The position numbers were made by a program, and so were the translations under genes. A stretch of 64,000 nt of DNA from Kiritimatiellia bacterium (GTDB lineage: Bacteria > Verrucomicrobiota > Kiritimatiellia > UBA8416 > JABMPJ01), in contig JASLOA010000017.1 of NCBI GenBank assembly GCA_030745755.1, positions 8,896 to 72,895 on the forward strand. Direction: 5' to 3'. The notes below the pieces were generated by a model. It did no database searches. It saw nothing but the letters and a program-made list of their open reading frames with translations, and was not told the DNA's origin. Position 1 is the first letter of the stretch, and each line of letters starts with the position of its first letter. Shown here in pieces: positions 1 through 64,000 of the stretch.

Positions 1-20
1 ACAGTGGCTGTCGAGAAAAG

Positions 21-2561
21 CTAGTCTTCTGAGCCCGTCTCTTCAGTAGGAGCAGCAGTTACGTCTTCGGCCGCCGCTTCCGCAGCACCCTCCGCCTCCT
101 CGATGTCTTCTTCCTTCACGTCATCCTCACGTGCAATGGGGGAGGCCGAGACCAGCGTATCCCCCTCATCCAGGTTGATCAGTCGGACACCCTGTGTGGC
201 GCGTCCGATAACACGGACGTCGGCGACATCCATCTTGATCATCTTGCCGTTGGCCGTGATAAGCATGAGGGAGTCGTCTTCCAGCACACTGTGTGCGCCA
301 ACAACCTTGCCGTTACGGGCGGAGGTCCTGATGGCGATAATGCCGCTGCCGCCACGACTTTGCAGGCGATACTCATCAAACGATGTGCGCTTACCGTAGC
401 CGTTCTCGGTACAGACCAGGAAGGTGGCGTCTTCGCTGAGGATCTCCATGCTCTGGAGACGGTCTCCCTCGCGGAGCCTGATTCCGCGTACGCCGCGCGT
501 GGCACGGCCCTGGTCGCGAAGCTGGCCTTCGTCGAAGTGGATGCTCTTGCCGTTGGACGTGGTCAAGATAACCTCGTCCTCGCCCTCAGTCAGCTTCACC
601 TCGATCAGGCAGTCACCTTCATCGATGTTGATCGCAATGATGCCGCCCTGGCGAATATTGCTGTAACGGCCGAGGTTCGTTTTCTTGACGACCCCGTTCT
701 CCGTCGCCATGAGCAGGAAGCGGTTCTCATCGTATTCACGTACCCGGATCATCGCCGCGATCTGCTCTTCGTTGCCGATATTGAGCAGATTGACGATGGC
801 CTTGCCACGGGAGGTGCGTGTGGCCTCCGGGATTTTGTAGACCTTCTCCCAATAGACACGCCCGGCACTGGTAAAGAAGAGGATGGTGTCGTGCGTGTCG
901 GCCACGAAGAGGTGTTCCACGAAGTCCTCATCCCGTGTAGCCATGCCGGCCACGCCCTTGCCACCACGGCGCTGGGCCTTGTAGGTGTCGATCGGTACGC
1001 GCTTGATGTAGCCAACGTTGCTGATCGTGATGATGCATGGCTGATCGGCGATGAGATCTTCCATGTTGACCTCACCTTCGGCATGCGTGATGTCGGTGCG
1101 ACGCTCGTCGCCATACTTCTCTTTCAGCTCGACGAGGTCATCCTTGATGAGCCCGAAGATCTTGCCGGGGTTCTCAAGTAGATCGCGCAGGTACGAGATA
1201 CGCTTGATCAGTTCGAGATATTCCGCCTCCAGCTTCTCTCGCTCGAGGCCGGTAAGCTGGTAGAGGCGCATGTCGAGAATCGCGCTGGCCTGGATCTCGG
1301 TCAGCGCGAACTGGGTGACCAGGGCGATGCGCGCTTCGTCGCGATTGTTGGAGCCGCGGATGATCTTGACCACGGCATCCATGTTGTCGATCGCGATGCG
1401 CAGACCCTCAAGAATGTGGGCGCGCGCCTCCGCCTTGGCGAGATCGAACTGGGTACGCCGTGTGATGACGTCGAAACGGTGATCGGTGAAGCAGCGGATC
1501 AGCTGTTTCAGGTTCATCTCGTGCGGCTGACCGTTGTGGATCGCCAGCATGATGGCCCCGAAGGTCGTCTGCATCTGGGTGTGTTTGTAGAGCTGGTTCA
1601 GGATCACCTCGGCGATAACGCCGCGCTTGAGCTCAATCACGATGCGGATACCGAGGCTATTGGACTCGTCGCGCAGATCGGCGATGCCCTCAATCGACTT
1701 GGTGTGGACCAGCTTGGCTATATTCTCGATCAGGTTGGTCTTGTTGACCGTGTAGGGGATCTCGGTGATGATGATGGCATCTTTTCCGCTGTCGCGTTCT
1801 TCGATCGTGGCGCGGCCACGCACACGCATGTGGCCGCGTCCCTCGCGGTACATGCTCTGGATTCCGGCGGTGCCGCAGATGATGCCGCCGGTCGGGAAGT
1901 CCGGACCTTTAACGAAGGTAAGAAGATCGTCGATGGGGCAGTCCGGGTTGTCGATCTGGTGAATGATCGCATCCGTCAGCTCGCCGAGGTTATGCGGCGG
2001 GATGTTGGTGGCCATGCCCACCGCGATGCCGGTGGAACCGTTCAGCAGGAGGTTGGGCAGACGCGAAGGCAGCACGAGCGGCTGCTCGAGCGACTCGTCA
2101 TAGTTGGGGCCAAAATCAACCGTGTTCTTCTCGATGTCGGCCAGCATCTCCTCGGCATGGCGGTCCATCCGGATCTCGGTGTAACGCATGGCAGCAGCGT
2201 TGTCGCCATCGATAGACCCGAAGTTGCCCTGGCCATCCACCAATAGGTAGCGCAGGGAGAAATCCTGTGCCATACGCACAATCGTGTCGTAGACGGCCGT
2301 ATCACCATGCGGGTGATACTTACCGATGACATCACCCACCACGCGCGCCGACTTCTTGTAGGGCCGGCTGTGCGTGTTGGAGAGGTCGTGCATCGCGAAA
2401 AGAACGCGGCGGTGGACCGGTTTGAGGCCGTCGCGCGCATCGGGCAGGGCGCGGCCAATGATGACACTCATCGAGTAGTCAATATAGGAGGAGCGCATCT
2501 CCTCGCGAATATTGATGTCCTCAATGCGTTCGGGAATCAGTACTTCTGCTTCGTTTTCCAT
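21..2561 (-). CDS. gyrA: DNA gyrase subunit A
   Basis: [28 protein letters not shown] (catalytic Tyr), GyrA-box QRRGGKG, C-terminal propeller repeats and acidic tail. Confidence 0.98.
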
Positions 2562-2600
2562 CTAGTGTCCTGTCTTAGAATTACGTCTGTGTAACTGGTG

Positions 2601-2629
2601 TGTCATTCCTCGCTTCGCTCGGAATGACA
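2601..2629. repeat. Short palindromic element, internally deleted relative of the element at 15546-15643
   Basis: TGTCATTCC-TCGCTTCGCTC-GGAATGACA; perfect 9-bp arms; right 21 bp nearly match the right end of the 15546 element. Confidence 0.8.
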
Positions 2630-2671
2630 AGGACTCACGTATTGTAAAAGAGATGTTTACGAGAGAGGTCA

Positions 2672-5155
<2,484 letters not shown>

Positions 5156-5237
5156 CTATTTGTATCATGGAGGGGGTGCTCCCGCAAGGTAATGTGGTGC
5201 GAAAAGTGAGAAAAATCGCATAAAACCCATGATAAAC

Positions 5238-5266
5238 TTGCGAAAAGGGGCCTCTTTCGCTAGGGT
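5238..5266 (+). promoter_or_regulatory. Putative sigma70 promoter for efp-epmA
   Basis: TTGCGA-17 bp-TAGGGT upstream of efp. Confidence 0.5.
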
Positions 5267-5328
5267 TGTCGATCTTTCTCTTCCCGAGAGGTAAAGCGGG
5301 CCGAAAATGCAGCAAAGTGAGGGGTAAT

Positions 5329-5892
5329 ATGTTCAGTGCATCGGATCTTCGAAAAGGGCTGAAAATCGAGATTGATGGGCAGCCCTATGTCATCACAGAT
5401 TTCACGTTTACCAAGCCTGGTAAAGGGCAGTCGATCTACACCTGTAAGATGAAGAACATGATCAACGGGTCGACGCTGACCCGGCAGTATCGGTCCAACG
5501 ACAAGATGGACAAGCCGCAGCTCGAACAGGTCAAGTTGCAGTACTCCTACCAGGACGGTGACAGCTACGTCTTCATGAACGATGACTATGAACAGGTTTC
5601 GATCAGCGCTGAGGCCCTCGGCAGTGCCGTCAACTTCCTCGTTGAAGACATGACCGTTGAATTTCTCTATCACAACGGCAGTCCGATCGACGTGGAACTC
5701 CCGATCTTTATTGAGAAAGAGATCGTCTACACCGAGCCGGGCGCCCGCGGCAACACGGCGACCAACGTACTCAAGCCTGCCAAGATCGATACCGGCTACG
5801 AGATCAATGTGCCCATCTTTATGAACCAGGGCGACATTGTGAAGATCGATACGCGCACCGGTGAGTACGTCGAGCGCGTGGCGACGGCGTAG
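5329..5892 (+). CDS. efp: Elongation factor P
   Basis: KPGKG loop (modifiable Lys), PGARGNTA, IKIDTRTGEYVER-like C-terminus; start moved to ATG 5329 after GAGGGG Shine-Dalgarno. Confidence 0.96.
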   Translation: MFSASDLRKGLKIEIDGQPYVITDFTFTKPGKGQSIYTCKMKNMINGSTLTRQYRSNDKMDKPQLEQVKLQYSYQDGDSYVFMNDDYEQVSISAEALGSAVNFLVEDMTVEFLYHNGSPIDVELPIFIEKEIVYTEPGARGNTATNVLKPAKIDTGYEINVPIFMNQGDIVKIDTRTGEYVERVATA

Positions 5893-5894
5893 TC

Positions 5895-5929
5895 CGGAGA
5901 TCGGAAATCGGAAGTCGGAGGTCAGAGAT
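5895..5929 (+). repeat. Degenerate heptamer tandem repeat (5 units, CGGARRT-like)
   Basis: cggagat cggaaat cggaagt cggaggt cagagat filling the efp-epmA spacer. Confidence 0.75.
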
Positions 5930-5932
5930 CGG

Positions 5933-6817
5933 ATGCCGGATGCCTTGGTACTGCGAAGCCGGGTCCTCCAGGCGATCCGCACCTTCTTTGTCGAGCGTGA
6001 CTACATCGAAGTCGAAACGCCTGTCCGCCTGCCGGCACCGGCGCTCGAGCTTCACATCGATGCCGAGCCCGCCGGAGAGCAGTGGTTGCGCACATCTCCA
6101 GAACTCCACTTGAAGCGCCTGCTTGCTGCCGGTCATCCCCGCATCTTTGAGCTGGGTCCCTGCTTTCGCCGGGGCGAACGTGGTCGGCTGCACCGTCCAG
6201 AGTTCACGATGCTGGAGTGGTATCGCAGCGATGCGGATTATCGCGATACGTTGGTCGAGTGTCGTGAGCTTCTGGTTTACGTGGCGCGGGACGTGCTCGA
6301 CGGTAGCGTGATCATGCGGGATGGGCGAGAGCTTGAGCTGGGTCCCGAGTGGGCTGTGCAGACGGTAGCGGAGGCGTTTGGTGCGCATGCGGGATGGAAC
6401 CCGGTCTCGGACTATGACGCTGACCGTTTTGATCTCGATCTGGTCAATAAGGTCGAACCGGAACTGTCGCGTGATGTCCCTGCGATCCTAATGGATTACC
6501 CCGTCGAGGCCGCCGCCCTGGCACGCTGTCGGCCCGGTTCTCCTCCCGTCGCAGAGCGCTGGGAACTCTATGTAGCGGGGCTGGAGTTGGCCAATGCCTT
6601 CACTGAATTGACCGATCCCGTTGAGCAGCGACGCAGGTTTCTGGAGTGCGCCGAAGCGCGAAAAATGGCTCAAAAACCGGTCTACCCCCTCGATGAAGCC
6701 TTCCTGAAGGCGCTTGAGAGCGGTTTAAAGCCCTGTTCGGGGGTTGCCCTGGGTGTTGACCGCCTCGTGATGCTTCTGGGCGATTTTGGGGATATTGACG
6801 ACGTTCGGGCCTTCTGA
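5933..6817 (+). CDS. epmA: EF-P lysine aminoacylase (EpmA/GenX/PoxA)
   Basis: LysRS catalytic-domain motifs without an anticodon domain: EVETP, LRTSPE, PEFTMLEWY, ELANAFTEL, GVALGVDRL; directly downstream of efp. Confidence 0.93.
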   Translation: MPDALVLRSRVLQAIRTFFVERDYIEVETPVRLPAPALELHIDAEPAGEQWLRTSPELHLKRLLAAGHPRIFELGPCFRRGERGRLHRPEFTMLEWYRSDADYRDTLVECRELLVYVARDVLDGSVIMRDGRELELGPEWAVQTVAEAFGAHAGWNPVSDYDADRFDLDLVNKVEPELSRDVPAILMDYPVEAAALARCRPGSPPVAERWELYVAGLELANAFTELTDPVEQRRRFLECAEARKMAQKPVYPLDEAFLKALESGLKPCSGVALGVDRLVMLLGDFGDIDDVRAF

Positions 6818-6844
6818 CGGCAAACGTCCCCTGCCGGCTGTGAT

Positions 6845-7064
6845 GTGCCCCCTGCCGGCTTGTCCGGCAGGAGCACAAGCTTAACAGCCAGAAAGACGTA
6901 ACAGAAAGCAGGCCCCCGCCGGTTCATCCGGCGGGTGAATAAGCTTTCGCCAGTCTTGCCCATGCTTATTCACCCGCCACACAAGGTGGCAGGGGCCGAA
7001 AGCGCATTAGATTCCCTTTTGGCTGGTAAGCTGGCGTTCCTGCCACGCAAGGTGGCAGGGGCAC
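6845..7064. repeat. About 220-bp imperfect foldback element containing four 21-bp hairpins
   Basis: Left and right arms of about 100 bp align as reverse complements; hairpins at 6851, 6915, 6973 and 7039. Confidence 0.85.
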
Positions 7065-7065
7065 T

Positions 7066-8064
7066 CTACGTATTCAGCATACCGAAGATCGCGTCGCGCA
7101 GCTCGTCGATGCCCTCGCCGGTCTCGGCTGAAATCTGGAGTGGGGTCTCGCCGGTTTCCTGAATGAACGTGGCCAGTTTCTCGGCCGACTCGGGACAGTC
7201 CATCTTGTTGGACACAACCAATGAAGGCCGCCGCATCAGGTCGCCGCGGTAGAGCTTGAGCTCTTCCCTGAGATTCCGATAGTCCTCCTCCGGCTCGCGA
7301 CCATCGGTTCCGGCCATGTCGATGACATAGATAATGTAGTGGGCCCGCTCGATATGGCGCAGGAAGGAGTAGCCTAAACCAACACCGAGGTGGGCGTCTT
7401 TGATCAACCCCGGAATGTCGGCCACCGTGGCACGCGTGTAGTTCTCAAAGATGATAGTGCCGATGATCGGGTTCAGCGTCGTAAATGGGTAGGCGGCGAC
7501 ACGGGGGTGGGCATCACTGATCTTGGTCAGAAGCGATGACTTGCCGGCATTGGGGAAACCCACCAGTCCGATGTCGGCCACCAGCTTCAACTCAAGCTTG
7601 AGGGATACCTCCTCGCCCGGCTCGCCATTCGTCTGCTCAGTGGGGGCCTGGTGGGTGGAGCTCTTCCAGTGTACGTTGCCGCGGCCGCCCTTGCCGCCAT
7701 GAGCAATGCAGAACTCCTCGCCTTCGTTCACGATGTCGGCCAGCACCTCGCCACTTTCGGCTTCCATCACCAAGGTGCCGCGCGGCACCTTGATAACGAG
7801 ATCGCCCCCATTCTTGCCATGCATCTGCTGGCGGCGGCCGGGGCCACCGTGCTCGGCCTTGCGAACCGGGGAGAAGAAGATGCCGATGAGCGAGTCGGTT
7901 TCCCGGTCGGCCTTGAGTGTGATGTGGCCGCCACGACCGCCATCGCCGCCATCGGGGCCGCCCTTGGCGACAAACTTTTCGCGTCGGAAGCTGGCCGATC
8001 CGTTGCCGCCGTTACCGGCCTTGGCAGAGAGGACGGCGGAATCAATGAACTTGCGGGTTTTCAC
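7066..8064 (-). CDS. obgE: GTPase Obg/CgtA
   Basis: Gly-rich N-terminus ([12 protein letters not shown]), [24 protein letters not shown]. Confidence 0.97.
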
Positions 8065-8321
8065 GCAACCGCGGCTTCGAGCTCAAATACGCTGATGAGC
8101 TTGCCGTTTTTCTCGAACTTGACGGTGCCGTCAACCAGCGAGAACAGCGTGTCATCCTTGCCGCGCTTCACGTTCTTTCCGGGAAAGAACTTGGTGCCAC
8201 GCTGACGTACCAGGATTGAGCCGGCCGTCACGACCTGTCCGTCGTAGCGCTTGACACCCAGTCGCTTGGACTGACTGTCGCGTCCGTTCTTTGCTGATCC
8301 ACCACTTTTCTTATGTGCCAT
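8061..8321 (-). CDS. rpmA: 50S ribosomal protein L27
   Basis: [32 protein letters not shown]. Confidence 0.98.
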
Positions 8322-8339
8322 GGTAAGTTCTCCAACCGT

Positions 8340-8654
8340 TTATGCGATGCTCTTGACCTTAATCACGGTCAGTTCCTGGCGATGCCCCACTTTGCGGGAA
8401 TAGCCCTTGCGGCGCTTCTTCTTGAAGTTGATCAGTTTTGGGCCACGAATGTGCTCGACGACAGTGCTTGTCACCGCAGCAGCGTCAATGGCCGGTGTGC
8501 CGACTTCCAGGGCCTCGCCGTTAGAGCGTGCCAGAACCGGCTCAAGCTTCACGTCAGCGCCTGCTTCGGCGTCGAGACGCTCGACCGTCAGCGTGTCATC
8601 TTCTTTGACGAGGTACTGTTTGCCACCCGTCTGAACTACTGCATATGCATCCAT
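8340..8654 (-). CDS. rplU: 50S ribosomal protein L21
   Basis: YAVVQTGGKQY, FKKKRRKGYSRKVGHRQ; upstream of rpmA. Confidence 0.98.
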   Translation of the reverse strand: MDAYAVVQTGGKQYLVKEDDTLTVERLDAEAGADVKLEPVLARSNGEALEVGTPAIDAAAVTSTVVEHIRGPKLINFKKKRRKGYSRKVGHRQELTVIKVKSIA

Positions 8655-8718
8655 GTTTCCTACCCCCGGCCGCTCGTATGGCCGTCCCTTTTATCCCCGA
8701 AATGGTTAAAGCTCGTGA

Positions 8719-8747
8719 ACGGTAAGCCAAAAGCCCCTGTGTGTCAA
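8719..8747 (-). promoter_or_regulatory. Putative sigma70 promoter for rplU-rpmA-obgE
   Basis: Minus strand TTGACA-17 bp-TACCGT. Confidence 0.6.
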
Positions 8748-8776
8748 GGGGTAGGCAGAAATAAAACCTACTTCTT

Positions 8777-9787
8777 TCACACTTTGCCCTGCTCGTCCTT
8801 GATCGTCTGTTCAAGATGCTTGAGAGCCTCAAGATCCTGGGCATCGGCCAACTCGGCGTCGTGCTCTCTACGCCGGGTGGCGAAGCTCTCGTATTCGGTG
8901 CGGGCGTGGGATTCCATCTCTTTGCGACTGACGCTGCCTTTGTGAGTCAGGACAGTCATGTCGCTGCCCTTAAGAATGCGGTCCACGTTACCGCGCCAGA
9001 AGTCCATGGTGATATCGAGTCGGTTCTTGGCACGCAGTTCAGCGGTTTCGAGGAAGATCACAACCAGCCGGTTGAGGGTGTCGATCTCGTCTTCAGAAAG
9101 GTAGTTCTTGGCGATGATGATGTCCTGCTTCCTGACAATGGAGCCCTTCCAACTCGTCAGGCCCATGTTGGGCTGTTCGGAATCGGCACGCGCGGTGATG
9201 ATTTCGGCCGCGGTCTGCTTGGTGCTGGCGAAAAGCAGTTTATTCTGCGTTTCGGCAAAGAACATCTGAGTCGCCCTATCGGTGGGGTCGTAGTCGCTGC
9301 AGAGGGCAAAGAGATCGCGCACTTTCTGATAGAAGCGCTTCTCGGATGCTCGGATGTCGCGGATGCGTGCCAGCATCTCGTCGAAGTAGTCGGGGCGTCC
9401 ATCCGGATTCTTCAGCCGTTCGTCATCCATGACAAACCCCTTGACCACATAGTCGTGCAGGTGGTGGTTGGCCCACTGCCTGAATTGGGTTCCGCGCAGA
9501 CTTCGAACCCGGAATCCGATCGCCAATATCATAGGCAGGGCATAGTGGCGAACACTGTATTCCTTGCCGTCAGCGGCAGTTGTTAAGTAATCCTTAACAA
9601 CTGAATTCTCCTGCAACTCCTTTTCCTCCAATATGTTGGAGATATGCATGCTGATATTGGGCGTGGAGGTGGCAAAAAGTTCTGAAAGCTGTCCCTGATT
9701 GAGCCAGATGCGCCCATCCCGGGCATAGAGCGCCACGGACGCCTTGCCGTCGTCTGTCCTGTAGATAATCAGATTCTGCTCGTCCAT
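8777..9787 (-). CDS. RhuM-family (virulence RhuM) DNA-binding protein
   Basis: IWLNQGQLSELF, NISMHISNILEEKEL, YALPMILAIGFRVRSLRGTQFRQWA, KGFVMDDERLK, IRDIRASEKRFYQKV. Confidence 0.88.
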   Translation of the reverse strand: MDEQNLIIYRTDDGKASVALYARDGRIWLNQGQLSELFATSTPNISMHISNILEEKELQENSVVKDYLTTAADGKEYSVRHYALPMILAIGFRVRSLRGTQFRQWANHHLHDYVVKGFVMDDERLKNPDGRPDYFDEMLARIRDIRASEKRFYQKVRDLFALCSDYDPTDRATQMFFAETQNKLLFASTKQTAAEIITARADSEQPNMGLTSWKGSIVRKQDIIIAKNYLSEDEIDTLNRLVVIFLETAELRAKNRLDITMDFWRGNVDRILKGSDMTVLTHKGSVSRKEMESHARTEYESFATRRREHDAELADAQDLEALKHLEQTIKDEQGKV

Positions 9788-10002
9788 ACTTCGCCTCGTT
9801 CACGCTGACGTAGATTGCAACGAGTATGATTCAAGGCCTGCATCCGGTCGAGGAAAGAACGAGACGCGCTCCCTGTTCGTAGATCTTCAGGTTCAGAACA
9901 GACGAAAGCTCCCCCAGCGTCAGATCGCAATCCTGTGCTACAGATCCCAGTTCGTCCATGAGCAGCCCCACAGTCAGCAGTGCTCCTTTGAACCAGTGGA
10001 GT

Positions 10003-10193
10003 ACCCCAAAGGGGTGCACCATCATAGCCCTGGGTGAAACCCAGGGATCCATGGAGAACATGGATATTGCGGGAGGCGAAGCGGACGAGAACGCCCACGG
10101 TCAACCCCCGTCCGCGTGACTCCCGCTAATCCCTTTCGTTGCCTCGGAACCCGGCGTTTCACGCCGGGCTATGATGTTCGACCCCGTTGGGGT
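10003..10193. repeat. Inverted pair of about 44-bp double-hairpin REP-like units
   Basis: 10003-10046 ACCCCAAAGGGGT..CATCATAGCCCTGGGTGAAACCCAGGG and reverse complement of 10150-10193 ACCCCAACGGGGT..CATCATAGCCCGGCGTGAAACGCCGGG. Confidence 0.85.
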
Positions 10194-10371
10194 CGTGATG
10201 CCTCAACATGTCATTTGGAGCACGAGGAACAATGGGGCGGTCAGCAGTCGGTCATGCTCCGACTGACCACTCAGCGAGGCGTTAGCCTGACGTACAGAGG
10301 CGGCAGGCGGTTCGAAACTACAAGCGGAGCACGCTATTCGGATTATATCCTCCGGTTTGTCGCTTCTCTCG

Positions 10372-11139
10372 CTATGCCAGGGCCATCAGGAGGATGGGGA
10401 TGATAGCGAGAACCAAGGTAACCCCAAGCATGACTACAAGCCCCATGAGCCATAAACGAAACGCATTCATGAACCCAATTGCTTGCCCGGCCTCCGTCTG
10501 CACACTATGACCCAGCACCAAAATGAATACATATAACGAGGCAACTGCCACCGCCAGCGTCGCCACAATCGATGAGTGCCCCATAATCGCTAGAGCTACA
10601 AGACCGCCGATCTGAGACAGCGCACCAATGACTCCTGCTTTCAGAGTGGCTCTATACATAACTCCCTGCTTCGGGCGAAACCCCAGAACCATCTGCGACA
10701 CATAATACATTATGAGTGCCGGAAGCATAAGGCTAAGCGGCATAAAGACGAGGGAAGCAATGGACATAGCAATCGCGTTCTGAGACGAGCCAATATCCAC
10801 AGCAGGTAATGCCTGTAACATAGTCTGGATGTCTGACCGTGATATTGGTGTGCTTGCTTCTGTTTCGGTTGCCCTAAACCGAGGCTGCGGATGACCCTTT
10901 GATCGGACATATTCCCTGTCGGCACGACAGAGTTTGTCGAGTTCCACCTTGAAGCGTTTGCCGCTAGGGTTCTCGAGGATGACGTTAGCAGGGCCATTGC
11001 CCTTTTCAAGAGACACATATGATGCTTCAAGGATGTCCCCACTGACAGACACCCATTCTCTTGCATGTGTGGTGCACTGGGCGATACCAATCAGGAGCGA
11101 AACAGAAATAGAATACGGATACAGCCTACAGCTCATCAC
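10372..11139 (-). CDS. Membrane protein with N-terminal signal peptide, SHD1-like domain and about 4 TM helices
   Basis: REWVSVSGDILEASYVS...VILENPSGKRFKVELDKLCRADREYV resembles SLA1-homology domain 1; hydrophobic C-terminal half. Confidence 0.65.
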   Translation of the reverse strand: MMSCRLYPYSISVSLLIGIAQCTTHAREWVSVSGDILEASYVSLEKGNGPANVILENPSGKRFKVELDKLCRADREYVRSKGHPQPRFRATETEASTPISRSDIQTMLQALPAVDIGSSQNAIAMSIASLVFMPLSLMLPALIMYYVSQMVLGFRPKQGVMYRATLKAGVIGALSQIGGLVALAIMGHSSIVATLAVAVASLYVFILVLGHSVQTEAGQAIGFMNAFRLWLMGLVVMLGVTLVLAIIPILLMALA

Positions 11140-11490
11140 TAATCACCCCACCCATATCCCGCACCGCTTACGCCCATATCGCATTGCCTGGTTCAACCCA
11201 TTTGTTTCAACCAAGAAGATAACCCGCAGTGAGAGCCTTGGACAACCCCCTCTCGCCTCCCATCGCCCCATCAAGCGCATACATTAGCAGACAACCCGCG
11301 CTCGAACACTGACGCGACGATACCAGCAACATAGCCAGAGTGCAACCCTCCCCATTGGTTACATGGAGCATTGGGGATAGTGGAGCTCAGCCAAGGTGTA
11401 TCGGAGCTACTTCGCCACACATCCTCAGGACGAGCGGTCTTCTGGCTGTCGGACACTGGAGCAAGGAGCCCTTGAATTCACGTCGTCTGT

Positions 11491-13617
11491 TCACGCCAAG
11501 GCGAAATCCAGTTTGCGCCCTTCCATATCGACGTTTGCAATCACCACTTTCAGGCGCGACTCAACCACGTAGCGCTTCTTCCCCGCTCGCAACGACTGGT
11601 TGGTGCGGCTATGGCGCACGAAGCCGCTGGACAGTTCGCGCACGTGAACCAGGCCCTGGACTTGCAGGGCGGGTATCTCAACAAACAGGCCGAAATTCAT
11701 AACGCTCACAACCACAGCTTCGTAGGTTTCCGGATTGCCCGAATCGAGCTGCTGTTTGAGAAAACGGTATTTCTTAATCTCCACGACGGCCCGTTCGGCT
11801 TCATCAGCACGCCGCTCGGTGTCTGAGCAGGACACAGAGACCTTTTCCAGCTCATCCTTGCCATACATCCGCGGCCCCCGCTTGGCACCCGGCTTGGCGC
11901 GCTTCAGCAGCAGGGCGCCCAGTTGACGGTGGACAATCAGGTCCGGGTAGCGCCGAATGGGCGACGTAAAATGGCCGTAATACTGTTTGGACAGCCCGAA
12001 GTGTTCGGCCCGCTCGGGGGTGTATTCCGCGCGATTCATGCTCTTGAGCACAGCGAGGCGCACATAGTCAGCCCGTGCATCCCCCTTCACGCTGCGCAGA
12101 AACTTGGCCAGGTTGCGTCGATTGGTCAGGTCGCCCGGCTCAAAACCAAGCCCGCTCAACTCAGCCGTCAGGTCCTGCATCTTCTCGGCGCTGGGTGGAG
12201 CGTGAACACGATAGATCGAGGGAACGGCCTGGTCAGATAGCTCGCGCGCCGTGGCCTCGTTGGCCGCCACCATGCACTCTTCCACCAGTTGGTGCGACTC
12301 GTCATTGGCCACCATACGGATGCCTGTCGTAACGCCCTGCTTATCGACCTGGACCTCGGGCTCCGGGGCATCCAGCTCCAGGGCATACTTTGCAAAGCGG
12401 CGCTTGCGGAACTGCTGTGCCAGCCGGTGCAGATCCCGCAGCAGACGCCCAGCTTGCTTGCCTATGCCCTTCGGGTTCTCTCCCATCAGCACCGGCAGCA
12501 CCTCTTCGTACGTGAAGCGACGACTGGACCGGATACGCGTTCGTGCAAATCGACTGCTCACGACCTGCCCCTTGTCGTCCACGGTCATGAAGACCGAGAA
12601 GGCCAGTCGGTCCACATCGGGGCGCAGACTGCAGACGCCATTCGAGAGCTGCTCGGGTAGCATGGGGATCACGCGGTCCGGCAGATAGACACTGTTGCCC
12701 CGGAGACGGGCTTCCTTGTCCAGATCGGAGCGGGGTCTCACGAAATGACTCACATCAGCGATGTGCACCCCCAGCACACGCCGTCCTTCTTCGTCGCGTT
12801 CCATGGAGAGCGCGTCATCGAAATCGCGCGCCTTGGCCGGGTCGATCGTCAGGATGAACTGTTTCCGCAGATCCACCCGCCGTCCGGGCTTCTCCAACTG
12901 ACCGCTGACAGTCTCTGCTTCTGTCAGTACGGTGGATGGAAACTCATCCGGCAGTCCGTAATGACGAATCGCAGCAATCGTGTCCTGTGAAGGACTGTCG
13001 GCCGGTCCCAACGACTCCACGATCTCGGCCTCGGGGTTGATGTGTGGATCGTCCCATCCCGCAAAACGGATGATCACGCGATCGCCGATCTCGGCTCCGG
13101 CCGCTTCCGGCACGTAGAAGTCCTTCTTGTAGCGCGGGTCCATCGGGATCACATAGAAGAAGCGGTCGGTCCGCTTAAGCGTACCCACAATTTCACGCTG
13201 AGCGCGTGCCAGGATGCGAATCACCCGTCCTACCCTGACGCGGTCATCCGTGATGCGTTCGGCCAACTCACGGCCAACCCGTACCACAACCGTGTCACCG
13301 GGAAGTGCGGTTCCAATGGCGCGACGCGGAACAAAGGCCACACAGCTCCCGCCGGCCCCTTGCACATAGCCATCTCCCCGCTTGCTGACATCCAGCCGAC
13401 CCGTCACCAGGTCGGCCTCCGCACCAATTGAATAGCGCTGCCCGCGAATGCGTACGATCTCACCCGCCAGCAGCAGCTCGTTCAGCACTTTCTGAAGCTG
13501 CTTCTTCTGTGCCCCACGCAGTTTCAGCGCACTGCTGATCTCGTTGGCCGACGGCGGCCGGCGCTTCTCGGTGTGGAGATGCTCCAGCACAGCCTGTTTC
13601 AAACTTCCATGTTTCAT
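11491..13617 (-). CDS. rnr: Ribonuclease R
   Basis: N-terminal HTH, cold-shock domains, TIDPAKARDFDDA, HFTSPIRRYPDL, C-terminal S1. Confidence 0.95.
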   Translation of the reverse strand: MKHGSLKQAVLEHLHTEKRRPPSANEISSALKLRGAQKKQLQKVLNELLLAGEIVRIRGQRYSIGAEADLVTGRLDVSKRGDGYVQGAGGSCVAFVPRRAIGTALPGDTVVVRVGRELAERITDDRVRVGRVIRILARAQREIVGTLKRTDRFFYVIPMDPRYKKDFYVPEAAGAEIGDRVIIRFAGWDDPHINPEAEIVESLGPADSPSQDTIAAIRHYGLPDEFPSTVLTEAETVSGQLEKPGRRVDLRKQFILTIDPAKARDFDDALSMERDEEGRRVLGVHIADVSHFVRPRSDLDKEARLRGNSVYLPDRVIPMLPEQLSNGVCSLRPDVDRLAFSVFMTVDDKGQVVSSRFARTRIRSSRRFTYEEVLPVLMGENPKGIGKQAGRLLRDLHRLAQQFRKRRFAKYALELDAPEPEVQVDKQGVTTGIRMVANDESHQLVEECMVAANEATARELSDQAVPSIYRVHAPPSAEKMQDLTAELSGLGFEPGDLTNRRNLAKFLRSVKGDARADYVRLAVLKSMNRAEYTPERAEHFGLSKQYYGHFTSPIRRYPDLIVHRQLGALLLKRAKPGAKRGPRMYGKDELEKVSVSCSDTERRADEAERAVVEIKKYRFLKQQLDSGNPETYEAVVVSVMNFGLFVEIPALQVQGLVHVRELSSGFVRHSRTNQSLRAGKKRYVVESRLKVVIANVDMEGRKLDFALA

Positions 13618-13937
13618 AATTCACTTTCTGCCGCGGCACAGATGGCCTCCCAGCCATCATAGTTCCAGTCGAGCGGGAAGGCACGGCACTGGTAAGGTTT
13701 TGCTTCTTCGATCCGGCATCCATCGCTGTCCAGCATCGAACAGCTATGATCCTTCCGCTCAATGATGCTCAACCCGATGCGGTCCCGTGTCAGACGTGTA
13801 TGGCTCTGGATAAACGCATCCGTTGAAATGCCCAGCAACGCCGCAATCTTCTCCGGCTCCCCGTCCAGGAGTCGCACCTCGCCGGGGATCCGGCAGCAAT
13901 TGCCACAGCGTTCGCAGCTAAAATCAGTGGTCGTCAT
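13614..13937 (-). CDS. YkgJ-family cysteine-cluster (Zn/Fe-chelating) protein
   Basis: FSCERCGNCC ... C-x-L-D-x-x-G-C-x-I ... KPYQCRAFP; start taken at MTTTDF, overlapping the thrC stop. Confidence 0.85.
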   Translation of the reverse strand: MTTTDFSCERCGNCCRIPGEVRLLDGEPEKIAALLGISTDAFIQSHTRLTRDRIGLSIIERKDHSCSMLDSDGCRIEEAKPYQCRAFPLDWNYDGWEAICAAAESEL

Positions 13938-15429
13938 CGGCAGCAATCTCAGAGTCAGGCGTGTCGGGTGCACTCTCATCCTGCTCATGCTCTGTCGGTG
14001 CGGCCCCTTCTTCCTCTTCTTCAGATTCCGGCGCCACACCAGGCCGTTTCCCTATCCGTGCCTCTAGAAACTCCCGCACCGTGTCAGCGTCAGCAGCAAT
14101 CACTTCACAACGCGTGGGCAAGTCGGTCAGGGCCTCGACCACCTCGTGGCGGGCGATGTCGGAGCCGGTCGCCTGCTCGATGGCCGCGGGAAACTTGGCC
14201 GGATGCGCGGTTGAAAGGCAGATCATCGGCTCCGATTCGTCCAGGAAGCGGCGGCCGACGCACACCCCGACAGCGGAGTGCGGGTCGAGCAGGTAATCAT
14301 GTGCCTTGTGGATATCACGAATCGTATCGAGGGTCGCCCTGGTATCGCCCATGTCGGCTACAATCAAGTCGTCAAACGGCACATCGTCACGTCGTGGCAG
14401 CGTGAGACGTCCGGTCGCGGCGAAAGCGTTCATCAGGACGCGTACCGTTTCGGCTGATTCACCCAGGCGGTAGTAGAGATAGCGTTCAAAATTGCTGGCC
14501 ACCTGGATGTCCATGGACGGGCTCAAGGTCGGATGTACGTCGCCCAGGCTATAGTCGCCATCGGAGAAACAGCGGGCCAGGATGTCATTCTCGTTTGTGG
14601 CAAGGACGAGTTTGCCCATCGGCAACCCCATCCGCGCGGCGATGTACCCGGCGAAGATGTCCCCGAAATTCCCGGTCGGAACGGCGAATCGAACACGCGT
14701 GGCGCCGGTCGTCTCCATCACGCGAAAGGCGGCATAGAAGTAGTAGACCACTTGTGCCAGCAGGCGTGCCCAGTTGATCGAGTTAACCGACCCCAGGTTC
14801 CAGCGGTCCTTGAACTCAAGGTCCGCAAAAAGGGTCTTCATCAGCTCCTGGCAGTCGTCAAAGGTTCCTTCCACGGCGAGGTTGAATACGTTGTCGTCCG
14901 CCACCGAGGTCATCTGGTGTTCCTGGATCGGGCTGACCCGTCCCTTGGGGTGCATCACGAATATCTTGATGCGGTCGCGCCCCCGCACGCCATAGATTGC
15001 GGCGCTGCCCGTATCACCACTCGTTGCAGCCAGGATATTCAGATTCTGCTGCCGCTGCTCAAGAATGTACTCGAAGAGGTTTCCGAGAAACTGAAGCGCC
15101 ACGTCTTTGAACGCCAGGGTCGGGCCGTGCCACAACTCCAGCACGTGCACGTCGCCCACCCGGGTTACCGGAGTGATCTCCGGCGCCCGGAACGTGGAGG
15201 TGCTGGTGCGAACCAAGGTCTTCAGGTCGTCGTCGGGCAGATCCACAAAGAGGCGCATTAATTCGTAGGCCAACTCCTCATAGTCGAGGGTGGCCCAGGA
15301 CGCCAAGCGGTCCGAGACGTCAGGAATGTGCTCGGGCAGGAGCAGTCCCCCATCGCGAGCCAACCCCATCATGACGGCATCGCTGAACCCAATCGGCTCA
15401 ATACCGCCACGCGTACTGATATATCGCAT
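13924..15429 (-). CDS. thrC: Threonine synthase
   Basis: MRYISTRG, ELWHGPTLAFKD (PLP Lys), ATSGDTGSAA, SVNSINWAR, VPTGNFG. Confidence 0.96.
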   Translation of the reverse strand: MRYISTRGGIEPIGFSDAVMMGLARDGGLLLPEHIPDVSDRLASWATLDYEELAYELMRLFVDLPDDDLKTLVRTSTSTFRAPEITPVTRVGDVHVLELWHGPTLAFKDVALQFLGNLFEYILEQRQQNLNILAATSGDTGSAAIYGVRGRDRIKIFVMHPKGRVSPIQEHQMTSVADDNVFNLAVEGTFDDCQELMKTLFADLEFKDRWNLGSVNSINWARLLAQVVYYFYAAFRVMETTGATRVRFAVPTGNFGDIFAGYIAARMGLPMGKLVLATNENDILARCFSDGDYSLGDVHPTLSPSMDIQVASNFERYLYYRLGESAETVRVLMNAFAATGRLTLPRRDDVPFDDLIVADMGDTRATLDTIRDIHKAHDYLLDPHSAVGVCVGRRFLDESEPMICLSTAHPAKFPAAIEQATGSDIARHEVVEALTDLPTRCEVIAADADTVREFLEARIGKRPGVAPESEEEEEGAAPTEHEQDESAPDTPDSEIAADDDH

Positions 15430-15545
15430 ACTCATTTCCGGATGATTACAGAATGGGGTGACAAACGAAAGCGGGAATGCCCACGGGCCGGCGATGACAC
15501 CTAGTGCCCTGTAACGCAAATAGGCTCCCAAAATGCCCTAAGTAC

Positions 15546-15643
15546 TGTCATTCCGAGCGAAGCGAGAGCCTGTGCTGAGCTTGCCGAAGTAAATCTCAGC
15601 CTCATGATGTGGCAGAGATCCCTCGACTTCGCTCGGGATGACA
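15546..15643. mobile_element. 98-bp non-autonomous MITE/REP-like element with 17-bp terminal inverted repeats
   Basis: TGTCATTCCGAGCGAAG ... CTTCGCTCGGGATGACA (one mismatch). Confidence 0.75.
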
Positions 15644-15678
15644 CACGAGTTATACAAACGCAATTGTGAGACACAACA

Positions 15679-15978
15679 CTAGTAAAGGATTTCGAACGCA
15701 TCGTGGCGAGCCTCTCGTTCACTGTAGTCTTCGGTCATTTCCAACACCCGGGCTGAGGGCGGACCTTTTTGCAGCCAGCCGCGCAGAACGGCGAGTCCTG
15801 CCTCGCTGCCCTCGGCCATCACCTCAACGCGGCCATCGCCCAGGTTGCGCACCCAACCAGTCAGCCCCACTCTTTGCGCCTCATCGCGACAGGCCCAGCG
15901 AAAACACACGCCCTGCACACGGCCCGTAAGAAAAAAATGTCCACAGCGCGTCTTCAATTCTGTGCATCCCTCATTGAC
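15679..15978 (-). CDS. acyP: Acylphosphatase
   Basis: GRVQGVCFR, GWVRNLGDGRVEV, GPPSARV; GTG start is an estimate. Confidence 0.9.
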   Translation of the reverse strand, partial: VNEGCTELKTRCGHFFLTGRVQGVCFRWACRDEAQRVGLTGWVRNLGDGRVEVMAEGSEAGLAVLRGWLQKGPPSARVLEMTEDYSEREARHDAFEILY

Positions 15979-16046
15979 TCGTCTTCCATCCACTGTCAGA
16001 GTATCCGCGTTCAAGAACCAAACCATAATCGTACCATGCGGAGAGA

Positions 16047-16271
16047 ATGATGGAAGAGCAGATTAAGGCAAAACTGGAAGAGATTCGCCCCATGCTTCAG
16101 GCCGACGGCGGCGACCTTGAGGTCGTCACCATTGAAGGCACGGACGTTACCCTACGTCTCAAAGGCGCTTGCGGGGGCTGCCCGCACGCCACCATGACCA
16201 TCAAGCAGGGCATCCAACGAATCCTGCGCGAACAGGTTGACGAGAATATTGTGGTTGAGCAGGCGGTGTAG
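16047..16271 (+). CDS. NifU/NfuA C-terminal domain protein
   Basis: IRPMLQADGGD, LKGACGGCPHA (CxxC). Confidence 0.92.
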   Translation: MMEEQIKAKLEEIRPMLQADGGDLEVVTIEGTDVTLRLKGACGGCPHATMTIKQGIQRILREQVDENIVVEQAV

Positions 16272-16360
16272 GGTCACATCTTCGAAATGCCGGGAGCGGG
16301 GAAGCAGGGCTGTCCTCTCAGCCTGGCAGGTCGAGCGAAGCTCCGTTTACCCAGAGCGGA

Positions 16361-16429
16361 GGAGAGGGGTCTCCCTCGCAGGCCTATTATTGCGAAGCAA
16401 TACTCCAGCCAAGAGGGAGACCCCTCTCC
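16361..16429. repeat. Perfect 17-bp inverted repeat between convergent nifU-like gene and tRNA-Leu
   Basis: GGAGAGGGGTCTCCCTC (16361-16377) and GAGGGAGACCCCTCTCC (16413-16429), with an inner ATTGC-GAA-GCAAT hairpin. Confidence 0.8.
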
Positions 16430-16438
16430 GGAGCGGCA

Positions 16439-16521
16439 TGCCGGGGGAGGGAGTCGAACCCTCACGGTGTTGCCACCGCTGGATTTTGAGTCCAGTGCGT
16501 CTGCCATTTCGCCACCCCGGC
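16439..16521 (-). tRNA. tRNA-Leu(CAA)
   Basis: GCCGGGG/CCCCGGC acceptor stem, anticodon arm CTGGA-CTCAAAA-TCCAG, long variable arm, GGTTCGACTCC T-arm; CCA not encoded. Confidence 0.95.
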
Positions 16522-16565
16522 GCTCTCGGCAGCAGCCTGCGCTTCTTCAGGCCAACCGAGCCCGA

Positions 16566-16594
16566 AAGCTACGCCAAGGCCTCGCGGTTGTCAA
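16566..16594 (-). promoter_or_regulatory. Putative sigma70 promoter for tRNA-Leu
   Basis: Minus strand TTGACA-17 bp-TAGCTT. Confidence 0.65.
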
Positions 16595-16652
16595 GGTTGG
16601 GGCAGAAACCGTTTGCTGTTGGGCTATACTGCTGCTAAAAACGCTCATAGAT

Positions 16653-18569
16653 ATGGCTGATGACACTCCCCATCCTGCGCCGGTGCGCCTGCTTCTCATT
16701 GAGGACGAATCCGGGTATGCCGGCATGGTGCAACATACGCTGGACAGTGCAGACGAGTCCTTCGATATCACGTGGGTCCCGTCCCTGGGAGAGGCGATAG
16801 CCCAACTGAAGATAGCGTCGTTCGATGCGGCCATCCTCGACCTGACACTCCCTGACAGCGAGGGCGTCGCGACCGTCGCTCGCCTGCGCCCCGTGGCACC
16901 TCGCCTGCCGATTGTGGTCCTTAGCGGACTGGATGACGAGGCCATTATCTATGATGTGCTGAGCCGCGGCGTGCAGGACTACCTGATCAAGGACACCTCC
17001 GCGACCGTGCTCCTCCCGCGTGCGATCCGCTATGCCATCGAGAGCAAGCGCATGGACATCCAGCTCCGCGAGACGGTCGACCGCCTTGAGGGCCTCTTCA
17101 AGCAGTCGCCGGACGCCATCTTTGTCGAGAGCAACGAGGGGATCATTCTTGATGTCAATCCGGCCGCCTGCCGCCTCCATCACATGTCACGCGAGGAGCT
17201 GGTTGGTAAACACGTTCTTGAACTGGTTCCCGTGGAGAGACGCGAGGCGGTCCGGAAGCGGTTCCATGAATGGCTTAGCTGCGAGATGCAGCGGTTTGAG
17301 GGCTTCAGCAGAACAAGTGACGGCGAGGACGTACCCGTGGAAATCCGTGGAGCCAGGATTTCATACAACGGGGAACCTGCGCTGCTTCTCCACGTTCGTG
17401 ACATATCTGAGCGCAGAGAATCCGAAGCGGCCCTGGCCGAGAGCCAACAGCGATTTCGAGACCTCGCGGACCTGATTCCTCTCCCCCTGTGGGAGACAGA
17501 TCTCGATGGCAATTTCACGTACACCAATCGCGCCGGCTACGAAACATTCGGCTATGCCGAGGCGGATGTAGAGCGGGGGCTGCATGCCCTGACCGTCTTT
17601 GCACGCAAAGACCGGATACGCATGACGAAGGAGTTCCTCGCGCGACTCGCCGACAAGACCTATGAGAGCCAGGAGTACACCTGTGTCACCTCGGAGGGAC
17701 GCACGTTTCCTGTGCTCATGTACAGTGCCCCCATCCTGCAGGATGGCGAAGTGATAGGACTGCGAGGGATCACGCTTGATATCGAAGACCGCGTGGCACT
17801 GGAACGCCAACTGCGGCAGACTGAGAAGCATGAATCCCTCGGCACATTGGCAAAGGGCGTGGCACGCGAGATCAGCAATCCTGTCATGGGCATTATCGGT
17901 TATGCAGACCTCCTTAAAGACTTCTTCAAGGAAGACGATGAGGGCACGGATTTCATCGGCGAAATCATCCGCAATGCTCGCGGCATCTCGAATCTGACTC
18001 GAGATCTCCTGCGATTCTCGCCCCCCGATATGATCGACTCGTGGGACCGGCTACAAGTCACCGAGGTCGTTAACAACACGGCGTCCCTGGTTCGTTCCAG
18101 CCTTGAAGAAAGCGGCATCACATTGTCGACGGAGCTGGGCGTCGCACCTCCCCTGGTACACGGAAACGAGCAACAGATCCAACAGCTGCTGATGCACCTC
18201 ATCACAAACTCGCAGGATGCACTTAACGAACAAGACCCACCATCCACTGCAGATAAACGCATCACGGTTACCGTCCGCCCCCTCAGCGATGATGAATGGC
18301 AGCCGGCACAGAGCCCCTCTGAGCCGGCAGGCCACACAACCGGTGTCCGCATCACGGTGGAGGATAATGGCCCGGGGGTATCGGAGCATACCCAGGAGCG
18401 GATATTCGACCCCTTCTTCTCAACCAAACCACGGGACGAAGGCACTGGCCTTGGGCTCTCCATCAGTCACAGCATTGTTCGCGAGCACGGTGGACAGATC
18501 ACGGTTGAGAGTGAGCAAGGCGCCTATACGCGCATCCATATCGACCTGCCCATCGTCACAGGGGTTTAG
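16653..18569 (+). CDS. REC-PAS-PAS-HisKA-HATPase hybrid sensor with H-box His replaced by Arg
   Basis: Receiver LIEDE..LDLTLPD..SG..IK; two PAS/PAC domains; H-box VAREISNP; DNGPG, FDPFFSTK, GTGLGL. Confidence 0.9.
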   Translation: MADDTPHPAPVRLLLIEDESGYAGMVQHTLDSADESFDITWVPSLGEAIAQLKIASFDAAILDLTLPDSEGVATVARLRPVAPRLPIVVLSGLDDEAIIYDVLSRGVQDYLIKDTSATVLLPRAIRYAIESKRMDIQLRETVDRLEGLFKQSPDAIFVESNEGIILDVNPAACRLHHMSREELVGKHVLELVPVERREAVRKRFHEWLSCEMQRFEGFSRTSDGEDVPVEIRGARISYNGEPALLLHVRDISERRESEAALAESQQRFRDLADLIPLPLWETDLDGNFTYTNRAGYETFGYAEADVERGLHALTVFARKDRIRMTKEFLARLADKTYESQEYTCVTSEGRTFPVLMYSAPILQDGEVIGLRGITLDIEDRVALERQLRQTEKHESLGTLAKGVAREISNPVMGIIGYADLLKDFFKEDDEGTDFIGEIIRNARGISNLTRDLLRFSPPDMIDSWDRLQVTEVVNNTASLVRSSLEESGITLSTELGVAPPLVHGNEQQIQQLLMHLITNSQDALNEQDPPSTADKRITVTVRPLSDDEWQPAQSPSEPAGHTTGVRITVEDNGPGVSEHTQERIFDPFFSTKPRDEGTGLGLSISHSIVREHGGQITVESEQGAYTRIHIDLPIVTGV

Positions 18570-19021
18570 CGATCGTAGTTGCTGCCCCACCCCACCGTCT
18601 GCCGGTCGGGATCGGCAAGCGAGCGGAGGAGCGCAACGGCGGCCCTTGGCTCCAATGCCGCTGCTTCCAGGTTGTCCAAACGCTCCCAACGAAAATCCAG
18701 CCAGTCTTCGGCTGATCGCACCTCTTCACCCGGGAGCAATCCGGGGATGCTCAGTTCGAAAAGAAGATTGATTTCATCGATCTCGCGGCCCTTCTGTTCG
18801 AACCGGTTCTCCACGGCTCCAAGAAAGGCGCCCACGTGTGCGACAACACCCAACTCTTCCTTGATCTCGCGGGTGAGTGCCGTGGCGGCAGACTCGCCCT
18901 TTTCGATGTGTCCACCGGGCAGATAGGTATTCGCATGGCCACGTCCGTGACAGAGCAGGAGATACCCGTCCACCACACAGACTCCACGGGTGATCACTTC
19001 AATTCCATGCCGATTAGTCAT
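18566..19021 (-). CDS. NUDIX hydrolase
   Basis: LPGGHIEKGESAATALTREIKEELG Nudix box; ATGA overlap with folC. Confidence 0.9.
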   Translation of the reverse strand: MTNRHGIEVITRGVCVVDGYLLLCHGRGHANTYLPGGHIEKGESAATALTREIKEELGVVAHVGAFLGAVENRFEQKGREIDEINLLFELSIPGLLPGEEVRSAEDWLDFRWERLDNLEAAALEPRAAVALLRSLADPDRQTVGWGSNYDR

Positions 19022-20316
19022 CGCCTGTTCTCCTGCCACCACTCCAGAACTTCACCCGCTAAGAACAGGGAGCCCGCCACGCACACACACCCCTCATTGC
19101 GACGTGCCCACTCCTGTGCCTCTGTCAGGGCCACCCCCAGGTCAGCACTGGCAACCGCATCAAGTCCAGCAGAGACAGCCAGGTGCTGCAGCTCATCCTG
19201 AGCCATGCCTCTTGAATGGGTCAGTGGCACGGTCCACACCTTCGGCTTGAGCACTGCCAACTCCTGCAGTGTAGCACGAATCTGCTTGTCTGCACACATA
19301 CCCAACACCAACCCCACCGGCTGCCCCTTCATCAGTCGCCTGAGTGCACGTGCCAAGGCGTGTGCAGCATCGGGATTGTGCGCGCCATCGACCAGGAGTA
19401 CCGGATCGCGCTGAAGCACCTGCAGGCGCCCCTCCCACTCTGTACACACGAGGCCCGCCGCCACTGCACTCTCTGAAACAGGCAGCCGCACGTCGTCGCG
19501 CAGCACTTCACATGCCGCAACTGCGAGCGCAATATTCTCGAGCTGGTGCTCACCCAGCAAGGGGACTGTCATGGGCGGGTAGATTGTAGTGGGTGTCGAA
19601 ATCTTCACGCGAAGACCATCCAGGCCCATATCCAACAGGTCCACGCTGATCGTCTCAGCGGCATCGCACAGAGGGGCGCCACGCTCGGCGGCCAGACGAA
19701 CCAGGACCTCACGCGCTTCCGCCGGCATGGCACCGATAACCACGGGGCGGCCCGGCTTGATGATGCCGCCTTTCTCGCCGGCAATGGCGGCCAGGTCATC
19801 GCCCAGGTAGTCCGAATGATCCATCGCTATGCGGGTTATCACAGAGACAGCCGGCCGCACAACATTGGTGGCATCCAATCGCCCCCCCATGCCCGTCTCC
19901 AGTACAGCTAATTGCACCCCGCTGTTCCGGAAGTGCTCAAAGGCCAGGGCAGCCGAGCACTCGAAAAACGTTACCGGCTGATCCCGCCTGGCATCCACCT
20001 CTTCGGCTGCGGTCTCAACCCGGCTCATCAGTTGCGTGAGCGTGGCGTCATCCACCATCTCACCGTTCACGCGAAATCGCTCGTTGAGACGTATGAGGTG
20101 CGGCGAGGTGAAGAGACCCGTACGGTATTCCGCCTCTCTCAGGATTGACGCCACCATGGCGCAGACTGAACCCTTGCCATTTGTGCCGGCCACATGCACC
20201 GCAGCAAAACTCTCCTCGGGATGTCCCAGCACATCCATCAGGGCAGCCACTGTTTCAATCCCCGGCTTGATCCCCAACCGGCGACGAGCGAACAGACGCT
20301 CAATCTGTTGTGTCAT
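19018..20316 (-). CDS. folC: Folylpolyglutamate synthase/dihydrofolate synthase
   Basis: HVAGTNGKGS, FTSPHL, LETGMGGRLDATN, DGAHNP, AGSLFL. Confidence 0.95.
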   Translation of the reverse strand: MTQQIERLFARRRLGIKPGIETVAALMDVLGHPEESFAAVHVAGTNGKGSVCAMVASILREAEYRTGLFTSPHLIRLNERFRVNGEMVDDATLTQLMSRVETAAEEVDARRDQPVTFFECSAALAFEHFRNSGVQLAVLETGMGGRLDATNVVRPAVSVITRIAMDHSDYLGDDLAAIAGEKGGIIKPGRPVVIGAMPAEAREVLVRLAAERGAPLCDAAETISVDLLDMGLDGLRVKISTPTTIYPPMTVPLLGEHQLENIALAVAACEVLRDDVRLPVSESAVAAGLVCTEWEGRLQVLQRDPVLLVDGAHNPDAAHALARALRRLMKGQPVGLVLGMCADKQIRATLQELAVLKPKVWTVPLTHSRGMAQDELQHLAVSAGLDAVASADLGVALTEAQEWARRNEGCVCVAGSLFLAGEVLEWWQENRR

Positions 20317-20324
20317 CTCCATCC

Positions 20325-21050
20325 CTACACTCCCCGTCCAACAGTGGCCACCCACACCCGGTGGGCGCCGGCTTGCTTCAAGGCCTTCGCCACGGCACTC
20401 ACCGTCGCGCCCGTTGTCATGATATCGTCAATCAGCAGCAGACTGCGACCCGAAACCCACCCGTTGGGCCGCACCGCAAAGGCGCCCTCCACGTTCTTGC
20501 GCCGCGCTGCAGCATTGAGCAGCGCCTGCGTATCCGTATGACGTGTGCGGTAGAGTCCGGCATCCGAGAACTCAAAACCCGCACGGCCCGCAACATGTTG
20601 CGCGAGCAGGCACGACTGGTTGAACGTCCGCTCACGGCGGCGTCGGCTGTGGAGCGGCACGTACGTCACGGCATCTATCACTTCGTTAGCGAAGTGAACG
20701 TCCACACAGCTGGACAACATGCCGCCCAGTTCCCGAACCAGGTGTGTGGCCTTTCCATACTTGAAGGCCTTCACGCAGTGCTGCAGGGCGCCCTCGTAAT
20801 GCGCCGCGGAGCGCGCGCGATCGAATGCGGGTGGGCGACGACGGCACCAGGCGCACACGTACGTGGCATCGACCTGCCCCTGCACAGGGTCACCACACCA
20901 ACTGCAGAACGGAAACTGGATCAGGGAGACATCACGGCTGCAGTCCCAACAGAGGTGACGCCCGCGTTCCTTGACGCTTGTACCACACACGACACAGGAC
21001 CGGGGATAGACAAAATCCAGAAACAGGGATGCTTTGTGCCAGAGCGGCAT
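20325..21050 (-). CDS. comF: ComF-family double zinc-ribbon phosphoribosyltransferase-like protein
   Basis: CxxC pairs, YVPLH..RRRERTFNQS, LLIDDIMTTGAT. Confidence 0.9.
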   Translation of the reverse strand: MPLWHKASLFLDFVYPRSCVVCGTSVKERGRHLCWDCSRDVSLIQFPFCSWCGDPVQGQVDATYVCAWCRRRPPAFDRARSAAHYEGALQHCVKAFKYGKATHLVRELGGMLSSCVDVHFANEVIDAVTYVPLHSRRRRERTFNQSCLLAQHVAGRAGFEFSDAGLYRTRHTDTQALLNAAARRKNVEGAFAVRPNGWVSGRSLLLIDDIMTTGATVSAVAKALKQAGAHRVWVATVGRGV

Positions 21051-21056
21051 GCGATC

Positions 21057-21935
21057 CTACCCATCAGCGTGGCGCGCCAGGATCAGGCCGAAGCGCTCGC
21101 GGTCAGCGTCCGTGATGGCCGCTGCCGGTGTCAGAATGGCACTTTCCATTGCACTCCTGCAGCTGCAGCTTCGTTCCCTGCCCACCTGGCCGGCGAGCTC
21201 GATGACAATGGCCTTGGCAAGCTGTGTGTTGGCCACGAGGTGACCCATCACCATCTCGACCGTGACATTGCCGGCCTCTTCATGCCAACAGTCATAGTCT
21301 GTCACCATGGCCATGGGCTGATAGCAGATCTCTGCCTCGCGGCAAAGCTTGGCTTCACCCAGGCTGGTCATGCCAATGACATCAAAGCCGTGACTGCGGT
21401 AGACATTCGACTCCGCACGCGTTGAGAACTGCGGGCCCTCCATATTCACATACGTGCCGCCTGCGTGGACACAGTTTGGCAGCCCCTCCTTCTTGATCAC
21501 GTCACGTGCCGTAGCCGCCATGGTCTCGCGCAAGCTGGGACAGGTCGGATCGGCCATGGAAACGTGCGCCACCACGCCATTGCCGAAAAAGGTATGCTCA
21601 AGTGACTTCTTGGTGCGATCGTAGTACTGATCGGGCAGCACAATGTCACGCGGACTGATGGATTCCTTAAGGCTACCCACAGCACTGATGGAGATTAAGC
21701 AGTCGACCCCGAGCGCCTTGAACCCATAGATATTCGCGCGGTGATTGATTTCCGAGGGCATGATGCGGTGCTGACGCCCGTGGCGGGGAAGAAAGACCAG
21801 CTCAACACCGTTCAGCTCAGCGCAACAGTACTGATCGGACGGTTCGCCAAACGGAGTGTCGGGCGCCTCGTAGCAGACATTCTGCAGCCCCTCGATCTCG
21901 TACACACCACTGCCACCGATAACACCAAGTTTCAT
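21057..21935 (-). CDS. mtnP: S-methyl-5'-thioadenosine phosphorylase
   Basis: GVIGGSG, FLPRHGRQH, NHRANIYG, MEGPQFSTRAES, GMTS, VTDYDCW. Confidence 0.92.
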   Translation of the reverse strand: MKLGVIGGSGVYEIEGLQNVCYEAPDTPFGEPSDQYCCAELNGVELVFLPRHGRQHRIMPSEINHRANIYGFKALGVDCLISISAVGSLKESISPRDIVLPDQYYDRTKKSLEHTFFGNGVVAHVSMADPTCPSLRETMAATARDVIKKEGLPNCVHAGGTYVNMEGPQFSTRAESNVYRSHGFDVIGMTSLGEAKLCREAEICYQPMAMVTDYDCWHEEAGNVTVEMVMGHLVANTQLAKAIVIELAGQVGRERSCSCRSAMESAILTPAAAITDADRERFGLILARHADG

Positions 21936-21954
21936 TGTGCCCTCCGTGGGGGAG

Positions 21955-22028
21955 TAGGCCGTCCGGGGGTCGAACCCGGGACCCCTTGATTAAAAGTCAA
22001 GTGCTCTAGCCAACTGAGCTAACGGCCC
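21955..22028 (-). tRNA. tRNA-Lys(TTT)
   Basis: GGGCCGT/ACGGCCT acceptor stem, anticodon arm CTTGA-CTTTTAA-TCAAG, GGTTCGACCCC T-arm. Confidence 0.95.
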
Positions 22029-22043
22029 TCATGAAAGGCTAGA

Positions 22044-22072
22044 AAGCTAGGCCATTCCACGCCGCCTGTCAA
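22044..22072 (-). promoter_or_regulatory. Putative sigma70 promoter for tRNA-Lys
   Basis: Minus strand TTGACA-17 bp-TAGCTT. Confidence 0.65.
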
Positions 22073-22128
22073 GACGGGCGGCGGAAAAAGCCGGCAGGGA
22101 ATTGCGACCATTCTTCGCGCCATCGGCG

Positions 22129-22410
22129 CTAAGCGTGAGAGAGCTTTGTGATCTCGCGCTTGTAGCGCTGGTCGACCCAGTCGCGCATCAGCGATGTGGG
22201 ACGAACGCGCTTGCGGCGAGCGATACGCTTGATGCCCTCGTATTCGCCAGGATCGATGCGCAGCGAGATGACCTTCTTGACGGGGATATCGAACTCGATC
22301 TCCCCATCTGCGATCGGCTGCGACTCGTAGTCGGACGAGTCATGTTTCATCCAGAACGCGTGCTCTTCCTCATCGGTCTTGAACGTTGGGAGTTTCTTCT
22401 TCTTGCTCAT
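22129..22410 (-). CDS. BrnA/CopG-type antitoxin
   Basis: LPTFKTDEEEHAFW..HDSSDY, KKVISLRID..IKRIARRKRVRPTSLMRDWV (RHH-like); ATGA-coupled to BrnT. Confidence 0.85.
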   Translation of the reverse strand: MSKKKKLPTFKTDEEEHAFWMKHDSSDYESQPIADGEIEFDIPVKKVISLRIDPGEYEGIKRIARRKRVRPTSLMRDWVDQRYKREITKLSHA

Positions 22411-22688
22411 GATCGTATGTGCCTCTTCTTCTCTCTCGGTGTCATGTTCCGGGCCGAGATGATCCGTGCATCTGCCGGACGTTCCGGGACAAAGACGATG
22501 AATAGATGGCGTCCTTCCCTGGTCTGCCCCCAAGCGAAGTATTTCTTGTTCCCGAACCGGTCCCGCCCATCCACATGGATCACGGGCCGCCGCCTGAAGA
22601 CATCGCAGATGTCGTTCAAGCTGATGTCTCGCCGCTCGATCTTGTCTTCGATCTCTTCCGTGGCGAAGTATACGCGTTTAATCTTCAT
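22407..22688 (-). CDS. BrnT-family toxin
   Basis: 93 aa; KYFAWGQT..GRHLFIVF..ARIISARNMTPREKK. Confidence 0.85.
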   Translation of the reverse strand: MKIKRVYFATEEIEDKIERRDISLNDICDVFRRRPVIHVDGRDRFGNKKYFAWGQTREGRHLFIVFVPERPADARIISARNMTPREKKRHIRS

Positions 22689-22699
22689 GGTCTGACATG

Positions 22700-22728
22700 A
22701 ACGTAATACGTTTGTATTGCATCGTCAA
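22700..22728 (-). promoter_or_regulatory. TA-operon promoter with overlapping palindromic operator
   Basis: Minus strand TTGACG-17 bp-TACGTT; AATAC-N4-GTATT palindrome at 22705-22718. Confidence 0.6.
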
Positions 22729-22800
22729 GGTCGCTTTTCGATCGAGAACAGGACTGCCGCTAATCTGTCGATGCGGTCTTCCAAGTGCCGGAATACACCG

Positions 22801-23505
22801 TCAATCTATTCGCTTGCCTTTGAGGGCATCCATTGCGGCGTTGATTTCGGCTTCCTGTTTGCTGTTGCCGCGGCCGACACCACGGACCTTGTCGCCAAGG
22901 GCAACTTCAACGGTGAAACGCCGGGCGTGGCCGGGACCGTCTGTGGCAATGACACGGTAGGATGGGCTTTGCTTGTACTTGCGCTGGCACTGTTCCTGGA
23001 GCGCCCCTTTCGGGTTATCGGCCCAGCGGTCCCTGTCCTCGTCGGCCAGCCGCGGGGCAATAATGCGATCGAACACCCGCCGCGCCGCCGGGATGCCTCC
23101 ATCCAGGTAGCAGGCACCCAACAAGGACTCGAATGCGTCCGCCAGATTCGACTCGCGCTCGCGTCCGCCCGACTTCAGCTCGCCCTTCCCCAGCTTGAGA
23201 TGGTCGCCGATCCCCAGTTCGGATGCCATCTGCGCGAACGCACGGCCACTGGTCACCTTGCTGCGTGCCGAGGTCAAGTAGCCCTCCTCCTTGGACGGAT
23301 TGTCCTTGTAGAGCTCCGCTGCAGCCAGGAACCCCAGCACGGCATCGCCCAGGAACTCCAAGCGCTGGTTGTCATAACGTGTCTCGTGGTTCTCGAACCG
23401 GAATGACCGGTGTGTCAAAGCCATGTCCAGCAATTCCTGGTCACGGAATCGATACCCGATCTTCTTCTCCAGCTCACGAAAGGGTCTTTTCTTCCCTAGC
23501 ATCAT
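22801..23505 (-). CDS. rnc: Ribonuclease III
   Basis: NQRLEFLGDAVL, ADAFESLLGA, dsRBD NPKGALQE..GPGHARRF. Confidence 0.97.
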   Translation of the reverse strand: MMLGKKRPFRELEKKIGYRFRDQELLDMALTHRSFRFENHETRYDNQRLEFLGDAVLGFLAAAELYKDNPSKEEGYLTSARSKVTSGRAFAQMASELGIGDHLKLGKGELKSGGRERESNLADAFESLLGACYLDGGIPAARRVFDRIIAPRLADEDRDRWADNPKGALQEQCQRKYKQSPSYRVIATDGPGHARRFTVEVALGDKVRGVGRGNSKQEAEINAAMDALKGKRID

Positions 23506-23508
23506 CTC

Positions 23509-23543
23509 CTCCGACTTCCGATTTCAGACCTCTGGCCCCTGGC
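23509..23543 (-). repeat. Degenerate heptamer tandem repeat in the xerD-rnc spacer
   Basis: Minus strand gccaggg gccagag gtctgaa atcggaa gtcggag; shares ATCGGAAGTCGGAG with 5907-5920. Confidence 0.7.
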
Positions 23544-24431
23544 CTATGCGCGCGGATGAAACTTCGCGTGCACAGAGCGCAGTCGGCCCTGGTCAATGTG
23601 CGTATAGATCTGGGTGGTACCGATATCGGCATGACCCAGCATTTCCTGGATTACGCGCAGCGGCGCCCCGTTCCTCAACAAGTGACTCGCGAAGGAGTGG
23701 CGCAGCGTGTGTGGTGATACGGTCTTCGTGATGCCCGCCAGCCGTGTGCAGTCCTTGATCAGCTTCCACAGTCCTTTGCGCGAGAACCCACCTCCCCGGT
23801 AGGTGAGAAACACATGATCGTCCGTACCTTCGCGCACGAACTCCGGGCGGCCCTCCTTCAGGTAGTGCTCCACTGCCGTGCGCGCCTTGCCGCCAAAAGG
23901 AACCACGCGCACCCTGTTGCCCTTGCCGCGACAACGGATGTAACCCGAGTCGAAATGGATGTCGCCGCCGCGTAGATCACCGAGCTCGGAGACCCGCATG
24001 CCTGTTCCATAAAAACACTCCAGGATCGCCCGGTCACGCAGGGCATAGCGGTCTGTCCCCACCGGAACAGCCAGCAACCGCTCCACTTCTCGCTCCGTCA
24101 GCACGCCGGGCAGAATGCGCCATAGCCGGGGCGACTCCATCACTTCGGTCACATTGCCGTCCATGATGCCTTCCTGCCGCAGGTACGTGAAGAACACCTT
24201 GATCGCCACCAGTCGCCGCGAAATCGAGTTCACGCTCAGCCCACGATCGCGCTCGCTCATGAGATAGTCGAGGATCTCGTCGCGTTTAACGTTGTTGAAG
24301 GAGGAGATGCCCTTTTCGGCCAGGTAGTCAGTGAAGCTACGGAGATCCGCCAGGTACGCCTTGCGCGTGTTTGCGCTCAGACCTCGCTCAAGACAGATGA
24401 AGTCGAGAAATTGCTCAACTAGTGCATGCAT
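23544..24431 (-). CDS. xerD: Site-specific tyrosine recombinase XerD
   Basis: ERGLSANT, TGMRVSEL, GKGNRVRVVP, SPHTLRHSFASHLL, LGHADIGTTQIYTH. Confidence 0.92.
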   Translation of the reverse strand: MHALVEQFLDFICLERGLSANTRKAYLADLRSFTDYLAEKGISSFNNVKRDEILDYLMSERDRGLSVNSISRRLVAIKVFFTYLRQEGIMDGNVTEVMESPRLWRILPGVLTEREVERLLAVPVGTDRYALRDRAILECFYGTGMRVSELGDLRGGDIHFDSGYIRCRGKGNRVRVVPFGGKARTAVEHYLKEGRPEFVREGTDDHVFLTYRGGGFSRKGLWKLIKDCTRLAGITKTVSPHTLRHSFASHLLRNGAPLRVIQEMLGHADIGTTQIYTHIDQGRLRSVHAKFHPRA

Positions 24432-24437
24432 GGGCTC

Positions 24438-24533
24438 AGTTCTGAGTTAACAGTTCTGAGTTCTGAGTTGGGAGCCCTGGTACACCCAGGACCCGCCCCG
24501 GCGGGCAGGCTCACAACTCAAAACCTGGAACTC
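24438..24533. repeat. AGTTCTG heptamer array plus an inverted partial array flanking a CCCGCC-CC-GGCGGG hairpin
   Basis: agttctg agttaac agttctg agttctg agttggg (24438-24472); caactca aaacctg gaactct at about 24514-24533. Confidence 0.65.
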
Positions 24534-24534
24534 T

Positions 24535-24873
24535 CTACCGACAGCTTTCCGGCAAGGCAGCGCGAGCCTTCTCGTCAGCCGGAATATTGTTGGCCTGGAA
24601 GCCGGCTTTGGCCAGCGCGTACTCGATGTTCTTGAGCGACAGCTTGAGACTCTCATAGGGCACGGTTACGTCCCGCCTTTCCCGATCGACGGTCACCAGG
24701 TCGCCCTGCACACCGGGAATGCGTCGCACGATCGACACCACACGATCGACACAGGCCTGGTTATTCATTTGCGGCACGGTGATGCGGGCAATCCGGACAT
24801 CCTGTTTGCGGCATCCCGCTGCCAGTCCCACCAGCACGACCATCAGGAGTATCGCTCGAACTTTCATGGGCAC
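24535..24873 (-). CDS. Lipoprotein with heavy-metal-associated (HMA)-like domain
   Basis: Lipobox LAAGC; ITVPQMNNQAC..IPGVQ..VTVD..V.V.YE...SLKNIEYALAKAGF. Confidence 0.75.
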   Translation of the reverse strand: MPMKVRAILLMVVLVGLAAGCRKQDVRIARITVPQMNNQACVDRVVSIVRRIPGVQGDLVTVDRERRDVTVPYESLKLSLKNIEYALAKAGFQANNIPADEKARAALPESCR

Positions 24874-24930
24874 ACCCTAGCAACCCACCAGCGCCCGTCG
24901 CAAGGTGAAAGGGAATCCCATCGCCCGCCG

Positions 24931-26226
24931 TCAGAGCATGCGGACGGGTTGGCCGGTGGCGGCCATGACGCTTTTCCACAGTTCGCCTTCGGGCTCCACT
25001 TTGCGGCGTGAGCCGGTTGCCAGGGCAATCGGCAGGTTGATGAAGGCGTCGTTCCAGTGGCCCACCACCACATCGGTCTTACCCGCCATGGCGGCATGCA
25101 CCGCATGCCTGGCAAACAGGTCGCACAGCAGGCTATCTTCCGAGTTCGCGGCCACCCCGCGCACATAGTAACTCGGATCCAGATACTTTATGCTGAGATC
25201 CAGACCCGCCGTCTTGAAGTGGGCTTTGATCTGCGCCTTAAGAAAGAGGCCGATGTCCGCATGTAGCTTGTTGCCCGAGGCATCGATACCGGCATCTTCA
25301 TGCTCAAGCAGATCCTGTCCTGCGCCCTCGGCCACCACGATCAGAGCGTGGTCTCGCTGGCGGAGGCGCGCCTCAAGCGCAGCCAAAAGGCCGTTCTCGC
25401 CCTCCAACGCAAAAGGTACCTCGGGCACCAGGCAGAAATTGGCCTCCTGGCTCGCCAGGGCGGCGCCGCAGGCGATGAACCCCGAGTCGCGGCCCATCAG
25501 CTTGACCAGGCCTACGCCGTTGTAGGCGCCCTTGGCCTCGTTGTGAGCGCAGGTCAGCACATCGCGCGCCTTGTCGATGGCCGTGCTGTATCCGAACGAG
25601 CGTGAGACAAACTGAATATCGTTATCGATCGTCTTGGGAACCCCCACAACCGCAATCTTGAGTCCACGCCGCAAGGCCTCGGTAGCGATGTCATGCGCCC
25701 CCCGCTGGGTGCCATCTCCTCCAATGCAGAGCAGCACATTGATGCCGCGCGCCTCGAGGCAGTCCACGATCACGTCGGTGGGTTGTCCGCCACGCGATGA
25801 CCCGAGGATCGTTCCGCCGGCATAGTGGATGTGGTCCACGATCGCCTCGTTCAGCACGATCGGATCGAGACCATAGTCCGGGTTCAGGCCGCGGTATCCG
25901 AAGCGGATGCCCAACACCTCCGGTACGCCGTAGTTGTGGGTCAGAGCGAAGTAGGCTGAGCGGATCACATCATTGATTCCAGGACAGAGTCCGCCGCAGG
26001 TCACGATGGCGGCGCGTACAGTGGAGGGGTCAAAGAAGATGTGCTCACGCGGACCCGCCTTCTCAAACATCACGTCCGGCAGCTCGATGCGATCGCCAAT
26101 CGTGATGTCGAACATCACACGCGTCGCATCCGGCACAAAATCGCCGAGCCCATCATCCAATTCTGTCGAAAGCCCCAGCGGTGACAGCGCCACCGGTTGG
26201 CCGAGATTGTTAACAGCTGTATCCAT
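24931..26226 (-). CDS. pfkA: ATP-dependent 6-phosphofructokinase (long type)
   Basis: TCGGLCPG, GTILGSSRG, GGDGT, PKTIDND, MGRDSG, DPSY. Confidence 0.92.
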   Translation of the reverse strand: MDTAVNNLGQPVALSPLGLSTELDDGLGDFVPDATRVMFDITIGDRIELPDVMFEKAGPREHIFFDPSTVRAAIVTCGGLCPGINDVIRSAYFALTHNYGVPEVLGIRFGYRGLNPDYGLDPIVLNEAIVDHIHYAGGTILGSSRGGQPTDVIVDCLEARGINVLLCIGGDGTQRGAHDIATEALRRGLKIAVVGVPKTIDNDIQFVSRSFGYSTAIDKARDVLTCAHNEAKGAYNGVGLVKLMGRDSGFIACGAALASQEANFCLVPEVPFALEGENGLLAALEARLRQRDHALIVVAEGAGQDLLEHEDAGIDASGNKLHADIGLFLKAQIKAHFKTAGLDLSIKYLDPSYYVRGVAANSEDSLLCDLFARHAVHAAMAGKTDVVVGHWNDAFINLPIALATGSRRKVEPEGELWKSVMAATGQPVRML

Positions 26227-26459
26227 ATCTATCGTCCCTCCTGTTCAAGATCGCTCCAGACCATACCAGACTGGGCGCGCGGTTCAACTCGTATGGCACG
26301 GTAAAGATGGACGCCACGCCGTCTTTATCCGGCTTCTGCATTGGCGACCGCAGATGTCACGGGGTATAGAGGGTCAGTCCCTCGCAGTCCCATATGGGCA
26401 CTGGTTGCTTGACCGGTCTACCGGCGGTTACATAGGCTGGGGGTTCTCATACCAGGAGA

Positions 26460-27860
26460 GTGAGGCGTAGACAGATGAGCAGAGAGATAGATGCAATGTG
26501 GACCGTCCTGATTCTGGCTGTCGCGGTCACCGCGCACGGTGATGTGACGGGGTGGCGCGGCAATGGTTCCGGGCAGTTCGACGACACCCCTGCCCCACTG
26601 ACGTGGAGCGCGAGCGAAGGCATCGCCTGGAAGACCGCCATGCCGGAGTGGGCCAACGGCTGCCCGATACTCGTCGCCGGGCGGCTCTATGTGACGGCTG
26701 AGCCGGATCGCCTCCTCTGCCTGTCGGCCACCGACGGCAGCGTCATCTGGGAGCAGGCGAACCCGAGATCGGAGGCCCTGCCCGCAGGTGAACGGGCAGC
26801 CTACGCCGCCAAGAGCGCAGCGTACGAGAAACTGGCTGCAAAGCGCAATGAACTCAAAGGCAAGCTACGCGGCATTGGCAAGCAGCTCAGCGACAAACCG
26901 GCCAATGCGGCGGAACTGAAGGCCGAGAAGGCCAGGCTCAAGGCGGAGAAGGAGGCGATCGATCAGAAGAGCGCACCACTCCAGGAGTTCGCCAGGCCGA
27001 GGACACACGGTGTAAACGGGTATGCCACGCCCACGCCTGTGAGCGACGGCACGTACGTCTACGGCCAGTTCGGCGACGGCATCGTTGCCTGCTACACGCT
27101 CACCGGGCAGCGTAAGTGGATCCGCTATGTCGCCCCGTCAAAGCATGGCTGGGGCCACAGCGCATCTCCGATCCTGGTGGCGGACAAACTGATCGTCCAT
27201 ATTGCGGACACGGTGCACGCCCTCCGGGTCGCCGACGGCCAGACGGTCTGGTCGACGCAGAGCGGATCGAAATGGGGAACGCCGATGGGGTTCCGTGTGG
27301 GTGATCAATGGGCCGTGCTGACAACTGGCGGCGATGTGCTGCGCGCGAGCGATGGGCGGGTGGTAGCCAGGGAGATTGCCAGCCTGCCATGGAGCTCGCC
27401 GATTGCCGAGGGCAACACGCTCTATGTGGTAGACGAACGCGAGGCCAAGGCGCTACGCATCCCGGACGCCATGGCGGACGAGCTGACCTTTGAGGCGCTC
27501 TGGAGCATGAAGCCGGAGCGGAACCGCTACTACGCGACGCCGCTCTTTATCGACGGGCTGCTCTATGCGATACACCGCAGCGGCACGCTCACGGTGATCG
27601 ATGCGACCAGTGGCGATGCGGTCTATACCCGGAAGCTGCCGCTCGGCGGCACCGTCTACCCCAGCCCATTCCTGGCCGGAGGAAATATCTACGTCAGCTC
27701 CGACACCGGCAAGACCATCGTCATCAAGCCGGGACGGACATACGAAGAGCTGGCCAGTAACTCGCTGGAAGGCTTCCGCAGCACCCCCATCGCGGATGCC
27801 GGAAGGGTGTATGTACGAGGTCTGGAGCACCTCTACTGCATCAAGGGCGTGCAGCCCTGA
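26460..27860 (+). CDS. Secreted PQQ-binding-like beta-propeller protein
   Basis: Signal peptide, WRGNGSG, repeated xSPI/ATP blade motifs; internal Lys/Ala/Glu-rich helical insert. Confidence 0.8.
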   Translation: MRRRQMSREIDAMWTVLILAVAVTAHGDVTGWRGNGSGQFDDTPAPLTWSASEGIAWKTAMPEWANGCPILVAGRLYVTAEPDRLLCLSATDGSVIWEQANPRSEALPAGERAAYAAKSAAYEKLAAKRNELKGKLRGIGKQLSDKPANAAELKAEKARLKAEKEAIDQKSAPLQEFARPRTHGVNGYATPTPVSDGTYVYGQFGDGIVACYTLTGQRKWIRYVAPSKHGWGHSASPILVADKLIVHIADTVHALRVADGQTVWSTQSGSKWGTPMGFRVGDQWAVLTTGGDVLRASDGRVVAREIASLPWSSPIAEGNTLYVVDEREAKALRIPDAMADELTFEALWSMKPERNRYYATPLFIDGLLYAIHRSGTLTVIDATSGDAVYTRKLPLGGTVYPSPFLAGGNIYVSSDTGKTIVIKPGRTYEELASNSLEGFRSTPIADAGRVYVRGLEHLYCIKGVQP

Positions 27861-27934
27861 CGGGGCGAAGGGTCATTTCCACGCGCCATCACACTTGTCA
27901 CGGCGTAGTCCGAAGGAGGAAGGCGCTTTTCGAT

Positions 27935-28378
27935 TCAGGCAACACACCCGACAGGGGTAACACCCTTTTTAAGGATGATGTTGCCGTACTTGGCCGTGGT
28001 GCCCGTGACCACGCAGGCATAGGCCTTCTCGGCACGCTCGTAGAAGGCGAAGCGGTCGATCCGTTTCACGGCAGGAGCATCCGGCGCCGCTTTCCTGATG
28101 GCGGCCATGTAACCGGCCTCCACCTGCGGGTCGAGCTCGTCGCCTTCCACGGCAGCCATCATGATCAGCGGGTCGTCATAGCTATCGAGTTCAAAGAGCG
28201 GGATAATGCCTTCCAGCAAATCAGCCACCTCCAACCCATCGCCGCGCAGCACGTTCCGGGGACAGAACGAATGCCCGGGAAAATGGGCGTCTGACAACAC
28301 AATCTCGTCGCCATGCCCCATTTCGGCGAGAATCTTCAACAACTCAGGCGCAATGATCGGGTCAATACCTTTTAACAT
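27935..28378 (-). CDS. fucU: RbsD/FucU-family sugar mutarotase
   Basis: [41 protein letters not shown]. Confidence 0.9.
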
Positions 28379-28400
28379 ACTCGTCTCCTCCTGTTGCCCA

Positions 28401-29381
28401 TCATACGTTTCTTCGGGTGGCAATCTGGTCTGCCGTAACGGCGAGAATAATGATCAGGCCGATGGCCACAAGCTGCCAGTTGGTCGAGATGCCACAGAGC
28501 GTAAGACCATTGCGGAGGAACCCGATCAGGAGCGTACCGATAACCGTCCCCACCATCGAGCCTCGCCCGCCTCCCGGCGAGCACCCGCCAATAATCACGG
28601 CGGCGATAATGTCCAGTTCCAACGCCAGGCCTGCCGTTGGCTGGGCCGAACTGGCTCGTGATGTCGTAATCATGGCTGCCAGGCCGACCAACGCGCCGGT
28701 AAGGGCATAAATGACCACAAGCACACGGTTCACGTTCACCCCTGCATGAAACGCCGTCTCGACATTGGAACCGATCGCGTAGGTATAGCGACCGAACCGG
28801 GTGTACTTCAGCACGAAGCCTGTGATCGCCAATACAAGTGCCAGTAGCAGAACAGAGACAGGAATCCCGGCGACCCGGCCGGTGTCGAGCAGCGTGAAGT
28901 CGGACACCGCAAACGGCTTCCCCGAGTTCATCAGCAGGGAGGACCCACGGAAGATACTCATCGCGCCAAGCGTCACGATGAAGGGCGCCAGCTTGAGGCG
29001 CGTAATCAGTGTACCGTTGATGCCACCCACAATGGCACCGACCGCGATGCTGACCAGGATGCCGCCAAACATGGCGCCATTCGTGAGATCGATACTTGCA
29101 CCCGAAGCCACGTCTGCCAGGCTTGCACCCGAGAACAGGAGCATCGCAAGCGCCCCGGTCATACCGCACATGCCCATCATCGTACCGACCGACAGATCAA
29201 TGCCGGCCGTGATAATCACAAACGTCATTCCCGCCGCCATGATCAGGTTGACGCTCGTGCGGCTCAGGACATTCGTCAGGTTGGTCGCTGTCAGAAACTC
29301 GTTCGGGACAAGAAACGTCCAGAGCGAGAAAATGAAGATCAGGGAGCAGAACGGGAGCAACTGTTTAGCAAATCGATTCAT
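28401..29381 (-). CDS. Monosaccharide ABC transporter permease (RbsC-like)
   Basis: [46 protein letters not shown]. Confidence 0.93.
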
Positions 29382-29383
29382 GG

Positions 29384-30886
29384 TTATTCCTCCTCCACGG
29401 CCGCGAGGTGCATAACTGCCTCCGGAGTGGTTTCCTTCGTTAACAGGTTGCCGACAAGTCTTCCGCGCCGCATGACCAGGATACGGTCGCAGATACCAAA
29501 GAGCTCCGGAAGCTCAGACGAGATGACGAGCTGCGCTTTGCCCTGCGCTGCGAGCTCATTGATGATCCCGTAGACCTCCTTCTTCGCACCCACGTCGATG
29601 CCGCGGGTCGGCTCGTCATAGATAATGAACTCGGTATCGGCCATCAGCCAGCGGGCAATCAGTACCTTCTGTTGGTTACCGCCGGAAAGCGAACGTGCCG
29701 GGGCATCCGGTTCCGCCCATTTCACACGGACTTTCTTACCGAATTCCTCACACAACTGCTGCTCGCGCCTGAGATTGAGGACGGACGCCATGCCAATGCG
29801 TTCGTAGTTGGGAAGCGTGATGTTCCAGCTACACGGCAGCCCTGTGCATATGCCTGTACGCTTGCGGTCCTCTGTCAGGAGCGCGATTCCCTGCCGGATG
29901 GCGTGCTCAGGATCCTTGACGCGCAGGGACTGTCCCTTGAGCAGCATCTGTCCCGCCGTTGGCGGCACAACGCCAAAGATGGCGCGGGCGGTCTCGGTGC
30001 GTCCGGCCCCGACCAGCCCTGCCATGCCGACGACTTCGCCCTTGCGCACCTCGAACGAGATATCACGGATCCCCTCGCCCGATGCAAGGCCCGCGACCTC
30101 GAAGTGGACATCCCCGATCGAGACGTGGCGCTCAGGGAAGAAGTCCTTCAGCTCCCGCCCAACCATGTGGCGTACGACATCATGCACCGTGAGATCGGCC
30201 GTTGTGTCGGAGTGAACGACCTCGCCATCACGTAGAATACTGAGGTCATCGGACAGGTCCATCACCTCTTCCATGCGATGCGAGATGTAAATGATCGTCA
30301 GTCCTCGTGCGCGTAGATCCTTCACGATCGCGAACAGGTTGGCTGCCTCCCCCTCGGAAAGGGATGAGGTGGGCTCATCCATCACGATGATGTGCGCATC
30401 GCGCATGAGCGCTTTGAGCAGCTCGACAATCTGGCACTGCCCCGAGGTGAGGTCACGAATCATCGCTTCAGGATCAATATCGAAGTGATACTGGTCGCAC
30501 AGCTCCTGCGTCTTGCGGATCATCTCTGCGGCATCGGTCTTGAAGGGGATCGCGGACATGATTTCACGGCCGAGAAAGACGTTTTCATACACCATCATGT
30601 GTTCGGCCAGGTCCAGCTCCTGGTAGAGCATCGAGATTCCCGCGTCGATGGCCTGCCCCGGTTCCATGAAGTCCTGCCGCTGCCCATCGACAACGATGGT
30701 GCCTGCATCCTCTTTGTAGACACCGGAGAGCACTTTCATCAGTGTCGATTTGCCGGCGCCATTCTCGCCACACAGCGCATGCACGCTGCCGGGTCGGGCC
30801 GAGAAGGTCACATCCTTGAGCGCCTGGACAGGGCCGAAGCGTTTGGAGATACCCTCCATCCGAAGGGAGTATGCCTGTTGGTTCAT
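29384..30886 (-). CDS. Monosaccharide ABC transporter ATP-binding protein (RbsA-like, two domains)
   Basis: GENGAGKST, MDEPTSSL, LSGGNQQK, DEPTRGIDVGAK. Confidence 0.95.
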   Translation of the reverse strand: MNQQAYSLRMEGISKRFGPVQALKDVTFSARPGSVHALCGENGAGKSTLMKVLSGVYKEDAGTIVVDGQRQDFMEPGQAIDAGISMLYQELDLAEHMMVYENVFLGREIMSAIPFKTDAAEMIRKTQELCDQYHFDIDPEAMIRDLTSGQCQIVELLKALMRDAHIIVMDEPTSSLSEGEAANLFAIVKDLRARGLTIIYISHRMEEVMDLSDDLSILRDGEVVHSDTTADLTVHDVVRHMVGRELKDFFPERHVSIGDVHFEVAGLASGEGIRDISFEVRKGEVVGMAGLVGAGRTETARAIFGVVPPTAGQMLLKGQSLRVKDPEHAIRQGIALLTEDRKRTGICTGLPCSWNITLPNYERIGMASVLNLRREQQLCEEFGKKVRVKWAEPDAPARSLSGGNQQKVLIARWLMADTEFIIYDEPTRGIDVGAKKEVYGIINELAAQGKAQLVISSELPELFGICDRILVMRRGRLVGNLLTKETTPEAVMHLAAVEEE

Positions 30887-30888
30887 CG

Positions 30889-31878
30889 CTAGAGCCCCAG
30901 TGCGGTCGGATGTTCTTTCTTGAGCCGCTCGATCGTCTCGGCGTTGGCAACCATGCTCGGAATCGGCACGCGCTTCTCCAGTGCCTCACCGTTGATGGCC
31001 CTGACCACGAGCTGGACGCCCTGGTATCCGATCTCAAACGGATTCTGTACGATCAGCGCCACCACTTTGCCCGCCTCAATGCCCTCGACCAACACCTTGT
31101 CGGAGTCGAAACCCACGAACTTGACCTCGGTTGCGAGACCGAGACTGTCCAGTGCCTTGTACGCACCAACCGAACTGGGGTGATTGACCGCGAACAGGCC
31201 GTCAACCTTGCCCCTGTTCCGCAGTAGCATGTCGGCTGTCTTCTGCCGGCAGTCTTCGGGGGTCCCCAGCGTGTACTGCTGGTCGACGATCTTCATGTTC
31301 GGAAACTCCCTGGCGAGTGTCTCGGCAAAACCGGCAGCCCGGGCGTCGGTTGACGCGGAGTTCTGGACGAACTTGGTCAGGATGATGTTGCCGCGGCCAC
31401 TCAGAACGCCCCCCATGATACGGGCCGCTTCGGCGCCGCCTGCGTAGTTATCCGTCGCCGCAAACGCGGCATACATGGACGGGTCCGCATCCACAGCCGA
31501 GTCGATGATAACGCACGGTATACCGGCGGCCTTGACCTTCTCTACGGGCCTGACAAGCGCCTGTGAATCGTTGGGGCCCAGCACGATGCCGGCAACGCCC
31601 TTGGCCATGACATCCTCAACCGCAGAGATCTGCTTCTCCCGGTCGCTTTCCTGCTCGGGACCGGTCCAGATGACCTCGTACCCCAGGTCACGCGCGGCCT
31701 GGTTGGCTCCCTTGTGGACCACCTCCCACCACATGGACGCCGTGCCCTTGGGGATGACGGCCAGCAGCTTCACCTCGTCCTGTCCCTCATCGTACGACAG
31801 CTTCTTGACCACGCCGCTGACAAACAGCACAGCCGATACGGTCAGGATGGCGGTAACCCCCCAGTTCCCCTTCGTCAT
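30889..31878 (-). CDS. Sugar ABC transporter substrate-binding protein
   Basis: VIPKG..WW..V..GA, IIDS, ATDNYAGG, VGFDS, VQNPFEIGY. Confidence 0.9.
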   Translation of the reverse strand: MTKGNWGVTAILTVSAVLFVSGVVKKLSYDEGQDEVKLLAVIPKGTASMWWEVVHKGANQAARDLGYEVIWTGPEQESDREKQISAVEDVMAKGVAGIVLGPNDSQALVRPVEKVKAAGIPCVIIDSAVDADPSMYAAFAATDNYAGGAEAARIMGGVLSGRGNIILTKFVQNSASTDARAAGFAETLAREFPNMKIVDQQYTLGTPEDCRQKTADMLLRNRGKVDGLFAVNHPSSVGAYKALDSLGLATEVKFVGFDSDKVLVEGIEAGKVVALIVQNPFEIGYQGVQLVVRAINGEALEKRVPIPSMVANAETIERLKKEHPTALGL

Positions 31879-31891
31879 GGTATCTCCTTAT

Positions 31892-33136
31892 CTACAATGC
31901 CGTCTTGATAGCATCCAGCGTCGCGCCTAGCAGACGACGCGCGAGCGGGTCCAACTCATCTTCCAAGCCCTGAATATGGAAAGTGCGCTGCACGTGACGC
32001 ATCCTCTCGCCGGGCTGGAGCGCGGCGGCAGGCGAAGAGGTCTCCAGCTCATAGAACGGTCCCAGCGGAGCAACGCCCGGTTCGGGTGATCCGTCGTTGT
32101 AGGAGTTGATCACGTCGCCCGCGTACGGATGCTCCTGAAGCTCCCACATGGAGTTAACGAAGCCGTTCGGCGCGTCCTGCACATTGTAGGTCACGATGTT
32201 GAGCACCTGGCCAGCAGCGTCGTAACTGCCCGCAATGCCTTTGGAGCGCTGCGGAGTGATTCCGATCTTGCCGCGCCGGGTGCCGTCGCCGCGGAAGAAG
32301 AGCTTCTGCTCCTCGACTTTCAGGTACTCCGGCGAAACCTTGCCGAAGTAAGTGTCGTTGACTTTCGGGCCCAGTTCCTTCTCGCCGCCCTTCTTGAAGG
32401 GAATCACGACGGTTGTTTCGGGCGAGGGGTTGTACATACCAAGAATCCAGATCGAAAGCAGACCCGTCTCCGGCTTCCAGGCATTGGAACCCGCGTTGGT
32501 GATTCGGTTGTCCGTTTCATACCCCACCATGCGCAGTCCCGCGCCGAGCTCAACGCCCAGTAGCCTGGCGGCATCTTCTTTGGCAAGCAGCTTAACCGTG
32601 CGCTCAATGCCAATATCGAAGGTGGTGCCGCTGTAGTTGACCAGCTTCGCGCTGTGCTTGAACGTCGCGGTGTCTTTGGTTTGCGAGACGATTTCGAATG
32701 CCTCGGTATCGATCACCGGGGGCGTTGCCCAGTCAGAGAACTCAAACTTCGTTCCGGGCTTGAAGAAGATCGCGTACTGACCACCCTCGGGTCCAAGCCA
32801 GAAGCGCTCTTCTCCGCCGAAGATGTAGATATGCTCTTCGAGCTTCCCCTTCTTTTCTTCGTCCGAAAGGAGTCCCTTCTCAATGACCGGCCGATTGATC
32901 CATCCAAAGCTAGGCCCGGCCTCGCGGTCGAAGGTACTGGTCATCACACGCCCCTGGTAGCCAGGCGCCACCGCAACCGCTGCATCACCGTCCTCCAGCA
33001 GAACAATCGGTGTGTGCTGCTTCATAAAAGCCACATCGTCGGCGAACCCACCGTCACCACTCATCGACGCGCATCCGGAAAGCATCACCGCCGCTCCAAC
33101 CATCCCCCATCCTGCTGCTGTCTGCACCTTCCTCAT
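31892..33136 (-). CDS. DUF6786-like lipoprotein
   Basis: Lipobox LSGC; PGYQGRVMTS, FGGEERFWLGPEGGQ, GLLSIWILGM, INSYNDG, FYELETSSPA. Confidence 0.7.
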   Translation of the reverse strand: MRKVQTAAGWGMVGAAVMLSGCASMSGDGGFADDVAFMKQHTPIVLLEDGDAAVAVAPGYQGRVMTSTFDREAGPSFGWINRPVIEKGLLSDEEKKGKLEEHIYIFGGEERFWLGPEGGQYAIFFKPGTKFEFSDWATPPVIDTEAFEIVSQTKDTATFKHSAKLVNYSGTTFDIGIERTVKLLAKEDAARLLGVELGAGLRMVGYETDNRITNAGSNAWKPETGLLSIWILGMYNPSPETTVVIPFKKGGEKELGPKVNDTYFGKVSPEYLKVEEQKLFFRGDGTRRGKIGITPQRSKGIAGSYDAAGQVLNIVTYNVQDAPNGFVNSMWELQEHPYAGDVINSYNDGSPEPGVAPLGPFYELETSSPAAALQPGERMRHVQRTFHIQGLEDELDPLARRLLGATLDAIKTAL

Positions 33137-33188
33137 CGTCTCTCCTTTCTGCGTGGACGCTTCCGGAAAGAATCCGCCCCAGCGACCT

Positions 33189-33436
33189 GGCCAATCAGCG
33201 CCTCATCAGGCGCGTCTAACGACACGGCTGTTCTCCCCCAGGCGTTAGAAACTCCCGCACCCATGCATGGCAGCCTATGTCGATTCCCCTCACGCCTGCA
33301 CACGTAACACATGAACGCTCAGCGAGTGTGCCACAATGGGACGGGGTCGGCCAACACCTGATTACGTGATGCGTGATGCAGGATACGACACCGAAGATTC
33401 TGCTTACCCAACGAAGGGAGGAATCAGGCGTTAGGC
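33189..33436 (+). repeat. Two tandem attC-like elements
   Basis: Both start GGCCAA and end CAGGCGTTAG; the second has an AACACCTGATT/AATCAGGCGTT stem and a GTTAGGC end. Confidence 0.4.
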
Positions 33437-33511
33437 TGGCTCACGAGACGCAACTCGGTCGCCTTATAGAAGACGCCGAAGAGGAAGGGCTGATCCGGAA
33501 CCCATTTACGC

Positions 33512-33540
33512 TTGAGAATACGTCGTCCGGAGAGTAGTCT
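33512..33540 (+). promoter_or_regulatory. Putative sigma70 promoter for tRNA-Pro
   Basis: TTGAGA-17 bp-TAGTCT, 22 bp before the tRNA. Confidence 0.55.
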
Positions 33541-33562
33541 CTGCGGTCTTTTCTGAGTACAT

Positions 33563-33639
33563 CGGGGTGTAGCGCAGCCTGGTAGCGCGTTAGCTTTGGG
33601 AGCTAAAAGTCGTGGGTTCGAATCCCACCACCCCGACCA
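33563..33639 (+). tRNA. tRNA-Pro(TGG)
   Basis: CGGGGTG/CACCCCG acceptor stem, anticodon arm TTAGC-TTTGGGA-GCTAA, GGTTCGAATCC, encoded CCA. Confidence 0.96.
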
Positions 33640-33686
33640 TTTGGGCCACAATAAGTGCGGCCTGGCGATCGACCCGGCGCCGACAG

Positions 33687-35264
33687 CTAGGCCGCTGTTC
33701 CCTGTTCCGACTGCGAAAGCTCGATCGGCTTGTAGCCGCCCTTCATGCGGAAGTAGACCATCAGTCCCGCGTAGCAGATCAACATGATCAGCGGTAGACT
33801 ACTCACTTTGAACAGTGCATCGCGTTTTGCCTGCTCCCGCACACCGACTACCTCGCCCTTGAACGCGTCGCGGGCCTCCTCGGTTGGCAGTGTTTCAGCA
33901 TGCGCCTCCAGGCGCTTCTCGTCGATGGGGCGGTACTTGCCAAACAGACTCTCCTTCTCATCCCCCGACACGACCTCATAGATCCCCGGCGCACTCTCAG
34001 CCAGGGATGTCTCTATGGTAGTGTTTTGGATGTAGCCCAGCCACGGTCCGCCCAGGATGCCTACACCGAGCATGCCTACACCGGCAATTGCGTTCAGCGT
34101 CAGTGCCCCGCCCTTCGGGAAGCGTTCGGCAATGAACCCCAGCGTGGTGGGCCAGAAGAAGCACTGTCCGGCACCGTAGATCGTGGATGCGAGCAGGATC
34201 GCGACACCGGCTTCCGTGCTGATCTTCGACAGCGTCACGATGCCAATGATCACCATCACACAACTCACGGCGAGCAAGCCCAGCGGGCTCAGTTTCGTGA
34301 TACGAAGGATCGGGCCGGTTAAAAAGCGCAACACCATCATCAGCGTTGCCGTGTAGACCAGAATCCAACCGGAGTTGAGACCGATCAACTCCATGGCGGG
34401 CCCCATTAGCTCCTTGATCCAACCATCCGTCCCCAGCTCAGTTGTCGCCAACAGAAGCATGACCACGAGCATGAAGATGTACATGGGGCGCCCGAAGGAC
34501 TTGACGTATAGCCCGTAGACGACTGCCACAACGACGGACGCGATGATCAGTGCCGCCCATGGAGTCGCCACGCCGGCCATTGCCGCAAACACACGGCCCA
34601 TTTCGCAGATGACAAGGATGGCCACGATCCCGATGCCCAGTCCGCCCGGCTCTTTCAGCATATCACGGTAGGACACACCGGCCGCAACGCGCTCGTTGAC
34701 CGGGAAGTGGCATTTCAGCAGCATGATGCCGTAAGCGATCGCCGGCAGGAAAATCAGAGCCGCTTTCACTTTCCAGTGGACGTCACCGAGCATGATCGTG
34801 AGGGCTCCGGCAATCATCAGGCCGCACGGCCACCCTGCATGCAGAATGTTCAGCCACTTGGTCTTCTCTTTGGGGTAAACCGTTGCCACGGCAGGATTGA
34901 TCACTGCTTCCACGGCGCCATTGCCCAGTGCTCCGACGAAGGCAGCCCAGTAGAGGGATTGATATCCCGTGGCCATAATGGTCATCACCGCCGACACAAT
35001 ATGACAGATGAACGCGAACCAGAGCCCGTTGCGGTCACCAATCTTGTCGACCACCAGGCTGAAGATGACGATGCTGATGGCGAATGGCCACAGCCCAGCC
35101 CCAAAAATCTCTCCGAGCTGTGTTTCACTCAGGTTGAATGCCGGGCCCCAATCGCCCAACAGGAATGCGCGACTAATGAATCCGAACGACGTGGCGACCA
35201 ACGACACGAAGCATGTCCAGAAAAGAAACCGCCGACTGCTATCAGGATGAGCACTTGAAGACAT
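33687..35264 (-). CDS. MFS transporter
   Basis: About 12 hydrophobic segments; LGNGAVEAVINP, LHAGWPCG, FFWPT..G..AERFPKGG; start after GAGGAGG Shine-Dalgarno. Confidence 0.88.
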   Translation of the reverse strand: MSSSAHPDSSRRFLFWTCFVSLVATSFGFISRAFLLGDWGPAFNLSETQLGEIFGAGLWPFAISIVIFSLVVDKIGDRNGLWFAFICHIVSAVMTIMATGYQSLYWAAFVGALGNGAVEAVINPAVATVYPKEKTKWLNILHAGWPCGLMIAGALTIMLGDVHWKVKAALIFLPAIAYGIMLLKCHFPVNERVAAGVSYRDMLKEPGGLGIGIVAILVICEMGRVFAAMAGVATPWAALIIASVVVAVVYGLYVKSFGRPMYIFMLVVMLLLATTELGTDGWIKELMGPAMELIGLNSGWILVYTATLMMVLRFLTGPILRITKLSPLGLLAVSCVMVIIGIVTLSKISTEAGVAILLASTIYGAGQCFFWPTTLGFIAERFPKGGALTLNAIAGVGMLGVGILGGPWLGYIQNTTIETSLAESAPGIYEVVSGDEKESLFGKYRPIDEKRLEAHAETLPTEEARDAFKGEVVGVREQAKRDALFKVSSLPLIMLICYAGLMVYFRMKGGYKPIELSQSEQGTAA

Positions 35265-35559
35265 GCAACTACCTCCTCGTTTTGTGTGTTTCGATGGGCG
35301 CTTGGACCCCACCCTTACCATTCCAACTATCGACTCCACAACAGCAAAAAAGCAAATCACGGGACAGCACGGTAGGGCTCATTCCCCAACGTGAGGCAGC
35401 TTGACCCTGGCACTGGCTGGGCCCAGAACTACCATCCGGTAGCGCAGCAGGCAATCCCCTCTCCGCACCCAGGCAATTTGCGGTGTACGCACGTTGCTTA
35501 GTGTCCGAGGCAATTGCTCACTATTGATGCGGAGAGCGGATGGCGCTACAATAGGCGTC

Positions 35560-36408
35560 ATGAGGGCGATACTCACTTGCTGCGTGCTCACGGCAGTTTC
35601 CGTGTCGGCAACCACGCTCGACGATATTCGCGTGCATTCGGTGCAGTCGGATGTCTTCGAGTACAAGTTCACGTCGGTCGTTTCTTCGCGCACGCCCGTC
35701 ACGCTCGCCTTCAACCACACCTCGGGGGATACGGTCTTTGCCCGGGTGGGCGAACGTGTAGGCCGTTATGCCCTGACCCGGTTCGATACACAGGACAACG
35801 GAGAGACTATCGCTGTGCTACAGGGCGTGGACGGCAAACGCTACACACTTGCGATGGGCTGCCCCCTGCCCCAGCCCGGGCAGGTGGTCTGCCTGACCTC
35901 ACTTGAGAACGGGGGGTGGATCTATACTCGTCCCGGCGAAACGTTTCAACTGGGGGGCAGTAGCGTAACGGTTCAGTTGGGTGAGACGAACCAGGTCAGT
36001 CTTCTGAGCGGAACCCGTACGCTTCGCGCCGCAGCACTGACAGAGCCCGAGAAGGCACAGCTCCAGTCACTGTGGGCTGCGCGGAAGCGCGAGGCGGAGG
36101 CCGCCGCACAGGTGGCGCACGAGAAAGCCGCGGCAGCCAGGAAGCAGCAGCGCGTAGACAGCATGCTGGCGAATGCGAGCGTACCCCGCCCTGAGGCCCG
36201 GCGGCGCACCTACCCATCAGGCACCACCCGAGGCAGACCCCGACAAAGCGGCATGAACGTGGGCACGGAATACCGCTACCCCATTGAGTACGACATCGTC
36301 CCTGTTACCTACACCTGTGGCAAAACCGGACAGCGAGTCACCCGCCCCGTCACCGTGCCCACCCGCTTCACCACGCGAAGCGTCTCCTTCAACGTCAATA
36401 TCCGCTGA
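35560..36408 (+). CDS. Hypothetical secreted protein
   Basis: Signal peptide MRAILTCCVLTAVSVSA; beta-rich N-terminus, Ala/Lys-rich helix, C-terminal EYRYPIEY..VPTRFTTR. Confidence 0.65.
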   Translation: MRAILTCCVLTAVSVSATTLDDIRVHSVQSDVFEYKFTSVVSSRTPVTLAFNHTSGDTVFARVGERVGRYALTRFDTQDNGETIAVLQGVDGKRYTLAMGCPLPQPGQVVCLTSLENGGWIYTRPGETFQLGGSSVTVQLGETNQVSLLSGTRTLRAAALTEPEKAQLQSLWAARKREAEAAAQVAHEKAAAARKQQRVDSMLANASVPRPEARRRTYPSGTTRGRPRQSGMNVGTEYRYPIEYDIVPVTYTCGKTGQRVTRPVTVPTRFTTRSVSFNVNIR

Positions 36409-36452
36409 CAGATTCACCCCAAAACGGCGGGAGTTTCTTCCTGCGTTAGGCC

Positions 36453-36902
36453 TTATAGCACGTTCGGGACCGTATCCTTCGGCTTCACCTTATACCAGGC
36501 GTCCTCAATGACGCCGCTCGCATCGACCAGGAACGAGGAGCGGATGATGCCCATGTATTTCTTGCCGTACATCGACTTTTCGCCCCATGCACCATAGGCT
36601 TCGGCCACGCTGTGGTCCGTATCGCAGAGCAACGGGAAGCCGAGGCCGTACTTGTCATCGAACTTTTTTTGCGCTGCGGATCTGTCCGGGCTAATGCCGA
36701 CGGTCTTGATTCCCGCGGCCTCGAAGTCCGCCTGCGCCTCACTCACCGCGCACGACTGCACCGTGCACCCGGGCGTACTGGCTTTCGGGTAGAAGTAGAT
36801 CAAGAGCCGCTCCCCCTTGAAGTCGGCCAGTGATACCGTGTTCTCGCCCTGATCCACCAGCGTGAATGCCGGTGCCTTGTCGCCTGCTTTCAGTGTGCTC
36901 AT
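36453..36902 (-). CDS. bcp: Thioredoxin-dependent thiol peroxidase (Bcp/PrxQ)
   Basis: YFYPKASTPGCTVQSC, GISPD, YMGIIRSSF. Confidence 0.95.
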   Translation of the reverse strand: MSTLKAGDKAPAFTLVDQGENTVSLADFKGERLLIYFYPKASTPGCTVQSCAVSEAQADFEAAGIKTVGISPDRSAAQKKFDDKYGLGFPLLCDTDHSVAEAYGAWGEKSMYGKKYMGIIRSSFLVDASGVIEDAWYKVKPKDTVPNVL

Positions 36903-36927
36903 TGCTTGCTCCTTCTGTTCTTGTTCA

Positions 36928-38208
36928 TTACAGAGTCTTCTCCCTGCAGCGCATGGGAATGTATGGCGGCAGGCGCCTCTCAACAAACCGTGGCTCGATG
37001 CGCGCAAAGCGGTCGGCGACTGTGACGGGGCCTTCTCCGATGAGCGGTTGCGCATAGCGGATGAAGTCGTCGGTTACATCGAGACCATCTTCAGTGATCC
37101 ACGCCTGGGGTATCGGCCGGAACGAGTTCGCAATCTGCTCGAGCGGCGCATGCCCATACTCGGCCCGGTAAGACTCGCCCGGCGCGCGCAGAATGCTGGC
37201 CATGAATCCGGTGCCCTGCTCCATTGCCACTTCAACGGCATGGCGTCCCACCTCAAGCGCTTCGTCGCGATCGACCGGCGACTGGTGGGCCGACATGGAA
37301 CGCTGCAAAACACCGGGCACCTGCCAGGTAGCCTGGCCGCGTGCGGCGAGTCCATGGTCGTTCAGATAGCTCGCGACAATCTGGGCCGCGCAGGTCTTGC
37401 TGGCGCCGTACTCGATGTGCCCGAACCCGTCGTGGGCCTCGCCCAAATCGCCGACATCGAATCCTTCACTCACCACCACGATACAGCGTCCGTCCGTTCG
37501 AAGCTGACGGTTAACATTCTCGTGCAGTGATTCGAGCGTGTGGTGTGCCTCGGCCATGTAGATCTGGAGCGGCATCTCGCGCTGCGGGTCGGCCAGCCGG
37601 GCGGCAGCGGGAATGTAGCCCGCCTTGCGCCCCATGGCCTGCAGTACGGAGACGCATTCAGAAGGACACATACCCCGGTTCTCTTCGTTCGTATCGCGGA
37701 CGATGCCGGCCCAGTAGCGCGCCGTGCTTCCGTAACCCGGGGTGTGATCGAGCAGCGTGAACTCGGGGTCGCCCACGTCGTTGTCGATGGTCTTGGGGAC
37801 ACCGGTGCAGATCACGTCGAGCCCCTTGGCGTGGGCCAGGTCGGATACCTTGTGGGCCGTATCCATCGAGTCGTTGCCGCCGATATAGAAGAAATAGCGG
37901 ATGTCGTGGGCGCGAAACACCTCGATGATGCGGTCGAAGTCCTCGTCCTGCTCCGGCGTCAGCTTGTAGCGACATGTTCCGATGGCACCTGAGGCGGGCG
38001 TGTGCTTGAGAAGGGTGAGTTCAGCTTGATCCTGCGCGTACAGGTCGATCAGCTCTTCGTTGAGCACCCCCTCTATGCCATGCCAGGCGGCATAGAGCGT
38101 CTTGGTGCGTTCCGGGTAGGCCCGGCACCCCTCGATTACGCCTTGCAGCGAAGCATTGATGACCGGTGAAGGACCACCCGACTGTGCGACCAGTGCGTTC
38201 ATATGCAT
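36928..38208 (-). CDS. pfp: Pyrophosphate-dependent phosphofructokinase
   Basis: QSGGPSPVINAS, GTCRYK, GGNDSMD (Asp diagnostic of PPi use), PKTIDND, MGRKAG. Confidence 0.88.
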   Translation of the reverse strand: MHMNALVAQSGGPSPVINASLQGVIEGCRAYPERTKTLYAAWHGIEGVLNEELIDLYAQDQAELTLLKHTPASGAIGTCRYKLTPEQDEDFDRIIEVFRAHDIRYFFYIGGNDSMDTAHKVSDLAHAKGLDVICTGVPKTIDNDVGDPEFTLLDHTPGYGSTARYWAGIVRDTNEENRGMCPSECVSVLQAMGRKAGYIPAAARLADPQREMPLQIYMAEAHHTLESLHENVNRQLRTDGRCIVVVSEGFDVGDLGEAHDGFGHIEYGASKTCAAQIVASYLNDHGLAARGQATWQVPGVLQRSMSAHQSPVDRDEALEVGRHAVEVAMEQGTGFMASILRAPGESYRAEYGHAPLEQIANSFRPIPQAWITEDGLDVTDDFIRYAQPLIGEGPVTVADRFARIEPRFVERRLPPYIPMRCREKTL

Positions 38209-38765
38209 TAGCTCCCAAATACCAGCTGTGACTGTGTAGCCCTGCCCATGGCGTCCTCGTGAATGCCTTCCTGTGCGAGCAGCAGGCGTTTCATCTCACC
38301 CCCACCCCCATATGAACCCAGTGTGCGGTCCGCCCGTATGACCCGATGGCAGGGGATGATCAGAGGGAAAGGATTGGTCGCCATGGCATTCCCCACCGCC
38401 CGGGCACCTCCGCGGCAACCGACATGCGCCGCCAGGCCTCCATACGTGGCGACATACCCACGCCCGATAGCGTGGGTCGCACGCAGCACTTTCTCGCGAA
38501 AAGCGCCACAGTCTCCCAAGGCGAGGAGATCGAGTGCGAACGTCACATCCTCACCCTCGAGGAACGCGGCCATCTGATCCGCCAGCCCACTGACCTCGCG
38601 ACAGGACGACTTGCTTGCTTCCGGATACCGCTCTGCGGCGCTCTGCACGGCAGGGCGAGCGGGAGAAGAGATCATGACCCGGGCAACCGATGGCCTCTCC
38701 GATTGCACAGACCAAGCCAACACAATTGGACCGAACGGCGTCTGCTCTAGCGTATTCAGGTTCAT
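38208..38765 (-). CDS. ogt: Methylated-DNA-protein-cysteine methyltransferase
   Basis: TYGGLA, ARAVGNA..NP..IIPCHRV, YGGG. Confidence 0.93.
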   Translation of the reverse strand: MNLNTLEQTPFGPIVLAWSVQSERPSVARVMISSPARPAVQSAAERYPEASKSSCREVSGLADQMAAFLEGEDVTFALDLLALGDCGAFREKVLRATHAIGRGYVATYGGLAAHVGCRGGARAVGNAMATNPFPLIIPCHRVIRADRTLGSYGGGGEMKRLLLAQEGIHEDAMGRATQSQLVFGS

Positions 38766-38814
38766 ATCGGTTCAGGGAAGATAGCGAATGAGAGCAGAGG
38801 TGAACATCCGTAAT

Positions 38815-38880
38815 TTGGAGTGCGGGGGCGTGTCGCCGCGGTGGGGGCGCCGCGGGGGGCTCCCCCCCCCCGCACTCCAA
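38815..38880. repeat. GC-rich palindromic REP-like element
   Basis: TTGGAGTGCGGGGG ... CCCCCGCACTCCAA perfect 14-bp arms, includes a C10 run. Confidence 0.8.
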
Positions 38881-38954
38881 AGTATATACCATTGACAGAC
38901 TTCACGGTTTCCCGCTTTAATCCGCCCTTTTCCGAACCAAACAAAGGAATCGCA

Positions 38955-40874
38955 ATGGCCAAGAAATCACGCAAGTTCAAGACAGACGTCCAGCAGCTTC
39001 TGGACCTGGTTACCCATTCACTCTATTCCAAGAAGGAGATCTTCCTTCGCGAGCTGATCTCCAACGCTTCGGACGCAATCGATCGCGTCCAGTTCGAAGC
39101 ACTGACCAACAAGAAGTTGCTCGGCAAGAAGGACCAGGACTGGAAGATCAGGATCACGGCCGACGAGGAAGCCAAGACGCTTACGATTAGCGACAATGGC
39201 ATCGGCATGACTGTCGAGGAGCTTGAGGCCAACATCGGCACCATCGCCAACTCCGGCACACGCCGCTTTCTGGAAGAGCTGCAGAAGAGCAAGAAGACTG
39301 CCAATGCCGAGTTCATCGGTCAGTTCGGCGTCGGCTTCTACGCCTCCTTCATGGTGGCTGACAAGGTGACCGTGGTTACCAAACGGGCCGGATCAGATGG
39401 ACCCGCCGTTCGCTGGGTCTCCGATGGCGGCGGCACCTACACCATGGAAGACGCCGACAAGGAGGAGCGCGGAACGGATGTCACGCTCCATCTGCGGGAG
39501 GACATGGATAATTTCCTCCAGGAATACGAAGTGCGCCGTATCGTAAGTGAGTACTCGGACTATATCGGCTATCCCGTCGTGATGGACATCACCCGCACCA
39601 CCAAGGGGGAAGAAGAGGGCGACGAGGAGGTCACCACGACCGAAGAAGAGACACTCAACTCCATGAAGGCGATCTGGAAGAAGATGCCATCAGAAGTGTC
39701 CGAAGAGGAATACAACGAGTTCTACAAGCATGTCAGCCATGAGTACACCGATCCCCTGAAGGTGATCCACTACCGTGCTGAGGGAACCACCGAGTTTCAG
39801 TCTCTGCTATACATCCCGTCGCAGGCACCGATGGACCTCTTCTGGCCGGATGCGAAGCGCGGCCTGCACCTGTACGTGAAGAACGTCTTCATCAACGAGG
39901 ACTGCGAAGAGCTGCTCCCCTCCTATCTCCGCTTCCTCAAGGGCGTGGTCGACAGCAGCGACCTGCCGCTGAACGTTTCGCGTGAGATGCTGCAGGACGA
40001 CGTGGTGATCCGTCGCATCCGCAAAGGCCTCGTCACGCGCGTGCTCAAGGAACTGGCCGAGCTCAAAGAGCGCACGCCGGAGAAGTTCCAAACCTTCTAC
40101 GAACACTTCGGTGTCGTGATCAAAGAGGGCGTACACCAGGACTTCGAGAACTACGACAAGCTCAAGGAATTGCTCCTGTTCGCCTCCTCCAAGAGCGAAG
40201 AGGGCAAGCCGGTCTCGCTGAAGGACTACGTCGACCGCATGCCGGAAGACCAGAAGGAGATCTACTACCTCTCGGCAGGCAGTCTGGCCCAGGCCGCAAA
40301 CTCGCCGCATCTCGAGGCATTGAAAGACAAGGACTACGAGGTTCTCTTTTTCGTCGACGCCATCGATGAGTGGGTAACACAGCGCCTGACCGAGTATGAT
40401 GGCAAGACCCTCAAGGCCATTGACCGCGGCGACATCGACATCCATAGCGACGAAGAGAAGGCCGAGAAGGAAGAGGCCCTCAAGAGTGACGTGGAGACCT
40501 ATAAGCCGGTGATCGAGCTGATCCAGAAGCATCTCGACGATGAGATCAAAGAGGTCAAGTTATCGACACGCTTGACCGACTCTGCGTGTTGCCTCGTGGC
40601 AGACGAAATGGGCATGAACGCCAACATGGAACGGATCATGAAGGCCATGAACCAGGACGTCCCGCCCGTGAAGCGCATTCTCGAACTGAACCCCAAGCAC
40701 CCGCTCATGCCGAAGCTGCTCGCCGAGGTGGCAAAGGTCGACGAGAGCGATGTCATCAGCGACTACGCGGATCTGCTCTACAACCAGGCGCTCCTGACGG
40801 AGGGATCCCCCATCAAGGATACAGCCCGGTTCGGGCAGCTTGTGAGCAAGCTGATGGTTGAGGGGCTGGGGTAG
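38955..40874 (+). CDS. htpG: Chaperone HtpG (Hsp90)
   Basis: YSKKEIFLRELISNASDA, DNGIGM, GQFGVGFY, DLPLNVSRE, ILELNPKHP. Confidence 0.98.
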   Translation: MAKKSRKFKTDVQQLLDLVTHSLYSKKEIFLRELISNASDAIDRVQFEALTNKKLLGKKDQDWKIRITADEEAKTLTISDNGIGMTVEELEANIGTIANSGTRRFLEELQKSKKTANAEFIGQFGVGFYASFMVADKVTVVTKRAGSDGPAVRWVSDGGGTYTMEDADKEERGTDVTLHLREDMDNFLQEYEVRRIVSEYSDYIGYPVVMDITRTTKGEEEGDEEVTTTEEETLNSMKAIWKKMPSEVSEEEYNEFYKHVSHEYTDPLKVIHYRAEGTTEFQSLLYIPSQAPMDLFWPDAKRGLHLYVKNVFINEDCEELLPSYLRFLKGVVDSSDLPLNVSREMLQDDVVIRRIRKGLVTRVLKELAELKERTPEKFQTFYEHFGVVIKEGVHQDFENYDKLKELLLFASSKSEEGKPVSLKDYVDRMPEDQKEIYYLSAGSLAQAANSPHLEALKDKDYEVLFFVDAIDEWVTQRLTEYDGKTLKAIDRGDIDIHSDEEKAEKEEALKSDVETYKPVIELIQKHLDDEIKEVKLSTRLTDSACCLVADEMGMNANMERIMKAMNQDVPPVKRILELNPKHPLMPKLLAEVAKVDESDVISDYADLLYNQALLTEGSPIKDTARFGQLVSKLMVEGLG

Positions 40875-40893
40875 ACCCCAGGAGATCGGAACC

Positions 40894-41069
40894 CCCGCGA
40901 CCTTGTGTCGCGGGTGCACAAGATCTCCGTCTCCCGCGGCACAAGGCCGCGGGGGGACAAGACGGCCCGCGCGGAGCGCGGGCCCTACCTGGCCCACGAC
41001 GTTTCTTGATCGCCGGTCGGGTAGAAGGGCGAACTGTCCCCGCCACAGCGGGCAAGCCCAGCGAGCCGC
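40894..41069. repeat. Composite repeat cluster: two 21-bp CACAAGG-loop hairpins plus a GTAG-type REP and a degenerate partner
   Basis: CCCGCGA-CCTTGTG-TCGCGGG (40894), CCCGCGG-CACAAGG-CCGCGGG (40933), reverse complement GGTAGGGCCCGCGCTCCGCGCGGGCCG (40963-40989). Confidence 0.75.
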
Positions 41070-41132
41070 AATAAGCATCGCGCAGACCTATTTAGCTTGC
41101 ATTCCTGCTACGACTATGCCAAATATCCCAGC

Positions 41133-41534
41133 ATGTTAACGATGCCCAAGCAGCTTGAATATGCCCTGATGGTGCTGGGGGAGATGCATGGCGGGGCACC
41201 TGGCGAGCTTTTTGCGGCCCGGGCGCTCTGCGCGAAGCTGGATATCCCGTTTGATGTCGTTTCCAAGGCGCTGCAGCGCATGAAACACGCGGAGATCGTA
41301 CGTTCAGTGCAGGGCAAGTATGGCGGATACCAGGTCATTAGAGACCTCGGCAAACTGCAACTGAGCGAATTGGCCGAAGTGGTCGTGGGTCCGAACGCTA
41401 TCGCAGCCTGTCTTGTTCCCGGCCAGAGCTGCAACCGGTCACCCTCGTGTACCATTCGCCGGGCGGTACACCGACTTGACCAACGCTTCCAACAGCTTCT
41501 GGCCGATACAACGATCCTCGAACTGATCGGTTAG
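41133..41534 (+). CDS. Rrf2-family (IscR-like) transcriptional regulator
   Basis: EYALMVL, IVRSVQGKYGGY, three Cys in ACL..QSCNRSPSC; upstream of suf genes; start uncertain (41097/41133). Confidence 0.88.
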   Translation: MLTMPKQLEYALMVLGEMHGGAPGELFAARALCAKLDIPFDVVSKALQRMKHAEIVRSVQGKYGGYQVIRDLGKLQLSELAEVVVGPNAIAACLVPGQSCNRSPSCTIRRAVHRLDQRFQQLLADTTILELIG

Positions 41535-41572
41535 ACACCCCCATCCCTGCTGCCCTCACCCTCGCCCTCTGA

Positions 41573-41630
41573 AATAAGCTATATTTCCCCTTATTTACTT
41601 CTTGAATCCACATACTCTCTTACCTACACT
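41573..41630 (+). promoter_or_regulatory. sufB promoter with upstream inverted repeat
   Basis: TTGAAT-17 bp-TACACT (41602-41630); AATAAG-N11-CTTATT (41573-41595). Confidence 0.55.
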
Positions 41631-41676
41631 GGTCTCAAAGGGGAAGAACCCCTTACGAACATGAGAACTTTCGGCT

Positions 41677-43110
41677 ATGGATGCGATTGCGGACAGACCT
41701 AAAACGTACAAGTACGGCTTCGTCACCGACGTGGAAACAGAGAAGTTCCCGAAGGGGCTCAGCGAGGAGGTCGTACGCGCCATATCGGCACGCAAGAACG
41801 AACCGGACTTCCTGCTCGAGTTCCGTCTGAATGCCTTCCGTTGGTGGAAGGAACAGGAGCCGCCGCGCTGGGCCCACGTGGAATTCCCGCCCATCGACTT
41901 CCAGGACATCCATTACTACGCGGCCCCCAAGTCCATGGAGGACGCACCGCAGAGTCTTGACGACGTGGATCCGGAGCTGCTGCGCACGTTTGATCGGCTG
42001 GGCATTCCCTTGCATGAACGGGAGCAACTGGCGGACGTGGCGGTCGATGCCGTTTTCGACAGCGTGTCGGTCGGCACCACGCACCAGGATATCCTGGCCG
42101 AGATGGGTGTGATTTTCTGTTCATTCTCCGAGGCCGCACAGAAGCATCCGGAACTGATTAAGAAGTACCTGGGCACCGTGGTGCCGCCGCGGGATAACTT
42201 TTACGCTGCACTGAATTCCGCCGTATTCTCGGACGGCTCATTTGTCTTTGTTCCCAAGGGTGTGCAGTGCCCCATCGACCTTTCCACCTACTTCCGCATT
42301 AACGCATCCAAGACAGGTCAGTTCGAGCGTACGCTGATCGTCTGCGAAGAAGGCGCCAGCGTCTCTTACGTGGAGGGGTGTACAGCGCCTGTGCGCGACG
42401 AGAACCAGCTCCACGCAGCCATCGTGGAGCTGGTTGCGCTCGACGACGCCTCGATCAAGTACTCCACGGTGCAGAACTGGTATGGCGGCGACGAACAGGG
42501 CCGCGGCGGCATCTACAACTTCGTGGTCAAGCGCGGACGCTGCGAAGGTGCGCGGTCGAAGATCTCGTGGACCCAGGTCGAGGCCGGCTCCGCCATTACC
42601 TGGAAGTACCCCAGCGTGATTCTCAAGGGCGATGATTCTGTAGGCGAGTTCTACTCCGTGGCGCTGACCAACAATAGGATGCAGGCCGATACCGGCACCA
42701 AGATGGTTCACATCGGCAAGAACACGAGCAGTACGATCATTTCGAAGGGAATCTCGTGCGACCAATCGAAGAACAGCTATCGCGGACTGGTCAAGGTGAC
42801 TCCCGGGGCCTCAGGGGCGCGCAACTACTCCCAGTGCGACTCGATGCTGGTGGGCGACGGGTGTGAAGCAAACACGTTCCCCTACCTGGAAATTCACAAC
42901 CAGGGCGCGGTGATCGAACATGAGGCCACCACGTCGCGCATCAGCGACGAGCAGCTCTTCTACCTGCAGTCGCGCGGACTCGATAGCGAAGCGGCTATAT
43001 CACTGCTGGTGAACGGATTCTGCAAAGAAGTATTCAGGACCCTGCCCCTCGAGTTCTCGGTGGAGGCGGTAAAGCTGTTGGAGATGAAGCTGGAAGACAG
43101 TGTGGGATAG
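41677..43110 (+). CDS. sufB: Fe-S cluster assembly protein SufB
   Basis: [57 protein letters not shown]. Confidence 0.97.
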
Positions 43111-43117
43111 ACTGCCC

Positions 43118-43184
43118 CGGCTCGCCGGGACGGCTCGCCCTGCCTCATCGAGGATCAGGTAGGGCGAGCTCTCCGAGCGAGCCG
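43118..43184. repeat. Inverted pair of GTAG-type REP palindromes (BIME-like)
   Basis: Reverse complement GGCAG-GGC-GA-GCCG-TCC-CGGC-GA-GCC-G (43118-43144) and GGTAG-GGC-GA-GCTC-TCC-GAGC-GA-GCC-G (43158-43184). Confidence 0.8.
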
Positions 43185-43220
43185 CAGGCCGAAGACCGGA
43201 TCGAAAGAGGAGAAGACACG

Positions 43221-43982
43221 ATGTTGAAGATACGTGATTTGAAAGCGCGCGTGGTAGACGGCCCTGAGATTCTGAAGGGCATCGACCTCGATGTGAAGGC
43301 AGGCGAGATCCACGCCCTCATGGGACCCAACGGGTCGGGCAAGAGCACGCTCTCGCGCGTGCTGGCGGGGCATCCCGATTACGAGGTGACGGGTGGCACG
43401 GTCGAGTTCGAGGTAGACAGGGAGCCGCAGAACCTGCTTGCCATGGAGGCACATGAGCGCGCCTGTGCGGGCGTCTTCCTGGCGTTTCAATACCCGGTCG
43501 AGGTGGCAGGTGTCAGCAACACGGTCTTTCTGCGTGCGGCTTTCAACGCCATCTGCAAAGCCCAGGGCGCAGCACCCATCGATGCCTTTGACTTTCGCGA
43601 ACTGCTCGCTGAGAAGCTTGAGCTGATCGGGATGGATGCATCCTATCTCGAGCGACCCGTGAACCTGGATTTCTCGGGTGGTGAGAAGAAACGCAACGAG
43701 ATACTACAAATGGCCGTGCTGGCCCCGCGCCTAGCCATCCTCGACGAGACCGATTCGGGTCTCGACGTTGATTCGCTGCGTATCGTCTCCGAGGGCGTGA
43801 AGAAGCTCAGCACGCCCGATAACGCGACACTGATGATTACGCACTACCAGCGCATGCTGCAGCACATCACGCCGGATATCGTTCATGTGTTGATGGACGG
43901 ACGTATCGTGAAGACAGGCGATCACACGCTCGCCGAAGCGGTTGAGACAAGAGGTTATGACTGGGTAAGGGAAGCCGCATGA
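43221..43982 (+). CDS. sufC: Fe-S cluster assembly ATPase SufC
   Basis: GPNGSGKST, FLAFQYPVE, FSGGEKKRNE, LDETDSGLD, THYQR. Confidence 0.97.
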   Translation: MLKIRDLKARVVDGPEILKGIDLDVKAGEIHALMGPNGSGKSTLSRVLAGHPDYEVTGGTVEFEVDREPQNLLAMEAHERACAGVFLAFQYPVEVAGVSNTVFLRAAFNAICKAQGAAPIDAFDFRELLAEKLELIGMDASYLERPVNLDFSGGEKKRNEILQMAVLAPRLAILDETDSGLDVDSLRIVSEGVKKLSTPDNATLMITHYQRMLQHITPDIVHVLMDGRIVKTGDHTLAEAVETRGYDWVREAA

Positions 43983-45280
43983 AGCGACTACGCGCCATAC
44001 CGCCTGCCAGACACTATGGCGAGCAGCTGGACGCGCTCCTGGCGCAGAACAGCGCCGGCGAGACGTCTGCCCTGCAGAAACAGCGCCAGACAGCGTACGA
44101 CCGCTTCATGGCGCAGGGCATACCCACTCGTCGTGTTGAAGCATGGAAGTACACGGATGTCACTCGGCTGGCCGAAGAGGTCTTCCGGCCGGTCGACCCC
44201 GCGGGCATCACCCCGCAGACACTGGCAGATCTCCCCTACTGCCACGACGGGGATGAGCGACTGGTCTTTGTGGAAGGCATCCTGCAACCGGATCTCACGC
44301 AGCGGCCCGACACCTCGCCCCTCAAACTGTCTTCGCTCAGCTCAGCCTCTGAATCCGCGCCCCAAGAGGTCCCGGACAACCCGTTCGTGGCTCTGAACGG
44401 CGCGCTGTGGCGTGACGGATCGATGCTCGATATTCCGGCCAACCAGAAGCTGGATCATCGTGTTCACGTGCTCTTCCTGCACGCGGCACACTCGGATCCG
44501 AGCGTGATCCATCCGCGGCTGCACGTTCGCCTTGGCGCACACGCCGAAGCGCGGGTCGTTGTGACGTATGCCGCTCTCGGCGACGGGCCCTGCCTGAACA
44601 ATGCTGTCCTCGATGTCGACCTGGCCGAGGGCGCCCAGCTCTCACTGGTACAGGCGCAGGTACTCAACGAGCAATCGACACACCTTGGCTTCACGCGCAT
44701 CACGCAAGGACGCGACAGCCACGTGGCGAGCATGGATTTTCATGCCGGTAGCGCCCTGGCTCGTCATGATCTCACGGTTGCCCTGGATGGCGAGGGCGCC
44801 TCGGCGACCTTGAACGGTCTGTATGCCGTGAGAGATCGTCAGCATGTCGACTGTCACACCGGCATTGAGCACCGGCAGCCCAACTGCTCGAGTCGGCAGC
44901 TCTATAAAGGAATACTCAATGACCGCGCCACGGCGGCATTTGACGGCCTCGTTCGGGTTCATCCGGGTGCCTCGGGTAGTGATGGCGAGCAGGTGAACCG
45001 TAACCTGCTTCTCAGCAACGACTGCCAGGCCAACGCAAAGCCTCGGCTGGAAATCGCCAACGATGATGTGCGCTGCACGCACGGTGCCACGGTCGGTCAG
45101 CTGAATGACCAGGAGCTGTTCTACCTGGAGAGCCGCGGGATCGACCCGGCGGCCGCGCGGGATATGCTTTCTCGCGGTTTTGCTGAGGAAGTACTCTACC
45201 GCATGGACGACAAGGCCCTTCATGCGGACCTGCACGCCATCCTGGACAGCTTCTTTGAGGCCAGCAATGAACGGGACTGA
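43979..45280 (+). CDS. sufD: Fe-S cluster assembly protein SufD
   Basis: EAWKYTD, QLYKGIL, KPRLEIANDDVRCTHGATVG, LFYLESRGI. Confidence 0.93.
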   Translation: MKRLRAIPPARHYGEQLDALLAQNSAGETSALQKQRQTAYDRFMAQGIPTRRVEAWKYTDVTRLAEEVFRPVDPAGITPQTLADLPYCHDGDERLVFVEGILQPDLTQRPDTSPLKLSSLSSASESAPQEVPDNPFVALNGALWRDGSMLDIPANQKLDHRVHVLFLHAAHSDPSVIHPRLHVRLGAHAEARVVVTYAALGDGPCLNNAVLDVDLAEGAQLSLVQAQVLNEQSTHLGFTRITQGRDSHVASMDFHAGSALARHDLTVALDGEGASATLNGLYAVRDRQHVDCHTGIEHRQPNCSSRQLYKGILNDRATAAFDGLVRVHPGASGSDGEQVNRNLLLSNDCQANAKPRLEIANDDVRCTHGATVGQLNDQELFYLESRGIDPAAARDMLSRGFAEEVLYRMDDKALHADLHAILDSFFEASNERD

Positions 45281-46496
45281 CACAACGCTGCTCGACATAC
45301 GCGACCGGTTCCCCTGCCTGGAACAGCAGGTGCACGGGAAACGCCTGGCCTATCTCGATAGTGCCGCCACAGCGCTGAAGCCGGCATGCGTGATTGACGC
45401 CGTGACCCAGCACTACACCCAGGAGTCGGCCAACATTCACCGCGGTGTGCATCACTTGAGCGAGAAAGCCACAGCGTCATTCGAAGCGGCCCGTGAAACA
45501 GTGCGTGCCCACCTGAATGCCGCCCACACCCATGAGATCATCTTCACCAGCGGCACCACCGACAGCATCAACCTGGTGGCCCAGGCCTTCGGGCAGCTCG
45601 AGATCGGCAAAGGGGACGAGATACTGATTACGGAGATGGAGCACCACTCCAACATCGTACCGTGGCAGCTCCTGCGGGAGCGGTCGGGCGCCGTCCTGCG
45701 CGTCGCCCCGATAAGCGATGATGGCGACGTCGATCGCGAGGCCTTCCGCGCGTCCCTGAATGAGCGCACCAAGCTGGTGGCCTTCACAGCCGTCTCCAAT
45801 GCACTGGGAACGGTCAATCCGGTGGCCGAGATGGCGGCCGAAGCCCATGCTGCAGGTGCCAGCGTATTGGTGGATGCCGCACAGGGGGTTCCTGTGCAAC
45901 CGATGGATGTGCAGGCGCTCGACTGCGACTTCCTGGCGTTCTCCGGGCACAAGGTCTTCGGGCCCACCGGCATCGGCGTGCTTTACGGAAAAGAGGGACT
46001 GCTCGAAGCGATGCCACCGGTCAAGGGCGGGGGGGACATGATTCTATCGGTCACGTTCGAGAAGACCACCTACAACGCCCTCCCCTACACCTTCGAGGCC
46101 GGGACGGCACACATTGCCGGAGCGATCGGATTGGGACGTGCGCTGGAGTTCGTATCTGAACTGGGCTATGCGGCGATTGAGACCCACGAAGCTGCCATTC
46201 TGGCGGATGCGTTTGAGGCCCTGCAGGCCATCGAGGGGGTACGCCTGGTCGGCACCCCGTCTAGGCGCAAAGGCATCATCTCCTTCCTCGTCGACGAGAT
46301 CCATCCGCACGACCTGGGAACCATTCTCGACCAGGAAGGGGTGGCCATCCGTGCAGGACACCATTGCGCGCAGCCGGTCATGGCGCATTTTGGCGTACCC
46401 GCCACTGCCCGCGCCTCTTTCTCACTCTATAACAACCACGATGACATCGACCAGTTGGTCGCAGCCATCCAAAAGGCGCAGGAGATCTTTGGATGA
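45267..46496 (+). CDS. sufS: Cysteine desulfurase SufS
   Basis: YLDSAAT, ANIHRGVH, EHHSNIVPWQ, FSGHK, RAGHHCAQP. Confidence 0.96.
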   Translation: MNGTDTTLLDIRDRFPCLEQQVHGKRLAYLDSAATALKPACVIDAVTQHYTQESANIHRGVHHLSEKATASFEAARETVRAHLNAAHTHEIIFTSGTTDSINLVAQAFGQLEIGKGDEILITEMEHHSNIVPWQLLRERSGAVLRVAPISDDGDVDREAFRASLNERTKLVAFTAVSNALGTVNPVAEMAAEAHAAGASVLVDAAQGVPVQPMDVQALDCDFLAFSGHKVFGPTGIGVLYGKEGLLEAMPPVKGGGDMILSVTFEKTTYNALPYTFEAGTAHIAGAIGLGRALEFVSELGYAAIETHEAAILADAFEALQAIEGVRLVGTPSRRKGIISFLVDEIHPHDLGTILDQEGVAIRAGHHCAQPVMAHFGVPATARASFSLYNNHDDIDQLVAAIQKAQEIFG

Positions 46497-46942
46497 ACGT
46501 GTCCGACGACCTTTACCAGGAGATCATCCTGGACCATAGTCGCAGCCCGCGCCACTACGGGTGTCCGCTGAACCACACCCACTGTGCAGCGGGAAGGAAT
46601 CCGCTCTGTGGCGACGAATACCAGGTCTACCTGACCCTGGACGAAGACGGGGTCATCCGGGATGCCTCGTTCGAAGGTGCCGGCTGCGCCATATCCAAGG
46701 CCTCAACATCCCTCATGTTGGAGCAGCTCATCGGAAAGCACCACGAGCAGGCGCGCGCGCTGTTCGAGACGTTCCACGATATGGTCACCAACCCCGGCGG
46801 CGACCATGACACCAAGGTGCTCGGAAAGCTCGCGGCCTTCTCGGGTATCTGGAAGTTCCCGTCACGTGTCAAGTGCGCCATTCTCTGTTGGCATGCGGTG
46901 CGTAACGCTCTCGACGGGAAGACGACAGCTTCAACGGAGTAA
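46493..46942 (+). CDS. sufU: SufU/NifU N-terminal family scaffold or sulfur-transfer protein
   Basis: LYQEIILDH, NPLCGD, GCAISKAS, RVKCAIL. Confidence 0.93.
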   Translation: MNVSDDLYQEIILDHSRSPRHYGCPLNHTHCAAGRNPLCGDEYQVYLTLDEDGVIRDASFEGAGCAISKASTSLMLEQLIGKHHEQARALFETFHDMVTNPGGDHDTKVLGKLAAFSGIWKFPSRVKCAILCWHAVRNALDGKTTASTE

Positions 46943-47031
46943 CATCGCAATGGCTCGCGCACCCAGTATGCCAAAGCAGAATGCCCCTTTGTTCTTGTCC
47001 TGAGCGGCTTTCCCACCGCATCATGCTCGGC

Positions 47032-48459
47032 ATGGCAACATTCGAGCTTACGGCACAACAAGACACGCTTCCCGCTGCACCGACAGGATGGGCAGGACTG
47101 GAAAGTCGTGATCTCCTCCGTAATGCCCGCTGGTTCACGCGCATTCGTTGGGCCATCATTGCCGGGATGGCATTGGCCTGCCTGCTCCAAACTGTATGGC
47201 CACAGCTGTTGGCCTTCATTGGTGTATGCCTGCCGGTGCTTCCACTGATCATGATCGCCATCGGCCTGACCGCAACCAACCTTCTATACATCCTGCTCTT
47301 GCGCCGATACAGCGACACCACCCGGCGGCGTAAGCTTTTCATTAATCTGTGGATGCAGATTCTACTGGATCTTGCAGCACTGACATTCCTTGTCCACCTG
47401 GCGGGAAGCATCACCACGTTTGTGAGCTTGGCCTATCTCTTTCACATCGTGCTGGCTTGCATATTCTTTGCCCCGCCCTATAGCCTGCTCGTCACGCTGC
47501 TGAGCGGCCTGCTCTTTATCTGCGTGGTTGTGCTTGAACTTACAGGGGTGCTTTCGCCCTGCAACATATTGATCAACACCCCTGCTTGCCCAAGAGCCCT
47601 TGCCTCGTCCCTCCTTCACGCCTTGTCAGCGATCGTGTTCTGGCTGGCCGTCTGGTACCTGGTTGCCTTCATTGCGCAGGCGCTCCGCAAGCGCGACCGG
47701 CAACTGGCCGAGGCCAATCACCAGCTACTGCTGGCGGAGGAAGCGAATAACCGACAGGTCCTGCGCACGACGCACGACCTGAAAGCGCCCTTCTCCGGCA
47801 TAGAAAGCAACACGCAGCTGCTGCGAACGCTTCATTGGAAAGAGCTGTCAGAGCCCGTTCGCGAGATCATCGCCCGAATCGACACTCGCTCCGCCGCCCT
47901 ACGGGAACGCATCAAGGATATCCTGGTCCTTGGCGCCATCAAATCCCAAGAACAGACGGGCACTGCATCCACGGAGCGTATTGACATTCCCGCGCTTGTC
48001 GCAAGCGTGGTCACAGACCTCGAGGACAAGGCCGCGCACCGCGGCATCACGGTCGCCACAGCGGGTGCGGAGGGCGCTGTCTACAGCTCTCCCACACACC
48101 TGAAGACGCTTCTGGACAATCTGGCCTCAAACGCGATTTTCTACTCCCACGATGAGGGCACCGTGAGGATCACCATCACGGCGGACAGTGAACGCGCTGT
48201 GACCGTGTCCATTGCCGACCAGGGCATCGGTATCCGTGAAGATGCGCTGCCGAGCATCTTCGACGAATACTACCGCACCCGCGAAGCGTCCCAGCACAAC
48301 AAGATGTCAACCGGCCTCGGTCTCGCGATTGTCAAACGCATCGCCAATAATCTCGATATCGCGATCCGCGTACACAGCGAGATTGGTATCGGCACAACAT
48401 TCGACGTCGTCATCCCCCGCCGAACCAGCAACACCAATCCTGCCGCAGCACAGCACTAA
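47032..48459 (+). CDS. Membrane-bound sensor histidine kinase
   Basis: Multi-TM N-terminus; intact H-box THDLKAP; NLASNAIFYS, DQGIGI, FDEYYR, TGLGL; start uncertain (46981-47032). Confidence 0.88.
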   Translation: MATFELTAQQDTLPAAPTGWAGLESRDLLRNARWFTRIRWAIIAGMALACLLQTVWPQLLAFIGVCLPVLPLIMIAIGLTATNLLYILLLRRYSDTTRRRKLFINLWMQILLDLAALTFLVHLAGSITTFVSLAYLFHIVLACIFFAPPYSLLVTLLSGLLFICVVVLELTGVLSPCNILINTPACPRALASSLLHALSAIVFWLAVWYLVAFIAQALRKRDRQLAEANHQLLLAEEANNRQVLRTTHDLKAPFSGIESNTQLLRTLHWKELSEPVREIIARIDTRSAALRERIKDILVLGAIKSQEQTGTASTERIDIPALVASVVTDLEDKAAHRGITVATAGAEGAVYSSPTHLKTLLDNLASNAIFYSHDEGTVRITITADSERAVTVSIADQGIGIREDALPSIFDEYYRTREASQHNKMSTGLGLAIVKRIANNLDIAIRVHSEIGIGTTFDVVIPRRTSNTNPAAAQH

Positions 48460-49742
48460 CCCACCGAGCGGAGAGACGCCACTACCTCTGCGCAGGCGCT
48501 CACAAACGCCTCAATATCCGCCGTGGTATGCGCGGCTGAAACAAACCCGACCTCAAACTGCGAGGGTGGCAGATAGAAGCCGCAATCCAACATGCCATGG
48601 AAGAACGCGGCATGAGCATCCGTGTTACAGCACTTAGCCGAGGCCAGGTTCGTGACGGGGCCGATCCCAAAGAACGGGGTGAACATGCCCCCCAGGTGAG
48701 GACAGTGCATCGTGCAACCGTTCTCCGTCGCCGCCTGGTTAACGCCGGACGAGATTGTCTCGCCGTGTGCATCCAGAACGGGGTATGGATTTTCCTCCAC
48801 CAGCAAGTCAAGGGTAGCCCGCCCCGCTGCCACGGCAACGGGGTTGCCGCTCAATGTTCCGGCCTGGTAGACCGGTCCCAGCGGCGCCAGGGATTTCATA
48901 ACCTCTGCCCTGCCCCCTACGGCCCCAATGGGCATCCCCCCCCCGATGATCTTTCCCAGACAGGTCAGATCAGGCGTGACCCCGCAGAGCGATCCATAGG
49001 TTGAGGCTGCCAGCCGGAAGCCATTGATCACCTCGTCGAAGATCAGCAGGGCATTGCAGCTATCGGCGGCCGCGCGCAGTCCTTCGAGGAAACCGTGCGC
49101 GGGTGGAACCAGACCCATGTTGCCGGCGACGGGTTCGACGATGATCGCGGCGATCTCATCGCCCTGCTCGGCAACAATCTGCTGCACAGCCTCCAGGTCG
49201 TTGTACTCGGGTACCAGCACCTCGGCCACCGCTGCCGGCGACACGCCTGCAGATGCCGTGATGCCGCCCGTAAGCAGACCGCTTCCGGCTGCCACGAGCA
49301 GGTAATCGGCGTGACCATGATAGCAGCCGTTGAACTTGATGATCTTCTGGCGCCCGGTGAAACCGCGCGCAATTCGCAGGGCAGTCATCGTGGCCTCGGT
49401 GCCGGAGCTGACCAGGCGAACCATGTCCATGGAGGGGATGAGCCCGCAGAGCTGCTCAGCGAACTCCACCTCGCCCTTCGTATTGATGCCAAAGCTGCTG
49501 CCCTTCTGTGCGGCATCACAAACGGCCTGCACGATCTCCGGGCGGGCGTGCCCCAGAATCAGCGGTCCCCATGAACCGCAGAAGTCAACCAGCTCACGAC
49601 CTTCAACCGTCCAGATGCGCGTGCCCTCGCCCTTTTCGACATAGACAGGGACGCCGCCAACCGAGGTGAACGCGCGGACGGGACTGTTGACACCACCGGG
49701 CACGACCTTGCAGGCCCGTTCGAACAGTTCTTGTGATTTCAT
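48456..49742 (-). CDS. hemL: Glutamate-1-semialdehyde 2,1-aminomutase
   Basis: PGGVNSPVRAF, SWGPLILGHA, SGTEATM, FNGCYHGH, LGKIIGGG, YQAGTLSGNP. Confidence 0.97.
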   Translation of the reverse strand: MKSQELFERACKVVPGGVNSPVRAFTSVGGVPVYVEKGEGTRIWTVEGRELVDFCGSWGPLILGHARPEIVQAVCDAAQKGSSFGINTKGEVEFAEQLCGLIPSMDMVRLVSSGTEATMTALRIARGFTGRQKIIKFNGCYHGHADYLLVAAGSGLLTGGITASAGVSPAAVAEVLVPEYNDLEAVQQIVAEQGDEIAAIIVEPVAGNMGLVPPAHGFLEGLRAAADSCNALLIFDEVINGFRLAASTYGSLCGVTPDLTCLGKIIGGGMPIGAVGGRAEVMKSLAPLGPVYQAGTLSGNPVAVAAGRATLDLLVEENPYPVLDAHGETISSGVNQAATENGCTMHCPHLGGMFTPFFGIGPVTNLASAKCCNTDAHAAFFHGMLDCGFYLPPSQFEVGFVSAAHTTADIEAFVSACAEVVASLRSVG

Positions 49743-49773
49743 ACTCATCCTTGATCTTGAAAGGCGCAGTGCA

Positions 49774-50766
49774 TCAGTCGGACTGGCCGAAGAACTCATC
49801 ATACTGATTGGCCCAGTAGGAGATGATCAGATCGGTTCCCGCGCGCACAAGCGCCATCGTGGATTCACGCACCATACCGCGCAAATCACCCCACCCGCGT
49901 TCGGCCGTCGCGATCAACATCGCATACTCCCCGCTGACATTATAGACCGCCAGCGGCAGGTCCGTCCCGTCGCGCAGGCTGGCAATGACATCAAGATAGA
50001 AGAGGGAAGGCTTCGCCATGAGGATATCGGCGCCCTCGTCCTCGTCCATGTCCGACTCGCGCAGCGCCTGCCGCAGGTCCGCATAGCTGGCCTGGTAGCC
50101 ACAGCGATCTCCCGATTGCGGCGACGATTGCTCGGCCTCGCGGAACGGGCCGTACATGGCGGACGCGAACTTGGTGGAGTAGCTCATCAGGAGCGTCTCA
50201 TCAAGGCCCGCTGCCGTGAGCGCCGCGCGAATGGCCTGTACCTGGCCGTCCATCATCGCGCTGGGGGCCACGCAGTCCGCCCCCGCTGCCGCATGGGAGA
50301 CGGCCACCTTGGCCAAGAGATCGTTGGCGGCATCGTTATCGACATCGCCGCCGGCCGCAAGCGGGCCGCAGTGCCCGTGGCTCGTGTAGGCACAGAGACA
50401 GACATCCGTGAAGATCACGAGGTCGGGGTACGCCTTCCGGACGGCACGCACGGCGTTCTGCACCACACCATTCTCATCATGGGCACGGCTGCCCGATTCG
50501 TCCTTTAGCGCATCCTCGACGAGTCCAAAGATAAGAATGCCTCCTATGCCGCTTTCAACAACGGGCTTAAGCTCGGCTATGAGCGTGTCAACGCTCAAGC
50601 GGTACTGATTGGGCATGGATTCGATCGCCTGCCGCTGGTTCGTCCCTTCCACGACGAACACGGGCCAGATAAATTTCTGCGGCCCCGGCATGGGCGTGTC
50701 AAACAGTCGCCGGATCGAGGGCGTCCGCCGTAGGCGCCGCAGTCGCACGTCAGGAAAAGTACTCAT
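49774..50766 (-). CDS. hemB: Delta-aminolevulinic acid dehydratase (porphobilinogen synthase)
   Basis: RLRRLR, DVCLCAYTSHGHCG (Zn site), APSAMMDG, YSTKFAS..YGPFR, AVYNVSGEY. Confidence 0.96.
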   Translation of the reverse strand: MSTFPDVRLRRLRRTPSIRRLFDTPMPGPQKFIWPVFVVEGTNQRQAIESMPNQYRLSVDTLIAELKPVVESGIGGILIFGLVEDALKDESGSRAHDENGVVQNAVRAVRKAYPDLVIFTDVCLCAYTSHGHCGPLAAGGDVDNDAANDLLAKVAVSHAAAGADCVAPSAMMDGQVQAIRAALTAAGLDETLLMSYSTKFASAMYGPFREAEQSSPQSGDRCGYQASYADLRQALRESDMDEDEGADILMAKPSLFYLDVIASLRDGTDLPLAVYNVSGEYAMLIATAERGWGDLRGMVRESTMALVRAGTDLIISYWANQYDEFFGQSD

Positions 50767-52898
50767 AACTGGATCTCCTTGTTTGCTGTCAAACACGTCC
50801 TCACGTACGTTGTCGCGAGGGCTGTCAGGGTCGATTCCACAGTCGCCTCCGGACCCACCAGGTCGACCGCAACCTTGCGCGCCTCGAGGGCAGCCAGGGT
50901 CGGCCGGCCGATCGCTGTAACGGTTTTGCCATCAAGCAACGCGCTGCCCCACAGGTCGTCAAACGCTTCAACCGCTGAGGCGCTGGCAAAGAAAACGGCA
51001 TCAAAGTCGGGGCACTGCTCATAGGCCACCGGTTCATTGCTGTATATCACACAGTCGTCCACCGTGGCACCGGCGTTGCGCCAGCGCTCAGCAAGGTCCG
51101 GGCCGGCCTTGTCCGAGCGCAGCCGCAGAATCTTCAGACCCGGCGCGATCAGCTCCTTGACGGTGTCGGCCAGACCTTCCGCTCCAAAATCTGACGCCGG
51201 CTCGATATCAGCATTCAGGCCCAGCTCCCGAACCGCCATCGTGGTGCCGCCACCGCAGGTCACCAACTTCGGAACGCTGCGCAGGTCGACCTGTGCGCGC
51301 CGCAACAGGTCGCCGAAGCAGCGTACGGCCGATGGCGAGGTGAGCACCACCCAGTCATAGTCCGCCACGCCCTTAATGCACCGCACGCCGTCTGCAGTCG
51401 GCTCCAGGCGGATCAGGGGACGTGCCACGGCCACGCCGCCACAGTCGGTCACCAGCCTGGCTGCGCTATCCTGCAAGGCCTGGCTGCAGGTCAGCAGAAT
51501 GCGCCGCCCCTGCATAGCGCCCCACTCGGTGTGGTAGCGATAACGGGTGACCTCACCGACAACAAAGAGACCGGGCATGCCGCCGCCCTCGGCTTTCGCC
51601 TTCGCGCCAATGTCGGCCAGCGTGCCGGACACCACTCGCGCCTGGTCGCTACCGGCATTGAAGACAATGGCGGCCGGCGTCTCTGCCCGGACGCCGTCGT
51701 CGATCAGCTCCCTGGCCACCTGGTCGCTCACCGAAACGGCCATGTAGAACACGATGGGCAATGCCGCCCGCTCCTTTGAATCGATCGACCCGACCCCTCC
51801 CCCCGCCATACGCGGGGTCATGGTGCAGAATCCGCGTGACAGTCCGCGCCGCGTAAGCAGCATGCCGGTGCCGGTGGTGGCGGCCGTGAGACTGCTGACG
51901 CCTGGCAGCGTGCGGTAAGGCAGGTGGAGGGCGTCGAGGGTCTCCACTTCCTCAGCCAACCGACCGAAGACACCGGGGTCGCCGCCTTTAAGGCGCACTG
52001 TGCGCAGCCCCCGTCGTGCATACCGGGCGACTAATGCTGTGATTTCCGGCTGGGGCAGGCTGTGTCTTCCCGCCCGTTTACCAACGTGGATGCGTTCAAC
52101 GCTGGCCAGGATATGGTCGAGCAGGTCAGGTCCCATGAGGGCGTCATGCAGACAGACATCGCACTCGCGCAGTGCCTTGAGGACGTCGAGCGTGCAGGTT
52201 CCGCCCGAGCCTATGCCTCCGGCAGCAAACGTGACGGCCTTACAGAAGCAGGAGCGTATGCGGAGGAAGCGCTCATCACCGGCTCGAAAGGTCACCGCCA
52301 GAAAGCCCTGGCCATCGGGAGGCGGCAGATCGTCCAACGTGATCCAGCTCGCGATCCGGTCCGTGAGGTCGAGTCGAACCAGGGCCGCCGCGGCCATGAT
52401 GACCATGTCGAAATCACCGCTGTCCAGTTGCTGCAGGCGCTCCTCAATGTTCCCGCGGATAGTGCAGAGCTGAGCGTCCGGGAAATGCGCGTGACAGTAA
52501 GCTTCGCGCCTATCGCTGCTCACGCCGATCCTCGCATCAGGCGGGAGATCCTCCAAGGCGCGTCCCGGCGCCAGGATGATGGCATCGCGCGGGTCCGCCC
52601 GCCAGGGCAGCCAGAACCAGTCGAGTCCTTCGGACACGGGGTCGGGCAGATCCTTCGCGCTGTGCACGGCACAGTCGAGCGTTCCGTCCAGTACCTGCCT
52701 GTCCAGGTCCTGTGTAAAGAAGTCGCCCGGCGTCTCTCGCAGGTCGGTCTGCAGGTCACGGTCGCCCGGGGATGAAAGAGCCACGTCCCCAAAGGTACAC
52801 TCGGCGAACATGGCCTCAAGCCGGTCAAGCGCGTTGCGGGTCTGCACCCGGGCCAGCTTGCTGCTGCGCGTCCCTGCTTTGAAATTCAGATTCGCCAT
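50763..52898 (-). CDS. Fused hydroxymethylbilane synthase (domains 1-2) / uroporphyrinogen-III C-methyltransferase / uroporphyrinogen-III synthase (HemC-CobA-HemD)
   Basis: HemC: GTRSSKLA, AVHSAKDLP, IRGNI..RL, GQG; CobA: VGKRAG, RLKGGDP..FGR, PGVSS; HemD: ILLT, WVVLTSP..V..F, FASASAV, IGRPT. Confidence 0.88.
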   Translation of the reverse strand: MANLNFKAGTRSSKLARVQTRNALDRLEAMFAECTFGDVALSSPGDRDLQTDLRETPGDFFTQDLDRQVLDGTLDCAVHSAKDLPDPVSEGLDWFWLPWRADPRDAIILAPGRALEDLPPDARIGVSSDRREAYCHAHFPDAQLCTIRGNIEERLQQLDSGDFDMVIMAAAALVRLDLTDRIASWITLDDLPPPDGQGFLAVTFRAGDERFLRIRSCFCKAVTFAAGGIGSGGTCTLDVLKALRECDVCLHDALMGPDLLDHILASVERIHVGKRAGRHSLPQPEITALVARYARRGLRTVRLKGGDPGVFGRLAEEVETLDALHLPYRTLPGVSSLTAATTGTGMLLTRRGLSRGFCTMTPRMAGGGVGSIDSKERAALPIVFYMAVSVSDQVARELIDDGVRAETPAAIVFNAGSDQARVVSGTLADIGAKAKAEGGGMPGLFVVGEVTRYRYHTEWGAMQGRRILLTCSQALQDSAARLVTDCGGVAVARPLIRLEPTADGVRCIKGVADYDWVVLTSPSAVRCFGDLLRRAQVDLRSVPKLVTCGGGTTMAVRELGLNADIEPASDFGAEGLADTVKELIAPGLKILRLRSDKAGPDLAERWRNAGATVDDCVIYSNEPVAYEQCPDFDAVFFASASAVEAFDDLWGSALLDGKTVTAIGRPTLAALEARKVAVDLVGPEATVESTLTALATTYVRTCLTANKEIQL

Positions 52899-52911
52899 GT
52901 CATCCCCTTGA

Positions 52912-53406
52912 TCAGACGGCTTCTTCGTCCGCGATAGTATCCAGGAGTTGTGCGATCCTGTCTTTGACCACGCGCGCAATCCGGCAGGACCGCCCGCCCG
53001 TCGCCACGCTGACCACAAGTCCCCGCTTCCGGCATATGGCCGGCATGACCAGGTCGCCATCGGGCCAGTTGCTGTCGGCCGCACTGCACAGCACTCCGGC
53101 CGCGCGGGCACACGCAATGACCTGCTGGTTCACCTCGACGTTATCGGTCACCGCGAAGACCAGTCGCTGCCCGTCCGCGTCTCCCGCTTCAAATTCGCGC
53201 GGCACATGCTGGATGCGCTCCTCGGTTACCGCGTCCGCCAGCTCGGGGATCAGCTCCGGGCTGACCACTGTAACGCCCGCCCCGGCATCGAGTAGGTGTC
53301 CTACTTTGCGCGCCGCAATCTTCCCCCCGCCGACCACCAGGCAGGGCAATCCCGCCACCAGGAGGCTGGCCGGCAGAATCGGAAGTCCTTCACTCTCTTT
53401 GCGCAT
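52912..53406 (-). CDS. Precorrin-2 dehydrogenase (SirC / CysG N-terminal-like)
   Basis: LVVGGGKIAARKV, VVSPE, FAVTDNVEVN, VSVATGG. Confidence 0.85.
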   Translation of the reverse strand: MRKESEGLPILPASLLVAGLPCLVVGGGKIAARKVGHLLDAGAGVTVVSPELIPELADAVTEERIQHVPREFEAGDADGQRLVFAVTDNVEVNQQVIACARAAGVLCSAADSNWPDGDLVMPAICRKRGLVVSVATGGRSCRIARVVKDRIAQLLDTIADEEAV

Positions 53407-53418
53407 CAGGTCCCCATC

Positions 53419-54222
53419 TCACCGTTCGGTGTCTTCGTATTTACTCAGCATGTCATCCACCTGGTCGAGCCAGAGATCTATCACGGCGTCGTACTCGGCC
53501 AGGCCCTTCAGGATCGGCTCACAGTGGATGCCGGCCTCCTCCAGCGCGTGTTTCCACGAGCCTTCCGCATCGCCGCAGATATCGCCGCGCGCCGAGAAGC
53601 CGGCGGCAATCATAAGCGGCGCCAACTGCGCATGCCGCACACCGGCCTGTACGCAACGTGCTACTACGTCGTCGCGATTGGGCCGGGAAATCATGCTACC
53701 AACAAACACCTCCCTGTCAAGATGGCGACAGAAAGCACTGGCCGCATCGATGACCGCATCCGTCCCGGCTGAGCGGCTGCCGTGGGCAACCAGGACCAGC
53801 GCGGCGGAGGGATCCTGCGGAGACGGAAGCGCACCGATAAGTGTTTCGATCAGGCGTCTCATATCGGCTTGTGACTCAAGCAGGGGCCGAGTCAGATCAG
53901 CCTGCTGCAGAGCACGGGAACCCGATTGAACCTGTGCGACTGACTCCTGGAGCTCTCTGTATTCCTTCCCTGCCACCATGTGGAGGGGTTTGACCACAAC
54001 ATGCGTGGCGCCGGCCTTCCGCAGACGGGCGAGAGCTTCCTCGGGCGTATCGATACGCATGCCCTTCTGCCGCAACTTCTTGTGGACCCCCGTTGAGCTA
54101 TAGGCCAGGGCATGGGGCGTTGCGCTGAAGCGCTCGTCGATGCGGGTCATCAGCCGCTCCAGAACGGGGGCCGCCTGCCTGCAGGTTGTCCCGGGAACCA
54201 CGAGCAGAATCGCTTTCTTCAT
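53419..54222 (-). CDS. cbiK: CbiK-family class II chelatase, degenerate metal site
   Basis: KKAILLV..GT, PEEAL, PLHMVAGKEY, LVAHGS, PLMIAAG, SWK..LE.AG, GLAEY. Confidence 0.8.
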   Translation of the reverse strand: MKKAILLVVPGTTCRQAAPVLERLMTRIDERFSATPHALAYSSTGVHKKLRQKGMRIDTPEEALARLRKAGATHVVVKPLHMVAGKEYRELQESVAQVQSGSRALQQADLTRPLLESQADMRRLIETLIGALPSPQDPSAALVLVAHGSRSAGTDAVIDAASAFCRHLDREVFVGSMISRPNRDDVVARCVQAGVRHAQLAPLMIAAGFSARGDICGDAEGSWKHALEEAGIHCEPILKGLAEYDAVIDLWLDQVDDMLSKYEDTER

Positions 54223-55244
54223 GACGCGGCGGTCCCGGCAGGGGAATCGTTCTCGCAGAAGAAAACGGGGCTCGTCTTCTTGAACTCGCGTTTCGAAATA
54301 AGGACACGCCCCTCCGTGAGTCCGGCGTCCTTGGAGATTCGCTCAAAGATCTCCTGCGTGATTTCGCGTTGGCGGGCATGGACCATGGCAAACAGGTTAT
54401 AGTGGAAATCGCCCACGGGCGGACGTTCGTAGCAGTGGGTCACTTCCGGGCAACGGGCCAGGCAGCGGCCGGCCTCGTCGATTGTGGCCGGGTCGGCGCG
54501 CCAGATGCACATGCCGTTGGCAGTGAATCCCGCATTGCGATGCCTCAGAATAACGCCCACTCGTCGCAGAATGCCATCCTCTTTCCAGCGCCTGAGGCGG
54601 ACGAGCAGTTCGGTCGTATCCCAATCCAGTTCCTGCGCCACGGCCACAAAGGGCTCGAGGGTGAGCGGCAGGTTGCCCTGCATCCTTCTGATCAGCGCCT
54701 TTTCGTGCGGGGAGAGATCCGGCGGATCGAGCGCGGCGCCCGATTCGGGGGGACGGTCATGGTGCGCGGCCGTGTCACCGGCCGTACCTGCGTCGAGTAC
54801 GACCTGCACCTTGAAGCGCTTGATGGCAGGCAGATTGAGAAGGGCGTAGGGGGCTAACGCGGCAGCCATCGTATCGAGTTCAGACTGGAGCCTGTCGGCC
54901 GGGGCGGTCATGGTGAACCACAGGTTGGGGTTGCCTTCGCGCTCGTAGCAGTGTGTGACCCCGGTATGCGGCGCGAACAGTTCGGCCACGCGCTCGAGCT
55001 CGCTCTCGGGAACGTCAACCGCACAGAGCGTGCTGCCGTAGCCCAGGTGGCGCGAGTCGAACACGGCGCCGAAGCGGCGGGCGATGTTGCTCTCAAACAG
55101 GGACTTGAGTGCCTGAAGCACGTCGGGGCCCGTAAGCCCCAGGTCGCGTCCCAGGTCCGCGAAAGGAGTGGCTGTCAGCGGGACACCCCGCTGCAAGACA
55201 ACGCGCAAGCGGGTGGCGGGGTCATGGGGTCGGACAGAGGTCAT
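54219..55244 (-). CDS. ahbAB: Siroheme decarboxylase, fused AhbA-AhbB
   Basis: Two Lrp/AsnC-like halves: RRFGAVFD..VTHCYER..NLWFT and LRRVG.ILRH..GF.AN..VTHCYER..YNLFAMVH. Confidence 0.88.
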   Translation of the reverse strand: MTSVRPHDPATRLRVVLQRGVPLTATPFADLGRDLGLTGPDVLQALKSLFESNIARRFGAVFDSRHLGYGSTLCAVDVPESELERVAELFAPHTGVTHCYEREGNPNLWFTMTAPADRLQSELDTMAAALAPYALLNLPAIKRFKVQVVLDAGTAGDTAAHHDRPPESGAALDPPDLSPHEKALIRRMQGNLPLTLEPFVAVAQELDWDTTELLVRLRRWKEDGILRRVGVILRHRNAGFTANGMCIWRADPATIDEAGRCLARCPEVTHCYERPPVGDFHYNLFAMVHARQREITQEIFERISKDAGLTEGRVLISKREFKKTSPVFFCENDSPAGTAAS

Positions 55245-55258
55245 CGTATCAGGCTCCT

Positions 55259-56326
55259 TCACTGGGCTGTCGCCAGGGCGGGGGGGACGTAGAGACAGTC
55301 GGGATCCTCGTTGAGGAAGTCCGTCGTATCGGCGAAGGCACGGGCGCGACAGCCGGCGCAGAGCTTGCGGTACCCGCATGCCCCACACTTACCCTTCAGT
55401 TCCGCAGGATTGCGCAGGGCCTTGAATTCGGGGGAGCCCTCCCAGATCTCACCGAAGGGCGTCTCCCTGACATTGCCGACCTGGACGGGCAGGTAGCCGC
55501 ACGGCTGGACGTCGCCCGTGCGCGAGATAAAGCACACGGCTGATCCGGCCAGGCAGCCGCGTGTCATGGCATGCATGCCGTGAGCGCTGCCGCCGACCTC
55601 AATGCCCCGTTCGCGCGACACCTCGTGCATGATGCGGTAGTACTGTGGCGCGCAGGTTGCCTTGATATGTACCTTCCCGCGCAGCTCCAGCGACTTGTCG
55701 AAGAGCCAGCGCAGGACCGTATCCATCTCATCCGACGACAGGCGGACATCCTCGCTGATCTCGGCGCCGCAACCGACCGGCACCAGCACGAAGACATGAA
55801 ACGCATCCGCCCCATGCGCAAGCGCCAGCTCCAGAATGGCTTCGATCTCGTGCAGGTTATGGCGCGCAATCGTGACGTTAACCTGTGCAGGAAGCCCCGC
55901 CCGGCGCATCGCGTCTAGTCCTGCGAGGGCATCATCGAAACTGCCCGGCAGACCACGGAAGGCGTCATGTGTCTCGGGACAGGCGCCGTCCAGGCTGACA
56001 CTGGCCTTCTTGATACCGCTGGCCACGATACGGGCGGCAATCGCGTCATCCACGAGGGTCCCGTTGGTCGCCAACGCCACACGCGAGAACATCTCTGAAC
56101 AGGCCGAGGCGATGTCGTAGATGTCTTCCCGCACCAGCGGTTCACCACCGGTCAGGATCATGATCGGATCGGCGCAGTCCCGGATGTCGCGTGCCACGGC
56201 CAGGATCTCCTCGGTCGTAAGCTCGCCTTCTACAAAATGGTCCTGGGCCTCTGCGCGACAGTGCTTGCACGTCAGGTTGCAGCGCGCCGTGAGTTCCCAG
56301 AAAACTAGACGGAGTGCATCCTTCAT
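55259..56326 (-). CDS. ahbD: Radical SAM/SPASM heme synthase AhbD
   Basis: WELTARCNLTCKHCRAEA, TGGEPL, KATCAPQYYR, GCLAG, CGGCRARA-like SPASM cysteines. Confidence 0.85.
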   Translation of the reverse strand: MKDALRLVFWELTARCNLTCKHCRAEAQDHFVEGELTTEEILAVARDIRDCADPIMILTGGEPLVREDIYDIASACSEMFSRVALATNGTLVDDAIAARIVASGIKKASVSLDGACPETHDAFRGLPGSFDDALAGLDAMRRAGLPAQVNVTIARHNLHEIEAILELALAHGADAFHVFVLVPVGCGAEISEDVRLSSDEMDTVLRWLFDKSLELRGKVHIKATCAPQYYRIMHEVSRERGIEVGGSAHGMHAMTRGCLAGSAVCFISRTGDVQPCGYLPVQVGNVRETPFGEIWEGSPEFKALRNPAELKGKCGACGYRKLCAGCRARAFADTTDFLNEDPDCLYVPPALATAQ

Positions 56327-57507
56327 AGTCCAATTTCCTCATCAGTCAGGTAGCAGTCCGGTTCCTCCGCCCACACATCGCCGCTGACAGCTTCGGCCCG
56401 TACCCGGAAGTTGCCGTTGCAGATGTCGAGCCACTTGCAGCTCGCGCAGCGCCCCTTAATGTACTCCTTGCGGGTCCGCAGTTTCCCCATCAGGTCGTCG
56501 GATGTATCCGTCCAGATCTCGCCGAAGGGGCGCTCCTTAACATTCCCGAATGAGTAATGGCGCCAGAACTGGTCGGGGTGAACCGATCCGTCCCAGCTCA
56601 CGCACCCGATGCCCGTGCCGCTGCTGTTGCCCCCGTTCATCTTGAGCAGGTTCAGAACGCTCTCAGCCTTTTCCGGGTCCTCACGCAGGAGACGCAGGTA
56701 GAGGTAGGGCCCGTCGGTGTGGTTATCCACGGTCAGCACTTCAACCGGATTGCCCCCCTCGTGCATCGCCTTGGTACGGTCCATGATCATATCCACTGTC
56801 GCGCGTGTCTCCTCATGACTCATACGGGCGTTCGTGATCAGCTTGCTGCCCCGGCCTGTGTAGACCAGGTGATAGAAGCATACGCGTGGAATGCCTTCGC
56901 GCTCGACCAGGTCAAGAATACCAGCCACATCGCCGTAATTGCTGCGTGTCATGGTGAAACGCAGGCCTACTTTGACACCACGCGCGAGACAATTTCGCAC
57001 CCCTTCAAGGGCCAACTTGAACGCGCCCTCGACGCCGCGGAACTTGTCGTTGGTCGCTTCCAGTCCGTCCAGGCTTATGCCGACGTAGGAGAGCCCGGCG
57101 TCCTGCAGGCGCGCGGCCATGTCGGGCGTGATCAGAGTTCCGTTGGTCGACACCACGGCACGCATGTTCTTCTGAGCCGCCCGCTCGATCAGCTCGAATA
57201 TATCGGGCCGCATGAGCGGCTCACCGCCTGAAAACAGCACAACCGGTGCGCCGAAATCGGCGAGATCGTCGATCAGTCCGAGTCCCTCTTCATGCGTCAG
57301 TTCGCCGCTGTAATCGATGTTACGCGACTGCGAGTAGCAGTGTACGCAGCGCAGGTTACAGCGTCGCCCGACGTTCCAGACCACCACAGGCTTCTTGTCT
57401 TCCGAGAACTGCAGAAGGTGTGAAGGCAGATCCCTGGACTTGCGTCCATAGCGGAGAGGATCTGACTGCTCAACGGTGCCGCAGTAGAGTTTGGATATTC
57501 CGATCAT
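56323..57507 (-). CDS. ahbC: Radical SAM 12,18-didecarboxysiroheme deacetylase AhbC
   Basis: MIGISKLYCG, KKPVVVWN..RCNLRCVHCY, CFYHLVY.GRG, TVDNH.DG, PDQFW. Confidence 0.9.
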   Translation of the reverse strand: MIGISKLYCGTVEQSDPLRYGRKSRDLPSHLLQFSEDKKPVVVWNVGRRCNLRCVHCYSQSRNIDYSGELTHEEGLGLIDDLADFGAPVVLFSGGEPLMRPDIFELIERAAQKNMRAVVSTNGTLITPDMAARLQDAGLSYVGISLDGLEATNDKFRGVEGAFKLALEGVRNCLARGVKVGLRFTMTRSNYGDVAGILDLVEREGIPRVCFYHLVYTGRGSKLITNARMSHEETRATVDMIMDRTKAMHEGGNPVEVLTVDNHTDGPYLYLRLLREDPEKAESVLNLLKMNGGNSSGTGIGCVSWDGSVHPDQFWRHYSFGNVKERPFGEIWTDTSDDLMGKLRTRKEYIKGRCASCKWLDICNGNFRVRAEAVSGDVWAEEPDCYLTDEEIGL

Positions 57508-58844
57508 TATTCCTGGTCTTTCCTATCTTGTATCTGCGCATGCGGAGCCGCCTGCGACGCGTCATCGTCTTCGCTGCTGAAGCCGAAGAGGTCGCTCACG
57601 ATCTCCGTGTATTCTTCCCATCGTCCATTCTTTGCCGCCCGCTTCATACTTTCCCGGGGTGCGGCAAGAACCTTGTTTACTATCTTCGTCGCCAGCACGC
57701 GAATCTCTTCGTGCGCGGCCCCGGGCAGGGCCGACAGCGCTTCCTTCGCGAGGGCCCGCTCCAGTGCATCCGCAGCGATGCGGCGCCCATGGGCATCAAA
57801 TTGCTGCATCATGCGCCCGAGACCGGGAGTGTCGGGCACAGCCTTCAGCTCTGCAACACCCTCTCTTACGATCTCCCACGCCTTGTCCATCTCCGCCTGG
57901 CGCCGGGCAAGATTTGTCGCGGCCATCTTCTGCAGGTCGTCAATGTGGTACAGGTAGACGTTCTGCAGTTCACCAACAGCGGCCTCAACATCCCGTGGGA
58001 CGGCGATATCGATCAGCAGTATCGGCCGTCCACGGCGTGTCTCGACGGCGCGGCGCATGGCTTCCGTGTGCACGACGCAGTGGGGTGCGCTGGTTGAACT
58101 GATCAGGATATCGGTGCGTGGCAGGTAGTCCTTCAGCAGGTCCCACTGGATCGCACGGCCGCCATATTGTTCGGCCAATGCCCGCCCGTTCCCGTGCGAT
58201 CGGTTCAGAACCAGTACATCGGCTACGCCCTTCTCAATCAGGCTCCTGAGGGCCAGTTCGGCTGTTTCGCCGGCACCCACGATCATGACGGTCTTCTCGC
58301 CCAGGTCTTCAAACACCTTCCCGGAAAACTCCACGGCAAGCGAACTGACCGAAACGCGACCCCGGCAGATATCCGTCTCCGAATGCACGCGTTTCGCGCT
58401 TCGGAAGGCGCCCTGGAATGCGGTATGCAGCAGTTTACCGATCGTCTGCGCCTCCTGCGCGAGCAGGTAAGCCTGCTTGACCTGGCCCAGGATTTCAGTC
58501 TCGCCCACGACCATCGAATCCAAGCTCGCGGCGACAGCGAGCAGATGCTCGACGGCCTGGGGGCCTTTCTTGGTGTAGAAATGCGGTCGCAACACGTCGC
58601 TCTGCGCGGCGCCGACATCTGCCAGCAGCAGTCCAACCAGGTCCGCACCTTTCAGGACCTCGGGCGCGGCGGCGGCATACAGCTCCGTTCGGTTGCAGGT
58701 CGAGACGAGGGCCAATTCCGCCTCAGGAATCTGAGCCCGGATACGCTGCAGGGCTCTCGGGATGGTCTCCGGCCGAAATGCAACCGTTTCCCTGACCTCG
58801 ATCGGGGCCGTCCGGAAATTAATACCTATTGCTGCCAGGTTCAT
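57507..58844 (-). CDS. hemA: Glutamyl-tRNA reductase
   Basis: STCNRTE, SLDSMVVGETEILGQVK, VSVSS, GAGE, NRS, IDIAVPRD. Confidence 0.97.
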   Translation of the reverse strand: MNLAAIGINFRTAPIEVRETVAFRPETIPRALQRIRAQIPEAELALVSTCNRTELYAAAAPEVLKGADLVGLLLADVGAAQSDVLRPHFYTKKGPQAVEHLLAVAASLDSMVVGETEILGQVKQAYLLAQEAQTIGKLLHTAFQGAFRSAKRVHSETDICRGRVSVSSLAVEFSGKVFEDLGEKTVMIVGAGETAELALRSLIEKGVADVLVLNRSHGNGRALAEQYGGRAIQWDLLKDYLPRTDILISSTSAPHCVVHTEAMRRAVETRRGRPILLIDIAVPRDVEAAVGELQNVYLYHIDDLQKMAATNLARRQAEMDKAWEIVREGVAELKAVPDTPGLGRMMQQFDAHGRRIAADALERALAKEALSALPGAAHEEIRVLATKIVNKVLAAPRESMKRAAKNGRWEEYTEIVSDLFGFSSEDDDASQAAPHAQIQDRKDQE

Positions 58845-59695
58845 CAGAAGTCGGTTGCTCCAACAGCCACGAAGATATGACTCCCATCGGCGAAGATATG
58901 AATACCCAGAAAGGTCAACAGCACGAGGATGAACCCCGCAATGGTCACGAGGGCCATTCCCTGTCCGTGCCGGTGCGCACTGGTGCGCATATGCACCAGG
59001 ACTGCGTAGATGCCCCAGATCACGATGGTGGACATCACCTTGGGGTCACGGACCCACTCGTACCCCACCCCGCTGAGACGGGCGAGATGAACCCCGAACG
59101 CGAGCGACAGAGTCAGCATCAGGAAGGCCGCGCCAATCTGGCGCGACATGAGATGATCGAGCGACTCCAAGGGAGGTAATCGTTCAAACACCACACCCAA
59201 ATGCTTGCGTTTGAGGTTGTTGTTCTGGACCACGTAGGCAAGCGCCAGGACACCGGATACCGTGCAGAGGGCAAACCCAATGAAGGCCGTGCAGACGTGC
59301 AGCCCCAGCCATGTACTGCCGGCCGCAGGAGACGTCTGCACCTGCTGCCCCATCGCGGAGCCGCCCAGAAGCAGGCACAGGGTAACATATGGGACCAGGA
59401 CCACTGAGATCCCGCGCATGCGGTGTTGCAAGGCGACATAGAGATAGGTCGCAATCACGCTGAGGGCATAGAACAGCAGCATGTCAGAACGGCCAAACAC
59501 GGGAAGCCGGCCTGCTTGCAGACCGTGTAGTGACAGTACGGCGAGCAGCGGGACGGCGCCGGCGCTCAGCAACATGATGATCCGTTTCTCACCGGCCTTG
59601 CCGGGGGACACCATGTAGAGGACCGAGAACGCTGAGGCCAGGCAGCACAGCACTGTCCCAATGCCTGTAAGAATCGATCCGAGAAAGCCCATCAT
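58844..59695 (-). CDS. CcsA-like (HemX/YpjD-type) membrane protein
   Basis: About 8 TM helices; WLGLHV, LPPLESLD, DPK with a degenerate Trp-rich motif; TGATG-coupled to hemA. Confidence 0.8.
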   Translation of the reverse strand: MMGFLGSILTGIGTVLCCLASAFSVLYMVSPGKAGEKRIIMLLSAGAVPLLAVLSLHGLQAGRLPVFGRSDMLLFYALSVIATYLYVALQHRMRGISVVLVPYVTLCLLLGGSAMGQQVQTSPAAGSTWLGLHVCTAFIGFALCTVSGVLALAYVVQNNNLKRKHLGVVFERLPPLESLDHLMSRQIGAAFLMLTLSLAFGVHLARLSGVGYEWVRDPKVMSTIVIWGIYAVLVHMRTSAHRHGQGMALVTIAGFILVLLTFLGIHIFADGSHIFVAVGATDF

Positions 59696-59955
59696 GTAGT
59701 CCCTCGCCCCCTGCATCAGCCACGGAAGCCCCTGCTCCGTGACCCCACTCAAGAATAACGATCCGCATTTTATCCTACTGTCTCAACTGGTAGCAACCTT
59801 CATGTTGCCATACGATATGGTGCATTTACCCCTCTTTCACGTGTGCTCCTCACAGCCCCATCCGACCAATCCAAGAAGAATCCACTTGAGAGAAGAGCAC
59901 GGGGTAGGCATAGTACGTGACTCCGTTGAAGCAGTCACAGGAGAAGGATTGACCC

Positions 59956-60306
59956 ATGGGAAGCCCACTGCAGCCCGTCGTTTCCGCGTTTTTCGCAGTC
60001 GTTCTTGCCGGCGCCCTGACTGCCGCCGAGGGGCATGACCCATCGCTCTACGCCGGCGCCAACTCCTGCCGCATGTGCCACAGGGAGAAGTACAAGTCCA
60101 AGGCGGTCATGATGGACCGCGACAGGTGCATTGAGAAGGGGATGATCTATCCGGCCACAGAGAGCTGCGTCCTCCCCCACAACGATGAGTCCCCCTCCTG
60201 GGATCCGGAGCGATACACCACGAAGGACGGCAAGAAGGTCGGGTTCGATGTCGAGCAGGCCTACGGGAGGATCAAGCACCCCGTGCCGGCTGAGCACAAG
60301 ACATGA
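59956..60306 (+). CDS. c-type cytochrome (one CxxCH), cytochrome c554-like framework
   Basis: Signal peptide; YAGANSCRMCH; later CVLPH; distal KHP; ATGA overlap with resB. Confidence 0.7.
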   Translation: MGSPLQPVVSAFFAVVLAGALTAAEGHDPSLYAGANSCRMCHREKYKSKAVMMDRDRCIEKGMIYPATESCVLPHNDESPSWDPERYTTKDGKKVGFDVEQAYGRIKHPVPAEHKT

Positions 60307-61562
60307 GCCGGACTGACACAGATGGACCGCGAGATGAAGCGCCGGCAAAGAAAGCCGGGCTTGCCTCGTTTCTGGCTTCAGTGCCTTTTGCCGCATCCGT
60401 AATCGCCATCATTGCCGTGGCGTGCATCGTGGGTACATTGCTACCCCAGGGCGAACAGGTCGCGGACTATCTCCAGGAGCACCCCGAGAACGAGGGGCAG
60501 ATGGAGCTGCTCGCTTTCCTGGGGCTGACCAACGTCTTTTCCGCGCCATGGTTCATCGGGCTTCTAGGGTTGCTGGCTGCCAGCCTGTCTGTCTGCACCT
60601 ATCGCAGAGTGCTGGCCGCAAGGGGCAAGCAGGGCAAAGCACTCGGGCGTGTTTGGGGATCGGTCCTGACGCACATCAGTCTCCTGCTTATCCTGGGCGG
60701 GGGCGTGGTACGCGGCATATGGGGCGAACGCGGTGACATCTCTTTCCGGGAAGGGGACACCACGGACCACTTCGTCGTCAACCGGTCAGCCAGCAAGCTG
60801 CCCTTCTCCGTCACACTGGAGAAGTTCGAGATTGAGACCTACAGCAACCAGGAGGAGCCGTCTCATCCTGCCGCGGGTGACATCCATGAGCAGCTGCAGA
60901 TCGCCTGGAAGGAGCGGAACCTGGAATGGACTCTCCCCATCAGGCTGGATGCGGTGCAGCAGTTCGGCCCGGATGGAGCAGACCGAAAGCCGGAGGATTC
61001 GTTCCAACTCACAATACTGCGCCGTATCACAGACTTCGTCGTGGACATGGACACCGGCGAGGTGACCAGCCGGTCAGATGCCTTCAACAATCCGGCCATC
61101 CTGGTAGAAGTCGTCAACAACGGCCACACAAACGCGCAGTGGGCATTCGCGCGATATCCGGACTTCAACATGCACAGCGAGGAAGACAAGGCAGGCAGAG
61201 GGGCTCAGCTCACCTTCCGCTACGAAGTGATGGTTCCGGCACAGCCACAGGCAACCGTCAAGGATTACAAGAGCACACTGGTCATCTCCGAAGATGGAGT
61301 CGTCGTCAGGAAGAAGACCATAGAGGTCAACGCACCGCTTTCTTACAGGGGCTACACGTTCTATCAGTCAGGCTACAACCCCAAGGATCCGAAATGGACA
61401 TCACTCCAGGTTGTGCGCGACCCAGGCGTGCCGATTGTCTATGCCGGGTTCGGGTTCATGATCCTGGGGTTGATCGCGGTATTCTATGTCTGCCCGGGCG
61501 GCAGACCCGCAACGCGGCCCGGCGTGACCAAGGAGGGTGCATCCAGTGACGACACTATTTAA
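60303..61562 (+). CDS. resB: Cytochrome c biogenesis protein ResB/CcsB (system II)
   Basis: VGTLLPQ, VFSAPWF, LTHISLLLIL.G, IEVNAPL.YRGYTFYQSGY, VRDPG.PIVY.GF. Confidence 0.88.
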   Translation: MSRTDTDGPRDEAPAKKAGLASFLASVPFAASVIAIIAVACIVGTLLPQGEQVADYLQEHPENEGQMELLAFLGLTNVFSAPWFIGLLGLLAASLSVCTYRRVLAARGKQGKALGRVWGSVLTHISLLLILGGGVVRGIWGERGDISFREGDTTDHFVVNRSASKLPFSVTLEKFEIETYSNQEEPSHPAAGDIHEQLQIAWKERNLEWTLPIRLDAVQQFGPDGADRKPEDSFQLTILRRITDFVVDMDTGEVTSRSDAFNNPAILVEVVNNGHTNAQWAFARYPDFNMHSEEDKAGRGAQLTFRYEVMVPAQPQATVKDYKSTLVISEDGVVVRKKTIEVNAPLSYRGYTFYQSGYNPKDPKWTSLQVVRDPGVPIVYAGFGFMILGLIAVFYVCPGGRPATRPGVTKEGASSDDTI

Positions 61563-62337
61563 CGTCAGTTTTACAGCCTACCTACTGGCACTTCTGGTCA
61601 GTGTATTTGCGCTCTTCTCAAAGCGCCGACTCGTCGATGTGACAGGAATCGGACTCCTGGCGGCCGGGGCGCTGGTCCAGACCGTATACATGCTGGTTCG
61701 CTGGTCGGAAGCGGGGCGCGCGCCTTTCAGCAACATGTTCGAATCACTCGTGCTCTTTGCGTGGGCTATCGCCGTGGTCTACATTGTTCTGAGTATCAAG
61801 ATCAGGGTCAGAGCCCTTGCCGCGGCCACCGCACTGATCACCGTGGTGACCCTGGCGTACGCCAGTGCGTTCGAATCAGATATTCGCCCGCTGATGCCGG
61901 CCCTGCAGAGCAACTGGCTCTCTGTGCATGTGTTTAGCTGTCTTCTTGGCTATGCCGGGTTTGCAATCTCGTTTCTCTCCGCCATCATCTTCCTGGTTGC
62001 CGCCAGGGAGCGGAGCAAGGCGACGAAGGAGATACGCGACGCGATGGAAGAGACAACAGACAAGACCATCGCCTTCGGCTTCCTGTTTCTCGCCATCGGC
62101 ATCATCACCGGGGCGGTGTGGGCCAACTCCGCCTGGGGCACGTATTGGTCCTGGGATCCCAAGGAGACGTGGTCGCTTATCACGTGGTTTGTTTACGCCA
62201 TCTACCTGCACTGCCGCTACATGCGCGGGTGGCGTGGGAAACGCGCTGCATGGATTGCGATCGTGGGCTTCATCTCCATCCTCTTCACGTACATCGGCGT
62301 CAACTTCCTACTCTCCGGGCTGCATAGCTACGCCTGA
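61546..62337 (+). CDS. ccsA: Cytochrome c biogenesis heme synthase CcsA/ResC
   Basis: APFSNMFES, PALQSNWL.VHV, GAVWANSAWGTYWSWDPKETW, YLH, GLHSY; GTG start after AGGAGG. Confidence 0.93.
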   Translation: MTTLFNVSFTAYLLALLVSVFALFSKRRLVDVTGIGLLAAGALVQTVYMLVRWSEAGRAPFSNMFESLVLFAWAIAVVYIVLSIKIRVRALAAATALITVVTLAYASAFESDIRPLMPALQSNWLSVHVFSCLLGYAGFAISFLSAIIFLVAARERSKATKEIRDAMEETTDKTIAFGFLFLAIGIITGAVWANSAWGTYWSWDPKETWSLITWFVYAIYLHCRYMRGWRGKRAAWIAIVGFISILFTYIGVNFLLSGLHSYA

Positions 62338-62351
62338 GTCGCCAGCGTGGA

Positions 62352-62483
62352 CTCGTGCAAACAGCTGCATCTCGCTATGACGACCCCGGCTACTTCTCAC
62401 GCGTCTTCAGGAAGCACACCGGTGCGTCACCACGCGAGTGGCGCGAGTCTTTGAGTACACAGGATACACCTGCACAGTCGTGA
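62352..62483 (+). pseudogene. 3' remnant of an AraC/XylS-family regulator
   Basis: Frame reads ...AASRYDDPGYFSRVFRKHTGASPREWRE...stop, the AraC second-HTH signature; no ATG, and an in-frame stop lies upstream at 62325. Confidence 0.7.
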
Positions 62484-62616
62484 GGCGCACCTGCACCACC
62501 TGATTGCCGCTCCAGAGGGGTGTTTCTTTCCCTTTTCGCGCTCGCCAGGGTCAAAATCCGGCTCTGACCCGAAAGTGCTTTCGCTACGGGAATCGACCTC
62601 GTAAGATGGTCGTCTT

Positions 62617-64000
62617 GTGAGTAAGGAAAAGCCGTTCGTCCATCTTCATCTGCACACCGCGTTCAGCCTTCTGGACGGGGCCTGCCCCGTCAAGCGCCTG
62701 ATGGACGCCGTGGCCGAAAAGGAGATGCCGGCGGTCGCCATCACCGATCACGGCGTCATGTATGGCTGCATCGACTTCTACAAGGCGGCCCGCGACAAGG
62801 GCATCAAGCCGATCATCGGCTGCGAGTTCTACATCACACCCGGCAGCCGCCACGACCGTCGTATTGAGGGGCAGAAGGTGCAGAACCATCACCTCGTCCT
62901 GCTGGCCAGGGATATGGTTGGCTATCACAACCTGGTCCGGCTCTGCACGACGGCCCACATGGAAGGTTTCTACTACAAGCCTCGTATCGACATGGAGATC
63001 CTCTCCAAGTGGAACGAGGGGCTCATCGGGCTCAGCGCCTGCCTCAAGGGCGAGGTCACCTCGCGCCTGGCGGATGAGGACCTGGCCGGCGCCATCGCCA
63101 AGGCGAACGCGTACGGCGATGTTCTGGGACGCGACAATTTCTACATTGAGATACAGGACCACGGCATCCCGGAACAGCGCGTGGCCAACAAGCTCATGGC
63201 CGAACTGTCCACCCAGACCGGCTTTCCACTTGTGGCAACCAATGACGTGCATTACCTGCAGAAGTCCGACTCTGCGGCGCATGAGGTACTGCTCTGCCTC
63301 CAGACCCAGACGGTTCTGAGCGACCCCAAACACATGCGCTACCGCACCGACGAGTTCTACCTCAAGAGCCGCGAGGAGATGGACGTGATCTTTCGCGACT
63401 ACCCCGGAGCGGTCGATATCACCAACGAGATCGCCGACCGCTGCAATGTCGAGTTCGAGTTCGGTAAGCTCCACTTCCCCTCATACGACGCGACAGAGGG
63501 ACTCTCACACCGCGAGTACCTGGTCAAGCTCGGGCACGAGGGCATTGCGCGGCTCTACGATATTCCCGATCCGGCCAGCCCTGCCAGCGATACAGAGACA
63601 GAGATCATGGAGCGTTTCGATCACGAGATGGCGGTGATCGAAAAGACCGGCTTCGTGAACTACTTCCTCGTGGTGTGGGACTTTATGAACTATGCGCGGA
63701 AACACGATATCCCGGTCGGCCCCGGGCGCGGATCGGGAGGTGGCAGCATCGTGGCCTATGCCCTCGGCATCACAACGATTGATCCGTTGCGCTATGAACT
63801 GATCTTCGAGCGCTTCCTCAACCCGGAGCGGGTCTCACCGCCCGACTTCGACATCGACTTCTGCCAAGCGCGCCGCAGCGAAGTAATTGAGTACGTGAAG
63901 GACAAATACGGCCGCGACAGTGTCGCGCAGATCATCACCTTCGGATCCCTGGGCGCCAAGACCGTTATTCGCGACGTCGGCCGTGTGCTGGAGGTCCCCT
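62617..64000 (+). CDS. dnaE: DNA polymerase III alpha subunit (5' part, runs off window)
   Basis: [64 protein letters not shown]; absent from the ORF track because it lacks a stop in the window. Confidence 0.97.

What the first reader, a model, noticed from the sequence alone, without database searches (positions are those of the whole stretch)
50763..52898. Triple HemC-CobA-HemD fusion whose HemC lacks domain 3
Seen: the HemC part is only about 219 aa and ends at ...GQGFLAVTFRAGDERFLRIRSCFCK, running straight into the methyltransferase. The C-terminal domain with the GGC motif, which carries the cofactor-binding Cys in canonical (about 310-aa) HemC, is absent; two Cys (52248-52250, 52242-52244) sit at the junction. 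The CobA SAM motif is altered (AAGGIGS for GAGPGD) while KGGDP is retained. CobA-HemD fusions are known and I recall short HemC proteins in Chlamydiae, but I do not know of a characterised three-enzyme version. Inference: channelling of unstable hydroxymethylbilane and uroporphyrinogen III toward precorrin-2, with the junction Cys or a non-covalent mode holding the dipyrromethane cofactor.
Basis: partly seen in the sequence, partly recalled or inferred. Interest (0 to 1): 0.7.

Follow-up and report, generated by a model that had tools for sequence, protein, structure and literature searches.

The report
Three-enzyme haem fusion with cofactor-domain-less HemC
This is a real, widely conserved gene that fuses three consecutive tetrapyrrole enzymes, and its first enzyme belongs to a large unstudied lineage that lacks the domain and cysteine thought essential for holding that enzyme's built-in cofactor.

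Summary
ORF 50763-52898 (-) encodes 711 aa: HemC domains 1-2 (residues 7-211), CobA (222-460) and HemD (464-690). HemC domain 3 (PF03900) is absent from the protein, from all six frames of the 64-kb window and from 47 related loci.

This is not an assembly join. More than 160 homologues at 35-79% identity share the architecture. The gene sits in a complete siroheme-dependent haem operon (hemA-ahbC-ahbD-ahbAB-cbiK-sirC-fusion-hemB-hemL) as its only HemC.

The junction-cysteine idea fails: Cys217 and Cys219 occur in 3 and 1 of 120 relatives.

All domain-3-less HemCs form one clade in 97% of bootstraps:
- stand-alone proteins in Chlamydiae;
- SirC-HemA-HemC fusions in Planctomycetota;
- two types of HemC-CobA-HemD fusion.

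They keep every cleft residue (Ec R11, D84, R131, R132, R149, R155) at 95-100%. They share no cysteine, and 11 of 120 chlamydial-type proteins have none.

My reading is an active hydroxymethylbilane synthase that works without a thioether-anchored cofactor in cis. A domain 3 supplied in trans, or an inactive module, is not excluded. I found no paper describing this. I rate it a new variant of a known kind.

The parts
50763..52898 (-). Whole ORF, 711 aa plus stop: HemC(short)-CobA-HemD fusion
   Evidence: An identical 711-aa protein was called on 4 contigs (P0001).
52251..52898 (-). HemC module, residues 1-216 (domains 1 and 2 only). Catalytic Asp83 is at 52650-52652. Arg11, Arg130, Arg131, Arg148 and Arg154 are present.
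   Evidence: PF01379 E 5.7e-53. Foldseek matches 1pda, 4htg and 7ccx over 213-227 columns at rmsd 1.9-3.7 A, covering about two thirds of the target.
52713..52775 (-). Remodelled active-site lid, residues 42-62 (SSPGDRDLQTDLRETPGDFFT), carrying the short-clade signature (Ec G60->D, L61->F; Lys59 lost)
   Evidence: In E. coli this loop (42-60) contacts domain 3 (PMC3945110).
52236..52250 (-). Junction residues 217-221 (CFCKA) with the two non-conserved cysteines
   Evidence: Cys217 is found in 3 of 120 relatives and Cys219 in 1 of 120. The family consensus is R-x-L-F-V-K.
51519..52235 (-). CobA (SUMT) module, residues 222-460. The SAM loop is AGGIGS. D252 and K274 (the equivalents of CysG D248 and K270) and KGGDP are retained.
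   Evidence: PF00590 E 5.3e-31. TIGR01469 scores 182.6 bits against a cutoff of 185.
50763..51509 (-). HemD (UROS) module, residues 464-711, plus the stop codon
   Evidence: PF02602 E 2.5e-37. The TSPSAV motif is invariant.
52912..53406 (-). sirC-like precorrin-2 dehydrogenase (CysG N-terminal type, 164 aa), immediately upstream
   Evidence: PF13241; TIGR01470 89.7 bits.
53419..54222 (-). CbiK-type sirohydrochlorin chelatase
   Evidence: PF06180 E 2.4e-47.
54219..55388 (-). Fused AhbA-AhbB siroheme decarboxylase (probable true start Met49 at 55244)
   Evidence: NF040708 and NF040707 both above cutoff.
55259..56326 (-). AhbD-like radical SAM (haem b synthase)
   Evidence: TIGR04545 is the best hit at 444 bits, below the cutoff of 500.
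56323..57507 (-). AhbC radical SAM (didecarboxysiroheme deacetylase)
   Evidence: TIGR04546 scores 680 bits against a cutoff of 650.
57507..58844 (-). hemA glutamyl-tRNA reductase
   Evidence: TIGR01035 393 bits.
49774..50796 (-). hemB porphobilinogen synthase, immediately downstream
   Evidence: PF00490 E 2.6e-125.
48456..49802 (-). hemL glutamate-1-semialdehyde aminomutase
   Evidence: PF00202. The fusion-hemB-hemL order is conserved.

Best explanation
The ORF is a functional trifunctional enzyme of a PVC-group bacterium, Kiritimatiellia-like by its named homologues. The three modules would convert porphobilinogen to hydroxymethylbilane (HemC), then to uroporphyrinogen III (HemD), then to precorrin-2 (CobA). 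Precorrin-2 feeds the siroheme-dependent (Ahb) haem pathway encoded by the same operon.

The HemC module belongs to a distinct, apparently monophyletic 'short HemC' clade. The clade ends at the domain 1 / domain 3 hinge, so it has no domain 3 and no cofactor cysteine. The clade keeps the whole catalytic and pyrrole-binding cleft but shares no cysteine, and some members have none. I therefore infer that it makes hydroxymethylbilane without a thioether-anchored dipyrromethane in cis. The primer or growing chain would be held by the conserved arginine cluster. That could mean a non-covalently bound dipyrromethane. Alternatively the first porphobilinogen could act as primer, giving an aminomethylbilane that the same Asp then deaminates.

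In this Kiritimatiellia-type fusion the methyltransferase follows domain 1 with a conserved linker of about 6 residues. It therefore sits where domain 3 would begin, which should favour hand-over of the unstable bilane.

**Shown:** architecture, conservation, clade, operon context, lack of a conserved cysteine.
**Inferred:** catalytic activity, anchor-free mechanism, channelling.
For: 1. **Architecture.** It is conserved in 120 listed clusters and about 167 representatives at 35-79% identity, none with domain 3.
2. **Operon.** It has one gene for every step from Glu-tRNA to haem b. This is the only HemC, CobA or HemD in 64 kb.
3. **Synteny.** The order sirC/hemA - fusion - hemB - hemL recurs across Kiritimatiellia, Lentisphaerae, Omnitrophota, Planctomycetales, Paludibacter, Prevotella and Spirochaetes. 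There is no second HemC or domain 3 within +-10 kb of 44 loci.
4. **Cleft residues.** Ec R11, S13, Q19, F62, K83, D84, R131, R132, R149, R155, R176 and Q198 are 95-100% conserved in every short group. R131 and R132 are the pair I recall, from mutagenesis reported in the 1990s literature, as needed for cofactor assembly.
5. **Single clade.** All domain-3-less HemCs fall in one split of an NJ tree, recovered in 97% of 200 bootstraps. They share the signature G60D, L61F, E67D (55 of 55 short against 5 of 65 canonical).
6. **No shared cysteine.** Eleven of 120 stand-alone chlamydial-type proteins are cysteine-free.
7. **Stand-alone members.** They sit next to hemD in genome-sized chlamydial contigs in the order rnc-radA-hemC-hemD. 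A fused partner is therefore not required to replace domain 3.
8. **Structure.** AF2 gives pLDDT 90.7 and pTM 0.89, with a short linker. The HMBS two-domain fold is confirmed by Foldseek.
9. **CobA module.** The equivalents of CysG D248 and K270, and the GGDP motif, are invariant.
Against: - No whole genome carrying a short HemC could be scanned. A canonical hemC or a stand-alone domain 3 elsewhere is therefore not excluded.
- Reviews state that the cofactor is thioether-linked to Cys242 (PMC7242693). I also recall from the older literature that the E. coli C242S mutant is inactive. An anchor-free mechanism has no precedent.
- The CobA SAM loop has lost the Pro and Asp of GAGPGD in this sub-family. 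TIGR01469 and TIGR04545 score just below their curated cutoffs.
The position of CobA relative to the HemC cleft is inferred from linker length and pTM only.
- The NJ tree rests on 220 columns and a limited sample of canonical sequences.
Confidence: 0.62

Rival explanations
1. Domain 3 with its cysteine is supplied in trans by a separately encoded small protein, or by a domain fused to another protein. The holoenzyme would then still carry a normal thioether-linked dipyrromethane.
For: Canonical chemistry requires Cys242 on domain 3 (PMC7242693; PMC3945110). The cofactor-site arginines are fully retained. Whole genomes could not be searched.
Against: No domain-3-like sequence (E < 1) lies in the 64-kb window or in +-8-10 kb of 47 short-HemC loci from at least six phyla. 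Every other pathway gene is clustered there. The lid loop that touches domain 3 in E. coli is remodelled across the whole clade, as expected after a real loss.
Confidence: 0.14
2. In this Kiritimatiellia-type fusion a cysteine of the fused partner serves as the anchor. Candidates are Cys235 in the altered CobA loop GGTCT, or Cys249. The methyltransferase domain would functionally replace domain 3.
For: Cys235, Cys249 and Cys548 are specific to this fusion type (80%, 87% and 73%). They replace I, L or V of canonical CobA and HemD. CobA follows domain 1 with no real linker. Cys235 lies about 18 residues after the end of domain 1, whereas Cys242 lies about 22 residues after the hinge in E. coli.
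Against: Several members of the same type lack these cysteines: L020, L022, L028 and L029. The positions are hydrophobic-core positions in canonical CobA. Type B fusions, planctomycete fusions and stand-alone chlamydial proteins have no equivalent, and some have no cysteine at all.
Confidence: 0.1
3. The HemC module is catalytically dead. It would be a porphobilinogen- or bilane-binding or scaffolding domain, and a canonical HemC elsewhere in the genome does the chemistry.
For: The defining cofactor cysteine and domain 3 are missing. Genome-wide absence of a second hemC was not tested.
Against: The catalytic Asp and all substrate and cofactor arginines are conserved at 95-100% over sequences only 32-42% identical between groups. 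It occupies the hemC slot of complete hem operons in many phyla. The chlamydial genomes I recall list this as their only hemC (own knowledge, not tested here).
Confidence: 0.1
4. It is an assembly join, a frameshift or a gene-calling artefact that merges separate hemC and cobA-hemD genes and truncates hemC.
For: None beyond the unusual architecture. Separate hemC plus cobA-hemD genes do lie side by side in many other bacteria.
Against: The same junction motif (R-x-L-F-V-K-x-V-x-F) is conserved in more than 115 independent assemblies. No domain-3 remnant exists in any frame. The protein was called identically on 4 contigs.
Confidence: 0.01

Closest known systems
Canonical hydroxymethylbilane synthase HemC (E. 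coli, PDB 1PDA; TIGR00212; PF01379 + PF03900)
   Same: It has the same two-lobed, periplasmic-binding-protein-like domains 1 and 2 (Foldseek rmsd about 2-3.7 A over 213-227 columns). It has the same catalytic Asp and the same arginine cluster.
   Different: Domain 3 (Ec 222-313), the cofactor turn and Cys242 are missing. The active-site lid is remodelled: Lys59 is lost, with G60D, L61F and E67D.
Stand-alone short HemC of Chlamydiae (NCBIfam NF002202 / PRK01066, 241-position model)
   Same: It falls in the same clade in the domain 1-2 tree and carries the same signature residues. It has the same end point at the hinge and the same lack of a conserved cysteine.
   Different: The chlamydial proteins are free-standing (214-241 aa) and sit next to a separate hemD. 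The window's module scores only 138 bits against a cutoff of 251 on that model, so it is a sister group, not an equivalog. I found no biochemical study of either.
Bifunctional CobA-HemD fusions (Desulfovibrio vulgaris, Clostridium josui, Lactobacillus reuteri; recalled from the literature, not re-checked here)
   Same: The modules come in the same order, methyltransferase then uroporphyrinogen III synthase. The role is the same: feeding precorrin-2 to siroheme, alternative haem or B12 pathways. Such genes lie next to a separate full hemC in many loci.
   Different: Here a HemC module is fused in front. In this sub-family the CobA GAGPGD loop has become [GA]-[AG]-G-[VIA]-G-x.
Full-length HemC-CobA-HemD triple fusions (Enterocloster bolteae L049, Prevotella sp. 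CAG:279 L057, Lachnospiraceae L061 and L071, P0236)
   Same: They have the same three enzymes in the same order in one polypeptide.
   Different: They are 800-857 aa and keep domain 3 with its GGC or GSC cysteine and a long linker. Their HemC parts fall outside the short clade. They also appear uncharacterised.
Planctomycete SirC-HemA-HemC(short) fusions (P0197, P0202, P0222, about 700 aa)
   Same: The HemC module belongs to the same short clade and ends about 15 residues after PF01379. It is again fused to neighbouring pathway enzymes.
   Different: The partners differ (precorrin-2 dehydrogenase and glutamyl-tRNA reductase). HemC is C-terminal, so nothing follows domain 1 except a conserved PLDLGDR..LPW tail.
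CysG siroheme synthase (PDB 1PJQ)
   Same: It is the best solved-structure relative of the CobA module (E 3e-40). The D248 and K270 equivalents are conserved. It is likewise a multifunctional tetrapyrrole enzyme.
   Different: CysG fuses the methyltransferase to the dehydrogenase/chelatase. Here those functions are separate genes (sirC, cbiK), and the methyltransferase is fused to HemC and HemD.

Membership tests
Hydroxymethylbilane synthase (HemC, EC 2.5.1.61) | Domains 1 and 2 (PF01379) with the transferrin / periplasmic-binding-protein-like fold | tested here: met
   PF01379 E 5.7e-53 covering 2-205 of 207. Foldseek matches HMBS structures at rmsd 1.9-3.7 A.
Hydroxymethylbilane synthase (HemC, EC 2.5.1.61) | Catalytic Asp84 and the pyrrole-carboxylate-binding residues R11, R131, R132, R149, R155 (E. 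coli numbering) | tested here: met
   D83, R11, R130, R131, R148 and R154 are present in the window protein. They are 97-100% conserved in all short groups.
Hydroxymethylbilane synthase (HemC, EC 2.5.1.61) | Domain 3 (PF03900) | tested here: not met
   There is no PF03900 hit. The TIGR00212 match stops at profile position 215 of 293. A domain-3 HMM finds nothing in the protein, the window or the relatives.
Hydroxymethylbilane synthase (HemC, EC 2.5.1.61) | Cysteine carrying the dipyrromethane cofactor (Cys242) | tested here: not met
   The Cys242 region is absent. The junction cysteines are not conserved. The clade shares no cysteine and has cysteine-free members.
Hydroxymethylbilane synthase (HemC, EC 2.5.1.61) | Makes hydroxymethylbilane from four porphobilinogen molecules | not testable with these tools
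   This is inferred only from the operon slot and residue conservation.
Short HemC clade (NCBIfam NF002202 type) | Scores above the curated cutoff of NF002202 | tested here: not met
   The score is 138 bits against a cutoff of 251. Stand-alone relatives score 243-245 and type B modules 175-187.
Short HemC clade (NCBIfam NF002202 type) | Groups with domain-3-less HemCs in a domain 1-2 tree and carries their signature (D60, F61, D67 in Ec numbering) | tested here: met
   The split is recovered in 97% of 200 NJ bootstraps. D59, F60 and D66 are present in the window protein.
Uroporphyrinogen-III C-methyltransferase (CobA / SUMT, TIGR01469, PF00590) | Class III methyltransferase domain with the GGDP, PG[IV][ST] and catalytic Asp/Lys (CysG D248/K270) motifs | tested here: met
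   PF00590 E 5.3e-31. D252, K274 and K304-G-G-D307 are invariant.
Uroporphyrinogen-III C-methyltransferase (CobA / SUMT, TIGR01469, PF00590) | Canonical GAGPGD SAM loop and the curated equivalog score | tested here: inconclusive
   The loop is AGGIGS. TIGR01469 scores 182.6 against a cutoff of 185, and NF004790 scores 184.8 against 198. It is the only SUMT candidate in the operon.
Uroporphyrinogen-III synthase (HemD, PF02602) | HEM4 domain | tested here: met
   PF02602 E 2.5e-37 covering 3-229 of 231.
Siroheme-dependent (Ahb) haem pathway operon | AhbA/B decarboxylase, AhbC and AhbD radical SAM enzymes together with siroheme-synthesis genes | tested here: met
   AhbA, AhbB and AhbC score above their cutoffs. 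AhbD is the best hit but falls below its cutoff. SirC and CbiK are present.

The most novel reading that the evidence does not exclude
The short HemC clade would be a hydroxymethylbilane synthase that works with no covalently attached dipyrromethane. The clade comprises this fusion, the type B fusions, the planctomycete fusions and the chlamydial stand-alone proteins. The enzyme would either hold a free dipyrromethane or bilane as a non-covalent primer, or use the first porphobilinogen itself as primer. In the fusions, the product would pass straight to the attached synthase and methyltransferase. This would overturn the view that the Cys-linked cofactor is a universal requirement of this enzyme.
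Probability: 0.4. Interest if true: 0.85.

Novelty: new variant of a known kind. Interest (0 to 1): 0.62.

Why it matters
**What is at stake.** Hydroxymethylbilane synthase is the textbook example of an enzyme that builds and covalently keeps its own dipyrromethane primer on a cysteine of domain 3 (PMC7242693, PMC13564367).

**What was found.** A large natural lineage lacks that domain and shares no cysteine. It nevertheless occupies the hemC slot of complete haem operons in Kiritimatiellia, Lentisphaerae, Planctomycetota, Omnitrophota and some Bacteroidota. It also sits beside hemD in Chlamydiae.

**If it is active.** Chain priming, chain-length counting and product release must then work differently. 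This is directly testable with a small, expressible protein.

**Wider uses.**
- Pathway annotation: pipelines currently name these proteins either HemC or CobA.
- Chlamydial haem synthesis as a drug target.
- Engineering of compact porphobilinogen-to-precorrin-2 modules for B12 or siroheme production.

**If it is not active.** The result is still useful if a trans-acting domain 3 or a second hemC turns up. The short module would then be a new kind of split or accessory HemC.

Tried and rejected
- **Junction cysteines as cofactor anchor.** Rejected. They occur in 3 and 1 of 120 relatives.
- **Any conserved cysteine in domains 1-2 of the short clade.** None found. C76 and C135 are specific to the Kiritimatiellia type. 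The planctomycete family has a different one (Ec107). Type B has none above 60%, and chlamydial-type proteins have none above 57%.
- **Domain 3 hidden in another frame or a neighbouring small ORF.** None in the window, in 44 fusion loci or in 3 chlamydial loci.
- **A second hemC, cobA or hemD in the window.** None.
- **Assembly or frameshift artefact.** Rejected by conservation.
- **Reading inter-domain geometry from the AF2 model.** Coordinates are not exposed. Only pTM, pLDDT and secondary structure could be used.
- **Literature.** Seven full-text searches and five papers read gave no description of a natural domain-3-less HMBS or of the triple fusion. The 2017 MMBR haem review was not held.
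- **Whole-genome test for a second hemC.** Not possible.
- **Coevolution analysis of inter-domain contacts.** Considered but not run. About 280 related sequences would give too little signal.


Full report
**1. The observation**

The minus-strand ORF 50763-52898 starts at ATG 52896-52898. The start lies 13 nt after the stop of the upstream gene and behind an AAGGGGA motif. The ORF encodes 711 aa.

Pfam finds three domains:
- Porphobil_deam, PF01379, residues 7-211;
- TP_methylase, PF00590, residues 222-430;
- HEM4, PF02602, residues 479-690.

It finds no Porphobil_deamC (PF03900). The NCBIfam hemC model TIGR00212 is matched only over positions 2-215 of 293.

The CobA loop reads AAGGIGS, and KGGDP is present. 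I built an HMM of domain 3 from 25 canonical HemCs. It finds nothing in any of the six frames of the 64-kb window (best E 0.47).

**2. Not an artefact**

A search of 5.8 billion proteins returned 120 clusters at 54-79% identity. All carry the same three Pfam domains and none has PF03900. Those that carry names are Kiritimatiellia, Kiritimatiellota or Verrucomicrobia MAGs.

An exhaustive HMMER search with the HemC part alone found about 167 such fusions among representatives at 50% clustering. None has domain 3. The junction motif R-x-L-F-V-K-x-V-x-F is nearly invariant. An assembly join or frameshift is therefore excluded.

**3. Context**

The gene lies in a minus-strand operon that encodes each step from glutamyl-tRNA to haem b exactly once:

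| Gene | Coordinates | Note |
|---|---|---|
| CcsB/HemX-like membrane protein | 58844-59752 | |
| hemA | 57507-58844 | |
| ahbC | 56323-57507 | above curated cutoff |
| ahbD-like | 55259-56326 | best hit, below cutoff |
| ahbA-ahbB (fused) | 54219-55388 | |
| cbiK | 53419-54222 | |
| sirC-like | 52912-53406 | |
| HemC-CobA-HemD fusion | 50763-52898 | |
| hemB | 49774-50796 | |
| hemL | 48456-49802 | |

A CcsB cytochrome c biogenesis gene, with an adjacent unassigned membrane-protein gene, lies on the other strand at 60303-62337. No other HemC, CobA or HemD is present in the window. The truncated module is thus the only candidate for the hydroxymethylbilane synthase step of this operon.

**4. 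Distribution and relatives**

A scan of one genome per GTDB species and local classification show two kinds of short triple fusion.

- **Type A** includes the window. It occurs in Kiritimatiellia, Lentisphaerae/Victivallales and 'Verrucomicrobia' MAGs. It has no linker, and its CobA loop is altered to [GA][AG]G[VIA]Gx.
- **Type B** occurs in Omnitrophota, Planctomycetales, Paludibacter, Prevotella and Spirochaetes, at about 30% identity to the window. Its HemC ends ...LF..ID.R, and the CobA loop is the canonical GAGPGDP.

Both types keep the order sirC/hemA - fusion - hemB - hemL.

Other architectures also exist:
- Full-length triple fusions that keep domain 3: Enterocloster bolteae, Prevotella sp. 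CAG:279, other Lachnospiraceae, and P0236 (857 aa).
- The common arrangement of a separate full hemC next to cobA-hemD.
- About 700-aa planctomycete proteins of the form SirC-HemA-HemC, whose HemC again stops just after PF01379.
- Abundant stand-alone proteins of 214-241 aa with PF01379 only. Those that carry names are Chlamydiales, Waddliaceae and Chlamydia sp., plus one Aerophobetes. Some sit on contigs up to 3.1 Mb.

In two genome-sized contigs with the stand-alone form the order is rnc-radA-hemC(short)-hemD. From memory, this matches the CT297-CT299 order of Chlamydia trachomatis. The stand-alone proteins nearly reach the cutoff of NCBIfam NF002202, a curated 241-position 'hydroxymethylbilane synthase' model. 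They score 243-245 bits against a cutoff of 251.

**5. One clade**

I built a neighbour-joining tree of the domain 1-2 region from 120 sequences and 220 columns. All domain-3-less HemCs fall on one side of a single split. This split was recovered in 97% of 200 bootstraps. The only two 'intruders', L048 and L069, proved to be domain-3-less as well.

The clade shares signature changes concentrated in and just after the active-site lid (E. coli numbering):
- G60 to D;
- L61 to F;
- E67 to D (55 of 55 short against 5 of 65 canonical);
- I48 to D;
- loss of K59.

In E. coli this lid (residues 42-60) contacts domain 3 (PMC3945110). The remodelling therefore fits a real, ancient loss of domain 3. The full-length triple fusions lie outside this clade, so the three-enzyme fusion arose more than once.

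**6. What is kept and what is missing**

Every residue known to line the cleft is 95-100% conserved in all short groups. These are Ec R11, S13, Q19, D46, F62, K83, D84, S128, S129, R131, R132, R149, R155, R176, Q198 and G199. Between groups the sequences are only 32-42% identical.

The model of the window protein is confident (pLDDT 90.7, pTM 0.89). Its N-terminal part superposes on solved HMBS structures over 213-227 columns at rmsd about 2-3.7 A. That covers about two thirds of each target, as expected without domain 3.

No cysteine is shared.
- Cys217 and Cys219 occur in 3 and 1 of 120 relatives.
- C76 and C135 are type A-specific. The planctomycete family has its own cysteine at Ec107.
- Type A-specific C235, C249 and C548 replace hydrophobic residues of canonical CobA and HemD, and several type A members lack them.
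- Among 120 stand-alone proteins no column exceeds 57% cysteine, and 11 proteins have no cysteine at all.

An intrinsic thioether anchor cannot be a general property of the clade.

**7. The other two modules**

The CobA part aligns with CysG 218-453 (E 3e-40). It keeps the equivalents of D248 and K270 (D252 and K274, invariant), KGGDP, PGVSS and LTRRG. Only the first SAM loop deviates, and only in type A.

Curated equivalog scores are marginally below cutoff: TIGR01469 gives 182.6 bits against 185. Since it is the only methyltransferase in an operon that needs precorrin-2, I take it as active. This is an inference. The HemD part is a full HEM4 domain with its TSPSAV motif invariant.

**8. Mechanism**

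*Shown:*
- a conserved trifunctional architecture;
- a complete operon with no other HemC;
- an intact catalytic cleft;
- no domain 3 and no conserved cysteine;
- a rigid, conserved junction of about 6 residues.

*Inferred:*
- The module is the cell's hydroxymethylbilane synthase.
- It works without a thioether-linked primer in cis.

Two chemistries are conceivable. In the first, a dipyrromethane or bilane is held non-covalently by the arginine cluster. R131 and R132, which I recall as required for cofactor assembly in E. coli, are retained. In the second, synthesis is primer-free. The first porphobilinogen provides the free alpha-position, and the resulting aminomethylbilane is deaminated by the same Asp. 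It is then hydrated or passed directly to HemD. As I recall, aminomethylbilane was reported in the older literature to be accepted by the deaminase.

In type A the methyltransferase begins where domain 3 would. This placement and the high pTM suggest a compact body that could shield the unstable bilane. The stand-alone chlamydial form shows that a fused partner is not required for whatever replaces domain 3.

**9. Rivals**

- **A trans-acting domain 3.** It is disfavoured because nothing of the kind is found near 47 loci in which every other pathway gene is clustered.
- **A partner-domain cysteine in type A only.** It is disfavoured by exceptions within type A.
- **A dead binding module with a canonical hemC elsewhere.** It is disfavoured by the conservation of the catalytic residues and by the module's place in the operon.

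None of these is excluded, because no whole genome could be scanned.

**10. Comparison and novelty**

Reviews describe HMBS as a monomer of about 35 kDa with a dipyrromethane on Cys242 (PMC7242693; PMC13564367). Seven literature searches found no mention of a natural domain-3-less enzyme or of the triple fusion. Databases already hold and name these proteins: NF002202, and MAG annotations as HemC or CobA. The gene itself is therefore not new.

What appears undescribed is threefold:
- these proteins form one broad clade;
- the clade lacks the cofactor-bearing domain and any conserved cysteine;
- it nevertheless occupies the hemC slot of complete pathways.

I rate it a new variant of a known kind, with interest 0.62.

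Noticed in passing
P0197, P0202, P0222, P0256 (related proteins, about 700 aa): Planctomycetota carry SirC-HemA-HemC fusions. Their HemC is also domain-3-less and ends in a conserved PLDLGDR..LPW tail. A shorter SirC-HemC(short) form (P0226) and a SirC-HemC(full) form (P0235) also exist.
   Followed up: partly
L033-L043 (e.g. L035 9962-11977, L041 9935-11932, L037 9968-12019): A second, about 30%-identical type of short HemC-CobA-HemD fusion has a canonical GAGPGDP loop. It occurs in Omnitrophota, Planctomycetales, Paludibacter, Prevotella and Spirochaetes, again followed by hemB-hemL. Prevotella-labelled genomes carry either the short form (L041) or the full form (L057).
   Followed up: partly
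P0286-P0404; L082 8001-8675; L084 8001-8690: Stand-alone short HemCs of Chlamydiae sit in the order rnc-radA-hemC-hemD. Eleven of 120 contain no cysteine at all.
   Followed up: yes
window 54219-55388 (-): AhbA and AhbB are fused in one ORF. The listed GTG start gives a 48-aa arginine- and proline-rich extension that overlaps ahbD. The real start is probably Met49 (ATG at 55242-55244), 14 nt after the ahbD stop.
   Followed up: partly
window 52912-53406 (-): The SirC-like protein is only 164 aa and matches positions 7-146 of the 205-position CysG N-terminal model. It lacks most of the C-terminal part. Chelation is presumably left to the adjacent CbiK.
   Followed up: no
window 58844-59752 (-) and 60303-62337 (+): A CcsB-like membrane protein (115 bits, below the cutoff of 187.6) heads the hem operon, reminiscent of HemX in Bacillus hemAXCDBL. 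A bona fide CcsB (61537-62337) lies divergently, next to an unassigned 419-aa membrane protein (60303-61562) that has no NCBIfam hit and may be a ResB/CcsA-type partner.
   Followed up: no
window residues 235, 246, 249, 527, 548, 616 of the fusion (e.g. 52194-52196, 52152-52154, 51255-51257): Kiritimatiellia-type fusions have several lineage-specific cysteines (73-99% conserved, depending on sampling). They replace I, L or V of canonical CobA and HemD. The window protein has 18 cysteines, whereas type B fusions have 2-6. The reason is unknown.
   Followed up: partly
L048 9917-11350; L069 9956-11320: Omnitrophota and Termititenax loci carry 455-478-aa ORFs with a short HemC followed by about 240 residues. 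These may be HemC(short)-CobA two-enzyme fusions without HemD. Domains beyond HemC were not checked.
   Followed up: no
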